From NCBI GenBank assembly GCA_001766815.1, contig LYOS01000003.1, positions 175,254 through 207,253 on the forward strand: 32,000 bases of DNA, written 5' to 3'. How positions within the stretch are numbered: the first letter of the stretch is position 1; every line of letters begins with the position of its first letter. Of the stretch, positions 1-32,000 are shown piece by piece. Source of the DNA: Candidatus Syntropharchaeum caldarium. GTDB taxonomy: Archaea > Halobacteriota > Syntropharchaeia > Syntropharchaeales > Syntropharchaeaceae. The notes under the pieces were generated by a model. It searched no databases. It saw only the letters and a program-made list of their open reading frames with translations, and had not been told where the DNA came from. Made by a program: the position numbers and the translations under genes.

Positions 1-1
1 A

Positions 2-331
2 AAAGGGATTCTGAATTACTTTGAGCTTGAATCAAAGAGTCTGAAGGAACGAGCGCGTTATTTTGATGCTTTTCTTTCAAGGATTCAGATTGCAACGATC
101 AAGTTCTCAAAAAGAGAAAAACATCGTGCCCTTACATTCGTGGGAGGTACACCATTTGCAAGGGCATTTTTGGGCGTAACAGAATATGCAATCTGTTATC
201 ATACCGCAGGAATTATCGCTGGCTGCACCAAAGCACTTTTTGATAGGGACGTGGTTGTGGTTGAGTCAAGGTGTCTTGCCAGAGGGGATAATGATTGTGA
301 GTTTCGGGTATGGCCGGATGAACTGGAGTGA
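2..331 (+). CDS. V4R (4-vinyl-reductase-type) domain protein, C-terminal part; the 5' end lies outside the window
   Basis: The frame is open from nt 2 to the TGA at 329-331, so the GTG at 140 in the ORF track is internal. The C-terminal GIIAGCTKALFDRDVVVVESRCLARGDNDCEFRVW resembles the V4R small-molecule-binding domain signature (E..C.a.Gd..CxF). Confidence 0.55.
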   Translation, partial: KGILNYFELESKSLKERARYFDAFLSRIQIATIKFSKREKHRALTFVGGTPFARAFLGVTEYAICYHTAGIIAGCTKALFDRDVVVVESRCLARGDNDCEFRVWPDELE

Positions 332-412
332 TGATAATAAAACAGGTAGATTACGTTACCACAAAACTTTATATGTTATTTGTGATATTACAGCAGTAAG
401 AGGGTAATCGAA

Positions 413-853
413 ATGGATTTAAACGATTGTATTAAATTTGCGAATGAAAATCCTGTCTGTTATGTTGCAACAGTAGATGGAGATCAGCCGAGAGTCAGGG
501 CGTTTTTAATGTGGTTCGCTGATGAAACCGGTTTTTACTTTCACACCGCAGCCACAAAATCGGTTTACAAACAGTTAAAAGCAAATCCAAAAACAGAAGT
601 GTGCTTTTATGCTGCAGATACACCACCCGCTGGCGGCAGGATGATGAGAGTTTCAGGTAAGGTTGAATTTCTTGATGATGCAGAACTTAAAACACGGCTA
701 TTTAAAGAAAGACCTTTCTTAAAGATGACCGGACTGAAAGCGCCGGATAAACTTCCGCCAGTTGCGATCTTCAGAATATATACCGGTGAAGCTCATTTTT
801 GGACCATGGAGGATAATATAAAAGAGTCAGAAATTGAGAGAATAAGCTTTTAG
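413..853 (+). CDS. Pyridoxamine-5'-phosphate-oxidase-like split-barrel flavin (FMN or deazaflavin) binding protein
   Basis: 146 aa. NPVCYVATVDGDQPRVRAF...FYFHTAATKSVYKQLKANPKTEVCF matches the PNPOx-like pattern (LATvd.dG.P..R, F.T...s.K...l..NP.v). A GAGGGT SD lies 7 nt upstream and a TTTATAT box lies about 40 nt upstream. Confidence 0.6.
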   Translation: MDLNDCIKFANENPVCYVATVDGDQPRVRAFLMWFADETGFYFHTAATKSVYKQLKANPKTEVCFYAADTPPAGGRMMRVSGKVEFLDDAELKTRLFKERPFLKMTGLKAPDKLPPVAIFRIYTGEAHFWTMEDNIKESEIERISF

Positions 854-897
854 AGTGTGTTAAAGGCGCGAGGAAGCACCGTTATCTCGGTTAAGAG

Positions 898-1410
898 GTG
901 GGACGTGGTGTTTTGAGGCGGTTGGAAATCGAAAGAAAATTTCCAGTTGAAGTCTTTGAGGATCCAAGGGCAAAAGAAATTAAATTTCTACGATGTATCC
1001 AGTGTGGAAGATGCACCGGCGGCTGTCCCGCAGCTTACGTCTTTGATGATTTCTCACCGCGAAAAGTAATACTCAAGCTTCTTGAAGGAGAAATAGATGA
1101 CCTTCTCAGGAAAGATTTGATATGGCACTGCGGTCAGTGTTATACATGCCATATGAGATGTCCCAGAGGAAACAGCCCGGCAACAGCAGTTTTGATTTTG
1201 AGAGAGCTTGCGCTTGAACGGGGTTATTCAATTGGTAAAGTAAAAGAGATCGCAGATCAGTGTGGCAGACTGATGTGGGCAAAGGGTGTTAACTTCTATG
1301 GGGAAGGCTCAAGAGAGCTTTCAGATGAAGCAATTTGTGAGGTGCAGGAAGTTCTCAAACAAAGCGGTTATAAATCATTTCTCGAAATGCTGGGGGTTGA
1401 TCTTCCTTGA
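898..1410 (+). CDS. hdrC: Heterodisulfide reductase subunit C-like protein (2x[4Fe-4S])
   Basis: Two CxxCxxCxxxCP motifs are present (CIQCGRCTGGCP, CGQCYTCHMRCP). Size is HdrC-like, and the stop overlaps the start of the CCG-domain gene. The start is uncertain (GTG 898, TTG 913 or TTG 922). Confidence 0.75.
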   Translation: MGRGVLRRLEIERKFPVEVFEDPRAKEIKFLRCIQCGRCTGGCPAAYVFDDFSPRKVILKLLEGEIDDLLRKDLIWHCGQCYTCHMRCPRGNSPATAVLILRELALERGYSIGKVKEIADQCGRLMWAKGVNFYGEGSRELSDEAICEVQEVLKQSGYKSFLEMLGVDLP

Positions 1411-2240
1411 ATGAAGAACGGTATTATCTTTTTAAAAGCTGTGTGCTCTCGGCGTATTATCCAAAAGCTGAGGACTGCCTCAGGGCTATATTTGATGAAC
1501 TTGGCGTTGAGTATGTCAACGATCCAGCCCATTCAAGCTGTACAGGGCATGGTTATCATGCCGGGATCTATCCACTAAAGACGGCACTTGAGGTCAATCG
1601 CAGAAACTTCTCACTTGTTAAAGATAGTAATTGTGATGATATAGTGGCATCCTGCCCAACGAGCTATGCAATGCTGAAAGAGATGTCAACACTCTTAGAT
1701 GAACCAATAGGTGTTTATCATGGCTCAGAGGTGATATATAAATATCGAGATGAGATCTCAGAGATATTAAAGTATAATCTTGAGGGTATGCGGGTTGTAA
1801 CACACCATGGTTGCCATTTCACAAAGATTTTTTACAATGATGTTACGGTCGGCGATGCTGAACGCCCAGTACTTCTTGATGAGATTGCAACCTCACTTGG
1901 GGCTGAGGTTATAGACTACAGCGAACGAAGCCTGTGCTGTGGTATGGGATTCAAACATCTGCTTCTTGATCAGGAATACTGCAAAAAAATCGCGCTTCGA
2001 AAGCTTGAAAACATCAAAAAAGCAGACCCTGATTTGATACTTGTTCACTGCCCAGGCTGTCTTCTTACACTCGATCGATTCCAGGTTATTCTGGAAAAGG
2101 AAACAGGAATTGAGCTTCAGATACCAGTTTTAAACTACACAGAGCTTATTACACTCCTGCTCGGATCAGATATAGATGCAATTGGCGCAGCAGCACATCA
2201 TATCAGGCTCGACAATCTAATCAAGAGAATCGAGAAATAA
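1407..2240 (+). CDS. hdrB: Heterodisulfide reductase subunit B-like CCG-domain protein. The N-terminal CCG motif is degenerate and the C-terminal one is intact.
   Basis: The C-terminal CCG domain is complete (HHGCHF...SLCCGMGF...HCPGCLL). The N-terminal one reads FKSC...SSCTGHGY...ASCPTSY, so CCG becomes CTG and CxxC becomes CxxS. It uses a TTG start overlapping the hdrC stop and is followed 2 nt later by hdrA. Confidence 0.7.
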   Translation: MNEERYYLFKSCVLSAYYPKAEDCLRAIFDELGVEYVNDPAHSSCTGHGYHAGIYPLKTALEVNRRNFSLVKDSNCDDIVASCPTSYAMLKEMSTLLDEPIGVYHGSEVIYKYRDEISEILKYNLEGMRVVTHHGCHFTKIFYNDVTVGDAERPVLLDEIATSLGAEVIDYSERSLCCGMGFKHLLLDQEYCKKIALRKLENIKKADPDLILVHCPGCLLTLDRFQVILEKETGIELQIPVLNYTELITLLLGSDIDAIGAAAHHIRLDNLIKRIEK

Positions 2241-2242
2241 AA

Positions 2243-4303
2243 ATGAAAACTGGAATTTTTTTATGTGGTTGTGGTGGAAACATCAGTGATGTGATCGATC
2301 TCAAAGAGATCAAAGAAATATTTGAGAGCGAGAAATTTTTTGTTAAAATCGATGAACATCTCTGTTCCAACCAGGGATGCAGGCTTATAGTGAATTCCAT
2401 CAAGGATTATGGGCTGGAAAGGATTGTTATTGCAGCATGCTCACCTATGATCCATGAAAATCGCTTTAAAAAGGCGATTGCAGATCTACTAAATTTAAAC
2501 TTTCTTCAGATCGCAAATATCAGGGAGCAATGTGGATGGGTGCATCCAGCAGATGAGGCAACAAGAAAAGCGGTTGCACTTATAGGTGCAAAAGTTGAGC
2601 GGGCGAAATACGCCACGCCACAAAAGCAAGAGAGGATTGAACCATACAGAAAAGTTGCGGTTATTGGTGGTGGGGTTTCTGGTATAACTGCTGCACTATC
2701 ACTTGCAAAGTGTGGCATTGAGGTGGATCTCATCGAGCAGGATGCAACGATCGGTGGACACATGGTTCAGATTGGAAAAGTATTTTCACCCGATAAGATC
2801 GCTATTGAATGTGCACTCTGCTCGCTTGCACCAATCATGAGCGATCTCTATAACCACCCATTGATCAATCTGTACGATCGGTCAACGTTGAAAGAAGCCA
2901 CAGAATCAATGGGTAGATTTGAGCTTGTGATCGAGCGATTGCCGCGATATGTAATCGATCGTCAGTGTCTTGAGTGCGGGAAGTGCATGTATGTATGTCC
3001 GGTACATGTGCCTGATGAATGTAACCTTGGCATGAAAATGAGAAGGGCAATTTACATTCCATTTCCTCAGGCTATTCCGCCAACATTTGTGGTTGATATT
3101 AAAGCATGCATTGAGTGTGGAAAGTGCATCGAAGCGTGTGAGTCTGGTGCGATCGATCTTAAGATGTCAAAAGAGGAGATCAAACTCAATGCTGGTGCGA
3201 TCGTGGTTGCAACAGGGTATAAACGATTCGATCTTGAGCGAATTAAAGAGTATGGATATGGGAGGTTAAATAATGTTATAAGCCAGATGGAGCTTGCAAG
3301 GATCCTTGCCGTAAATGGTCCAACTCAGGGTGAACTTCTGAGTATTTCTGATCGTAAGCCACCAAGAAGGATCACCATGATACAGTGTGCTGGATCGAGG
3401 GATGAGAAGGTTGGGAACAGTTATTGTTCAAAAATTTGCTGTATGATTGCATTGAAACATGCATCTTTCATCAGAGAGCACTTTCCAGAAACCGAGGTTG
3501 TGATTTCTTATACCGATATGCGCACGATGGGGAGATTTGAGGAGTATTATCGTTATGCACAGGATCTTGGTGTGATATTTATTCGGGGCAGAGCCTCTGA
3601 AGTCGTGGAACTTGATGGTACCCTTGCTGTGAGGATGGAGGATACACTTTCTGGAGATCAGATCGAGGTTGAGTCTGATATGGTCGTCCTCTCTGAGGGA
3701 CTTGAAGCATCAGATGGTACAATTAAAGTTGCAGAGATCCTGAATCTGAACCAGCGGGAGGGGGGTTTCATAAAAGAAGCACACCCAAAGCTTCGGCCCG
3801 TTGGTACAGAGAGAAAAGGCATCTACGTCTGTGGGTGTGCAAATGGCCCAAAAGACATCACTGAGAGTGTCATCGAGGCAGGTGCTGTCTCATCAGAGGT
3901 GATCGCTCACCTCACAGGTAAAATTGAACTCAACTCAAAGGACATTAGCGACGATGAATTTCTTGCAGAGATCAATGGACATTTCCAGTGGAAACAGGAG
4001 GGTGGGGGTGTGGTACTTGCCCTTCTTGATGAACAGGTTGGATACAGATGTGCTGATAACATCGGGGCAAAACGACTGAAGTATCCTGCCAGTATAAGGA
4101 TCATAATGGTACCATCGATCGAAACGGTAAAAGAAGAACATCTCAGGTATGCACTTGATAAAGGGGCAGATCGAATCATTCTTGGGCTGCACAATGGTCT
4201 CGATCTTGAGATTCCAGAGGATCTTGAAGGTAGAGTAATAAAAGAGAATGTCTATACACCACACTTCAGGGGATTGAGAGATATATTTCTGAATCTGGGA
4301 TAA
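2243..4303 (+). CDS. hdrA: Heterodisulfide reductase subunit A-like flavoprotein with a C-terminal cysteine-free MvhD-like domain
   Basis: The HdrA N-terminal domain is present (GIFLCGCGGNISDV, AACSPMIHE, ANIREQCGWVH). So are the FAD motif VAVIGGGVSGITAALSLAKCG and the inserted ferredoxin domain (CLECGKCMYVCP, CIECGKCIEACE). The CAGSRD and CSKICC motifs are also present. The last ~97 aa align to MvhD but lack its cysteines. Confidence 0.85.
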   Translation: MKTGIFLCGCGGNISDVIDLKEIKEIFESEKFFVKIDEHLCSNQGCRLIVNSIKDYGLERIVIAACSPMIHENRFKKAIADLLNLNFLQIANIREQCGWVHPADEATRKAVALIGAKVERAKYATPQKQERIEPYRKVAVIGGGVSGITAALSLAKCGIEVDLIEQDATIGGHMVQIGKVFSPDKIAIECALCSLAPIMSDLYNHPLINLYDRSTLKEATESMGRFELVIERLPRYVIDRQCLECGKCMYVCPVHVPDECNLGMKMRRAIYIPFPQAIPPTFVVDIKACIECGKCIEACESGAIDLKMSKEEIKLNAGAIVVATGYKRFDLERIKEYGYGRLNNVISQMELARILAVNGPTQGELLSISDRKPPRRITMIQCAGSRDEKVGNSYCSKICCMIALKHASFIREHFPETEVVISYTDMRTMGRFEEYYRYAQDLGVIFIRGRASEVVELDGTLAVRMEDTLSGDQIEVESDMVVLSEGLEASDGTIKVAEILNLNQREGGFIKEAHPKLRPVGTERKGIYVCGCANGPKDITESVIEAGAVSSEVIAHLTGKIELNSKDISDDEFLAEINGHFQWKQEGGGVVLALLDEQVGYRCADNIGAKRLKYPASIRIIMVPSIETVKEEHLRYALDKGADRIILGLHNGLDLEIPEDLEGRVIKENVYTPHFRGLRDIFLNLG

Positions 4304-4305
4304 TC

Positions 4306-4641
4306 ATGAACGACAGGATAAAATCGAGAGAAAAAGCAATATTTGAAGCAGGAATTAAACTTGGAGCGCTGTATCATCAATTCATTGGTTCTCCAGTAAG
4401 TCCTGAGAGTGCAGATTCACTTGAGCGTGCGATAGAGGAAAGCATCAGAAACCAGCCCTATGTTGAATCAATCTCAGTGAGGATTGATAGAAACCATCTC
4501 AAAGAGAACCTGAACAGCTTTGGGTACACAGAGCTTACAGGGCTGATGCTTGAGGTTGAGCTTGCTGTAAAAGTTGATGAAACCCGCATTCATGCAGGAA
4601 TGAAACCTGTTGATGGCTATCCATTGATGTCACTGCTTTAA
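4306..4641 (+). CDS. mptD: Probable archaeal dihydroneopterin aldolase (MptD family, tetrahydromethanopterin biosynthesis)
   Basis: 111 aa. The N-terminal REKAIFEAGIKLGALYHQFIGSPVS matches my recollection of the small archaeal DHNA/MptD family. The start lies 2 nt after the hdrA stop. The assignment is from memory and was not searched. Confidence 0.5.
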   Translation: MNDRIKSREKAIFEAGIKLGALYHQFIGSPVSPESADSLERAIEESIRNQPYVESISVRIDRNHLKENLNSFGYTELTGLMLEVELAVKVDETRIHAGMKPVDGYPLMSLL

Positions 4642-7600
4642 CCGTGATTTTACATAGTCATCAGACTCAAGGTCAAGCCGATCCACCGCAGGGGTTGATA
4701 CGCTGGCAAGCACATCAAAAAAAACATCTTCAATCATCCTCTTTGCCTCCTCGTCCCTGCCCTCTATCCTGCATATCATCATCGGCTGTGTATTTGACTT
4801 TCTAACAAGTGCCTGTCCAAGCCATCCGTTCTCATCCTGCCATTTCACTATTCCGCCATCCGTTCTATCAATCTCAAGTCCCATCTCCTCAAAAACTTTG
4901 ATTACTGTATTTACAATTTCCTCCTTCTCTGCGAGATTGTTTGTGGGTAGCCTGATGTTTATCTCTGGTGTTGCAGGATATCTCGGAACTTCTTCATCAA
5001 GATCAATAAACGTCATGCCTTTACGCCTTGCTTTTGCAATCACAGTGAGAATCTTGACCGCTGCAAGCGTTCCATCATCAAACATCCAGTTCTCATCATG
5101 CCCTGACATCTGGTGCCCTGAAAGCTCTGCTGCGAGGACAACGTCCTCACCCTGTTTATATATCTCACGCATCCGTTTTTTTATAAAAGCAAAACCCGTC
5201 GGGGTCATTATATATTCGCCACCACAGGCTGTTATAAACTCCTCTGCAACGCGGGAGAACTTAACCTCGCCGATAAACTTCGGTTTCCTGGTTGGACAAT
5301 CCCAATCACTCAGAATGTCTTTTGCCTGTATTGCAAGTGTCCTGTCTCCCTCAACAACTCTCCCATCAGATCGAATGAAGATCACACGATCTGCATCCTC
5401 ATCATGTCCAAATCCTACAACTTCCTTCTCAGATTCACTGGCAGCAATCTTTACCACCGTATTTTCAAGCTCCTGCCTGTATTTCGCTTTTATTGGATCT
5501 GGATGATGAGCAGGGAAGTTTCCATCAGGTACGTCGTTCAGTGCCACAACCTCACACCCAAGGTTCTCATATACACTCACTGTACGCCAGCCTGTACCAT
5601 TCCCAAAATCGATCACAACCTTCAAACCGTCAAGTGGCCTCTCGACTGCGGTCTCTGGCATATCAAACTCATCTGGAATCCTGAGTTTTGCTCTGATCTC
5701 CTTCCACTTTTCTTCATCGATCGATTCGGGAAATTTAATCCCTGAAAGCGTATCAAGAAGTGGCTTTAACTCCCAGTTCTTTCGAAGATGAATCCAGACA
5801 GGTCTTGAAAGCCTGCAGTTTGATTCAACAAGTATGTTATGGTACCTGGGTATCAAACCCTCCTCAATCTTAACGTATTCACCATTTCCATAGAGAAAAT
5901 CTGATTCAAGAATTGTCCTCTTTATCTCAAGCATCTGGTCGCTATTTATACTTAAAATAAATCCATCTGCATCTTTTATAACCTGTTTAAGTCCATTGTA
6001 AGCTGCTTCATTATGCGATGCAGTAATATTTATTCCACCATCTGCATTTAAAAATGGGATTGAGAAGTAGAGTTCAGGGGTTGTGGTTATTCCCACATCA
6101 TAGACATTTACACCGCTTTTGCGTATACCGTCGATAAGTGGCTTTCTTATCCGTTCTGTTGAAAGCCTCACACCCCCACCAACACAGACCCATAATGTGC
6201 CAGGTTCTGCACCTTTTAACCTTCTGAGATAGGTACCATACCCCATTCCAAGATAATAGCATACTCTGTCAGGCAGATCTTTCTCTAATGCTCGCACATC
6301 GTATGTCTGGAATATCACAGGATCTATCGATTCGGGTGTCCGAAGGTATGCATTCAGGACCTTTCCTTTCGTACTCAGGTTATATGAGTCAATTGATGCA
6401 GGAACAAGGACAGTATCCCCTGTTTTAAGCACTTCATGCTTCTCGCCAACCTCAAGCGTAGCCTCTCCCTCGATACAGGTTAGAAGATGGAAAGAACCTT
6501 TAGTCTCCCATCTCCCGCTACCTATGGTAGAAAGTGTGAAATAGACCGTATCAAGGAGATTTATCTCCCCATCACGCTCAACTGGTTGCTGTCTCAGTGA
6601 TGCTGCATCTCGATTAAATACACATACTTTTTGAGCCTTCTCTATCTGCAGTTCTCTATCTCTGCCCCAGTCCCACACCCTGTATGTTAAATTTGACGAT
6701 TCCTGAATCTCGAAAAGACGAACACCCGCACCTATTGCGTGCAACGTACCTGCTGGAATTAGAAACACATCTCCCTGCTTCACATCAACCGCATTGAGGC
6801 AGGAGTCATCGATCATTGCGAGATCTGTTATCGTTTTGCAGAGGCTGAGATAGATCTTTGCATCTTTTTGTGCATCCAGAATGTACCATCCTTCCATTTT
6901 TCCTGGATCACACTCGCCGAGTGCTGCTGCGTCATCATCGGATGGGTGCACCTGCACAGAGAGGTTCTCTTTTGACTCGATGAACTTGGTTATTATCGGG
7001 AATTCTCCTCTGAAGTCTCTTGCAATCACACCTCCAAGAATCTTATCTGAAGCATGGTTCAGAAGGTGGATCAGTGGGATCTCAATCTCACCAGTTTCTA
7101 CCATCGTCTGATTTGCAGGATGTGTCGAAGCTGTCCATACCTCAGATCCCCACGCCTTATCAAGCCGCGCTGGTTTTAACCTGAGCACTGAATGACTGAG
7201 TTCATCAAAGAGCTTACCAAATCCTGCTGCAAAATATTTCTCCCATATGCGCTTCTCCTTTTCCATCTCATCGTGTGTGACATTTTCCATCAGCTTTTCA
7301 AGTTCGCTGTAGGAGTAGGGATTTGGAAGAAGTCTCTTATCCCAGTCCTTCTTTCCATCACGAAATATTCCCCTTCTCATTCTTATTTTTCCTTTTTCTG
7401 GATGGAAAATGTCTGAAACAACTTCTTTATCGGCTGAAAACCCTGAAAGTTCGATACAGTTGTAGATAAGTGATTCTGTAGCATGCACTTCATTCAACAT
7501 ACTTGAAACCACAACACACGCGGCAAGATCTGAGTTATAAATTGTACTATCTACCAGTGGGCTGCTCCCTTCTCCAAAGAAGCGACGCATCGTCTCACCC

Positions 7601-8628
7601 TCTGCTGTATCTGCTGTCAGCTTGAGGAGATTCTGATGGTAGAGATTTGCCTGCCCAAAGTCCCACCAGTACGTCCCTTCTCCCATATCTTTATCCCCAA
7701 ATATCGGTCCATCCTTCTCAAATCGCTTAATCAACCCTTCAAGACGTTTTCGTTTCGCTTCATCAACAAATTGAGGTGAGGTTAGCGGCATCCATAGATC
7801 GGGATCTGTATCAAGTTTTCTCTTCTCCTCAAGGTCTTTCTTAAACCCAGCTGATCTGTCTTTTGCAAACTCATAAGAGACCGAGAAGCATCCAAGCCCT
7901 TTTGCGATATGTATCTTTCCATTTTTTTCCTTTACAACTCCCTCTTCAATCAGTTTCAGAAACTCATCCCATGTCTGTTTCTCAAGCAGTCTGGCACCCT
8001 CGCCATCAGGGATTACAAGCCCGTATGACTGCCAGTTCTTCTCCCATTCTTCACGTGTTTTTGGTGCTTCACCCCTTATACTCAGAAGTTCGACGTGATA
8101 TTTCCCCTCATATGATACGTCATCTGTTGATGGTATGAAAATCTGATCTGTCCAGAATACACAGAGCCTGCCACTGCGTGATGGCGCAAATATCGAGGTC
8201 TGATATATCACTGCTTCAAGAAGCCTCATTGGTACTTTCTTTCCATCCAGATCAAGCAATCCAGGGAGTCTGATCGCGGATTTATCATTCCCCTCTGATG
8301 CAACGATGGGCGCCATTCGCTTGCCATGACCCGCGGTATGGTAGATTGCAATCCTGCCGCCTTTCTCAAGAAGTGCATAGAGGTCTTCTTTTTTACAGAC
8401 TTCCCGCCATGCATTAAGTGTACCAAGAAGTTGACCTGCTTCCCATTCTTCAACAACGACATAAATTCGTGTATTTTCACCCATAATCTGATTTTTGACT
8501 TTGTTAAGTCTATCCTGCCAGAATAACGCCTGTTTCCTGCTTGATGTCACAACAATGACTCGATCAAATCCTTTAGAGGCACGAACGATCTCCTTCATCT
8601 GCTGTATATGGGTGTGATGCGAATTCAT
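4630..8628 (-). CDS. 1332-aa three-domain fusion of a GDP-fucose-pyrophosphorylase-like sugar-1-P nucleotidyltransferase, a type I mannose-6-phosphate isomerase and a phosphomannomutase/phosphoglucomutase
   Basis: The ORF is uninterrupted for 3999 nt. aa 1-480 are GFPP/fucokinase-N-like (FDRVIVVTSSRKQALFWQDRL, AIYHTAGHGKRMAP, LCVFWTDQIFIPS). aa ~483-768 are PMI type I (LKPARLDKAWGSEVW, SVQVHPSD, KMEGWYIL, IPAGTLHAIG, YRVWDWGR). aa ~770-1332 are PMM/PGM (IFQTYDVRA, TASHNEAAYNGLK, HDEDADR, AAELSGH, RKSNTQP). A GGGAGTGAT SD lies upstream of the ATG. Confidence 0.85.
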   Translation of the reverse strand: MNSHHTHIQQMKEIVRASKGFDRVIVVTSSRKQALFWQDRLNKVKNQIMGENTRIYVVVEEWEAGQLLGTLNAWREVCKKEDLYALLEKGGRIAIYHTAGHGKRMAPIVASEGNDKSAIRLPGLLDLDGKKVPMRLLEAVIYQTSIFAPSRSGRLCVFWTDQIFIPSTDDVSYEGKYHVELLSIRGEAPKTREEWEKNWQSYGLVIPDGEGARLLEKQTWDEFLKLIEEGVVKEKNGKIHIAKGLGCFSVSYEFAKDRSAGFKKDLEEKRKLDTDPDLWMPLTSPQFVDEAKRKRLEGLIKRFEKDGPIFGDKDMGEGTYWWDFGQANLYHQNLLKLTADTAEGETMRRFFGEGSSPLVDSTIYNSDLAACVVVSSMLNEVHATESLIYNCIELSGFSADKEVVSDIFHPEKGKIRMRRGIFRDGKKDWDKRLLPNPYSYSELEKLMENVTHDEMEKEKRIWEKYFAAGFGKLFDELSHSVLRLKPARLDKAWGSEVWTASTHPANQTMVETGEIEIPLIHLLNHASDKILGGVIARDFRGEFPIITKFIESKENLSVQVHPSDDDAAALGECDPGKMEGWYILDAQKDAKIYLSLCKTITDLAMIDDSCLNAVDVKQGDVFLIPAGTLHAIGAGVRLFEIQESSNLTYRVWDWGRDRELQIEKAQKVCVFNRDAASLRQQPVERDGEINLLDTVYFTLSTIGSGRWETKGSFHLLTCIEGEATLEVGEKHEVLKTGDTVLVPASIDSYNLSTKGKVLNAYLRTPESIDPVIFQTYDVRALEKDLPDRVCYYLGMGYGTYLRRLKGAEPGTLWVCVGGGVRLSTERIRKPLIDGIRKSGVNVYDVGITTTPELYFSIPFLNADGGINITASHNEAAYNGLKQVIKDADGFILSINSDQMLEIKRTILESDFLYGNGEYVKIEEGLIPRYHNILVESNCRLSRPVWIHLRKNWELKPLLDTLSGIKFPESIDEEKWKEIRAKLRIPDEFDMPETAVERPLDGLKVVIDFGNGTGWRTVSVYENLGCEVVALNDVPDGNFPAHHPDPIKAKYRQELENTVVKIAASESEKEVVGFGHDEDADRVIFIRSDGRVVEGDRTLAIQAKDILSDWDCPTRKPKFIGEVKFSRVAEEFITACGGEYIMTPTGFAFIKKRMREIYKQGEDVVLAAELSGHQMSGHDENWMFDDGTLAAVKILTVIAKARRKGMTFIDLDEEVPRYPATPEINIRLPTNNLAEKEEIVNTVIKVFEEMGLEIDRTDGGIVKWQDENGWLGQALVRKSNTQPMMICRIEGRDEEAKRMIEDVFFDVLASVSTPAVDRLDLESDDYVKSRLKQ

Positions 8629-8650
8629 ACTGTGATATCACTCCCAAACG

Positions 8651-8685
8651 ATAAATATATTCTTTCTCTACCAAAAAATATATAA
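8651..8685. promoter_or_regulatory. Divergent promoter region with two TATA-like boxes between the fusion gene (minus) and the small ORF (plus)
   Basis: ATAAATATATT (8651-8661) and AAAAAATATATAA (8673-8685) sit in the 118-nt gap between divergent start codons at 8628 and 8747. The call rests on position and composition only. Confidence 0.3.
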
Positions 8686-8746
8686 CAATTCACTGTGATT
8701 AAATGCTGGATATTAATATTAATGGATGTCCAGGAGGTGATATAAG

Positions 8747-9040
8747 ATGGGACTCACGGCAAGAGAGACACTTGAACGACATGCGAGCGCTGCCATTGCA
8801 GGAGATATGGATACTGTGCTTGCAGATCTCACACCCGAGATTGCTGCAAACATCGGACCTGTCGCAGAGGCACTGGCAAAGGTAAATCCAACCTCATTTG
8901 AGATCATGGATGAGGCGAAAGAAGGTGCGAACTACGTCTTCACGTACCGCTACATCGGAAAAGATAGCGATCTAAAGCTCAAAACCGTATGGGAACTTCA
9001 GGGCGATGCATGGAAGATAGTTGCAGCCGAACCACTATAG
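8747..9040 (+). CDS. Small hypothetical protein (97 aa), possibly with an NTF2/SnoaL-like fold
   Basis: A strong SD, GGAGGTGA, lies 6-7 nt upstream of the ATG. The composition looks coding and there are no recognisable catalytic motifs. The fold guess comes only from the pattern ...AIAGDMDTVLADL...W.L.GD.WKI. Confidence 0.55.
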   Translation: MGLTARETLERHASAAIAGDMDTVLADLTPEIAANIGPVAEALAKVNPTSFEIMDEAKEGANYVFTYRYIGKDSDLKLKTVWELQGDAWKIVAAEPL

Positions 9041-9448
9041 TTATTTACCAGCCAACGGATTCACACCGAGCTTCTTTACAGTCTCTGTAAACTCCTCGAC
9101 AATCTCTGCAAAACTCTTTCCAGCCGCCTCAAGCTGAAATACCTCAAGCCGCTCTTCACCAAGACCGATCGTTTTGAGATGCCCTTTTAATATCTCCACT
9201 CGCCGCTTTGCGTGGTTGTTACCGTTTAGATAGAGACATCTACCATCCATACATGCTGCAACAAATACACCGTCTGCACCCATCTCAAACGCCTTCAGGA
9301 TATGCATCACGTCTGTTTTTCCGCTGCATGGAAGTCGAATTATTCTTAAATTCGATGGATAACTTCTTTTCTCAACGCCTGCACGATCAGCAGCTGCGTA
9401 CGAGCACGAATTGCAGCAGAACCCGATGATCTTCGGTTCAAATGTCAT
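9041..9448 (-). CDS. mvhD: MvhD-type (methyl-viologen-reducing hydrogenase delta subunit / FlpD family) [2Fe-2S] adaptor protein, copy b
   Basis: IIGFCCNSCSYAAADRAG...YPSNLRIIRLPCSGKTD...GADGVFVAACMDGRCLY is the MvhD signature with its cysteines retained. The start overlaps the hdrA stop by 4 nt. Confidence 0.85.
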   Translation of the reverse strand: MTFEPKIIGFCCNSCSYAAADRAGVEKRSYPSNLRIIRLPCSGKTDVMHILKAFEMGADGVFVAACMDGRCLYLNGNNHAKRRVEILKGHLKTIGLGEERLEVFQLEAAGKSFAEIVEEFTETVKKLGVNPLAGK

Positions 9449-12006
9449 GAGACCACCCCCAGTACCTCTTCAAGCTGTGCAAGGATCTCATCATCAGAGA
9501 AACATCCAACCTGAATCGCCTTTGCAGGACATTCTGATGCACAGACGCCACAACCACGACAAAGCCCTGATATAATCTCTGCACGATCGTAGACCATCCT
9601 GACAGCCTTGTATGGACAGAGATCAACGCACGTCTCGCATGCGATACATGCTGTCTGTGAGACCTTTGCAATCTCTCCTTTCCCCTGGATACTCGTTGAT
9701 TTAAGCACTCTCAGGGCACGCCCAGCAGCACCAATTGCATCACGCAGGGCTTCTTCGGGTGTAACGGGTCTTTTTGCATTCCCGCAGACATAGATCCCAT
9801 CTATCACGGTATCAAGTGGATACAGGCTCACTTCTGGCTGATTTGAGAGTGTAAAGATGTAACCTGCATCATCAAGCTTCAATCTGAAGTTAAATGCAAT
9901 CTTGAGACGGTCTGATACCGGAGCAGGATCAACTCCACCCCCCAGCACAACAAGATCTGGCTTGATCTGGACTTCATCGCCGAGCATCGTATCAAAGACT
10001 GATACGATCCCATCCTCGTAGACTGGTGGGTTATCTGGTTCATATCTCAGGAATATGACTCCACTCGCCCTTGCATCCCTGTAAAGCTTCTCATAGATGC
10101 CATACGTCTTAACATCCTCGCAGAGCACGAATACTTCAGTCTGAGGATTATTCTTCCTGATCTCAAGTGCGTTTGCGACCATCTCGATGCTTGCGACCAT
10201 CGACGAATCACACTGGATCATCGCAACAGCCTTTGCATCGATCCCTGGATCAAGTTCAGCCTGGGTTATGACCTTTGAATCAGAACCATGGCCATACCTC
10301 CCTGCCGGGTCAAATGGTGATGCACCTGTTGCGATCACGATCGCACCAAACTCAAGCGTGCTATCACCCACACGAGCGGTGAAGTTTCCAACAAAGCCAT
10401 CGATCTGGTCGATCTCGGTTGAGGTCATAACCTCGATTAAAGTATTTGATTCAACCTGCCCGATGAGGTCGCTGACAGCTTCATCTGGTGCACCACCACC
10501 GAGTTTATCCTCACGCTCGACCAAGTATACACCGATGCCGTTTGATGCAATCTCGAGTGATGCCCGCATACCAGCTATGCCTCCACCGATCACAAGTGCC
10601 TTCTGTGTAACGGGCAATCGTGCAACCTCGATTGGGGAGAGTCTTTTGAGCTTTGCTGCTGCCATCCTGATGAGATCGATCGATTTTGTGGTTGCTTCAT
10701 CACGTGGGTGCACCCATGCAGCATGCTCACGGATGTTTGCAATCTCAACAAGATAGCGGTTCAGACCCGCTCGCTCTGCCATGTCCCGCACCATCTCCTC
10801 ATGCTTGCGGTGCGAGAGACCTGCAACGATGATTCGGTTTGAGCCTGCTGTAACAAGCGACCCGATCTTTGATTCAAGTTCCTGTAAGGTTGCTGCCTCT
10901 TCGAGTGATGCTGCCAGATCTTTGATGCCAGCCTTCAACCTCTCAAGGTCAAGGTACTCGGCGAGGCCGTCTGTGAGGATGACAGCTCCGATCACGGGAT
11001 CACCTGAGATCTCGATCTCTGGAATGGATTTAGCCTGAGGGGATAGATCCTCTGCTGCAAGTGTTGCTGCTGCCTCTGCCTGGATCACTGAGTCTGAGAT
11101 CCTCAAAGGTGTTGATACACAGCCCGCAGCATATATGCCATCGACCGATGTCTTTACACCATCACTCACCTTGATGTAGCCATCCTCGTCAAGCTCGACG
11201 CCGGTGAGTTCTGAGATCTTCTGTGTGGATTTTGATGGGAGCAGTCCGACAGCAAGCACAACCGCATCGAGATCGAGTCGCTCGAGTTTTCCCTCTTTTA
11301 CATTTTCATACTGGACACAGATATTGCCGTTGTCTGTTATAACCTCGGGGATGCGGGTTCTGATGTAGTTGACACCCTCTGCCTTGAGCTTCTCGATCGT
11401 CTTTGCATCCCTGCCTGCAACCCTCAGATCCATGTAGAAGACGTATACCTCCACGTCTGGATTGCGGGCAAGCAGTGTCTTCACCTCGTTTGCGGTGTAC
11501 ATGCAGCAGACCGATGAGCAGAGTGGGTTGACATCTGGCTCACGTGAACCGATACACTGGATGAATCCGATTTTATTGATGTTATCAGGGAGTTTACCAC
11601 CTGTGGGGCTTGAGAGCGAGATCACTCGCTCGAATTCGAGCGAGGTATAGACGTTTGGATTTTCAAGGTGATAGCGTGACCAGATCGATGGATCAAATGG
11701 TTCATAGCCTGTTGCAAGTATGATCGATGATGCGTTTATGGTGCTGCCGTTTGAGAGCGTTATCGTGAAGTTTCCGGCTACACCATCGACCTTCTCAATG
11801 GTTGTACCTGTTATGATCTCGATCAATGGGTTTGCCTCAGCCTCGATCAGTTTTGGTTCAAAGCCGCTCACACAGTCGGCAATCTCTACCATGTGGCCGC
11901 CTGGTGTCTCTTTCTCCTCGATCAACGTGACCGACGTCCCCCTGTCTGCTAAAGAGAGGGCAGCCATGATTCCAGCTATCCCACCACCGATTACAGCGAC
12001 GGTCAT
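9445..12006 (-). CDS. hdrA: Tandem (double) HdrA-like flavoprotein with two FAD-binding halves, an internal cysteine-free HdrA-N-domain copy and a C-terminal 2x[4Fe-4S] ferredoxin domain
   Basis: There are two Rossmann motifs (VAVIGGGIAGIMAALSLADRG, ALVIGGGIAGMRASLEIASNG). CIGSRE and CSSVCC occur only in half 1. The internal region has EIANIREHAAWVHPRDEAT. The C-terminus has CIACETCVDLCP and CRGCGVCASECP. The start directly abuts the hdrB stop. Confidence 0.85.
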   Translation of the reverse strand: MTVAVIGGGIAGIMAALSLADRGTSVTLIEEKETPGGHMVEIADCVSGFEPKLIEAEANPLIEIITGTTIEKVDGVAGNFTITLSNGSTINASSIILATGYEPFDPSIWSRYHLENPNVYTSLEFERVISLSSPTGGKLPDNINKIGFIQCIGSREPDVNPLCSSVCCMYTANEVKTLLARNPDVEVYVFYMDLRVAGRDAKTIEKLKAEGVNYIRTRIPEVITDNGNICVQYENVKEGKLERLDLDAVVLAVGLLPSKSTQKISELTGVELDEDGYIKVSDGVKTSVDGIYAAGCVSTPLRISDSVIQAEAAATLAAEDLSPQAKSIPEIEISGDPVIGAVILTDGLAEYLDLERLKAGIKDLAASLEEAATLQELESKIGSLVTAGSNRIIVAGLSHRKHEEMVRDMAERAGLNRYLVEIANIREHAAWVHPRDEATTKSIDLIRMAAAKLKRLSPIEVARLPVTQKALVIGGGIAGMRASLEIASNGIGVYLVEREDKLGGGAPDEAVSDLIGQVESNTLIEVMTSTEIDQIDGFVGNFTARVGDSTLEFGAIVIATGASPFDPAGRYGHGSDSKVITQAELDPGIDAKAVAMIQCDSSMVASIEMVANALEIRKNNPQTEVFVLCEDVKTYGIYEKLYRDARASGVIFLRYEPDNPPVYEDGIVSVFDTMLGDEVQIKPDLVVLGGGVDPAPVSDRLKIAFNFRLKLDDAGYIFTLSNQPEVSLYPLDTVIDGIYVCGNAKRPVTPEEALRDAIGAAGRALRVLKSTSIQGKGEIAKVSQTACIACETCVDLCPYKAVRMVYDRAEIISGLCRGCGVCASECPAKAIQVGCFSDDEILAQLEEVLGVVS

Positions 12007-12885
12007 TTAGATCACTTTCTCCTCGATAGTTTTTGTCGATACGATGTTCTTGTTCAGACCAAGCTTCTTTGGATCGATTCCGAGACCCAGACCGACAAAC
12101 TGTGTGAAATAAAGAACTGGCATATCGAGCTTAATCCCAAAAGCAGCCTCGATATCGGGTTGCTTTGCATCAAGCATCATATGGCAGAGTGGGCATGCAG
12201 TCACGACACAGTCTGCACCCTTTGCCTTCGCATCCTCAAGCAGGTTCTTTGTCATCTCAAATGCAAGGTCGCTTCGTGTCATCATCAAAGGCCCGCCACA
12301 GCACTTTGCTTTCATCTGACTGTATGGTATCACCTCACCACCGAGTGCCTCTATCATCTTATCCATCGTTTCAGGGTTGTCAGGATCGTCAAATCCAAGC
12401 CTCGATGGTCGTCCCATGTAGCAGCCATAGTAAGGAGCAACCTTCACTGGTATCTTCTTCTCGATTCTCTTGGCTATCTCATCCAGCCCTATCTCGTTGA
12501 CGATGACATCAACAACATGCTTTGCCTTCACCGAGCCCTTGTACTCAAGTGCTGGATCGATCGCTTTCAGCTTACCCTTAAGCTCTTCATCACCCTCAAT
12601 TGCCTCATTTGTACGGGCGAGGTTATAGAAGCAGACACTGCAGGATGTTACCATCATCTTGAGGTCATCCTTCTCTGCGATGGCAAGGTTTCTTGCATTC
12701 AGGGCATAGACCATCATTGGATCTTCCGCCTCTGCCGCACCACAACAGTTCCAATCTTCAACCTCGATAAGTTCAATCCCCAGCTTCTCGAAGATTGCTT
12801 TTGTTGACATGTCCTGTTCGATCGCATGCGACTCGCTTGGACAGCCCGGATAATACGCAAGTTTACTTACAGCCATCTCAATCAC
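12007..12885 (-). CDS. hdrB: CoB-CoM heterodisulfide reductase subunit B (two intact CCG domains)
   Basis: YYPGCPSE...WNCCGAAEA...VTSCSVCFYN and YYGCYMGRP...AKCCGGPLM...VTACPLCHMM are both complete. An alternative ATG at 12876 (MAVSK...) would remove the 8-nt overlap with hdrC. Confidence 0.9.
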   Translation of the reverse strand: MIEMAVSKLAYYPGCPSESHAIEQDMSTKAIFEKLGIELIEVEDWNCCGAAEAEDPMMVYALNARNLAIAEKDDLKMMVTSCSVCFYNLARTNEAIEGDEELKGKLKAIDPALEYKGSVKAKHVVDVIVNEIGLDEIAKRIEKKIPVKVAPYYGCYMGRPSRLGFDDPDNPETMDKMIEALGGEVIPYSQMKAKCCGGPLMMTRSDLAFEMTKNLLEDAKAKGADCVVTACPLCHMMLDAKQPDIEAAFGIKLDMPVLYFTQFVGLGLGIDPKKLGLNKNIVSTKTIEEKVI

Positions 12886-13474
12886 CCAGCTCCTTAAAGA
12901 TTTTCTTTACCTCACCTATCCGCTTTATCTTTGGGGGAAGCATCGACTTTGGCCCCATCTTTCCTTTCTTGAAGAGTCTCATCCCGAGCTTCTGATAGTC
13001 CTTCTGCATCGCTAACATACCTGAAATAAGACCCCCATGTGCTTTCTTGTAATATTCCATCGAGAGCCCCATCTCATACAGTCTGCCGTACTTCTCAAGC
13101 TGGTGCATAAACGCCTCCTCAAAGATTGGTCTGACAGCTTTAAGCTTAATATTGCCTTTGTGAGCTTCTTTTTCTGCAATCCGCCTGATAGCACCCATCA
13201 GGTCAGAGATCTTCACATCCTGTGGGCAGCGTTCAGAGCATGTCTGACAGACAGCACAGAGCCATATCTCTTCACTCTCAAGAACTTCATTTCTCATGCC
13301 AAGCAGGCTCATCTGTATTATTTTTCTCGGATTGTACGTTGATACAAGTTCTGAGATCGGGCATCCGACCGTACATGTTGAGCACTGGAAGCACTTCATG
13401 ATATTCTCGCCGCCAGGCATTGATGCTATTTCATACTTGAAGTTTGGAACGAGATCCCACGTCTTGATAGCCAA
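12878..13474 (-). CDS. hdrC: CoB-CoM heterodisulfide reductase subunit C (2x[4Fe-4S])
   Basis: CFQCSTCTVGCP and CAVCQTCSERCP are present, length is 198 aa, and the gene sits directly upstream of hdrB. Confidence 0.85.
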   Translation of the reverse strand: MAIKTWDLVPNFKYEIASMPGGENIMKCFQCSTCTVGCPISELVSTYNPRKIIQMSLLGMRNEVLESEEIWLCAVCQTCSERCPQDVKISDLMGAIRRIAEKEAHKGNIKLKAVRPIFEEAFMHQLEKYGRLYEMGLSMEYYKKAHGGLISGMLAMQKDYQKLGMRLFKKGKMGPKSMLPPKIKRIGEVKKIFKELGD

Positions 13475-13480
13475 CTTAGA

Positions 13481-14536
13481 TCACCTCGGCTCAAGTTCGT
13501 CTTCTTCATACGTCGTGAGTGGGAGTGGTTCTTCGAGATCCACACCTGGCACATAATCGAAGATCGCCTGCACGTTCTTTGCCACAAGCGGGTAAATTGC
13601 TGTCAACGGCAATCCTTTTGGACACGCATCTTCACACGCACCGCATGCGACACATGTAACGCAGACGTGGTATGCCCTCGTTAAGTGATAGAATAGACCG
13701 TAAGGCGGCATTCGAAGATCTCCCCGGGTATTTGCGAGGTTCAGCATATCACCGCCACGGGGATCACCAAGAGGTTGCTCAAAGAAACATTCCTTACAGT
13801 AGCAGACAGGGCACATATCCCTGCAGTTCTTGCAGACAATACAATCATTCAATGCCTCAAGAAGTTTTACCGGGTCGTTCAATGCCTCGAGGTCTTTCTT
13901 GAGTGCTTCTCGTCCACTATCTGCTGCTGATTTTATCTCATCCTTGAGTGAAGAGCGATCAATCTCCTTCTCATCGAGCGTTATGCCCTCGACCTTCGAG
14001 AGTGCAGCCTCGCCCTTTTCATTGAGCACCATGAGCGTTGTTGTATCAAGCCCTGTATAGCAGATCCCAAGATCGCCGATATCTCCAAGCTTCGTCTCAC
14101 ACATCGTGCAGGCAGATCTCATCTCAATGCCTTCTATGCTCCCGGTGAGTTTATCCCCGATCTTATCGGCATTTGCTGTGTAATCTTCATTCTTGAATGT
14201 TCCAGGACAATCAACACTGATTAAAAGAACTGCATCTGGATTGATCTGCTCGAGCTTGACAAGTTCGATCACCGCACGCGCCTCACATGGCTTGAATACA
14301 AGTCCAAGAACTTTATCCTCAACCAGCCACTTTCTCAGGCTATTTGCAGCATTGAAACCAAACGACGGTGCAAATGGAGCAGGACTCTTTATTTTCTCAG
14401 GATCAGTTACAAGTGTATAGATGATGCTTTTTCCTGATTTCTGTGGGACCACCAGTCCATCTACTGCTCCACCCGACAGAAGTCCTTTGAATAGACTAAT
14501 AAGTCCTTCATCACCCACTTCAGCACATTTTACCAT
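13481..14536 (-). CDS. Iron-sulfur protein with an FrhB/FdhB-family-like N-terminal part and a C-terminal two-cluster ferredoxin domain; a possible F420- or flavin-dependent electron-input subunit
   Basis: The N-terminal layout resembles FrhB (GLLSGGAVDGLVV; LGLVFKPCEARAVIELVK; LLISVDCPGTF; CTMCETKLGDIGDLGICYTG versus the FrhB-type C..C.D.....aDvs.G). The C-terminus has CIVCKNCRDMCPVCYC and CVTCVACGACEDACP. A GGAGGATGA SD lies upstream. Confidence 0.5.
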   Translation of the reverse strand: MVKCAEVGDEGLISLFKGLLSGGAVDGLVVPQKSGKSIIYTLVTDPEKIKSPAPFAPSFGFNAANSLRKWLVEDKVLGLVFKPCEARAVIELVKLEQINPDAVLLISVDCPGTFKNEDYTANADKIGDKLTGSIEGIEMRSACTMCETKLGDIGDLGICYTGLDTTTLMVLNEKGEAALSKVEGITLDEKEIDRSSLKDEIKSAADSGREALKKDLEALNDPVKLLEALNDCIVCKNCRDMCPVCYCKECFFEQPLGDPRGGDMLNLANTRGDLRMPPYGLFYHLTRAYHVCVTCVACGACEDACPKGLPLTAIYPLVAKNVQAIFDYVPGVDLEEPLPLTTYEEDELEPR

Positions 14537-14559
14537 ACTTCATCCTCCACATACGAAAT

Positions 14560-14982
14560 CTAAACTGTTTCCTCTTTGAGCGGGTTTGGTCCAAGCTTCT
14601 TCATATCCTCGACCATCTTCGTAACCTCTTCTGCAAACTGAGGCCCCTCACTTGCACTGATCCATCTCAGCCGCACCCGTTCATCAAGTCCAAAAGCCTT
14701 GAGAACCTCTCTCAACGCAGCGATCCTTCGTCTCGCATAGTAGTTACCTTTCGTGTAGTGGCAATCACCAGGGTGACAGCCACCCATGAAAACACCGTCA
14801 GCCCCGTTTGTGAGCGCTTTTATTACAAACAATGGATCCATACGTCCTGAACACATCACCCGAATTATACGAATATTAGGAGGATACTGAATCCTCGATG
14901 TTCCGGCAAGATCTGCTCCGGCGTAAGTACACCAGTTACATGTGAATCCAAGTATTTTCGGCTCAAACTCTTCTCCCATCAA
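14560..14982 (-). CDS. mvhD: MvhD-type [2Fe-2S] adaptor protein, copy a (first gene of the operon)
   Basis: ILGFTCNWCTYAGADLAG...YPPNIRIIRVMCSGRMD...GADGVFMGGCHPGDCHY is a canonical MvhD signature. A GGAGGG SD lies directly upstream of the ATG. Confidence 0.9.
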   Translation of the reverse strand: MMGEEFEPKILGFTCNWCTYAGADLAGTSRIQYPPNIRIIRVMCSGRMDPLFVIKALTNGADGVFMGGCHPGDCHYTKGNYYARRRIAALREVLKAFGLDERVRLRWISASEGPQFAEEVTKMVEDMKKLGPNPLKEETV

Positions 14983-15037
14983 AACCCTCCATTAAATGAA
15001 ACCTCTTTGATCAATTACTCAATCTCTTTATTTGTAG

Positions 15038-15044
15038 CATTTAA
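15038..15044 (-). promoter_or_regulatory. TATA-like box (TTTAAAT on the minus strand), candidate promoter of the mvhD-frhB-like-hdrCBA-mvhD operon
   Basis: This is the only strong A/T box in the 179-nt gap upstream of mvhD-a. It lies ~56 nt upstream of the ATG, which leaves room for a ~30-nt leader containing the GGAGGG SD. Confidence 0.35.
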
Positions 15045-15161
15045 AGTTTGCTATTCTGTTGCCTCTCTTGGATGGGGGAACACGAAATTTAGTGAACTTG
15101 ATGCCAGAAAGAGTGAAGATTACCTCGAGGGATGTTACCATCATTGAATCTTGTAGCGGAC

Positions 15162-15857
15162 TTATAGAATTGCAACAAGAAGTCCAATCAGGATGACAAG
15201 ATATATCGCTTCGAAGTTTCCTCTACCACCGAGACTGAATACCGGGCTTCCAGCCTCAATATCTATCGAAAAGATCTTTGACAGAAGCCCGAGTTCGATG
15301 CCGATTATTCCTGATACAAGCATCCCACTTATAATGTCTACTGGGGTTACGAGGATTGCAAGTGGGAGTGAGAGAAGCCCTATATGGGGCGGCGCAACGA
15401 TCCCAATCCCAGGTTCAATGAATGCAAGCAGGTTTGTAACCGCAAACATGATTATTGCAATTATCACAAACTCTTCGAGTGAGACCGGTGAGATTATACC
15501 GATAACGAGTGCGAAGAGAAGTGGCAGGATGAAACCACCGAGATTGAGTGTGATCATTGAGTCATAGAGCCTGCCGTCACTTCCCTCGATCTCTTCTCGG
15601 GGGACTGAATGTAACCGCTCAAGCGTTTTAATTTCATTTTCGGTATATCTGGGCTTTTTGGTCTTCTTTTTAAGTACTGGGATCTCTATTATGCTCAAAA
15701 GTAAAAACAACAGCGATATTGCAAAGAAGACGAGAGGGTTCAGACTGAATTCAAACGCTGATGGCTCTATACGATATGCAAGGATAAAAATAGGGGATAG
15801 AAGGAATATAAAGAATAGCATCATTCTCAAATCTGGATAACGGACTATACCACGCAT
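15162..15857 (-). CDS. Polytopic integral membrane protein, possibly DUF1614 family
   Basis: About 6 hydrophobic segments are present. Glycine-rich motifs NLGGFILPLLFA and SLGGRGNFEAIYL resemble what I recall of DUF1614. The start could instead be the internal MM at aa 12-13. Confidence 0.45.
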   Translation of the reverse strand: MRGIVRYPDLRMMLFFIFLLSPIFILAYRIEPSAFEFSLNPLVFFAISLLFLLLSIIEIPVLKKKTKKPRYTENEIKTLERLHSVPREEIEGSDGRLYDSMITLNLGGFILPLLFALVIGIISPVSLEEFVIIAIIMFAVTNLLAFIEPGIGIVAPPHIGLLSLPLAILVTPVDIISGMLVSGIIGIELGLLSKIFSIDIEAGSPVFSLGGRGNFEAIYLVILIGLLVAIL

Positions 15858-15896
15858 AATTTTACCCCAGCATTACTCTATGATCTTTTTAAGTTC

Positions 15897-15908
15897 TTTA
15901 TATATAAA
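15897..15908. promoter_or_regulatory. Near-palindromic TATA box TTTATATATAAA in the divergent gap between the membrane protein gene and trm112
   Basis: It lies ~40-50 nt from the ATG at 15857 (minus) and ~60 nt from the ATG at 15967 (plus). It could serve both directions. Confidence 0.35.
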
Positions 15909-15966
15909 CTTTCGTATTAATCTCATCCTGCATAACTTTAATATCACAGCCCGCTGATGATTGTTT

Positions 15967-16146
15967 ATGAAACGTGAGCTTATGGAGATTCTTGCCTGTC
16001 CTATCTGCAAGGGCGAACTCGAACTTGATGTTACCGTAGAGAACGATGAGATCGAGGAAGGCATACTTCGATGTGATGCCTGCAATGAATCGTATCCGAT
16101 CAAAGATGGAATCCCAAATCTATTACCACCAGAATTAAGGGCATAA
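15967..16146 (+). CDS. trm112: Trm112-family small zinc-ribbon protein (methyltransferase activator)
   Basis: LMEILACPICKGEL...LRCDACNESYPIKDGIPNLL is the Trm112/UPF0434 signature. The ORF track starts at TTG 15961, but ATG 15967 (MKREL) is the more likely start. Confidence 0.8.
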   Translation: MKRELMEILACPICKGELELDVTVENDEIEEGILRCDACNESYPIKDGIPNLLPPELRA

Positions 16147-16160
16147 AGGGCATAAATAAG

Positions 16161-16817
16161 ATGGATAGGGTGGCTGAGATAGAAGAGCATGTGCATATTG
16201 GAAGAAAAGGTACAGACTCGATCGAGTTTGACAGGGATGAGTTGAAGTTATCGCTCCAGCCCGGTGAGGAGACGAGTTTTACGGTTACAATCAGTAACTA
16301 TACAATCCCGACACACGTCCATTTTGCGCTCGACCGGGAACTCAGGGACTTCCTTACGATCATAAATGAGAACCCTTATGTTCGAACCGAGGAGAAGATC
16401 CCGATTGTTGTAAGAGTTCCAAAAGATAGCACAGAGGACATCTACAGCGGCAGGGTCCATGTTATCAGTGGATATGGATCTGTGAAGGGTAGTTTTACCG
16501 TCACAATTAGTGTGAGGGTGGAGAAACCTGAAATGAATGGGCGATTTGAAGAAAAAGCTCCAATAAGGGTTTCGATACCGCGTAAAAGCATTAAAAGGAT
16601 TAAAATCAAAGATAAAGTACCGCTGGGGATCTTGAACAAAAAGACAAAACTCTCGCGGGATGTACTGGTGGCAACTGGCATCACATCGTTAATACTGATC
16701 TTTCTCACCTATCTATTTATCTTCAATCCAGCTTCCTTCGGGATATCACTCCTCACATCAATTCTGGTTATGCTTCTTGTATTCTATATATTTAACATCT
16801 ACAGAGGTCAAAGATGA
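16161..16817 (+). CDS. Hypothetical membrane-anchored protein with an N-terminal beta-rich soluble domain and two C-terminal TM helices
   Basis: 218 aa. The alternating beta-strand-like pattern ([41 protein letters not shown]) is followed by a basic linker, then [20 protein letters not shown] and [17 protein letters not shown]. The stop overlaps the pyrG start (ATGA). Confidence 0.5.
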
Positions 16818-18394
16818 AGTACATTATTGTAACGGGCGGCGTAATGAGCGGTCTTGGAAAGGGGATTACAGCAGCTTCCATTGGACGCTTGCTCAAGAAT
16901 AAAGGATTTGAGGTAACGGCGATCAAGATTGATCCGTACATCAATGCTGATGCAGGGACGATGAACCCGTTTCAGCACGGTGAGGTATTCATACTCAAGG
17001 ATGGTGGTGAGGTGGATCTTGATCTTGGACATTACGAGCGATTTATGGATACAGCATTCACAAAAGACCATAATATCACAACAGGTACAATCTACCGTTC
17101 TGTCATCGATAAAGAGAGAAGGGGCGAGTATCTTGGCTCAACTGTTCAGATCATTCCGCACATAACAAATGAGATCAAAGATACGATCCGAGAGGTTGCA
17201 CGAAAAAGTAACGCTGAGATCTGTCTCGTTGAAGTCGGTGGAACGGTTGGTGATATCGAGAGCATGCCATTTTTGGAGGCTATGAGACAGATGCACCGTG
17301 AGATGCCATCGGATTGTATATTCATCCATGTCACGCTCGTTCCGACTGACTCAATGGGTGACCAGAAGACAAAACCATCACAACATTCTGTAAAGGCACT
17401 CAGAGAGCTTGGAATCCATCCTGATGTCATTGTCGTGCGATCAAAAGATCCACTGAATCAATCTGCTCGTGATAAACTTGCTCTCTTCTGTGATGTTCCG
17501 CTTGCAGCCGTGATCAGTGCGTACGATGCCAGCGACATCTATGAGGTTCCGCTCATCCTTGAGAAGGAGAGACTGACTGATTACATCCTTGACCGCTTCA
17601 AGCTGACGCCTGAGAAGGATGACAGTGGCTGGAGGAAGATGGTTGAGCGGATGCGGTTGCTTGAGAAGAAGATCAGGATCGCTGTTGTTGGAAAGTACAC
17701 TGGGATAGAAGATGCTTACCTTTCGATAAGAGAAGCATTGAAACATGCAGGCGTCGATGCTGGGTGTATCGTTGATATAAAATGGATTGAGGCAGAGGAA
17801 CTTGAAAGTTCAGAGAATCCCGAGGAATTACTCGGTGATGTGGGCGGTATCCTCGTTCCAGGTGGATTTGGTATAAGGGGTGCTGAAGGCAAGATCACGG
17901 CAATCAAATTTGCAAGAGAGCATAAAATCCCATTTTTAGGGATCTGTTTTGGATTTCAGCTTGCCGTTGTTGAGTTTGCCAGGCACAGGCTCGGCTGGAA
18001 AGGGGCATCAAGTACCGAGATTACAGATACACCATATCCTGTGATCGAGATACTGCCTGAGCAGCTCGATGTCGAGGATCTTGGTGGAACGATGCGGCTG
18101 GGGGATTCAGAGATCACGGTTCTTAAAGGCACACGGGCTTATGCAATATATGGGAAAGAAGAGATCGTTGAGCGCCACAGACACCGATATGAGGTAAACC
18201 CAGAATACATCGAAGCTATAGAAGAGGGAGGTATGCGATTTTCAGGAAAAAGCGGTAACAGAATGGAAATTCTTGAGATCGAGGATCATCCATTCTTCAT
18301 TGGGACACAGTTTCATCCTGAGTTTAGATCGAGGCCAGGTAAACCTGCGCCCGTCTTCAGGGCGTTTGTGAGGGCAGTTTTGAGAGATGAGTAA
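16814..18394 (+). CDS. pyrG: CTP synthase (glutamine-hydrolysing)
   Basis: [18 protein letters not shown] is at the N-terminus. The GATase domain has FLGICFGFQ (Cys nucleophile) and [16 protein letters not shown] lies 5 nt upstream. Confidence 0.95.
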
Positions 18395-19313
18395 ATTACT
18401 GGTTCAACGGAAGATAATCGAGATTCTACGGATTCTGAGCGATGCAGAGGGACCTCTGGGTGCAAGAAAAATTGGAGATCTCTTGAAGGAAAGGGGGTAC
18501 AATCTCGGAGAGCGTGCAGTGCGATATCATCTTAGCATCCTTGATGAGCAGGGTTTCACGAAGAAGCATGGGTATCACGGTCGAACCATCACAGAGCGTG
18601 GCAGAAAGGAGCTTGAGGAAGCACTTGTAACGGACAGGCTCAACTTTGTGATGACAAGAATCGAGTCGTTGATTTACCAGTGTTCTTTTGACCCAGGACG
18701 TCGGGAAGGAGATGTTATCGTAAATCTCTCGACCGTTGATAAGGATCAACTGGATGATATTATGGGGTTATTCAATGAGTTTGTGGCTTCAGGACTTCAA
18801 TCATCCCATATCAGGATCATGGATGAGGGTGAGATGACAGGCGGAGAGGTTGTGCCAGCAGGAAAGGCGGTTATCGCAACACTCTGCAGTATCACAGTCG
18901 ATGGTGTCTTTCTCAATCATGGAATTCCGGCAGAGCTTAAATTTGGTGGTGTTGTGAGAATAAAAGATGGCAAATACGATGGTTTTCTGGATTATATTGG
19001 GTACAGGGGGACAACGATCGATCCAATAAAGATCTTTCTTGCAAAGAAGATGACCGACATCACCGGTGCGATCAGAGGGGAGGGTAGAATACTTGCAAAC
19101 TACCGTGAGGTTCCTGAAGTTGCAAAGGATGCAATCGAAGGGGTATTATCAGATCTGAGCCTGCTTGGAATGAGGGGATGGGCTCAGACATCAGGTGGCG
19201 TGGTCATGTATGCAGGAGTCAACAGCATTGCCTACATCGAAGAAAAAGGGATCAAGACTGATACACAGCCAAATGCAAGACTGATGCCGTTTAAATCAAT
19301 GAAGGAGGTTTAA
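18387..19313 (+). CDS. nrpR: NrpR-type nitrogen-regulatory repressor (winged HTH plus one NrpR regulatory domain)
   Basis: [64 protein letters not shown] matches the NrpR N-terminal HTH pattern. At 308 aa the protein has room for only a single regulatory domain. Confidence 0.7.
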
Positions 19314-19314
19314 A

Positions 19315-20592
19315 ATGAAGTTAATTGCAAAACCATCTCATCTATCAGGTGAGATAAGAGTACCTGGATCAAAATCACATACAATAAGGGCAATTGTCCT
19401 TGCCACACTTGCAGATGGAAGATCTAAGATCATAGAACCGCTTATATCAGAGGATACAACCTCATGTCTTGATGCGTGCACCAAACTGGGCGCAGAGATC
19501 GAGTTAAAAGATTATGGAATGATTATTGATGGTTGTGGAGGAGAGCCAGATCCTCAGGTTGAGCTGATAGATATTGGAAATTCTGGTACAAGTCTGAGAT
19601 TTTTAACATCTGTTGCAGCACTATCTGACAAAGCTGTAAAATTTGATGGTGATGCTTCGATCAGAAGGCGGCCAATGCAATCACTCCTGAATGCACTCAA
19701 CAGTCTTGGTGCAAGTGCAAGATCACTTAAAAATAATGGTTGCTGCCCGATCGAAGTTAAAGGACCTCTTATCGGCGGTAGAGCTACAGTGGATGGCATA
19801 ACATCCCAGTACATATCATCACTTCTCATAACGACTCCGCTTGCAGAACGTGATTCAACACTTCTTGTTGAAAACCTCAGGGAGATCCCCTATGTCGAGA
19901 TGACACTTTACTGGCTCAAGCGGCAGGGAATATTATATGAAGAAGAGAATATGCGTCTGTTCAGGGTTAAAGGATCTCAGAGTTACAGAGCTTTTGATAC
20001 GAAGATTCCAGGGGACTTCTCATCCGCAACCTTCCCGATCATTGCTGCTGCAATCACCAGCTCGGATGTTAGAGTCAGGGGGCTTGATATGAATGACGTG
20101 CAGGGAGATAAAGGTGTCATCGATCTTTTAAGGAAGATGGGAGCAAAAATAACAGATCTTGAGGACGGTGTGAGGGTGGAGGGTAGAGAAGGAGGTCTTG
20201 AGGGAATAGAGATCGATCTATCCAATATGCCTGATGCACTTCCAGCATTATCTGTTGCCGGTGCTGTTTCAAAGGGTACAACGGTCATCAAGAATGCATA
20301 TCAGGCACGGATCAAGGAGAGCGATAGGATAGCTGTTATGGCAGCAGAACTATCGAAGATGGGGGCAGATGTTACAGAGCGTGAAGATGGGTTAATCTTA
20401 AGAGAGAGCGTGCTGAAAGGCGCAAGGGTCTATGGGCATCAGGATCACCGTGTTGTGATGGCACTCACACTTGCAGGGCTTGTTGCAGAGGGTGAGACTG
20501 TAATCGATGGGTCAGAGTTTGTGGATATCACATTTCCAGGGTTTGTTGAATCGATGAAGAGCATTGGTTGCAGTTTAGAGGAGATCGAATGA
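19315..20592 (+). CDS. aroA: 3-phosphoshikimate 1-carboxyvinyltransferase (EPSP synthase)
   Basis: [23 protein letters not shown] and ARIKESDRI are present, with a GGAGGT SD 6 nt upstream. Confidence 0.92.
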   Translation: MKLIAKPSHLSGEIRVPGSKSHTIRAIVLATLADGRSKIIEPLISEDTTSCLDACTKLGAEIELKDYGMIIDGCGGEPDPQVELIDIGNSGTSLRFLTSVAALSDKAVKFDGDASIRRRPMQSLLNALNSLGASARSLKNNGCCPIEVKGPLIGGRATVDGITSQYISSLLITTPLAERDSTLLVENLREIPYVEMTLYWLKRQGILYEEENMRLFRVKGSQSYRAFDTKIPGDFSSATFPIIAAAITSSDVRVRGLDMNDVQGDKGVIDLLRKMGAKITDLEDGVRVEGREGGLEGIEIDLSNMPDALPALSVAGAVSKGTTVIKNAYQARIKESDRIAVMAAELSKMGADVTEREDGLILRESVLKGARVYGHQDHRVVMALTLAGLVAEGETVIDGSEFVDITFPGFVESMKSIGCSLEEIE

Positions 20593-20649
20593 TACCTGGT
20601 GGATCATTTAGCAATCTTAATTACCGATAATAACAGAAGTTGAAGAGAG

Positions 20650-21579
20650 ATGTGGGAAGCAAGTGTTAAAACCGTCATAGATGTCTGCCTCGATCTGAAG
20701 TCTGACGAAGATCTTCTGATCATCACCGATACTGGCACATCTCCTCGCATCGGAGATTCACTCCTTGAGTACGCACACAGCAAGGGGAATAGGGCGGTAC
20801 TTCTGCGGATGAAGGAGCTGGAATACAACGGAAAAGAACCATCAGATATTGTAAAAAATGCAATGCTTGAGGCTGATGCGATAATTGCTGCCACAAGAAG
20901 ATCCCTGACTCATACAAACGCCCGTATCGATGCATGCAAAAATGGCGCAAGAATCATCTCGATGCCAGGAATCACAGAGGATATGTTTGGATCTGGTGGG
21001 ATGAAAGCAGACTATATCAGGCTTGATAGAACGATCCGAGACCTGAAATCCAGGTTTGCAGATGCCAGTGAGATCAGGGTTCTGACAGGTTCAGGATGTG
21101 ATCTGAGCATCGATCTCAGGGGGTGTGAGTGGCACGTTGACAGTGGAATATGTCATGAAGCGGGTATTGGGGTGAATCTACCTGCAGGTGAACTTTTTCT
21201 CGCACCAGCCAACGTCGAGGGTACTGCTGTTCTTGACGGCACGATAGCAGGACTTGAGGATGAGGATACACTCCTTGAAGTTGAGATCAAGGATAGGATG
21301 GCGGTCCAGATCACAGGAAAGGGTTCAGAGAAATTTAAAGAACTGCTGGATCGTGCAGGTCGAAACGCATACAATATAGCAGAGTTTGCGATCGGGATGA
21401 ACCCTGAAGCGAGGCTGATTGGAAATATTCTTGAGGATGAGAAGGTCTGGGGTACGGTTCACATCGCATTTGGCACAAACACAGCGTTTGGCGGAGATGT
21501 GGACGCAGGAATTCACCTTGATTGCATCATAAAAGATCCAGAGATCTACGTTGATGGAAAGAAATGGGACTGGTGGTAA
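20650..21579 (+). CDS. M29 (AmpS/PepS-like) aminopeptidase family protein
   Basis: [22 protein letters not shown] and HLDCII are motifs typical of the thermophilic metalloprotease M29-like family. The stop overlaps the ftr start (TAATG). Confidence 0.6.
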
Positions 21580-22451
21580 TGGAAGTTGAGGATACATTCT
21601 GTGAGGTATTTGATGGGCGATATGTGAGGCTGATCGTAACAGCTGCTGATTCCAGACGACTCAGGCGAGCGACCTATTCATCGACAGCCCTACCCTCAAC
21701 CGTATTTGGAGAGGCAGAGGGCGGTCTTGAGCGGTGGCTCGGCGAGGATGAAACCCCAGATGGAAGGTCTGGTTCGATCATTCAGATATGGGTGAATAAA
21801 AAAGGGGATTCAAAAAAAGTGCTTGAGATTGAGCTTTCAAAACGGATAAGACAGGGCATTCTTGTTGTTCCAACAACCACAGTCTTTAACGCGCTCGAAT
21901 CAGATGAAATGATCGATATCTGGGAACGAGTCGGGCACTGCGGTGATGGTTATGAATGGGAAGAAGAGCGATATGGAAGAAAGATGATCAACATCCCGCT
22001 CATGATGGGTGAATTTTTGATTGAACGCAAACTCGGTCTTGGTGATGGTTTTATGGGCGGAAACGTCTGGTTCTACTGCGATTCGATCGAGCATGCACTT
22101 GCGATCGGTGACAGGGCAGTGGCTGCAATCGAAGAAGTTGAGGGTGCGATCACGTCCTTTGATATCTGTGCCGCAGGCTCGAAGGTTGAGACAAACTATC
22201 CTGAGATTGGCCCAACAACAAACCATCTGTATTGCCCGACACTCCGCGACAGGATTCCTGACTCAAAGGTGCCTGAGGGGGTAAGATCGATACCAGAGAT
22301 TGTCATAAACGCGAGAAGTATCGAAGAGATTAAAGAAGCGATGAGAGCTTCAATAAAAGCAGTAGATGGTATGGATGGACTTCTCGGCATCTCCTCTGGA
22401 AACTATGGTGGAAAGCTCGGATCACATAAGATCTACCTCAGAGATCTTTGA
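21579..22451 (+). CDS. ftr: Formylmethanofuran:tetrahydromethanopterin N-formyltransferase
   Basis: [42 protein letters not shown] and [10 protein letters not shown] align along the full length with Ftr as I recall it. The track start at 21564 is probably too early, and ATG 21579 gives the canonical N-terminus. Confidence 0.85.
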
Positions 22452-22752
22452 GTGGGGCTGGAGATGTTGGTGCAACCCTGAAACCTTTACCAAGATCCCG
22501 TACAGGCTCATCCCATTCATATCGCAGATCCTCGACCCTCGCGCCCCGCGGACCCTTCTTTACAAACGATAGAAGCTCCTCAAGCTTATCCTGAGTACCT
22601 TCTGCAATCACCTCGACCCTGCCATCATAGAGGTTTCTGACCCAGCCATCAAGCCCGAGCTTCTCAGCAACCGCCTGTGTCGCATATCTGAAGAATACAC
22701 CCTGCACCCTACCACTCACAATTATGTGAATCTGTAGACGTCTATCTGCCAT
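22438..22752 (-). CDS. acyP: Acylphosphatase
   Basis: Both acylphosphatase signatures are present ([15 protein letters not shown] and [13 protein letters not shown]). The 3' end overlaps the ftr 3' end by 14 nt. Confidence 0.85.
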
Positions 22753-22774
22753 AGATAAAATTTAGAATGATAGT

Positions 22775-23944
22775 CTAAAAACTTTTCATAAGTGCAAGAG
22801 CGAAACTGGCTGCTTTCATCTTCGGGAGGCGGGCAAGTTTCTTGAGAAGGATCGATGGTCTGTCTATATCGCCAAATTCCTCAATCATCTCTTTGATTTC
22901 TGGCTCACTGAGAAATTCAAGCAGCTGCGAGAGGGTACTATCATCAAGCCTGCTGAACCAGCGATGGAACGCAAAACCGATCGCAAGTTCTCTCCCGATA
23001 CTTTTTCTCCATCTATGTTCATACTCAAGAAGTTTTTTTTCTTGCGTATCCCCCTCCAGTGCTGCCTCTGCCGCCACACTACCTGCTATTTTGGCACAGA
23101 CTGCTCCAGTGTATATTCCTCCTCCTGTTGTTGGCTTGACCTGACCTGCTGCATCCCCCACTGCAAGAAAACCATCTGCGACCGTTCGCCTGGCCATCCC
23201 GATCGGGATTCCACCGATCACCATATCTGTGATTGATCCTGTGATCGAGGGATGTTCTTTTATGAGCTTCTGGAGGTACCTCAGTGGCAACCGTCCTGAA
23301 CCATCTGCAACACACAACCCAACGCGCCCAAACCCCTCCTCTGTGGGTATCATCCATGCAAAAAATCCTGGTGCAATTGATTCACCCAGAAAAAGCTCTA
23401 CAAACCTGGAATCTTCAAACTCACAGCTTACCTCTGCCTGAATTCCAGGTATGATCTTTGGGAGATTGGAATCTCCAAGATAGGACCTTGTGATCTTTCG
23501 AGAAACTCCCTCTGCCGCGATGATGACATCTGCATCGATAAACTCTCGCTCACCAGAAATGCGAAGTTCGAGTCTTCCACGAGAACTGTTGAGCACTTTA
23601 CTTCTCAGAAAAAGTGCACATCCTGCATCCATCGCATGATCTACAAGTTCCCGATCAAATAACCTCCGATCAACGATCCACGCCTTCTCACTGTGTCCAT
23701 CAATTTTCAGGCGGTGGTGGAAGGCGTTTACGAACGCACCCTGCACGCTCCTGATGAGGAAGTTACCTCGATCAAGTTCACAGGCAGCAACCGCCCGTGT
23801 ACTTACAATCCCTGCACATTGAACAGGCTCTCCAATTGCAGGGTGTTCCTCGATAATAACAGTCTTTGCACCATGCATTGCCGCGTATTTACCGGCGATT
23901 GCACCACATGGGCCTCCGCCGACAATCGCAACATCGAACTTCAT
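22775..23944 (-). CDS. Geranylgeranyl reductase family FAD-dependent oxidoreductase (probable archaeal lipid saturase)
   Basis: FDVAIVGGGPCGAIAGKYAA is the FAD motif. FFAWMIP and AVGDAAGQVKPTTGGGI are typical of GGR-family enzymes. Confidence 0.8.
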   Translation of the reverse strand: MKFDVAIVGGGPCGAIAGKYAAMHGAKTVIIEEHPAIGEPVQCAGIVSTRAVAACELDRGNFLIRSVQGAFVNAFHHRLKIDGHSEKAWIVDRRLFDRELVDHAMDAGCALFLRSKVLNSSRGRLELRISGEREFIDADVIIAAEGVSRKITRSYLGDSNLPKIIPGIQAEVSCEFEDSRFVELFLGESIAPGFFAWMIPTEEGFGRVGLCVADGSGRLPLRYLQKLIKEHPSITGSITDMVIGGIPIGMARRTVADGFLAVGDAAGQVKPTTGGGIYTGAVCAKIAGSVAAEAALEGDTQEKKLLEYEHRWRKSIGRELAIGFAFHRWFSRLDDSTLSQLLEFLSEPEIKEMIEEFGDIDRPSILLKKLARLPKMKAASFALALMKSF

Positions 23945-23945
23945 C

Positions 23946-24662
23946 TCAAGGAATCGTTGGTTTTGTTATTATAGAAAAGCTATCGTCTCTGTAGATGAGC
24001 GGGAAGTACTGCCTCCCGATGTTGGTGGCTCGCATCTTAACCACACCAACTTTAAGTGCAAGTGCATTCTTATCACTATTATATTCAAGATCAAGGTGTA
24101 TGATACCATCTGCAAGAAAGTCCTCCACACCACACCTGGTGAAGTATGAATCCGACTTCATCTCTGATATAAGAAAGGTTGTAAACCCCATCTCACGAAG
24201 CGTTTTGAAGAAGAGAAATATCTCACGTCTCGGCATCTCGACTTTTGTGAGTGAGTAAAGCCCATCAAGTGAGTCGATGGCAAGAAGCGTGTTCTTCCTA
24301 CCATGTTGTATATTCTCAAGGTAGTTTGTGATCCGTTTGATCCAGTTCTGCTCAAGCCGATGATCAAGGCGCGACCGCTCAAGCTCGTCGTCAATATCGT
24401 TATATGAGACTATTGTCAGACTTTTGTGCTCTGGCATATTGAGTGCATTCATTTGCTCTAACATGCTTGCAGGTGTCTGTTCAAGCGTGACGTACAAACC
24501 CTCTCGGTTCTCATTGATCACGTTTTTGTAGAGGATACTGTATGCAAGTGAGCTTTTCATTGCTCCGGGTTTTCCACAGATTAGCATGACCGATCCTGCT
24601 GGAATACCCCCCTCAAGCAGGTCATCCATTCCACCAATGTATGTCCTGATCCGTTCCATCAT
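23946..24662 (-). CDS. KaiC/RadA-like single-domain RecA-superfamily ATPase with an atypical Walker A
   Basis: IGGMDDLLEGGIPAGSVMLICGKPGAMKSSLA is the KaiC-like N-terminus, and the Walker B is TLLAIDSLD. The P-loop reads GKPGAMKS instead of GxPGxGK[ST]. The second ATG (24659) has the better SD spacing. Confidence 0.7.
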   Translation of the reverse strand: MMERIRTYIGGMDDLLEGGIPAGSVMLICGKPGAMKSSLAYSILYKNVINENREGLYVTLEQTPASMLEQMNALNMPEHKSLTIVSYNDIDDELERSRLDHRLEQNWIKRITNYLENIQHGRKNTLLAIDSLDGLYSLTKVEMPRREIFLFFKTLREMGFTTFLISEMKSDSYFTRCGVEDFLADGIIHLDLEYNSDKNALALKVGVVKMRATNIGRQYFPLIYRDDSFSIITKPTIP

Positions 24663-24707
24663 CGTACCTCTTTTTTAGCCCTACTCGAAAAGTATTATTA
24701 GTTTCTG

Positions 24708-24717
24708 CTATATATTA
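24708..24717 (-). promoter_or_regulatory. TATA-like box (TAATATATAG on the minus strand), candidate promoter of the kaiC-like / GGR / acyP unit
   Basis: It lies ~50 nt upstream of the ATG pair at 24659/24662, with a GAGGT SD in between. A second A/T box sits at 24724-24736. Confidence 0.3.
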
Positions 24718-24752
24718 GTTTCGTTATTATATAATTCAAATTTTAGTACATG

Positions 24753-25541
24753 TTAAACCAGACCTTTCACGCTCGCCAGCACATCTTCCTCGCTTGCATC
24801 AATACCCAGCTTACTGAAATATCTGCAGATATTGTGGATGTCACGGCTTAGAAATTCTTCTGCGTTCGGATGATCGAGCGTTACGCCCTGACCAATATCA
24901 ATGAAAACAGGTCTCGCTTCGTCTCCACTCCCACCTTCAACCAGGATATTGAACTCGGAGAGATCTGCATGGACGAGTGATGCGTTCTGATATAACTTTG
25001 TGGTATAGTCGATCACAACCTCAAAGAATGATGCAGCATCTTCCAGATCCCTTCCAACATCCTTCAATCTTGGTGCATGCTGTTCATGTTCGCCTATAAA
25101 CTCCATTATGAGGATATTTCGTTCTGATAATATCGGCTCAGGGACTCGTACGCCTGCATCACGCGCTCGTACGAGGTTCTTGAACTCTTTTTTCGTCCAT
25201 TCAAAGACGATCGATTTCTTGGATTGTTTGATGTTCGCAAATCTTGGATCTCCAATGAGATAATCGCTCATCGCTTTGAAGTTGGAGGTTGTGATCCGAT
25301 AGATCTTTATGGCAAGCTCTCTTTTGTCCTCACCAAGTGCATAAAAGACGTTTGCCTCTTTTCCTGTGCTGATCGAGCCGCCCATCGCTGTGATCACACC
25401 TCGATTTGCAAGTTTGTAGAGTGTCTCAAGGGTTGGCTTATCAAAGACATCCTCCTCCACCTTGAGTTCTTCTACCCCATGCTCTTTCATGTGAAGCCTT
25501 GAAATCTCTTCCTCAATCTTTCTCAAAAGTTTGTCTGTCAT
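24753..25541 (-). CDS. rio1: RIO-type serine/threonine protein kinase (Rio1)
   Basis: [13 protein letters not shown] (RIO nucleotide loop), [13 protein letters not shown] (catalytic loop) and FIDIGQGV (metal-binding loop) are present. The start overlaps the eif1a stop (ATGA), a conserved archaeal gene pair. Confidence 0.9.
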
Positions 25542-25825
25542 CCTTCTTCAACACCCTCAAGGAATCCTTTTTTTCTCAGCCATTCTACCTGTGGACGCGT
25601 GTATCTCCAGATAACTTCTGCCTTCTCGTCCTGGAAATCCCATGGTATCACAATAACCACATCTCCCTCGCGAACCCACACACGCTTCTTCATCTTGCCA
25701 ACAATTCTTCCCATCCGTGTCTTACCATCAAGACACCGCACCCTGATTCTGCTTGAACCGAGCATACTCTCAACGATCCCAAGAATCTCGTTCTTATCTT
25801 TTCTTGGTGTCCTGACCCGAACCAC
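25538..25825 (-). CDS. eif1a: Translation initiation factor aIF-1A
   Basis: [58 protein letters not shown]...IWRYT is near-identical in pattern to archaeal aIF-1A. It has a GTG start, with no other start codon in the upstream open frame. Confidence 0.92.
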
Positions 25826-25884
25826 TTCTTCATATTCTTTTTCCAGTTTATCACCTCATAGGTATTTGAAAAAATTCAGAAATA

Positions 25885-26505
25885 TTAAACTCTTTTCACG
25901 CTCCACCTGAGAAGCACCCCATTTCCAAGCTGTTTGAAGTCTATCAGTTCAAGTGGTATGAGCGACTCATTTATCGAGAATCCATCACCATCAACGAGCG
26001 TTGGGGCATCAACTCCACCTACCACCAGACCACCGATGTATGTGTATAATTCATCAACCAGCCCCCCAGCAAATAGCGACCAGTTGAGCGTCCCACCTCC
26101 TTCAACCATGATGCGGTCGATACCCTGACGCTTAAGCTCAAGAAGCCCTGCTCTGAGATCGACCTGGTCTTCCCCTGCAATCACAATCTGGGCATACTCA
26201 GAGAGCGCACTGATACGTTCAAGAGGTGCAGCTTCAGATACAAGAATTATCCGCTCCCCATCGCCTTTATGGAGAATTTCAGCATCGAGTGGGGTTCTGG
26301 CACGACTATCCACAACCACCCGTGTCGGATTTGGGCATTCACCAGATTTTACGGTTAGAGAGGGATCATCTGCGAGGATCGTCCCAATTCCCACCATGAT
26401 CGCATCAATGCCGCATTTTAATTTGTCAACACGCTTTAAGTCATCATCATTGCTGATTTTGACCTGCACTCGATCTTTTGTAGAGATCTTGCCGTCTGCA
26501 CTCAT
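25885..26505 (-). CDS. arfC: 2,5-diamino-6-ribosylamino-4(3H)-pyrimidinone 5'-phosphate reductase (archaeal riboflavin/F420 precursor pathway, RibD C-terminal-domain type). The true start is probably upstream at 26550 (see findings).
   Basis: AMSADGKIS, MVGIGTILADDPSLT and IMVEGGGTLNWSLF are present. The coordinates use the first ATG. The conserved strand PFVFINAA is encoded in frame upstream of that ATG. Confidence 0.8.
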   Translation of the reverse strand: MSADGKISTKDRVQVKISNDDDLKRVDKLKCGIDAIMVGIGTILADDPSLTVKSGECPNPTRVVVDSRARTPLDAEILHKGDGERIILVSEAAPLERISALSEYAQIVIAGEDQVDLRAGLLELKRQGIDRIMVEGGGTLNWSLFAGGLVDELYTYIGGLVVGGVDAPTLVDGDGFSINESLIPLELIDFKQLGNGVLLRWSVKRV

Positions 26506-26542
26506 TGCGGCATTGATAAATACGAAAGGTAGTGGATATTCA

Positions 26543-27730
26543 TCAGAAATCTGTCATCACCCTGCGCTGATCTATTTCTTCTTTGTTCAGAGCCTTCAGG
26601 AACCTGCGGCATGCTCCTTCGACATCTTTGCTCTTTGTGATAGCACGTCCGACGATGAGAATGTCTGCACCACTATCAAGGGCAAGTTGCACTGTATCCT
26701 CTGTTATTCCTCCTGCGACCCCAACCAGGATCTGTCCAAGCTCTTTTATCGCCCCGATGGCTCCCCATGCTTCGTGTGAACCTTCGCCATAAAGTTCCAC
26801 ATCAATCGCGCGATGTAACTCGACAACCTCTGGCAGCGTCTTCAACTGCCTCAGAACCTCAACAGGATCATCCACATTGAGCATATCGATCACAGCATAG
26901 ATCCCCGTCTTCTTTGCCTCTTCAATAGCCTTATCTATCGTTTCAATCGGTGCAAGCCCTGATATTACAACCGCATCAGCAGTGAGGTCTGATGCCATCC
27001 TTGCCTCGAGGTTTCCGGTATCAAGCGTCTTCAGATCTGCAACAATGAACGCATCAGGTTTTATTTCGCGAATTTTGCCGAGAACATCAAGTCCGTACCG
27101 CTTTATCAGTGGTGTTCCCGCCTCGATTATCAGATGATCATTTTTCGGTACCTGCGAAAGAACGTGGGTTATCAGATCCAGGTCGGGTATGTCGAGTGCA
27201 ATCTGGAGGTATGGTGGATCCCAGAGCTTTGTAACCTTGAATCCCATCACAGGATGTATTGAACGATCCTTTTCATAGAGGACCGTATCTGCATCAGGAA
27301 ATCCAATCAGAGCGCGTTTCAATGCGAGTTTTGTCGCACCGTAGTTGTACCTATAGATTTTATTGTAATCCTTCGCCTCTGGATGGATAAATACACTGGC
27401 AATAATCACTTGATCTTCCGCTTCCTCTTTCTGTATGATTCCTTCCTCCATTGCATCTGCAATTGCCTTTGCAACACCTGTTTGAGCAGGGCCAAAGATC
27501 TTTGATGCCTGATCAAGGTTCTCAACCGTTACTTTTGGAACGATCAGTGTGGACGGTTTCACAGGGAGGTTTGGTCTGATCACAGCTAAGAGTGGTGTAT
27601 GTCCAGCAGAAAGCTGAGTCATGCCGTTGGTAAACGCCATGCCAACCGGGCCACTCTTACTTCCCACTATAAGATCGATGTGTGCGAGTTCGCCACCCTC
27701 ACCCATCAATGCCTCGCCTACTTTAAACAA
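26543..27730 (-). CDS. fae-hps: Bifunctional formaldehyde-activating enzyme / 3-hexulose-6-phosphate synthase
   Basis: The N-terminal Fae part has [22 protein letters not shown]. The C-terminal Hps (OMPDC-like barrel) has [33 protein letters not shown] and GVAGGI. It uses a TTG start (the only start before the conserved N-terminus) with a GGGGTG SD 8 nt upstream. Confidence 0.9.
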
Positions 27731-27772
27731 GATTCATGCACCCCATTTTCTTGATCATACCTTTCCATAGGG

Positions 27773-27786
27773 TTATTTATATTTAT
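27773..27786. promoter_or_regulatory. TATA-like box TTATTTATATTTAT in the divergent gap between fae-hps and the nucleotidyltransferase gene
   Basis: It lies 45-55 nt upstream of the fae-hps TTG start, which places a predicted TSS just before its SD. Whether it also serves the plus-strand gene is unclear because the spacing would leave almost no leader. Confidence 0.35.
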
Positions 27787-27814
27787 GCGTTCATCTCGTT
27801 TTTCGGGTGAGACT

Positions 27815-29143
27815 ATGAAACGGAATGTACCACCTGTCGGAATCTTCATAGGTGGGTGGGGAATGCGCCTATCAACAATTACAAAAGCTGCACTCACAAA
27901 AATCTTTTTACCTATGCCGATTCCGATTGGGGAGAGGTCCAAAATTGCAGGAGAGCTACAGCAAGCTGTTTCTGAGACTCTGATTGAGATTGTAGAGAAT
28001 GAAGAGGATTTAAAAGTATTGCAAAGTCTTGAAAGCCTTGGAATACTTGAAACAATTCCTCATACATGTCAAAGTATAATGAATGTAATCAAAAAGGAAA
28101 AGTACGAGAATCTGGAGCGTGAAGTTGAGCTATTGATGAAGCAAAAGATAGAAAAGTTCCAACGGAAATATTCAGGGAAGCTCGTTTCATCACTTGAAAA
28201 AAAGGTACTTGAGAGATCCTTTATTTCCGATTCATATCCAGCTCTGTGCGAAGTGCTTTCTGAGGAGGATGATGAGGCGCTGTTGGCGACTTTCTGGGAA
28301 GCGTGGCGTGAAACCTCACTTCTTGCAGAACCTTTGAATATGTTGAGGGTGTTTGGGGTCGATGAAGTTCATGCCATTATTGCAGAAGAGCTGTACGACT
28401 GGTTCAATGCGATATACGGCGGACATGCAAATAAACCACATATCATCGAGGTATTTGAGAAAAAGAGGCGAGATACTGGGGGAGCACTCGCAAACGCATT
28501 TAAAGCTTTTGAGAAGCTTGACCTGGACGATGATGACGTGGTTGTTCTTATGAGCGGGGATATCTGGTTCAACTTCTTCCTGAAACCTGCTATCGATCTG
28601 CACATGAAAAGACAGCGTGAGGTTGATAAGCCGATTTGCACGGTTATTCTCTACCCAGTACTTGAGAAAGAGTCGTACAGATTTGGTGTGATCGATTCGA
28701 GATCCAGCGAGGTTGATGAAGGGCTGTATCAGATCCGGAGATTCATTGAGAAACCCGAACCCAACACGCCCCAGTGGGAGGAAAAACTCGTTATCAATGG
28801 GCGTGCGCTCATCAATGCAGGAATTACGATCTACTCTTACGGGATTCATGATGAGATCATGGAGATCGATAGATCATTTGGTGAACAGAAGTGGCGTGAG
28901 GCTGATGTTATCCTGACAAAACTTGCAGAGGAGGGCAGGCTCTATGGTTACAACACAGGTGTTCAGCAGGCAGTGATCTCGGAGTTTGAAGGTGCATCGC
29001 TCTACTGGGCAGATATTGGAACGGTCGATGCCTACATCAGGGAGATTACAAACTGGGGTGTTAATCTCATACCCCTGTACACGATAATCGAGGGTGATGA
29101 AAAGATGCGGAGGTATGCGAAGGAGAAGGGGCTGGTGTGGTGA
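27815..29143 (+). CDS. Sugar-phosphate nucleotidyltransferase (NTP_transferase family) with a large helical insertion after the nucleotide-binding loop
   Basis: GIFIGGWGMRLSTITKAALTKIFLPMP is the GGxGxRL loop. DTGGALANAF, VLMSGDIWF, RFGVIDS, FIEKPEP, INAGITIYSY and YWADIGT are the later family motifs. ATG 27815 has a GGGTGA SD 4 nt upstream, whereas the track start at 27785 lies inside the TATA box. Confidence 0.7.
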   Translation: MKRNVPPVGIFIGGWGMRLSTITKAALTKIFLPMPIPIGERSKIAGELQQAVSETLIEIVENEEDLKVLQSLESLGILETIPHTCQSIMNVIKKEKYENLEREVELLMKQKIEKFQRKYSGKLVSSLEKKVLERSFISDSYPALCEVLSEEDDEALLATFWEAWRETSLLAEPLNMLRVFGVDEVHAIIAEELYDWFNAIYGGHANKPHIIEVFEKKRRDTGGALANAFKAFEKLDLDDDDVVVLMSGDIWFNFFLKPAIDLHMKRQREVDKPICTVILYPVLEKESYRFGVIDSRSSEVDEGLYQIRRFIEKPEPNTPQWEEKLVINGRALINAGITIYSYGIHDEIMEIDRSFGEQKWREADVILTKLAEEGRLYGYNTGVQQAVISEFEGASLYWADIGTVDAYIREITNWGVNLIPLYTIIEGDEKMRRYAKEKGLVW

Positions 29144-29213
29144 TCTCGCAATCCGATAGAAACACAGCCAAATTATTTAAACGCAAAATACACAAGAGTG
29201 GTGAGGCGATCTT

Positions 29214-29633
29214 ATGAATATCAAACGAATTCTGATTGCAGGTATTATTATATGGATAGTGGGCACGGCCTTTGGCGTTTTGACCTGTGGGTGGCTCTTC
29301 AACTGGGTTTATCAGCTACCGCCAAATATATGGAAGGATCCTACTGAAATAATGGCTGCAGGAAATGTGATCGGAGCAAATGTCATTGAGCTCCTTGGTG
29401 CGATGATATTTGTAGCGGTGTATGCATTCATATCAGGTGGAATTCCAGGTGAGGGTGTTAAGAAGGGGATGACGTACGGACTCATCGTCTGGTTGGTAGG
29501 AGTGCTCTCTGGAATTGCGTCAATGCCGTTTTATATGACGATAGCTACAACCGTGGTTGTCTACTGGATAGTGCAGGCGCTCGTGGTTAACCTAATCAAC
29601 GGTGCAATCGTAGGGGTTATCTACAGAGATTAG
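29214..29633 (+). CDS. Small integral membrane protein (about 4 TM helices), function unknown
   Basis: Four hydrophobic stretches are present (ILIAGIIIWIVGTAFGVL, LLGAMIFVAVYAFI, YGLIVWLVGVLSGIA, VVVYWIVQALVVNLI). A GGTGAGG SD lies 8 nt upstream. Confidence 0.55.
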   Translation: MNIKRILIAGIIIWIVGTAFGVLTCGWLFNWVYQLPPNIWKDPTEIMAAGNVIGANVIELLGAMIFVAVYAFISGGIPGEGVKKGMTYGLIVWLVGVLSGIASMPFYMTIATTVVVYWIVQALVVNLINGAIVGVIYRD

Positions 29634-29660
29634 AGAACCCGGGTATCTCTTCGATTCAAG

Positions 29661-30842
29661 ATGCAGATAAATTCAATCAACGGTGGAATAACTGCCGTAG
29701 AAGGCGTGAAGGCGGCTGGTATAAAGAAGGGTAAATACGGGCTTGCTTTAATCTCTGGCGGAGGTACAGCTGCCTGTGTTTACACAAAGAACAGCTTCAA
29801 GAGCGGGTCACTTCTTGTAACAAATGAGCATATTGCGAGAAGTGGAATCTGTAATGCGGTTATCATAAATAGTGGGTGTGCAAATGCATTTACAGGCGAT
29901 GAGGGAATCAGGGATGCTGAAAAGATCTGCAAAATGGTTGCACAGCACCTCAAGATCTCCCCTGAGACTGTTCTCATCGCATCAACCGGTGTTATTGGGG
30001 TAAGACTTGATATGGACCTGATTCTCAGTGAGTTCAATCTCATAAAGGATAAACTTAATTCTTCACCAGATGCAAGCAGGATGGTTGCAGAGGCAATAAT
30101 GACAACAGACACGCATCCAAAAGAGGTTGCAGTCGAAATAAGGGGGTCAAACGGTTTTGTGATCGGGGGTGTTGCAAAAGGATCAGGGATGATCGCACCC
30201 GATATGGCGACAATGCTCGCTTTTATCTATACAGATGCGGCTTTAGACCACAAAACGCTTCAGGATGCACTGAGGGAGGCCGTCAATCATTCGTTTAATA
30301 TGACGGTTGTTGATGGGGATATGAGCACAAACGATATGGTGCTTCTTGTATCAACTGGCAGAAGAAGCAATGTGGCTATCACGGAATTTCAGGCTGCCCT
30401 GAGTCACGTATGCGAGAGCCTTGCAAAGATGATCGCGGCAGATGGCGAGGGTGCAACAAAGTTGATCGAGGTTATGGTAAGGGGTGCAGTGACCAAAGAG
30501 GATGCCACAATGGCTGTTAAAACTATCCTGAGATCCCCACTTGTTAAGACCGCTATATTTGGTGGAGATCCAAACTGGGGCAGGATAGCATCTGCGATAG
30601 GCTACTCAGGGGCGTGTGTGCAGGAAGATAAGCTCTCAATTGAGCTTGCAGGTGGTGGGTTGACAGCATCTGTGCTATATCAGGGAAAAGCACGCAATGA
30701 GATGGACGTAGCGTCAAGGATCTTTGATGAGAACGAGATCCAGATCCTGGTCGATATTGGACTCGGTGATGAGGAAGCAAAAGGATGGGGCTGTGACCTC
30801 TCCTATGAGTATGTACGGATAAATGCTGAATATACAACCTGA
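29661..30842 (+). CDS. argJ: Bifunctional ornithine acetyltransferase / N-acetylglutamate synthase
   Basis: KGSGMIAPDMATMLAFIYTDA contains the ArgJ autoprocessing site (A-TML). DGDMSTNDM and GDPNWGRI are also present. Confidence 0.92.
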   Translation: MQINSINGGITAVEGVKAAGIKKGKYGLALISGGGTAACVYTKNSFKSGSLLVTNEHIARSGICNAVIINSGCANAFTGDEGIRDAEKICKMVAQHLKISPETVLIASTGVIGVRLDMDLILSEFNLIKDKLNSSPDASRMVAEAIMTTDTHPKEVAVEIRGSNGFVIGGVAKGSGMIAPDMATMLAFIYTDAALDHKTLQDALREAVNHSFNMTVVDGDMSTNDMVLLVSTGRRSNVAITEFQAALSHVCESLAKMIAADGEGATKLIEVMVRGAVTKEDATMAVKTILRSPLVKTAIFGGDPNWGRIASAIGYSGACVQEDKLSIELAGGGLTASVLYQGKARNEMDVASRIFDENEIQILVDIGLGDEEAKGWGCDLSYEYVRINAEYTT

Positions 30843-30850
30843 CGTACGGT

Positions 30851-32000
30851 TCATGTTGCAACTGCGCTTCCAGCTCTGCTCCTGTTTCGCGTCGCAAGCT
30901 TACTCCATGCATCGAGGTTGATCCACTTCATCACTTTTGCAGGATCGGACTGGAAATCATGGATAAGCTTTGTAACTGTGTCAAAGTCTCTGATTCCTTT
31001 ATTAAACATAAATTCGAGCACAATACGTCGCTTATTAAGTTCTTCTTCAAGTTCTGTCCTATCCCAACCTCTTAATTGCATGATGGATGCTGCGACCTCT
31101 GAGTTTCCTGAACGATAGAACTCATCAAGTGCTGGATCCCACCTGAAGACCTCTATCGTCTTGATGTTTCGTGTTGATGTATCGATACCCGTAATCTCTG
31201 TGAGTTTCAGGTTTCTTCTGACGCGCTCCCCATTGACGTGTGTCTGAGCCTGGACTGATATGATATCAAGCGCCTCGAGCATCCCTCTTGGTACGTTGAT
31301 CGGCGGACTTTCAAGCCGTCTTATCGCAGTTTCCACAGAATCGGCATGCATTGTGGAGAATGTTGTATGTCCTGTTGACATTGCCTGAAAGAGTGTGAGT
31401 GCTTCTTCCCCCCTCACCTCTCCCACGAGCAGGTACTCAGGTCGTTGCCTCAGTGCGGACTTGAGGAGCTTGTACATGTCAACATTCTCTCCTGTGCCTG
31501 ATACAGAGACACGTGTAACATCAGGTATCCAGTTGGGGTGAGGTAGTCGAATCTCTCGCGTATCCTCAAGTGTTACAATCTTTGCCCTTAAGGGTATGAA
31601 TAGTGAAATCGCATTTAATGACGTTGTCTTGCCAGAGGCAGTTCCGCCAATAAAGAGCAGACTCTTGGCGTTTTCAACCGCAAGCCAGAGGTATGCCAGC
31701 GTTTCAGGCGAGAAAGTCTTCCAGGCAATGAGATCGATCGGGGTGGTGGGCATCTCGTTGAACTTTCTGATCGTGAATGTGCTCCCATGTTTCGTGATTT
31801 CATCACTGAATGTGAGCTGGATCCTGCTGCCATCTGGCATCGTGGCATGAATCAGCGGATCTCGCTTTGAAATGTGCTTTCCTCCCTTCTGCGTGAATAC
31901 CTGTACAAACTCATCGAGTTCTCGCTTCTCAAAGACCACATTCGTCTCGATGTCACGGTAGCGTTTGTGATATATGTAAATCGGCTTCTCCCATCCATTA
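30851..32000 (-). CDS. Archaeal type IV filament (archaellum/pilus) assembly ATPase, FlaI/ArlI/VirB11-PilB superfamily; the N-terminus lies outside the window
   Basis: Walker A is FIGGTASGKTTSLNA, the Asp box is IVTLEDTREI, Walker B is RPEYLLVGEVRGEEA and the His box is TGHTTFSTMHA. The frame stays open upstream of the track's GTG (…NGWEKPIYIYHKRYRDIETNVVFEK…) to nt 32000. Confidence 0.85.
   Translation of the reverse strand, partial: NGWEKPIYIYHKRYRDIETNVVFEKRELDEFVQVFTQKGGKHISKRDPLIHATMPDGSRIQLTFSDEITKHGSTFTIRKFNEMPTTPIDLIAWKTFSPETLAYLWLAVENAKSLLFIGGTASGKTTSLNAISLFIPLRAKIVTLEDTREIRLPHPNWIPDVTRVSVSGTGENVDMYKLLKSALRQRPEYLLVGEVRGEEALTLFQAMSTGHTTFSTMHADSVETAIRRLESPPINVPRGMLEALDIISVQAQTHVNGERVRRNLKLTEITGIDTSTRNIKTIEVFRWDPALDEFYRSGNSEVAASIMQLRGWDRTELEEELNKRRIVLEFMFNKGIRDFDTVTKLIHDFQSDPAKVMKWINLDAWSKLATRNRSRAGSAVAT

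Follow-up and report, generated by a model that had tools for sequence, protein, structure and literature searches.

The window, a 32-kb stretch of DNA from the butane-oxidizing archaeon Candidatus Syntrophoarchaeum caldarius, contains six tightly packed minus-strand genes in the order mvhD-a, fdhB-like, hdrC, hdrB, fused hdrA, and mvhD-b (Table 1). A check of the open reading frames (140, 351, 198, 292, 853, and 135 aa) confirmed the coordinates assigned in a first-pass annotation, with spacings between successive genes of +23, +6, -8, 0, and -4 nt; no base separates the stop codon of hdrB from the start of hdrA, and the last two genes, hdrA and mvhD-b, share 4 nt. The TTTAAAT box and GGAGGG signal reported ahead of the first gene are likewise both present. 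The most likely start of mvhD-a is the ATG at 14979, one codon inside the TTG, which gives 139 aa as in the orthologs at loci L001 and L062. For hdrB, the most likely start is the ATG at 12876 (289 aa, as in its orthologs), which would turn the 8-nt hdrC/hdrB overlap into a 1-nt gap.

Table 1. Features of the six-gene hdr locus, with positions in the 32-kb window
Feature	Position	Strand	Evidence
TTTAAAT, candidate archaeal TATA box	15039..15045	-	sequence reading; ~60 nt upstream of mvhD-a start
GGAGGG ribosome-binding site	14985..14990	-	5 nt ahead of ATG 14979
mvhD-a, [2Fe-2S] adaptor, subfamily found upstream of fdhB-like genes	14560..14982	-	Pfam FlpD 183 bits
FdhB/ElpB-fold Fe-S protein, 351 aa ('FrhB4' clade of the literature)	13481..14536	-	PDB FdhB/ElpB matches, predicted fold
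hdrC, two [4Fe-4S] clusters	12878..13474	-	Fer4_8/9/17 matches; CxxCxxCxxxC motifs at residues 28 and 73
hdrB, two CCG domains forming non-cubane cluster and disulfide site	12007..12885	-	Pfam CCG 97.8 bits, two stretches
hdrA half 1 and linker, residues 1-387	10846..12006	-	FAD domain and proximal [4Fe-4S] (Cys151, 163, 167, 168)
hdrA half 2, residues 388-853	9445..10845	-	second FAD domain (GGGIAG at residue 474), Cys-less N-domain remnant
mvhD-b, [2Fe-2S] adaptor, subfamily trailing fused hdrA genes as in metVF-type clusters	9041..9448	-	Pfam FlpD 151 bits

Both small proteins match FlpD/MvhD over their full length and contain five conserved Cys each (positions 15, 18, 44, 69, and 74 in MvhD-a), in agreement with the earlier description of two adaptors with their cysteines retained. 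They belong to different subfamilies. In phylogenetic trees, MvhD-a clades with homologues from L062, L001, and ANME-1 at 93-100% bootstrap. MvhD-b, which shows 100% identity to a protein of Ca. S. caldarius, groups at 100% support with the MvhDs of metV-metF-hdrA-mvhD clusters (L060, L057, and L061). The trailing hdrA-mvhD pair is of this metVF-associated type: trees place it within that lineage, and the closest relatives of both members lie in metV-metF-hdrA-mvhD clusters devoid of hdrBC (L060, L061, L057, and L064). By the MvhD subfamilies and the trees, the ancestry of the operon is chimeric. The subfamily of MvhD-b suggests that a partner encoded elsewhere could dock at it and speaks against the "self-contained" complex envisaged in the first-pass annotation.

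HdrC scored 89 bits against TIGR03290 and 92 bits against the N-terminal part of QmoC, both under the curated NCBIfam cutoffs, and HdrB scored 197 bits against TIGR03288, below the cutoff of 345. The pattern C-x(n)-CC-x(n)-CxxC occurs twice in HdrB, and both CCG motifs are complete, as had been noted. The 853-aa protein is indeed a double HdrA, with two HdrA-type FAD domains (Pfam/NCBIfam) and a C-terminal 2x[4Fe-4S] domain; its AF2 model (pLDDT 86, pTM 0.87) retrieves HdrA chains in Foldseek. Half 1, which resembles minimal sHdrA (6tjr_A, TM 0.83), carries the only proximal cluster and keeps Glu126 (= E356); Asn173 stands at the K409 position, Ser47 occupies the place expected of Cys197, and neither an N-terminal domain nor an inserted ferredoxin domain is present. 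In half 2, an 8-residue deletion peculiar to S. caldarius has removed the proximal cluster. The C-terminal ferredoxin domain (Cys787-826), found only in this half, is intact, and the second FAD site is conserved (GxGxxG, with Glu497 and Gly737/742 invariant). Neither half retains Lys409. The canonical ferredoxin branch is thus wholly absent from the fused HdrA, which argues against the ferredoxin output proposed earlier.

The 351-aa protein, previously called FrhB-like, merits that name at the level of fold: PDB matches to FdhB and ElpB have E values of 1e-27 to 1e-23, and its AF2 model (pLDDT 87) aligns with 7bkb_E and 8rvu_E at a Foldseek TM of 0.77. The label fares less well in Pfam, where FrhB_FdhB_C is marginal (23.1 versus a cutoff of 23.3) and FrhB_FdhB_N gave no match. 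None of the 53 clade members matches this N-terminal domain (PF04422), whereas the solved FdhB and ElpB, serving as positive controls, score 62-68 bits. The Fe-S cysteines are all retained, and fifteen clade-invariant Cys leave room for three to four [4Fe-4S] clusters. With landmark positions taken from FrhB (PMC3930138, PMC3591093), the clade as a whole either lacks or has truncated three of four structural elements in the flavin/F420 site of the FrhB family. The Gly-Gly of the pyrophosphate loop (QDGG/ECGG) is Asp9-Glu10 in the window protein, and an in-register Gly-Gly was found in 0 of 53 clade members; a conserved P-x-A-P stands in place of the adenine loop GSKY/GSLH; and the lid between cluster Cys2 and Cys3 comprises 32 residues versus 58-62 in FrhB and FdhB, with about half of the F420-channel lid missing. 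The flavin/F420 site therefore looks degenerate, with probable loss of the flavin, and the suggested entry of electrons from F420 through this subunit is not supported, since the elements that define the site in FrhB, FdhB, and ElpB are lacking. A P-x-A-P...N-x-A loop in the former flavin pocket is kept in 49-50 of the 53 members; such conservation points to selection on the pocket, which may hold a noncanonically bound flavin or another cofactor. FdhA-linked bacterial paralogs likewise lack the flavin-site motif, and Fe-S-only FdhB-like connectors therefore exist.

The order mvhD, fdhB-like, hdrC, hdrB, and fused hdrA recurs in Syntropharchaeales (L001, L062, and L063) and ANME-1 (L003 and L005-L007), and in almost all of ~50 bacterial and archaeal loci the gene immediately upstream of the FdhB-like one encodes an MvhD. 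Conservation of this kind supports the six genes as one Hdr-type module. MvhD-b is missing from the ANME-1 orthologs and some relatives, and L063 has in its place an additional HdrA that carries an inserted ferredoxin domain, so a second-port role of MvhD-b is not general. No hydrogenase, FdhA, or molybdopterin protein was found among the ORFs of the window, and no hydrogenase or Fdh catalytic subunit lies beside the orthologous operons of Syntropharchaeales and ANME-1 (L001-L003, L005-L007, L062, and L063). The absence reported for the 32 kb therefore extends to the orthologs. FdhA adjoins 0 of 41 full-length homologues of the 351-aa protein and neighbors only distant short paralogs; the adjacency that the first-pass annotation had named as evidence against its own proposal is thus not seen.

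As that annotation had indicated, the gene set already appears in genome surveys (PMC9012536, PMC11543930, PMC12054007), and the coupling of F420, heterodisulfide, and ferredoxin by HdrABC with an FrhB-like protein is a published hypothesis for this cluster type (Chadwick 2022, PMC9012536; Chen 2024, PMC11543930, Supplementary Note 9; Lyu 2025, PMC12054007). Given that the supposed F420-binding subunit and the ferredoxin branch both look degenerate, this mechanism is doubtful for the present operon. The statement that no characterization was known still applies to the exact subunit set, for which none was found, but is outdated for a close analogue: ElpABC-HdrABC of Methanothermobacter marburgensis is an F420H2-dependent, hydrogenase-free, electron-bifurcating Hdr with cryo-EM structures 8RVU, 8RVV, and 8RVY (Nomura 2025, PMC12350162). 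In that complex as well, HdrA is fed by an FdhB-type subunit together with an MvhD-type [2Fe-2S] adaptor, and its HdrB and HdrC are of the kind seen in the window; it ranks first among the structural matches to the 351-aa protein and to HdrA alike. However, ElpB keeps FAD, the full lid, and both loops (ECGG and GSLH), whereas the window protein lacks the loops and the full lid and has probably lost the flavin, and the truncated FdhA (ElpA) has no equivalent in the window. Elp-Hdr also contains a homodimer of complete HdrA with six clusters each plus a ferredoxin arm, as opposed to a single fused, three-cluster HdrA lacking the arm, and one adaptor type instead of two.

Fused HdrA clusters have been described in ANME and methanogens as HdrA3/4 (Chadwick 2022, PMC9012536) or type II (Lyu 2025, PMC12054007), a group that takes in 'FdhB-only' ANME-1 HdrA clusters and the Ca. 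S. butanivorans HdrABC-FrhB4 cluster (Chen 2024, PMC11543930). Like the window, these clusters encode two HdrA-type FAD domains per polypeptide, a proposed intramolecular heterodimer, together with HdrBC, MvhD, and an FdhB homologue, their function being proposed from genomics only. In the described HdrA3/4, one half has an N-terminal domain that binds a cluster and the other half has Cys197; the window HdrA has neither, and the 'consistent' type II cluster includes a noncatalytic molybdopterin protein absent here. ANME-1 orthologs differ in possessing one MvhD and in keeping Lys409 and most N-domain cysteines; by the tree, the window HdrA falls in the metVF-linked rather than the ANME-1 fdhB-linked lineage. 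Also related are the Moorella thermoacetica methylene-tetrahydrofolate reductase MetFV-HdrABC-MvhD and the Syntrophoarchaeum clusters of the metV-metF-hdrA-mvhD type (PMC9012536, PMC5736913). In these, an MvhD of the MvhD-b subfamily comes directly after a fused HdrA; the Moorella complex also includes HdrBC. The window has no metF or metV and adds MvhD-a and the FdhB-like protein, and its HdrA is unlike Moorella-type and bacterial fused HdrAs, in which the inserted ferredoxin domain and the two proximal clusters are retained. The canonical bifurcating heterodisulfide reductases MvhAGD-HdrABC (5ODC) and FdhAB-MvhD-HdrABC(-Fmd) (7BKB) have homologous HdrB, HdrC, and MvhD, as well as a homologous HdrA FAD domain with proximal cluster and C-terminal ferredoxin domain. 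In contrast, the window encodes no catalytic donor subunit, and its fused, asymmetric HdrA is missing the N-domain cluster, Cys197, the inserted ferredoxin domain, and Lys409.

We favor, at a probability of roughly 0.4, one cytoplasmic Hdr complex free of hydrogenase and FDH, comprising a fused pseudo-dimeric HdrA with one working electron track, an FdhB-like Fe-S module, and two different [2Fe-2S] adaptor ports. In the published Elp-Hdr path, electrons move from the ElpB clusters through HdrA HA1/2 and the MvhD-type [2Fe-2S] to the FAD of the partner HdrA (PMC12350162). Homology with the structurally solved complexes Elp-Hdr and Fdh-Hdr, read together with sequence and predicted structure, suggests a fused HdrA that serves as its own pseudo-dimer and a track in which electrons would pass from the FdhB-like [4Fe-4S] chain to the C-terminal ferredoxin domain of half 2, the [2Fe-2S] of an MvhD, the FAD and proximal [4Fe-4S] of half 1, HdrC, and finally the HdrB non-cubane clusters, the putative site interconverting CoM-S-S-CoB with CoM-SH plus CoB-SH. 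For the FdhB-like subunit, the likeliest role is that of an antenna or docking module with Fe-S clusters only, which would trade electrons one at a time with ferredoxin or some other Fe-S protein; F420 is probably not among the redox partners it serves. MvhD-b came with the metVF-type hdrA-mvhD cassette and may offer a second port, possibly to MetFV or another partner encoded elsewhere. The direction in a butane oxidizer is probably thiol oxidation, which would regenerate the heterodisulfide for alkyl-CoM reductase. Two considerations run counter to the favored reading: published models assume F420 coupling for the FdhB-like clade, and the thermodynamics of alkane oxidizers favor a confurcation yielding a mid-potential two-electron carrier.

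An F420-reactive flavoprotein in the FdhB-like position, as in the literature and the first-pass annotation, is doubtful. The FdhB/ElpB fold and Fe-S ligands fit it, Elp-Hdr is proof that an Hdr can depend on F420H2 and do without hydrogenase (PMC12350162), and the idea has been put forward for the S. butanivorans (PMC11543930, Supplementary Note 9) and ANME-1 (PMC9012536) clusters. It is also thermodynamically sensible in an alkane oxidizer, and the organism has F420/H4MPT metabolism, with Ftr and Fae-Hps encoded in the window. Against it stand the clade-wide loss of flavin/F420-site elements, the N-terminal Pfam domain that was never detected, the HdrA lacking a ferredoxin-interacting arm, and Asn at K409. 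About half of the FdhB-like clade is moreover bacterial (Clostridia, Chloroflexota, and Desulfobacterota), and these groups are not known to use F420 in catabolism.

It is unlikely that the complex is instead a nonbifurcating linear oxidoreductase, passing single electrons along a wire of FAD, MvhD, and the FdhB-like protein that links the HdrBC thiol/disulfide site with an external ferredoxin, cytochrome-linked, or membrane-linked carrier, with half 2 and its FAD purely structural. The loss of the whole low-potential arm, the sHdrA-like half 1, and the lineage-specific deletion in half 2, which points to decay, are consistent with such a device, as is the replacement of Lys409 in both halves; a missing Glu/Lys pair has been used to tell apart nonbifurcating HdrA-like proteins (PMC12054007). 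Glu356 is nevertheless kept in half 1, the good conservation of both MvhD adaptors and the conservation of the second FAD site suggest more than a simple wire, and thiol oxidation at about -140 mV needs a higher-potential acceptor, which the operon does not encode. A division into two complexes, mvhD-a/fdhB-like/hdrCB and a Moorella-type methylene-H4MPT/THF reductase of hdrA-mvhD-b with MetFV encoded elsewhere, is improbable: it accords with the nesting of the hdrA-mvhD-b pair among hdrBC-free metVF clusters, but the abutting hdrB, hdrA, and mvhD-b genes, the hdrB-then-hdrA order conserved in L001, L062, L063, and ANME-1, the lack of an MTHFR gene within the 32 kb, and the remaining genes left without a flavoprotein of their own all oppose it.

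The window also carries a second Hdr cluster, absent from the first-pass annotation, in which hdrC-hdrB-hdrA with a truncated MvhD domain occupies positions 898-4303 of the plus strand.

The six minus-strand genes mvhD-a, fdhB-like, hdrC, hdrB, fused hdrA and mvhD-b lie exactly where the first-pass annotation had placed them (see the table), separated in operon order by +23, +6, -8, 0 and -4 nt, and the TTTAAAT box and GGAGGG Shine-Dalgarno sequence it described were both located. Ortholog comparison suggests that the start of mvhD-a is probably ATG 14979 (139 aa) and that of hdrB probably ATG 12876 (289 aa). Profile searches recover two HdrA-type FAD domains in the 853-aa protein, in keeping with its description as a double HdrA. 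The CCG motifs of HdrB and the MvhD cysteines, described as intact, are so: HdrB matches Pfam CCG with 97.8 bits in two stretches, giving two CCG motifs and ten Cys for two non-cubane clusters, and MvhD-a and MvhD-b carry five conserved Cys each. HdrB and HdrC are divergent subunits, since their NCBIfam equivalog scores fall below cutoff (197 vs 345 and 89 vs 160, respectively). MvhD-b matches a Ca. S. caldarius protein at 100% identity, and the other window products share 99% identity with proteins of Guaymas-type Syntropharchaeales MAGs. Pfam scans of the remaining ORFs in the 32 kb detected no hydrogenase, FdhA or other molybdopterin protein, in agreement with the proposed absence of a hydrogenase or formate dehydrogenase catalytic subunit, and no window ORF matched MTHFR or DUF5981 (metF, metV). 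No tRNA or Rfam elements were found in the window, and a scan with sigma-70 promoter and intrinsic-terminator models, which are not applicable to archaea, gave counts not above shuffled sequence.

Features of the Hdr operon, the fused HdrA and the neighboring genes (HdrA residue ranges from alignment to solved HdrA chains)
Feature	Position	Strand	Observation
mvhD-a	14982-14560	-	FlpD/MvhD full-length, 183 bits (profile search)
fdhB-like	14536-13481	-	FdhB/ElpB fold
hdrC	13474-12878	-	2x[4Fe-4S] protein (profile search); CxxCxxCxxxC twice
hdrB	12885-12007	-	two CCG domains; C-x-CC-x-CxxC twice
fused hdrA, 853 aa	12006-9445	-	two HdrA-type FAD domains + C-terminal 2x[4Fe-4S] domain
mvhD-b	9448-9041	-	FlpD/MvhD full-length, 151 bits (profile search)
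TTTAAAT box	15039-15045	-	present in sequence
GGAGGG	14985-14990	-	present in sequence
HdrA first FAD domain	residues 1-330		no N-terminal domain, no inserted ferredoxin domain
HdrA N-domain remnant	residues 388-465		
HdrA second FAD domain	residues 466-770		
HdrA C-terminal ferredoxin domain	residues 780-835		Cys787-826
HdrA half-2 deletion	10181-10225	-	HdrA ~594-608
second Hdr cluster	898-4303	+	hdrC 170 aa, hdrB 277 aa with two CCG domains, HdrA 686 aa; ~4.7 kb from six-gene operon, convergent
1332-aa ORF	4630-8628	-	type I phosphomannose isomerase + cupin + all four phosphoglucomutase/phosphomannomutase domains
97-aa ORF	8747-9040	+	no Pfam match
DUF1614 membrane protein	15162-15857	-	upstream of operon
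Trm112-like zinc-ribbon protein	15961-16146	+	upstream of operon
DUF7524 protein	16161-16817	+	upstream of operon

The identification of the second gene product as FrhB-like stands at the level of fold. It is a relative of FdhB and ElpB by phmmer against three solved FdhB/ElpB chains (E 1e-27 to 1e-23), and its AF2 model (pLDDT 87, pTM 0.87) aligns in Foldseek with TM 0.77 to the Fdh-Hdr and Elp-Hdr chains 7bkb_E and 8rvu_E, the next matches being FrhB, Fsr and F420-dependent Fwd/CODH subunits. Among 53 clade members drawn from Syntropharchaeales, ANME-1, Alkanophaga and bacteria, 15 Cys are invariant, and the ligands of the flavin-adjacent [4Fe-4S] cluster (Cys84, 110, 143 and 146, equivalent to FrhB Cys104, 134, 192 and 195) are kept in 53/53. 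The fold and this four-Cys cluster are shared with the FrhB/FdhB/ElpB/Fsr-N family, whereas the QDGG/ECGG motif, the adenine loop, the full lid and the PF04422 match are not. The cofactor site of FrhB is built from four elements: the 24-QDGG loop for the FAD pyrophosphate, the G73-T77 loop for the adenine, the Cys134 loop and the lid, residues 128-188, which shapes the F420 access channel (PMC3591093, PMC3930138). The QDGG/ECGG motif itself wraps the pyrophosphate at the N-terminal end of the first helix (PMC3930138). In solved FdhB and ElpB chains, which carry ECGG, GSLH and NCGGT, 61 residues separate Cys2 from Cys3 of the cluster. The window protein has Asp9-Glu10 at the Gly-Gly positions, and no member of the clade (0/53) has Gly-Gly in register. 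The adenine/isoalloxazine loop (GSKY in FrhB, GSLH in FdhB/ElpB) reads PFAPS, and a P-F/L-A-P stretch replaces it across the clade (Ala56 and Pro57 each in 49/53). The lid between cluster Cys2 and Cys3 spans 32 residues (32-45 in 48/53 members) compared with 57 in FrhB and 61 in FdhB 9t1s_M.

Profile searches lead to the same place. FrhB_FdhB_N (PF04422) matches 0/53 members, and FrhB_FdhB_C (PF04432), weakly matched in the clade, reaches 23.1 bits on the window protein vs a cutoff of 23.3, in a match that covers only positions 4-66 of the 150 in the model. Under identical settings, the positive controls scored 67.7/131 bits (solved FdhB) and 62/114 bits (ElpB) for PF04422/PF04432. The flavin/F420 site of the window protein thus failed every sequence test applied. 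At the level of primary structure, these comparisons show an FrhB-type subunit from a clade without the flavin/F420 hallmarks found in every solved family member, and we infer that canonical FAD and F420 binding has been lost in this clade. Because bacterial paralogs linked to FdhA also lack the Gly-Gly motif, there are FdhB-like proteins that act purely as Fe-S connectors; that the window subunit would be Fe-S-only is a moderately supported reading. Given the conserved P-x-A-P...N-x-A loop, a noncanonical ligand is still conceivable.

Fused and tandem HdrA genes have been described before, with intramolecular heterodimers proposed (Chadwick 2022, PMC9012536), and fused HdrA-type proteins have been classed as type II HdrA (Lyu 2025, PMC12054007). 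Type II HdrAs (HdrA3/4 of Chadwick) place two thioredoxin-reductase-type FAD domains on one polypeptide, as in the window protein, where GGGIAG occurs at residues 7 and 474, either half aligns to HdrA, and AF2 returns a single confident model of the whole (pLDDT 86, pTM 0.87). In half 1 (residues 1-387), the proximal [4Fe-4S] cluster is retained through Cys151, 163, 167 and 168 (Cys386, 399, 403 and 404 in the 5ODC numbering of canonical HdrA). Of the pair at the flavin N5 proposed as the bifurcation signature, half 1 keeps Glu126 (Glu356) and has Asn173 in place of Lys409, a lysine that every ANME-1 and bacterial ortholog examined retains in its half 1; half 2 (residues 388-853) has Asp and Ala at these positions. 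At the Cys197 position, half 1 has Ser47 and half 2 a deletion; the N-domain cysteine positions of half 2 are Leu, Met and Ala, and the inserted 2x[4Fe-4S] ferredoxin motif is absent from both halves. Half 2 has lost its N-domain cysteines, the Cys197 region, Lys409 and the proximal cluster, the motif of the last having disappeared through an 8-residue in-frame deletion with substitutions ('MIQC--------DSSMVASIEM'); it is intact in the S. butanivorans paralog ('MIQCVGSRDGERGCSRICC').

In type II HdrAs, one half carries a cluster-binding N-domain and the other Cys197; Syntrophoarchaeum forms have lost both features, which persist in the widespread forms of ~1000 aa. These longer forms, from Asgard archaea, Methanofastidiosia and many bacteria, have Cys194, Cys197, Lys409, three N-domain cysteines and the inserted ferredoxin domain; as a rule they also have both proximal clusters. 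In ANME-1 forms (890-925 aa), Cys197, the inserted ferredoxin domain and the second proximal cluster are missing, and in Syntrophoarchaeum forms (853-872 aa) so are all N-domain cysteines and Lys409. The series amounts to a stepwise reduction from ~1000-aa forms through ANME-1 to Syntrophoarchaeum, and these losses leave the window HdrA without the canonical low-potential (ferredoxin) arm. Since the ferredoxin domain is present in half 2 only and the proximal cluster in half 1 only, the fused HdrA is best read as a single-track pseudo-dimer. In the homologous loci L063 (4713-6401) and L064 (3415-3951), the place of mvhD after the reduced hdrA is taken by a gene for an HdrA-type flavoprotein that contains an inserted 2x[4Fe-4S] ferredoxin domain; the reduced HdrA thus varies in its downstream partner, and this flavoprotein could provide in trans the ferredoxin site that it lacks.

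The two MvhDs are 50% identical and fall in separate clades, which rules out recent duplication. A neighbor-joining tree (135 columns, 200 bootstraps) puts MvhD-a together with MvhDs encoded upstream of FdhB-like genes, with 100% support for its placement with L062 and L001 and 93% with ANME-1. MvhD-b belongs to another clade, supported at 100% and made up of MvhDs encoded after fused hdrA, and is nearest to those of metV-metF-hdrA-mvhD clusters of Syntrophoarchaeum/Syntropharchaeia (L060, L057, L061) and of Moorella-type clusters (L058, L059). The Moorella-type MetFV-HdrABC-MvhD arrangement resembles the window in that an MvhD of the post-hdrA subfamily comes after a fused HdrA, and differs in having metF and metV in the cluster. 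In the HdrA tree (862 columns, 100 bootstraps), all Syntrophoarchaeum-type HdrAs form one 100% clade, within which fdhB-like-linked (window, L062, L063) and metVF-linked (L060, P0154, L064) contexts are intermixed. Its sister is a metVF-linked Syntropharchaeia HdrA (87%), and it is separate from the fdhB-like-linked ANME-1 clade (100%). The simplest reading of these trees is that a metVF-type hdrA would have taken the place of an ANME-1-type hdrA at the operon end in the Syntrophoarchaeum lineage and, in S. caldarius, would have kept its own mvhD.

The order mvhD, fdhB-like, hdrC, hdrB, fused hdrA recurs in Syntropharchaeales (L001, L062 and L063, the window-type operons proper) and in ANME-1 (L003, L005, L006 and L007); no hydrogenase or FdhA was found near the operon in any of these seven loci, and no ANME-1 operon has a second mvhD. 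Dual-MvhD arrangements also occur in a Clostridia genome (L008) and an Anaerolineae genome (L023); in the former, a MAG, positions 89-8223 encode mvhD, fdhB-like, hdrC-like, hdrA (1480 aa), mvhD and a second, shorter FdhB-like protein (319 aa). A family-alignment scan of 185,579 species genomes yielded at least 50 loci, mostly bacterial, the archaeal gene contexts being obtained by looking up individual proteins. The loci listed belong to Desulfobacterota, Chloroflexota, Clostridia, Planctomycetota and Thermoplasmata, and in almost all of them mvhD lies directly upstream of the FdhB-like gene, with fused hdrA and hdrC/hdrB adjoining. Among the matches listed, FdhA adjoins a full-length FdhB-like homolog in 0/41 loci and stands only beside distant short paralogs of ~280 aa (8/14 such loci). 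A consistent association of orthologous operons with a hydrogenase or Fdh catalytic subunit, which would have refuted the first-pass reading, was thus not observed in the loci examined. Directly downstream of the FdhB-like gene, 13 of the 41 full-length loci listed encode a 2Fe-2S/4Fe-4S protein of ~250 aa and an FAD_binding_2 (fumarate-reductase/AprA-type) flavoprotein of ~560 aa (L011, L014, L015, L018, L021, L023-L027, L029, L054). By Pfam these ORF pairs are not a selenocysteine-split FdhA, and in the genomes that carry them they may act as the module's catalytic partner. L057 from Ca. S. butanivorans was considered as an ortholog of the window operon end and rejected, its synteny with L060 identifying a metVF-hdrA-mvhD paralog. 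There, the metVF-type hdrA-mvhD (7616-11453) lies ~5 kb upstream of an mcrBGA-type (alkyl-CoM reductase) operon, with a small multihaem-cytochrome-like gene and a NikR-type regulator in between.

The window system shares with canonical Mvh-, Fdh- and Elp-Hdr a two-CCG HdrB, a two-cluster HdrC and an HdrA FAD domain with proximal cluster, and with canonical HdrABC-MvhD also the HdrA C-terminal ferredoxin domain and the MvhD [2Fe-2S] adaptor. Unlike the window, canonical HdrABC-MvhD has a complete Glu356/Lys409 pair, a low-potential arm composed of an N-domain [4Fe-4S] completed by the partner Cys197 and an inserted 2x[4Fe-4S] domain, and a mid-potential catalytic donor module ([NiFe] hydrogenase, FdhA or F420-reactive flavoprotein), the flavin site of the window FdhB-like protein appearing degenerate. 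It is well supported that the operon encodes one Hdr-type complex, free of hydrogenase and FDH, with a pseudo-dimeric HdrA, one functional HdrBC track and two unlike adaptors. A single-track, two-port model of this complex is our preferred reading, with a probability of roughly 0.4. In Elp-Hdr, electrons leave the donor clusters for HA1/2, the clusters of the HdrA ferredoxin domain, move on to the MvhD-type [2Fe-2S] and reach the partner HdrA's FAD (Nomura 2025, PMC12350162). By homology, the FdhB-like clusters would feed the C-terminal ferredoxin domain of half 2, which would pass electrons via MvhD to the half-1 FAD, then onward to the proximal cluster, HdrC and HdrB. MvhD-b might be a port standing in for the ferredoxin arm that was lost, or a MetFV dock, an assignment that is weakly supported. 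From the physiology of a butane oxidizer, flow is probably toward thiol oxidation.

The first-pass annotation had proposed that HdrABC and the FrhB-like subunit couple F420(H2) or a different two-electron carrier, heterodisulfide and ferredoxin without hydrogenase, which is the current published hypothesis, judging from Chadwick 2022, Lyu 2025, Chen 2024 and Nomura 2025. Chadwick 2022 reported ANME-1 HdrA clusters with FdhB and without FdhA and discussed confurcation to F420 (PMC9012536), and the S. butanivorans model of Chen 2024 rests on "HdrABC-FrhB" confurcation, citing an FrhB4-clade gene beside hdrABC (PMC11543930). An Hdr complex without hydrogenase or FDH agrees with this proposal, and the degenerate FdhB-like flavin site and missing HdrA ferredoxin arm do not; F420 confurcation here is somewhat unlikely. 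A linear, non-bifurcating wire seems improbable, and two separate complexes encoded in one operon less likely still. A more far-reaching reading is that Hdr has been rewired in Syntrophoarchaeum, and partly in ANME-1, with the HdrA ferredoxin arm discarded, the flavin-free FdhB-like subunit acting as an Fe-S antenna and the two MvhDs forming the two non-thiol ports of a single confurcating flavin, a proposal we regard as doubtful.

The observation itself is confirmed; its interpretation finds only partial support and, as originally put, had already been published. The further claim that the subunit set was biochemically and structurally uncharacterized holds for the exact set to the extent of our literature search, which found no characterization of it and no structure of a fused HdrA or MetFV-Hdr complex; it overlooks a close analogue, ElpABC-HdrABC, a hydrogenase-free, F420H2-dependent bifurcating Hdr that has been purified and solved and in which HdrA takes its electrons from an FdhB-type flavoprotein and an MvhD-type adaptor (Nomura 2025, PMC12350162). 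How CoM-SH and CoB-SH are reoxidized in ANME-1 and Syntrophoarchaeum is a long-standing question of anaerobic methane and alkane oxidation. ANME-1 are reported to be without HdrDE (PMC9012536), and a cluster of exactly this kind is the reason why current metabolic and thermodynamic models include an "HdrABC-FrhB" confurcation to F420 (PMC11543930). The degenerate FrhB4-clade flavin site, the missing ferredoxin arm and the two adaptor types are three testable deviations that bear on heterodisulfide regeneration in both groups. Were the rewiring true, the widely used "HdrABC-FrhB reduces F420" step in models of butane- and methane-oxidizing Syntropharchaeia would be wrong, and heterodisulfide would be regenerated via other partners, for example ferredoxin through the FdhB-like antenna and MetFV or another module through MvhD-b. 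If biochemistry agrees, the F420 step needs revision and two-adaptor-type Hdr wiring becomes a structural target; if instead the FdhB-like subunit binds flavin in a new way, it would reveal a new cofactor-binding mode for the FrhB fold.

Ftr, Fae-Hps and NrpR are also encoded in the window and, together with the second Hdr cluster, point to a methanogen- or alkanotroph-type archaeon. The 686-aa HdrA of that cluster is HdrA2B2C2-like, with an inserted ferredoxin domain and, at its C-terminus, only the first half of an MvhD/FlpD domain. In ANME-1 L005 and L006, a second hdrA-hdrA-hdrC-hdrB cluster divergently adjoins the operon. The DUF1614, Trm112-like and DUF7524 neighbors are not kept beside the operon in L001, L062 or ANME-1. 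The N-terminal ~490 aa of the 1332-aa ORF have no Pfam match, and a 1342-aa homolog of this phosphomannose isomerase-phosphomannomutase fusion lies near the Hdr operon in L001. The end of the 97-aa ORF directly adjoins the mvhD-b stop codon, making the two genes convergent with zero spacing.

Follow-up and report, generated by a model that had tools for sequence, protein, structure and literature searches.

A reduced, fused type II HdrA in Syntrophoarchaeum, probably an intramolecular pseudo-heterodimer with a single electron path

The locus and the fused gene

The stretch analysed here (the window) comprises 32,000 nucleotides of contig LYOS01000003.1 from Candidatus Syntropharchaeum caldarium (Syntrophoarchaeum in the following). 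It contains a fused hdrA gene for a protein of 853 amino acids (9445..12006), which opens with ATG; all coordinates given here refer to features on the reverse strand. Upstream of hdrA lie MvhD copy 1 (14560..14982), whose lineage is tied to FdhB-like genes by sequence comparison, an FdhB-like gene (13481..14536; PDB sequence matches 9t1s_M 1.3e-27, 7bkb_E 2.8e-23, 8rvu_E 1e-22) and, recognized by sequence matches, genes for an HdrC-like 2x[4Fe-4S] subunit (12878..13474) and an HdrB-like subunit with two CCG domains (12007..12885; CCG motifs at aa 47 and 195). Downstream, MvhD copy 2 (9041..9448) overlaps hdrA by 4 nt (ATGA); it is 81% identical to the MvhD of a locus with the order MetV-MetF-HdrA-MvhD (L001). 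Neither an MTHFR-family gene nor a molybdopterin-family gene was found in the window.

A first-pass annotation had described the protein as a tandem HdrA with two FAD Rossmann motifs and homologous halves. The motifs were located at aa 4-12 and 471-479, two Pyr_redox_2 stretches were present, and BLASTP aligned half 1 with half 2 at 30% identity over 328 columns (E=6e-28). HdrA profiles and PDB entries matched both halves, and each module has the HdrA fold (Foldseek E ~1e-44; phmmer 6e-84). The single 853-aa chain was modelled by AlphaFold2, with high confidence, as one compact body (pLDDT 89.6, pTM 0.89), with the HdrA chains 8rvu_A, 5odc_A and 7bkb_A as top Foldseek matches; the PDB copy searched held no fused HdrA with a solved structure.

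Since many cofactor ligands are absent and contigs of related MAGs (L011, L013, L016) break inside hdrA, the reading frame could perhaps be taken for an artefact, in which a frameshift or an assembly error merged two genes, or for a decaying pseudogene. This is extremely improbable. An independent contig, L014, carries the same protein at identical length and 99% identity (98.3% at the DNA level), S. butanivorans and other MAGs have orthologues of 860-880 aa, and the fused layout is common to all 91 aligned full-length homologues. The ligand sets that are kept are invariant, even the degenerate N-terminal domain is 66-83% conserved, and the ATGA overlap couples hdrA and mvhD translationally. 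The reading frame is a genuine gene, in which two HdrA flavoprotein units are fused in one chain.

Cofactor sites of the two halves and of the domain between them

Both halves were aligned to HdrA of M. thermolithotrophicus, the residue numbers of which (5ODC_A) are used below for canonical positions; nucleotide coordinates of the domains were checked by translation. The mapping of cluster-ligating cysteines, which had been proposed as a check, bore out all earlier statements about the sequence.

Half 1 (aa 1-320; 11047..12006) is a thioredoxin-reductase-like FAD core with neither an N-terminal domain nor a C-terminal ferredoxin domain; the inserted ferredoxin domain is also missing (residues ~237-318 deleted), as it is from half 2. 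The cysteine motifs said to remain in this half are there: the HA4 [4Fe-4S] motif CIGSREPDVNPLCSSVCC (11503..11556) keeps all four ligands, C386, C399, C403 and C404 corresponding to C151, C163, C167 and C168. HA4 and E356 of half 1 are found in 91 of 91 homologues. The high-potential branch of canonical HdrA, FAD plus HA4 (CX12CX3CC), is present in half 1 only. In canonical HdrA a pair of cysteines lies on the way from the MvhD cluster to FAD (PMC13580544); in the C194/C197 region of half 1 Cys45 (11872..11874; family conservation at least 90%) is the sole remaining cysteine. Two further changes had gone unnoticed in the first-pass annotation: half 2 has lost E356, and the flavin-N5 lysine Lys409 is replaced by Asn173 in half 1 and by Ala in half 2. 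At the half 1 position Lys occurs in 83 of the 91 sequences and Asn only in the clade of the window protein (6), the others being Arg (P0008) and Thr (P0010). Another lysine, K176, stands three residues beyond the lost K409, and P0008, with R409 and K412, shows the same shift.

A linker (aa 321-337; 10996..11046), with conservation of ~36% within the clade and the lowest pLDDT (61), leads to the copy of the HdrA N-terminal domain (aa 338-458; 10633..10995). Every cysteine of this domain had been reported as substituted, and indeed it contains none: C11, C13, C71 and C103 are replaced by L, D, L and A, and the remaining positions C23, C46 and C83 are likewise occupied by other residues. In a survey of 172 fused HdrAs, cysteine is absent from the N-domain of 6, all from this clade; one has two cysteines there and 165 have 3-7. 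The four positions are jointly lost in only 6 of 91 sequences, the same six that carry Asn409 in half 1. The N-domain retains no ligand for the HA3 "shuttle" cluster.

The core of half 2 (aa 459-775; 9682..10632) retains the FAD Rossmann residues G474, G476, G479, E497 and G503, which are invariant in the family; E356, Lys409 and all cysteines of the C194/C197 region are gone. Its HA4 site MIQCDSSMVASIEMVAN (10171..10221) is degenerate, as had been noted: C386 is kept (C599), and C399, C403 and C404 have disappeared through substitutions and a deletion of 8 residues relative to the S. butanivorans paralogues, which retain this site. Since the deletion misaligns columns of the 150-sequence representative alignment, half 2 HA4 was scored across the family by motif. 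The site has disappeared on at least two occasions, once in the P0011-P0022 clade and once, by the 8-residue deletion, within the clade of the window protein; such repeated loss would fit a dispensable site. Half 2 is followed by the C-terminal ferredoxin domain (aa 776-853; 9448..9681; Pfam Fer4 matches), which holds the only 2x CxxCxxCxxxCP region of the chain (aa 787-826), in agreement with the earlier description; its eight cysteines are invariant in the family. Selection still acts on half 2, with its invariant residues, and on the N-domain, because 66-83% identity has been retained there within the clade.

Relatives, origin of the fusion and the hdrB|hdrA join

Fused proteins of this kind have been described as HdrA3/HdrA4 of ANME archaea, for which the idea of a pseudo-heterodimer was already published (Chadwick et al. 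2022, PLoS Biol, PMC9012536), and as type II HdrA (Lyu, Yu and Lu 2025, Microbiol Spectr, PMC12054007); the latter authors distinguished seven classes of type II HdrA and noted that biochemistry exists for no archaeal member. A survey of double-HdrA architectures, as suggested in the first-pass annotation, yielded more than 90 full-length homologues with the fused layout, at 38-76% identity and 89-100% coverage (HdrA3/4 family: 38-46% identity over 89-99% of the length). As in HdrA3/4, the chain has two thioredoxin-reductase-like FAD modules, with N-domain and C-terminal ferredoxin domain in the second and the Cys197-region cysteine in the first. HdrA3/4 have been proposed to be their own heterodimeric partners and are found beside MvhD, HdrBC, FdhB-like or MetFV genes. 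The text of Chadwick et al. gives the halves in the opposite order, whereas the sequences used here, including the A3+MVH examples of Lyu et al., begin with the module lacking the N-domain. The tandem pairs HdrA5/6 and HdrA12/13 of ANME-1 (PMC9012536) show a complementary split of N-domain and Cys197, implying an obligate heterodimer, but are encoded by two genes and not as one fused chain.

In the common type II class of ~1000 aa the N-domain has its cysteines, half 1 its inserted ferredoxin domain, and both halves have HA4 with K409/E356; the window protein has just HA4 and E356 of half 1. K409 together with E356 occurs in both modules of 75% of type II sequences (Lyu et al., PMC12054007), but not in the window protein, in which the N-domain cysteines expected in type II HdrA to ligate HA3 jointly with the half 1 cysteine, and the low-potential branch of type I A1 HdrA (HA3 plus HA5/HA6), are also missing. 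It is an unusually reduced type II HdrA in which no cluster site belonging to the ferredoxin branch is left. The cysteine-free N-domain and the replacement of Lys409 in both halves are specific to this Syntrophoarchaeum clade; the inserted ferredoxin domain and half 2 HA4 have been lost in relatives as well, the inserted domain being missing also from a subclade of 886-908 aa.

It had been proposed that a duplication and fusion fixed a heterodimer-like HdrA in one chain. The fused, asymmetric chain stands; a duplication within the lineage, with reciprocal cofactor loss after fusion of tandem hdrA copies and two flanking MvhD matching the two halves, is improbable. Such a history would account for homologous halves with unlike cofactor sites in a cluster flanked by two MvhD genes, but half 1 shares 41-51% identity with the first halves of distant relatives and 37% with canonical HdrA, against 31% with the half 2 to which it is fused, and half 2 is likewise closer to other second halves (40-45%; half 1 versus half 2 overall 27-35%). 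The layout also spans Asgard archaea, Methanofastidiosia, Chloroflexota, Desulfobacteria and others, and Lyu et al. 2025 derived it from one ancient fusion of two type I classes (PMC12054007). Because each half is nearest to the corresponding half of distant relatives, the fusion is old and joined two HdrA lineages that were already distinct; the lack of an N-domain and a C-terminal ferredoxin domain in half 1 is ancestral to the family and no recent loss.

The two MvhD copies, 49% identical, come from two separate conserved loci, and among the loci compared they occur together only in the window. On contigs L014, L013 and L015, from three other assemblies, hdrA copies of 96-99% identity directly follow metV-metF and precede mvhD, and a paralogue in S. 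butanivorans is placed likewise. The suggestion that the asymmetry of HdrA is related to two flanking MvhD copies is therefore not supported: in the three other assemblies metV-metF, and not hdrB, lies upstream. Similarity to the MetF-HdrA contigs begins at 12007..12017, where upstream DNA of one locus type (the end of hdrB) is joined to hdrA of the other. This hdrB|hdrA join was seen in no other assembly compared; a junction-spanning scan of metagenome contigs gave one match, L016, which ends 72 nt into hdrA, and the GC profile has no step at the join. Either natural recombination or a chimeric contig may have produced the window's operon with its two MvhD genes.

Within hdrA, a zone at aa ~660-690 (9937..10029) marks the point downstream of which the sequence resembles only those paralogues followed by mvhD, and the final ~190 aa covary with the identity of the downstream gene. 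An origin of the 5' three quarters of the gene from the hdrCB locus was considered and rejected, since the MetF-linked copy of L014 is 98-100% identical over the entire hdrA. The mosaic would rather reflect two paralogues that are homogenised in their 5' portions and specific to their locus in their 3' portions.

A MetFV-HdrABC-MvhD methylenetetrahydrofolate reductase complex is known from Moorella thermoacetica (Mock et al. 2014, as cited in PMC9012536), and its HdrA is also a fused double HdrA according to Chadwick et al. (PMC9012536). By description, it resembles the loci in which the 96-99% identical hdrA copies stand between metV-metF and mvhD. Unlike the Moorella complex, these archaeal loci contain no hdrBC, and the substrate would be an H4MPT derivative; the window itself has hdrCB and the FdhB-like gene upstream instead of metVF. 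With hdrB upstream of hdrA, and hdrC, mvhD and an FdhB homologue present, it can be compared to the FdhB/F420-linked type II Hdr cluster of Lyu et al. 2025 (Fig. 3; PMC12054007), in which hdrA occurs with hdrBC, mvhD, fdhB and a non-catalytic molybdopterin-oxidoreductase homologue. The native partners are likely to be MetV-MetF and MvhD, as in the three other assemblies; if the window was assembled correctly, they would be the FdhB-like protein, MvhD and HdrBC.

Proposed electron path and its meaning

HdrA is the flavin-based electron-bifurcating core in the energy metabolism of methanogens and alkane oxidisers, and fused type II HdrAs are widespread. With canonical homodimeric HdrA (5ODC, 7BKB, 8RVU, 9SW2-6; HdrABC-MvhAGD or Fdh-Hdr) the window protein shares the module fold, the HA4 motif, the C-terminal ferredoxin domain and the MvhD partner; it differs in being one chain instead of two identical ones, in having no HA3, HA5 or HA6, in the replaced K409, and in its single HA4, which would allow at most one HdrBC-type branch. 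According to recent cryo-EM structures, the core of each HdrA protomer (Cys pair, FAD, HA4 and inserted ferredoxin domain) is served by the mobile arm of the other (N-domain, C-terminal ferredoxin domain and the MvhD bound to it), with electrons passing from MvhD and the arm to Cys202'/205', FAD' and HA4', and from FAD' to HA3 and HA5' (PMC13580544; PMC13518236).

In the window protein half 2 alone has an arm and half 1 alone a serviceable core. If the two halves are packed like such a dimer, as we infer, the arm of half 2 and the core of half 1 would form the one trans-acting unit that was kept, the reciprocal unit being dead, which would explain why the losses look complementary. The even division of labour between the halves that had been supposed was not borne out; the single path that was expected to follow from it is favoured, because with a single HA4 site there can be no second route for electrons to a partner of the HdrC/HdrB type. 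The surviving unit is also without the low-potential (ferredoxin) branch, with no HA3, no HA5/HA6, and Asn for K409. A single reversible relay is proposed, which would run from the partner module through the C-terminal [4Fe-4S] pair and the MvhD [2Fe-2S] cluster, by way of Cys45, to the FAD and HA4 of half 1 and on to an HdrC-type subunit and HdrB, without canonical ferredoxin-coupled bifurcation. The core of half 2 would serve as a scaffold, still with bound FAD. A conserved type II HdrA forming an intramolecular pseudo-heterodimer with one trans unit, probably a single-path relay without canonical bifurcation, is the reading we prefer, with a probability of about 0.6.

Several observations count against such a relay. 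With E356 kept and K176 following the lost K409, the flavin of half 1 could still bifurcate; the two FAD sites, together with the 2x[4Fe-4S] domain, could make an unconventional low-potential exit; and the set of partners is uncertain, the hdrB|hdrA join being unique to the window among the assemblies compared. Oxidation of CoM-SH/CoB-SH in alkane oxidisers is usually argued to require confurcation.

The enzyme might still bifurcate or confurcate through a rebuilt low-potential branch. For example, the C-terminal [4Fe-4S] pair and, after it, MvhD copy 2 might carry electrons from the FAD of half 1 to ferredoxin or a partner, while mid-potential electrons come from MvhD copy 1 and the FdhB-like subunit; or the second FAD might take part. 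Such a branch would agree with E356 and the lysine at +3 in half 1, the invariance of both Rossmann motifs, the two different MvhD lineages in the window, the need for confurcation in such archaea argued by Chadwick et al. and Lyu et al. (PMC9012536; PMC12054007), and a C-terminal ferredoxin domain acting as partner interface, as the covariation of the last ~190 aa with the downstream gene suggests. We consider it rather unlikely, since the ligands for HA3, HA5 and HA6, the only demonstrated low-potential path, are missing, K409 is missing in both halves, there is just one mobile arm, and, among the loci compared, only the window has the two MvhD genes in one place.

A wider scenario can be offered tentatively. 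In Syntrophoarchaeum an ancestrally bifurcating fused HdrA may have become a non-bifurcating, single-path flavin/Fe-S adaptor by loss of HA3, the inserted ferredoxin domain and the flavin lysine. Gene conversion would keep two paralogues alike over the first ~660 residues, and the last ~190 residues would set the partner, either MvhD with MetFV or an Fe-S flavoprotein of ~1000 aa with a second HdrCB; the window would be a natural recombinant of an FdhB-like/HdrBC module and a MetFV-type HdrA-MvhD module. Until the hdrB|hdrA join is confirmed, the operon context in the window is unfit for metabolic modelling.

The concept of a fused pseudo-heterodimeric HdrA is already known, and the value of the present example is incremental. 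The clade represents a natural "minimal" type II HdrA and makes plain that the dimer can do without a second HA4, without the HA3 shuttle cluster and without an inserted ferredoxin domain. Its pattern of losses fits the trans-acting mobile-arm mechanism, and it should be well suited to showing whether bifurcation persists in an HdrA that has no ferredoxin branch.

Domain organization of the fused HdrA

The fused hdrA gene of the window encodes 853 residues on the minus strand (9445–12006), and four separate stretches of the product matched HdrA profiles (NCBIfam HdrA2, 2e-152). Both halves matched the solved HdrA chains 8RVV, 5ODC, 7BKB and 9SFI; 6TJR, a HdrA-like protein of 349 aa, matched half 1 only. 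BLASTP comparison of the two halves with each other yielded 30% identity (E = 6e-28). For residue assignments, the two halves, along with those of six relatives, were aligned to residues 6–572 of HdrA from M. thermolithotrophicus (5ODC_A); C194, C197, E356, C386, C399, C403, C404 and K409 were all correctly placed in this numbering, which is used below.

Half 1 (aa 1–320) contains the FAD Rossmann fold right from its start and has one cysteine, Cys45 in the numbering of the window protein, in the region of the pair C194/C197. E356 and all four ligands of the core [4Fe-4S] cluster HA4 are kept; the inserted ferredoxin domain with the clusters HA5 and HA6 was absent from half 1 in the alignment to 5ODC_A. 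The position of K409 is occupied by Asn, with a Lys three residues beyond, and this assignment is firm, because the alignment is ungapped between the CC pair and the PD motif. Residues 338–458 represent the HdrA N-terminal domain, where the shuttle cluster HA3 would be bound, with zero cysteines. Half 2 (core aa 459–775) has kept its Rossmann fold and C386, has lost C399, C403, C404 and E356, and carries Ala in place of K409; no cysteine equivalent to C194 or C197 was found in it by the same alignment. It terminates with a 2x[4Fe-4S] ferredoxin domain. The first-pass annotation had described a tandem HdrA with complementary losses of cofactor sites, and its statements about the sequence all proved correct at the residue level.

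The fused gene is not an artefact. The same 853-aa ORF, with 99% protein and 98.3% DNA identity, is present on contig L014, which belongs to another assembly, two hdrA paralogues of 870 and 880 aa occur in Ca. Syntrophoarchaeum butanivorans, 91 full-length homologues could be aligned end to end, and the downstream mvhD overlaps hdrA by ATGA. An AlphaFold2 model based on the 91-sequence alignment reached a mean pLDDT of 89.6 and a pTM of 0.89, with pLDDT values < 70 only in the linker and a few loops. Foldseek ranked complete HdrA chains highest among the PDB structures (8rvu_A, E = 2e-44); 6tjr_A was matched with a target-normalised TM score of 0.86. The predicted fold agrees with a putative fixed, compact pseudo-dimer.

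Type II HdrA and the reduction in the Syntrophoarchaeum clade

An asymmetric HdrA fixed in one chain, as had been proposed at first, was largely the right interpretation, but it was already published. Chadwick et al. (PMC9012536) reported that the HdrA of the Moorella MetFV-HdrABC-MvhD enzyme is also a fused double HdrA and noted MetFV-HdrA-MvhD clusters in Ca. Syntrophoarchaeum. The name type II HdrA was introduced by Lyu, Yu and Lu in 2025 (PMC12054007) for 176 sequences in seven classes; both Syntrophoarchaeum genomes were within their genome set, and K409/E356 served as a signature of bifurcation. By their inference, the group goes back to a single ancient event in which two type I classes were fused, and not to a duplication. 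Half 1 of the window protein is 37% identical to canonical HdrA, 41–51% to half 1 of its relatives and 31% to its own half 2. This identity matrix agrees with an ancient fusion and speaks against the duplication suggested in the first-pass annotation, since half 1 is nearer to the corresponding half of relatives than to its own partner. The family is large and broadly distributed (Asgard archaea, Methanofastidiosia, Chloroflexota, Desulfobacteria, Thermodesulfobacteriota), and members of about 1470 aa carry an additional GltD/NfnB-like part.

Recent cryo-EM work has shown that HdrA acts in trans: a mobile arm, consisting of the N-domain with HA3, the C-terminal domain and the bound MvhD, swings onto the partner protomer, bringing the MvhD cluster close to the Cys pair and FAD of the latter. 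HA4 of the partner conducts the high-potential electron to HdrC and HdrB, and the low-potential electron passes from FAD' via HA3 to HA5' and HA6' (PMC13580544; PMC13518236). In type II proteins of about 1000 aa (P0026, P0069), the core elements (Cys pair, FAD, HA4, inserted ferredoxin domain) are assembled in half 1, which is armless. The arm belongs to half 2, whose own core is devoid of both the Cys pair and the inserted domain. With half 1 as core only and half 2 providing the arm, type II HdrA would have contained exactly one complete trans unit from the outset. We infer that a single trans unit accounts better for the pattern seen throughout the family than does a reciprocal division of labour between the halves.

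A series of reductions was recognizable in the family. The forms of about 1000 aa are full, P0008 is without the inserted domain only, the group of P0011 and P0021 additionally lacks HA4, K409 and E356 of half 2, and the window clade, i.e., six Syntrophoarchaeum-type proteins, additionally lacks the N-domain cysteines. HA4 of half 1 is kept in 91 of 91 homologues, 83 of which have Lys at the half 1 position of K409; Asn at this position, as well as the loss of all four N-domain Cys positions, is confined to the six window-clade sequences. The two database searches together provided 172 fused HdrAs, with no cysteine in the N-domain of these six, two in one protein and three to seven in 165. The clade is rare, as only P0002 and the partial P0009 were found at > 50% identity in a library of 1.84 billion representatives. 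In the S. butanivorans paralogues HA4 of half 2 still reads MIQCVGSRDGERGCSRVCC, and its loss within the window clade is, judged from these sequences, an independent event. Within the clade the cysteine-free N-domain is conserved at 66–83%, versus 57–73% for the half 2 core; the domain has thus retained a role, most plausibly a structural one as part of the arm. Overall, the family as such is known, and the window variant stands out in it as an extreme reduction restricted to one clade.

Gene context and paralogous loci

The minus-strand order in the window is mvhD1 (14560–14982), a fdhB homologue (13481–14536), hdrC, hdrB, hdrA and mvhD2 (9041–9448), with neighbours abutting or overlapping. 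Other assemblies contain two distinct loci. Locus A has the order metV-metF-hdrA-mvhD (L001, L003, L009, L013, L014, L015); locus B has mvhD-fdhB-like-hdrC-hdrB-hdrA', followed by a Fe-S flavoprotein of about 1003 aa and a second hdrC-hdrB (L010, L006–L008, L012, L005). MvhD2 is 81% identical to the MvhD of locus A and only 49% to MvhD1; the two copies thus stem from separate loci, and the suggested link between them and the fused HdrA could not be upheld.

The window hdrA is of the locus-A type throughout (98–100% identity to L014 in every 90-nt segment), and in three assemblies with 96–99% identical hdrA (L014, L013, L015) metV-metF is located upstream. Similarity to L014 begins 11 nt upstream of the hdrA ATG, placing a join at 12007–12017; the DNA upstream of it is of the locus-B type. 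Only one contig shared this upstream DNA (L016, 98.8% identity), and its sequence ends after 72 nt of hdrA. L016 and L014 are identical over the first 83 nt, i.e., a shared repeat lies exactly at the join. This hdrA together with mvhD2 was not found behind hdrB in any independent assembly. The arrangement could be a natural recombinant of A and B or a chimeric contig, and we lean slightly towards the chimera.

By comparison with P0003, P0005 and L010, the two Syntrophoarchaeum paralogues proved 75–97% alike in the first ~660 aa and only 23–50% in the last ~190 aa (aa ~660–853, window 9445–10029), which covary with the downstream gene, either mvhD or that for the ~1003-aa flavoprotein. The first ~660 aa look homogenised, resembling concerted evolution. 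The flavoprotein gene directly follows hdrA' and precedes the second hdrC-hdrB (L010 9694–12705, L012 1770–4787, L007 3060–5888); a ferredoxin-type domain is located near residue 100 and a FAD Rossmann fold near residue 590.

Several other genes were noted. A divergent mcrBAG operon (methyl/alkyl-coenzyme M reductase) adjoins metV-metF-hdrA-mvhD in L015 (3403–7192, Pfam) and, from matching ORF sizes, probably also in L013 (1403–5234) and L009 (1427–5214). A 97-aa ORF without Pfam match (8747–9040, plus strand) occupies the same position after mvhD in L014. The FdhB homologue is about 30–60 residues shorter than solved FdhB chains, with just a weak FrhB_FdhB_C match; no FdhA or molybdopterin-family gene was found in the window. 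A second cluster, hdrC-hdrB-hdrA (898–4303, plus strand), encodes a HdrA of 686 aa with N-domain, Cys pair and inserted ferredoxin domain; the C-terminal ferredoxin domain is absent, and the protein ends with part of a MvhD-like sequence, covering only positions 1–59 of the FlpD profile. The ORF of 1332 aa (4630–8628, minus strand) joins a cupin-type mannose-6-phosphate isomerase part to a complete phosphoglucomutase/phosphomannomutase; its ~490 N-terminal residues gave no Pfam match. MvhD2 contains the motif CMDGRCLY; MvhD1 and 8rvu_F, a solved MvhD-related chain of the Elp-Hdr complex, contain CH(P/I)GDCHY, whose His and Asp may be the reported His68 and Asp71 close to the ligand that lies between MvhD and the Cys pair of HdrA.

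Proposed electron path

The fused HdrA most likely operates as a single reversible relay. Electrons would be exchanged between a partner module on one side and MvhD with the C-terminal [4Fe-4S] pair on the other. From there they would reach the FAD of half 1 via Cys45, and HA4 would hand them on to a HdrC-type subunit; the ligands are visible in the sequence, and the path is proposed from the homologous cryo-EM structures. A canonical route to ferredoxin is missing, as its ligands and the inserted domain are absent, and the enzyme would be either non-bifurcating or equipped with another, non-canonical exit. At the revised potential of CoM-S-S-CoB of -281 mV, cited by Lyu et al. (PMC12054007), F420 or the methyl/methylene-H4MPT couple would be thermodynamically reasonable partners for simple coupling.
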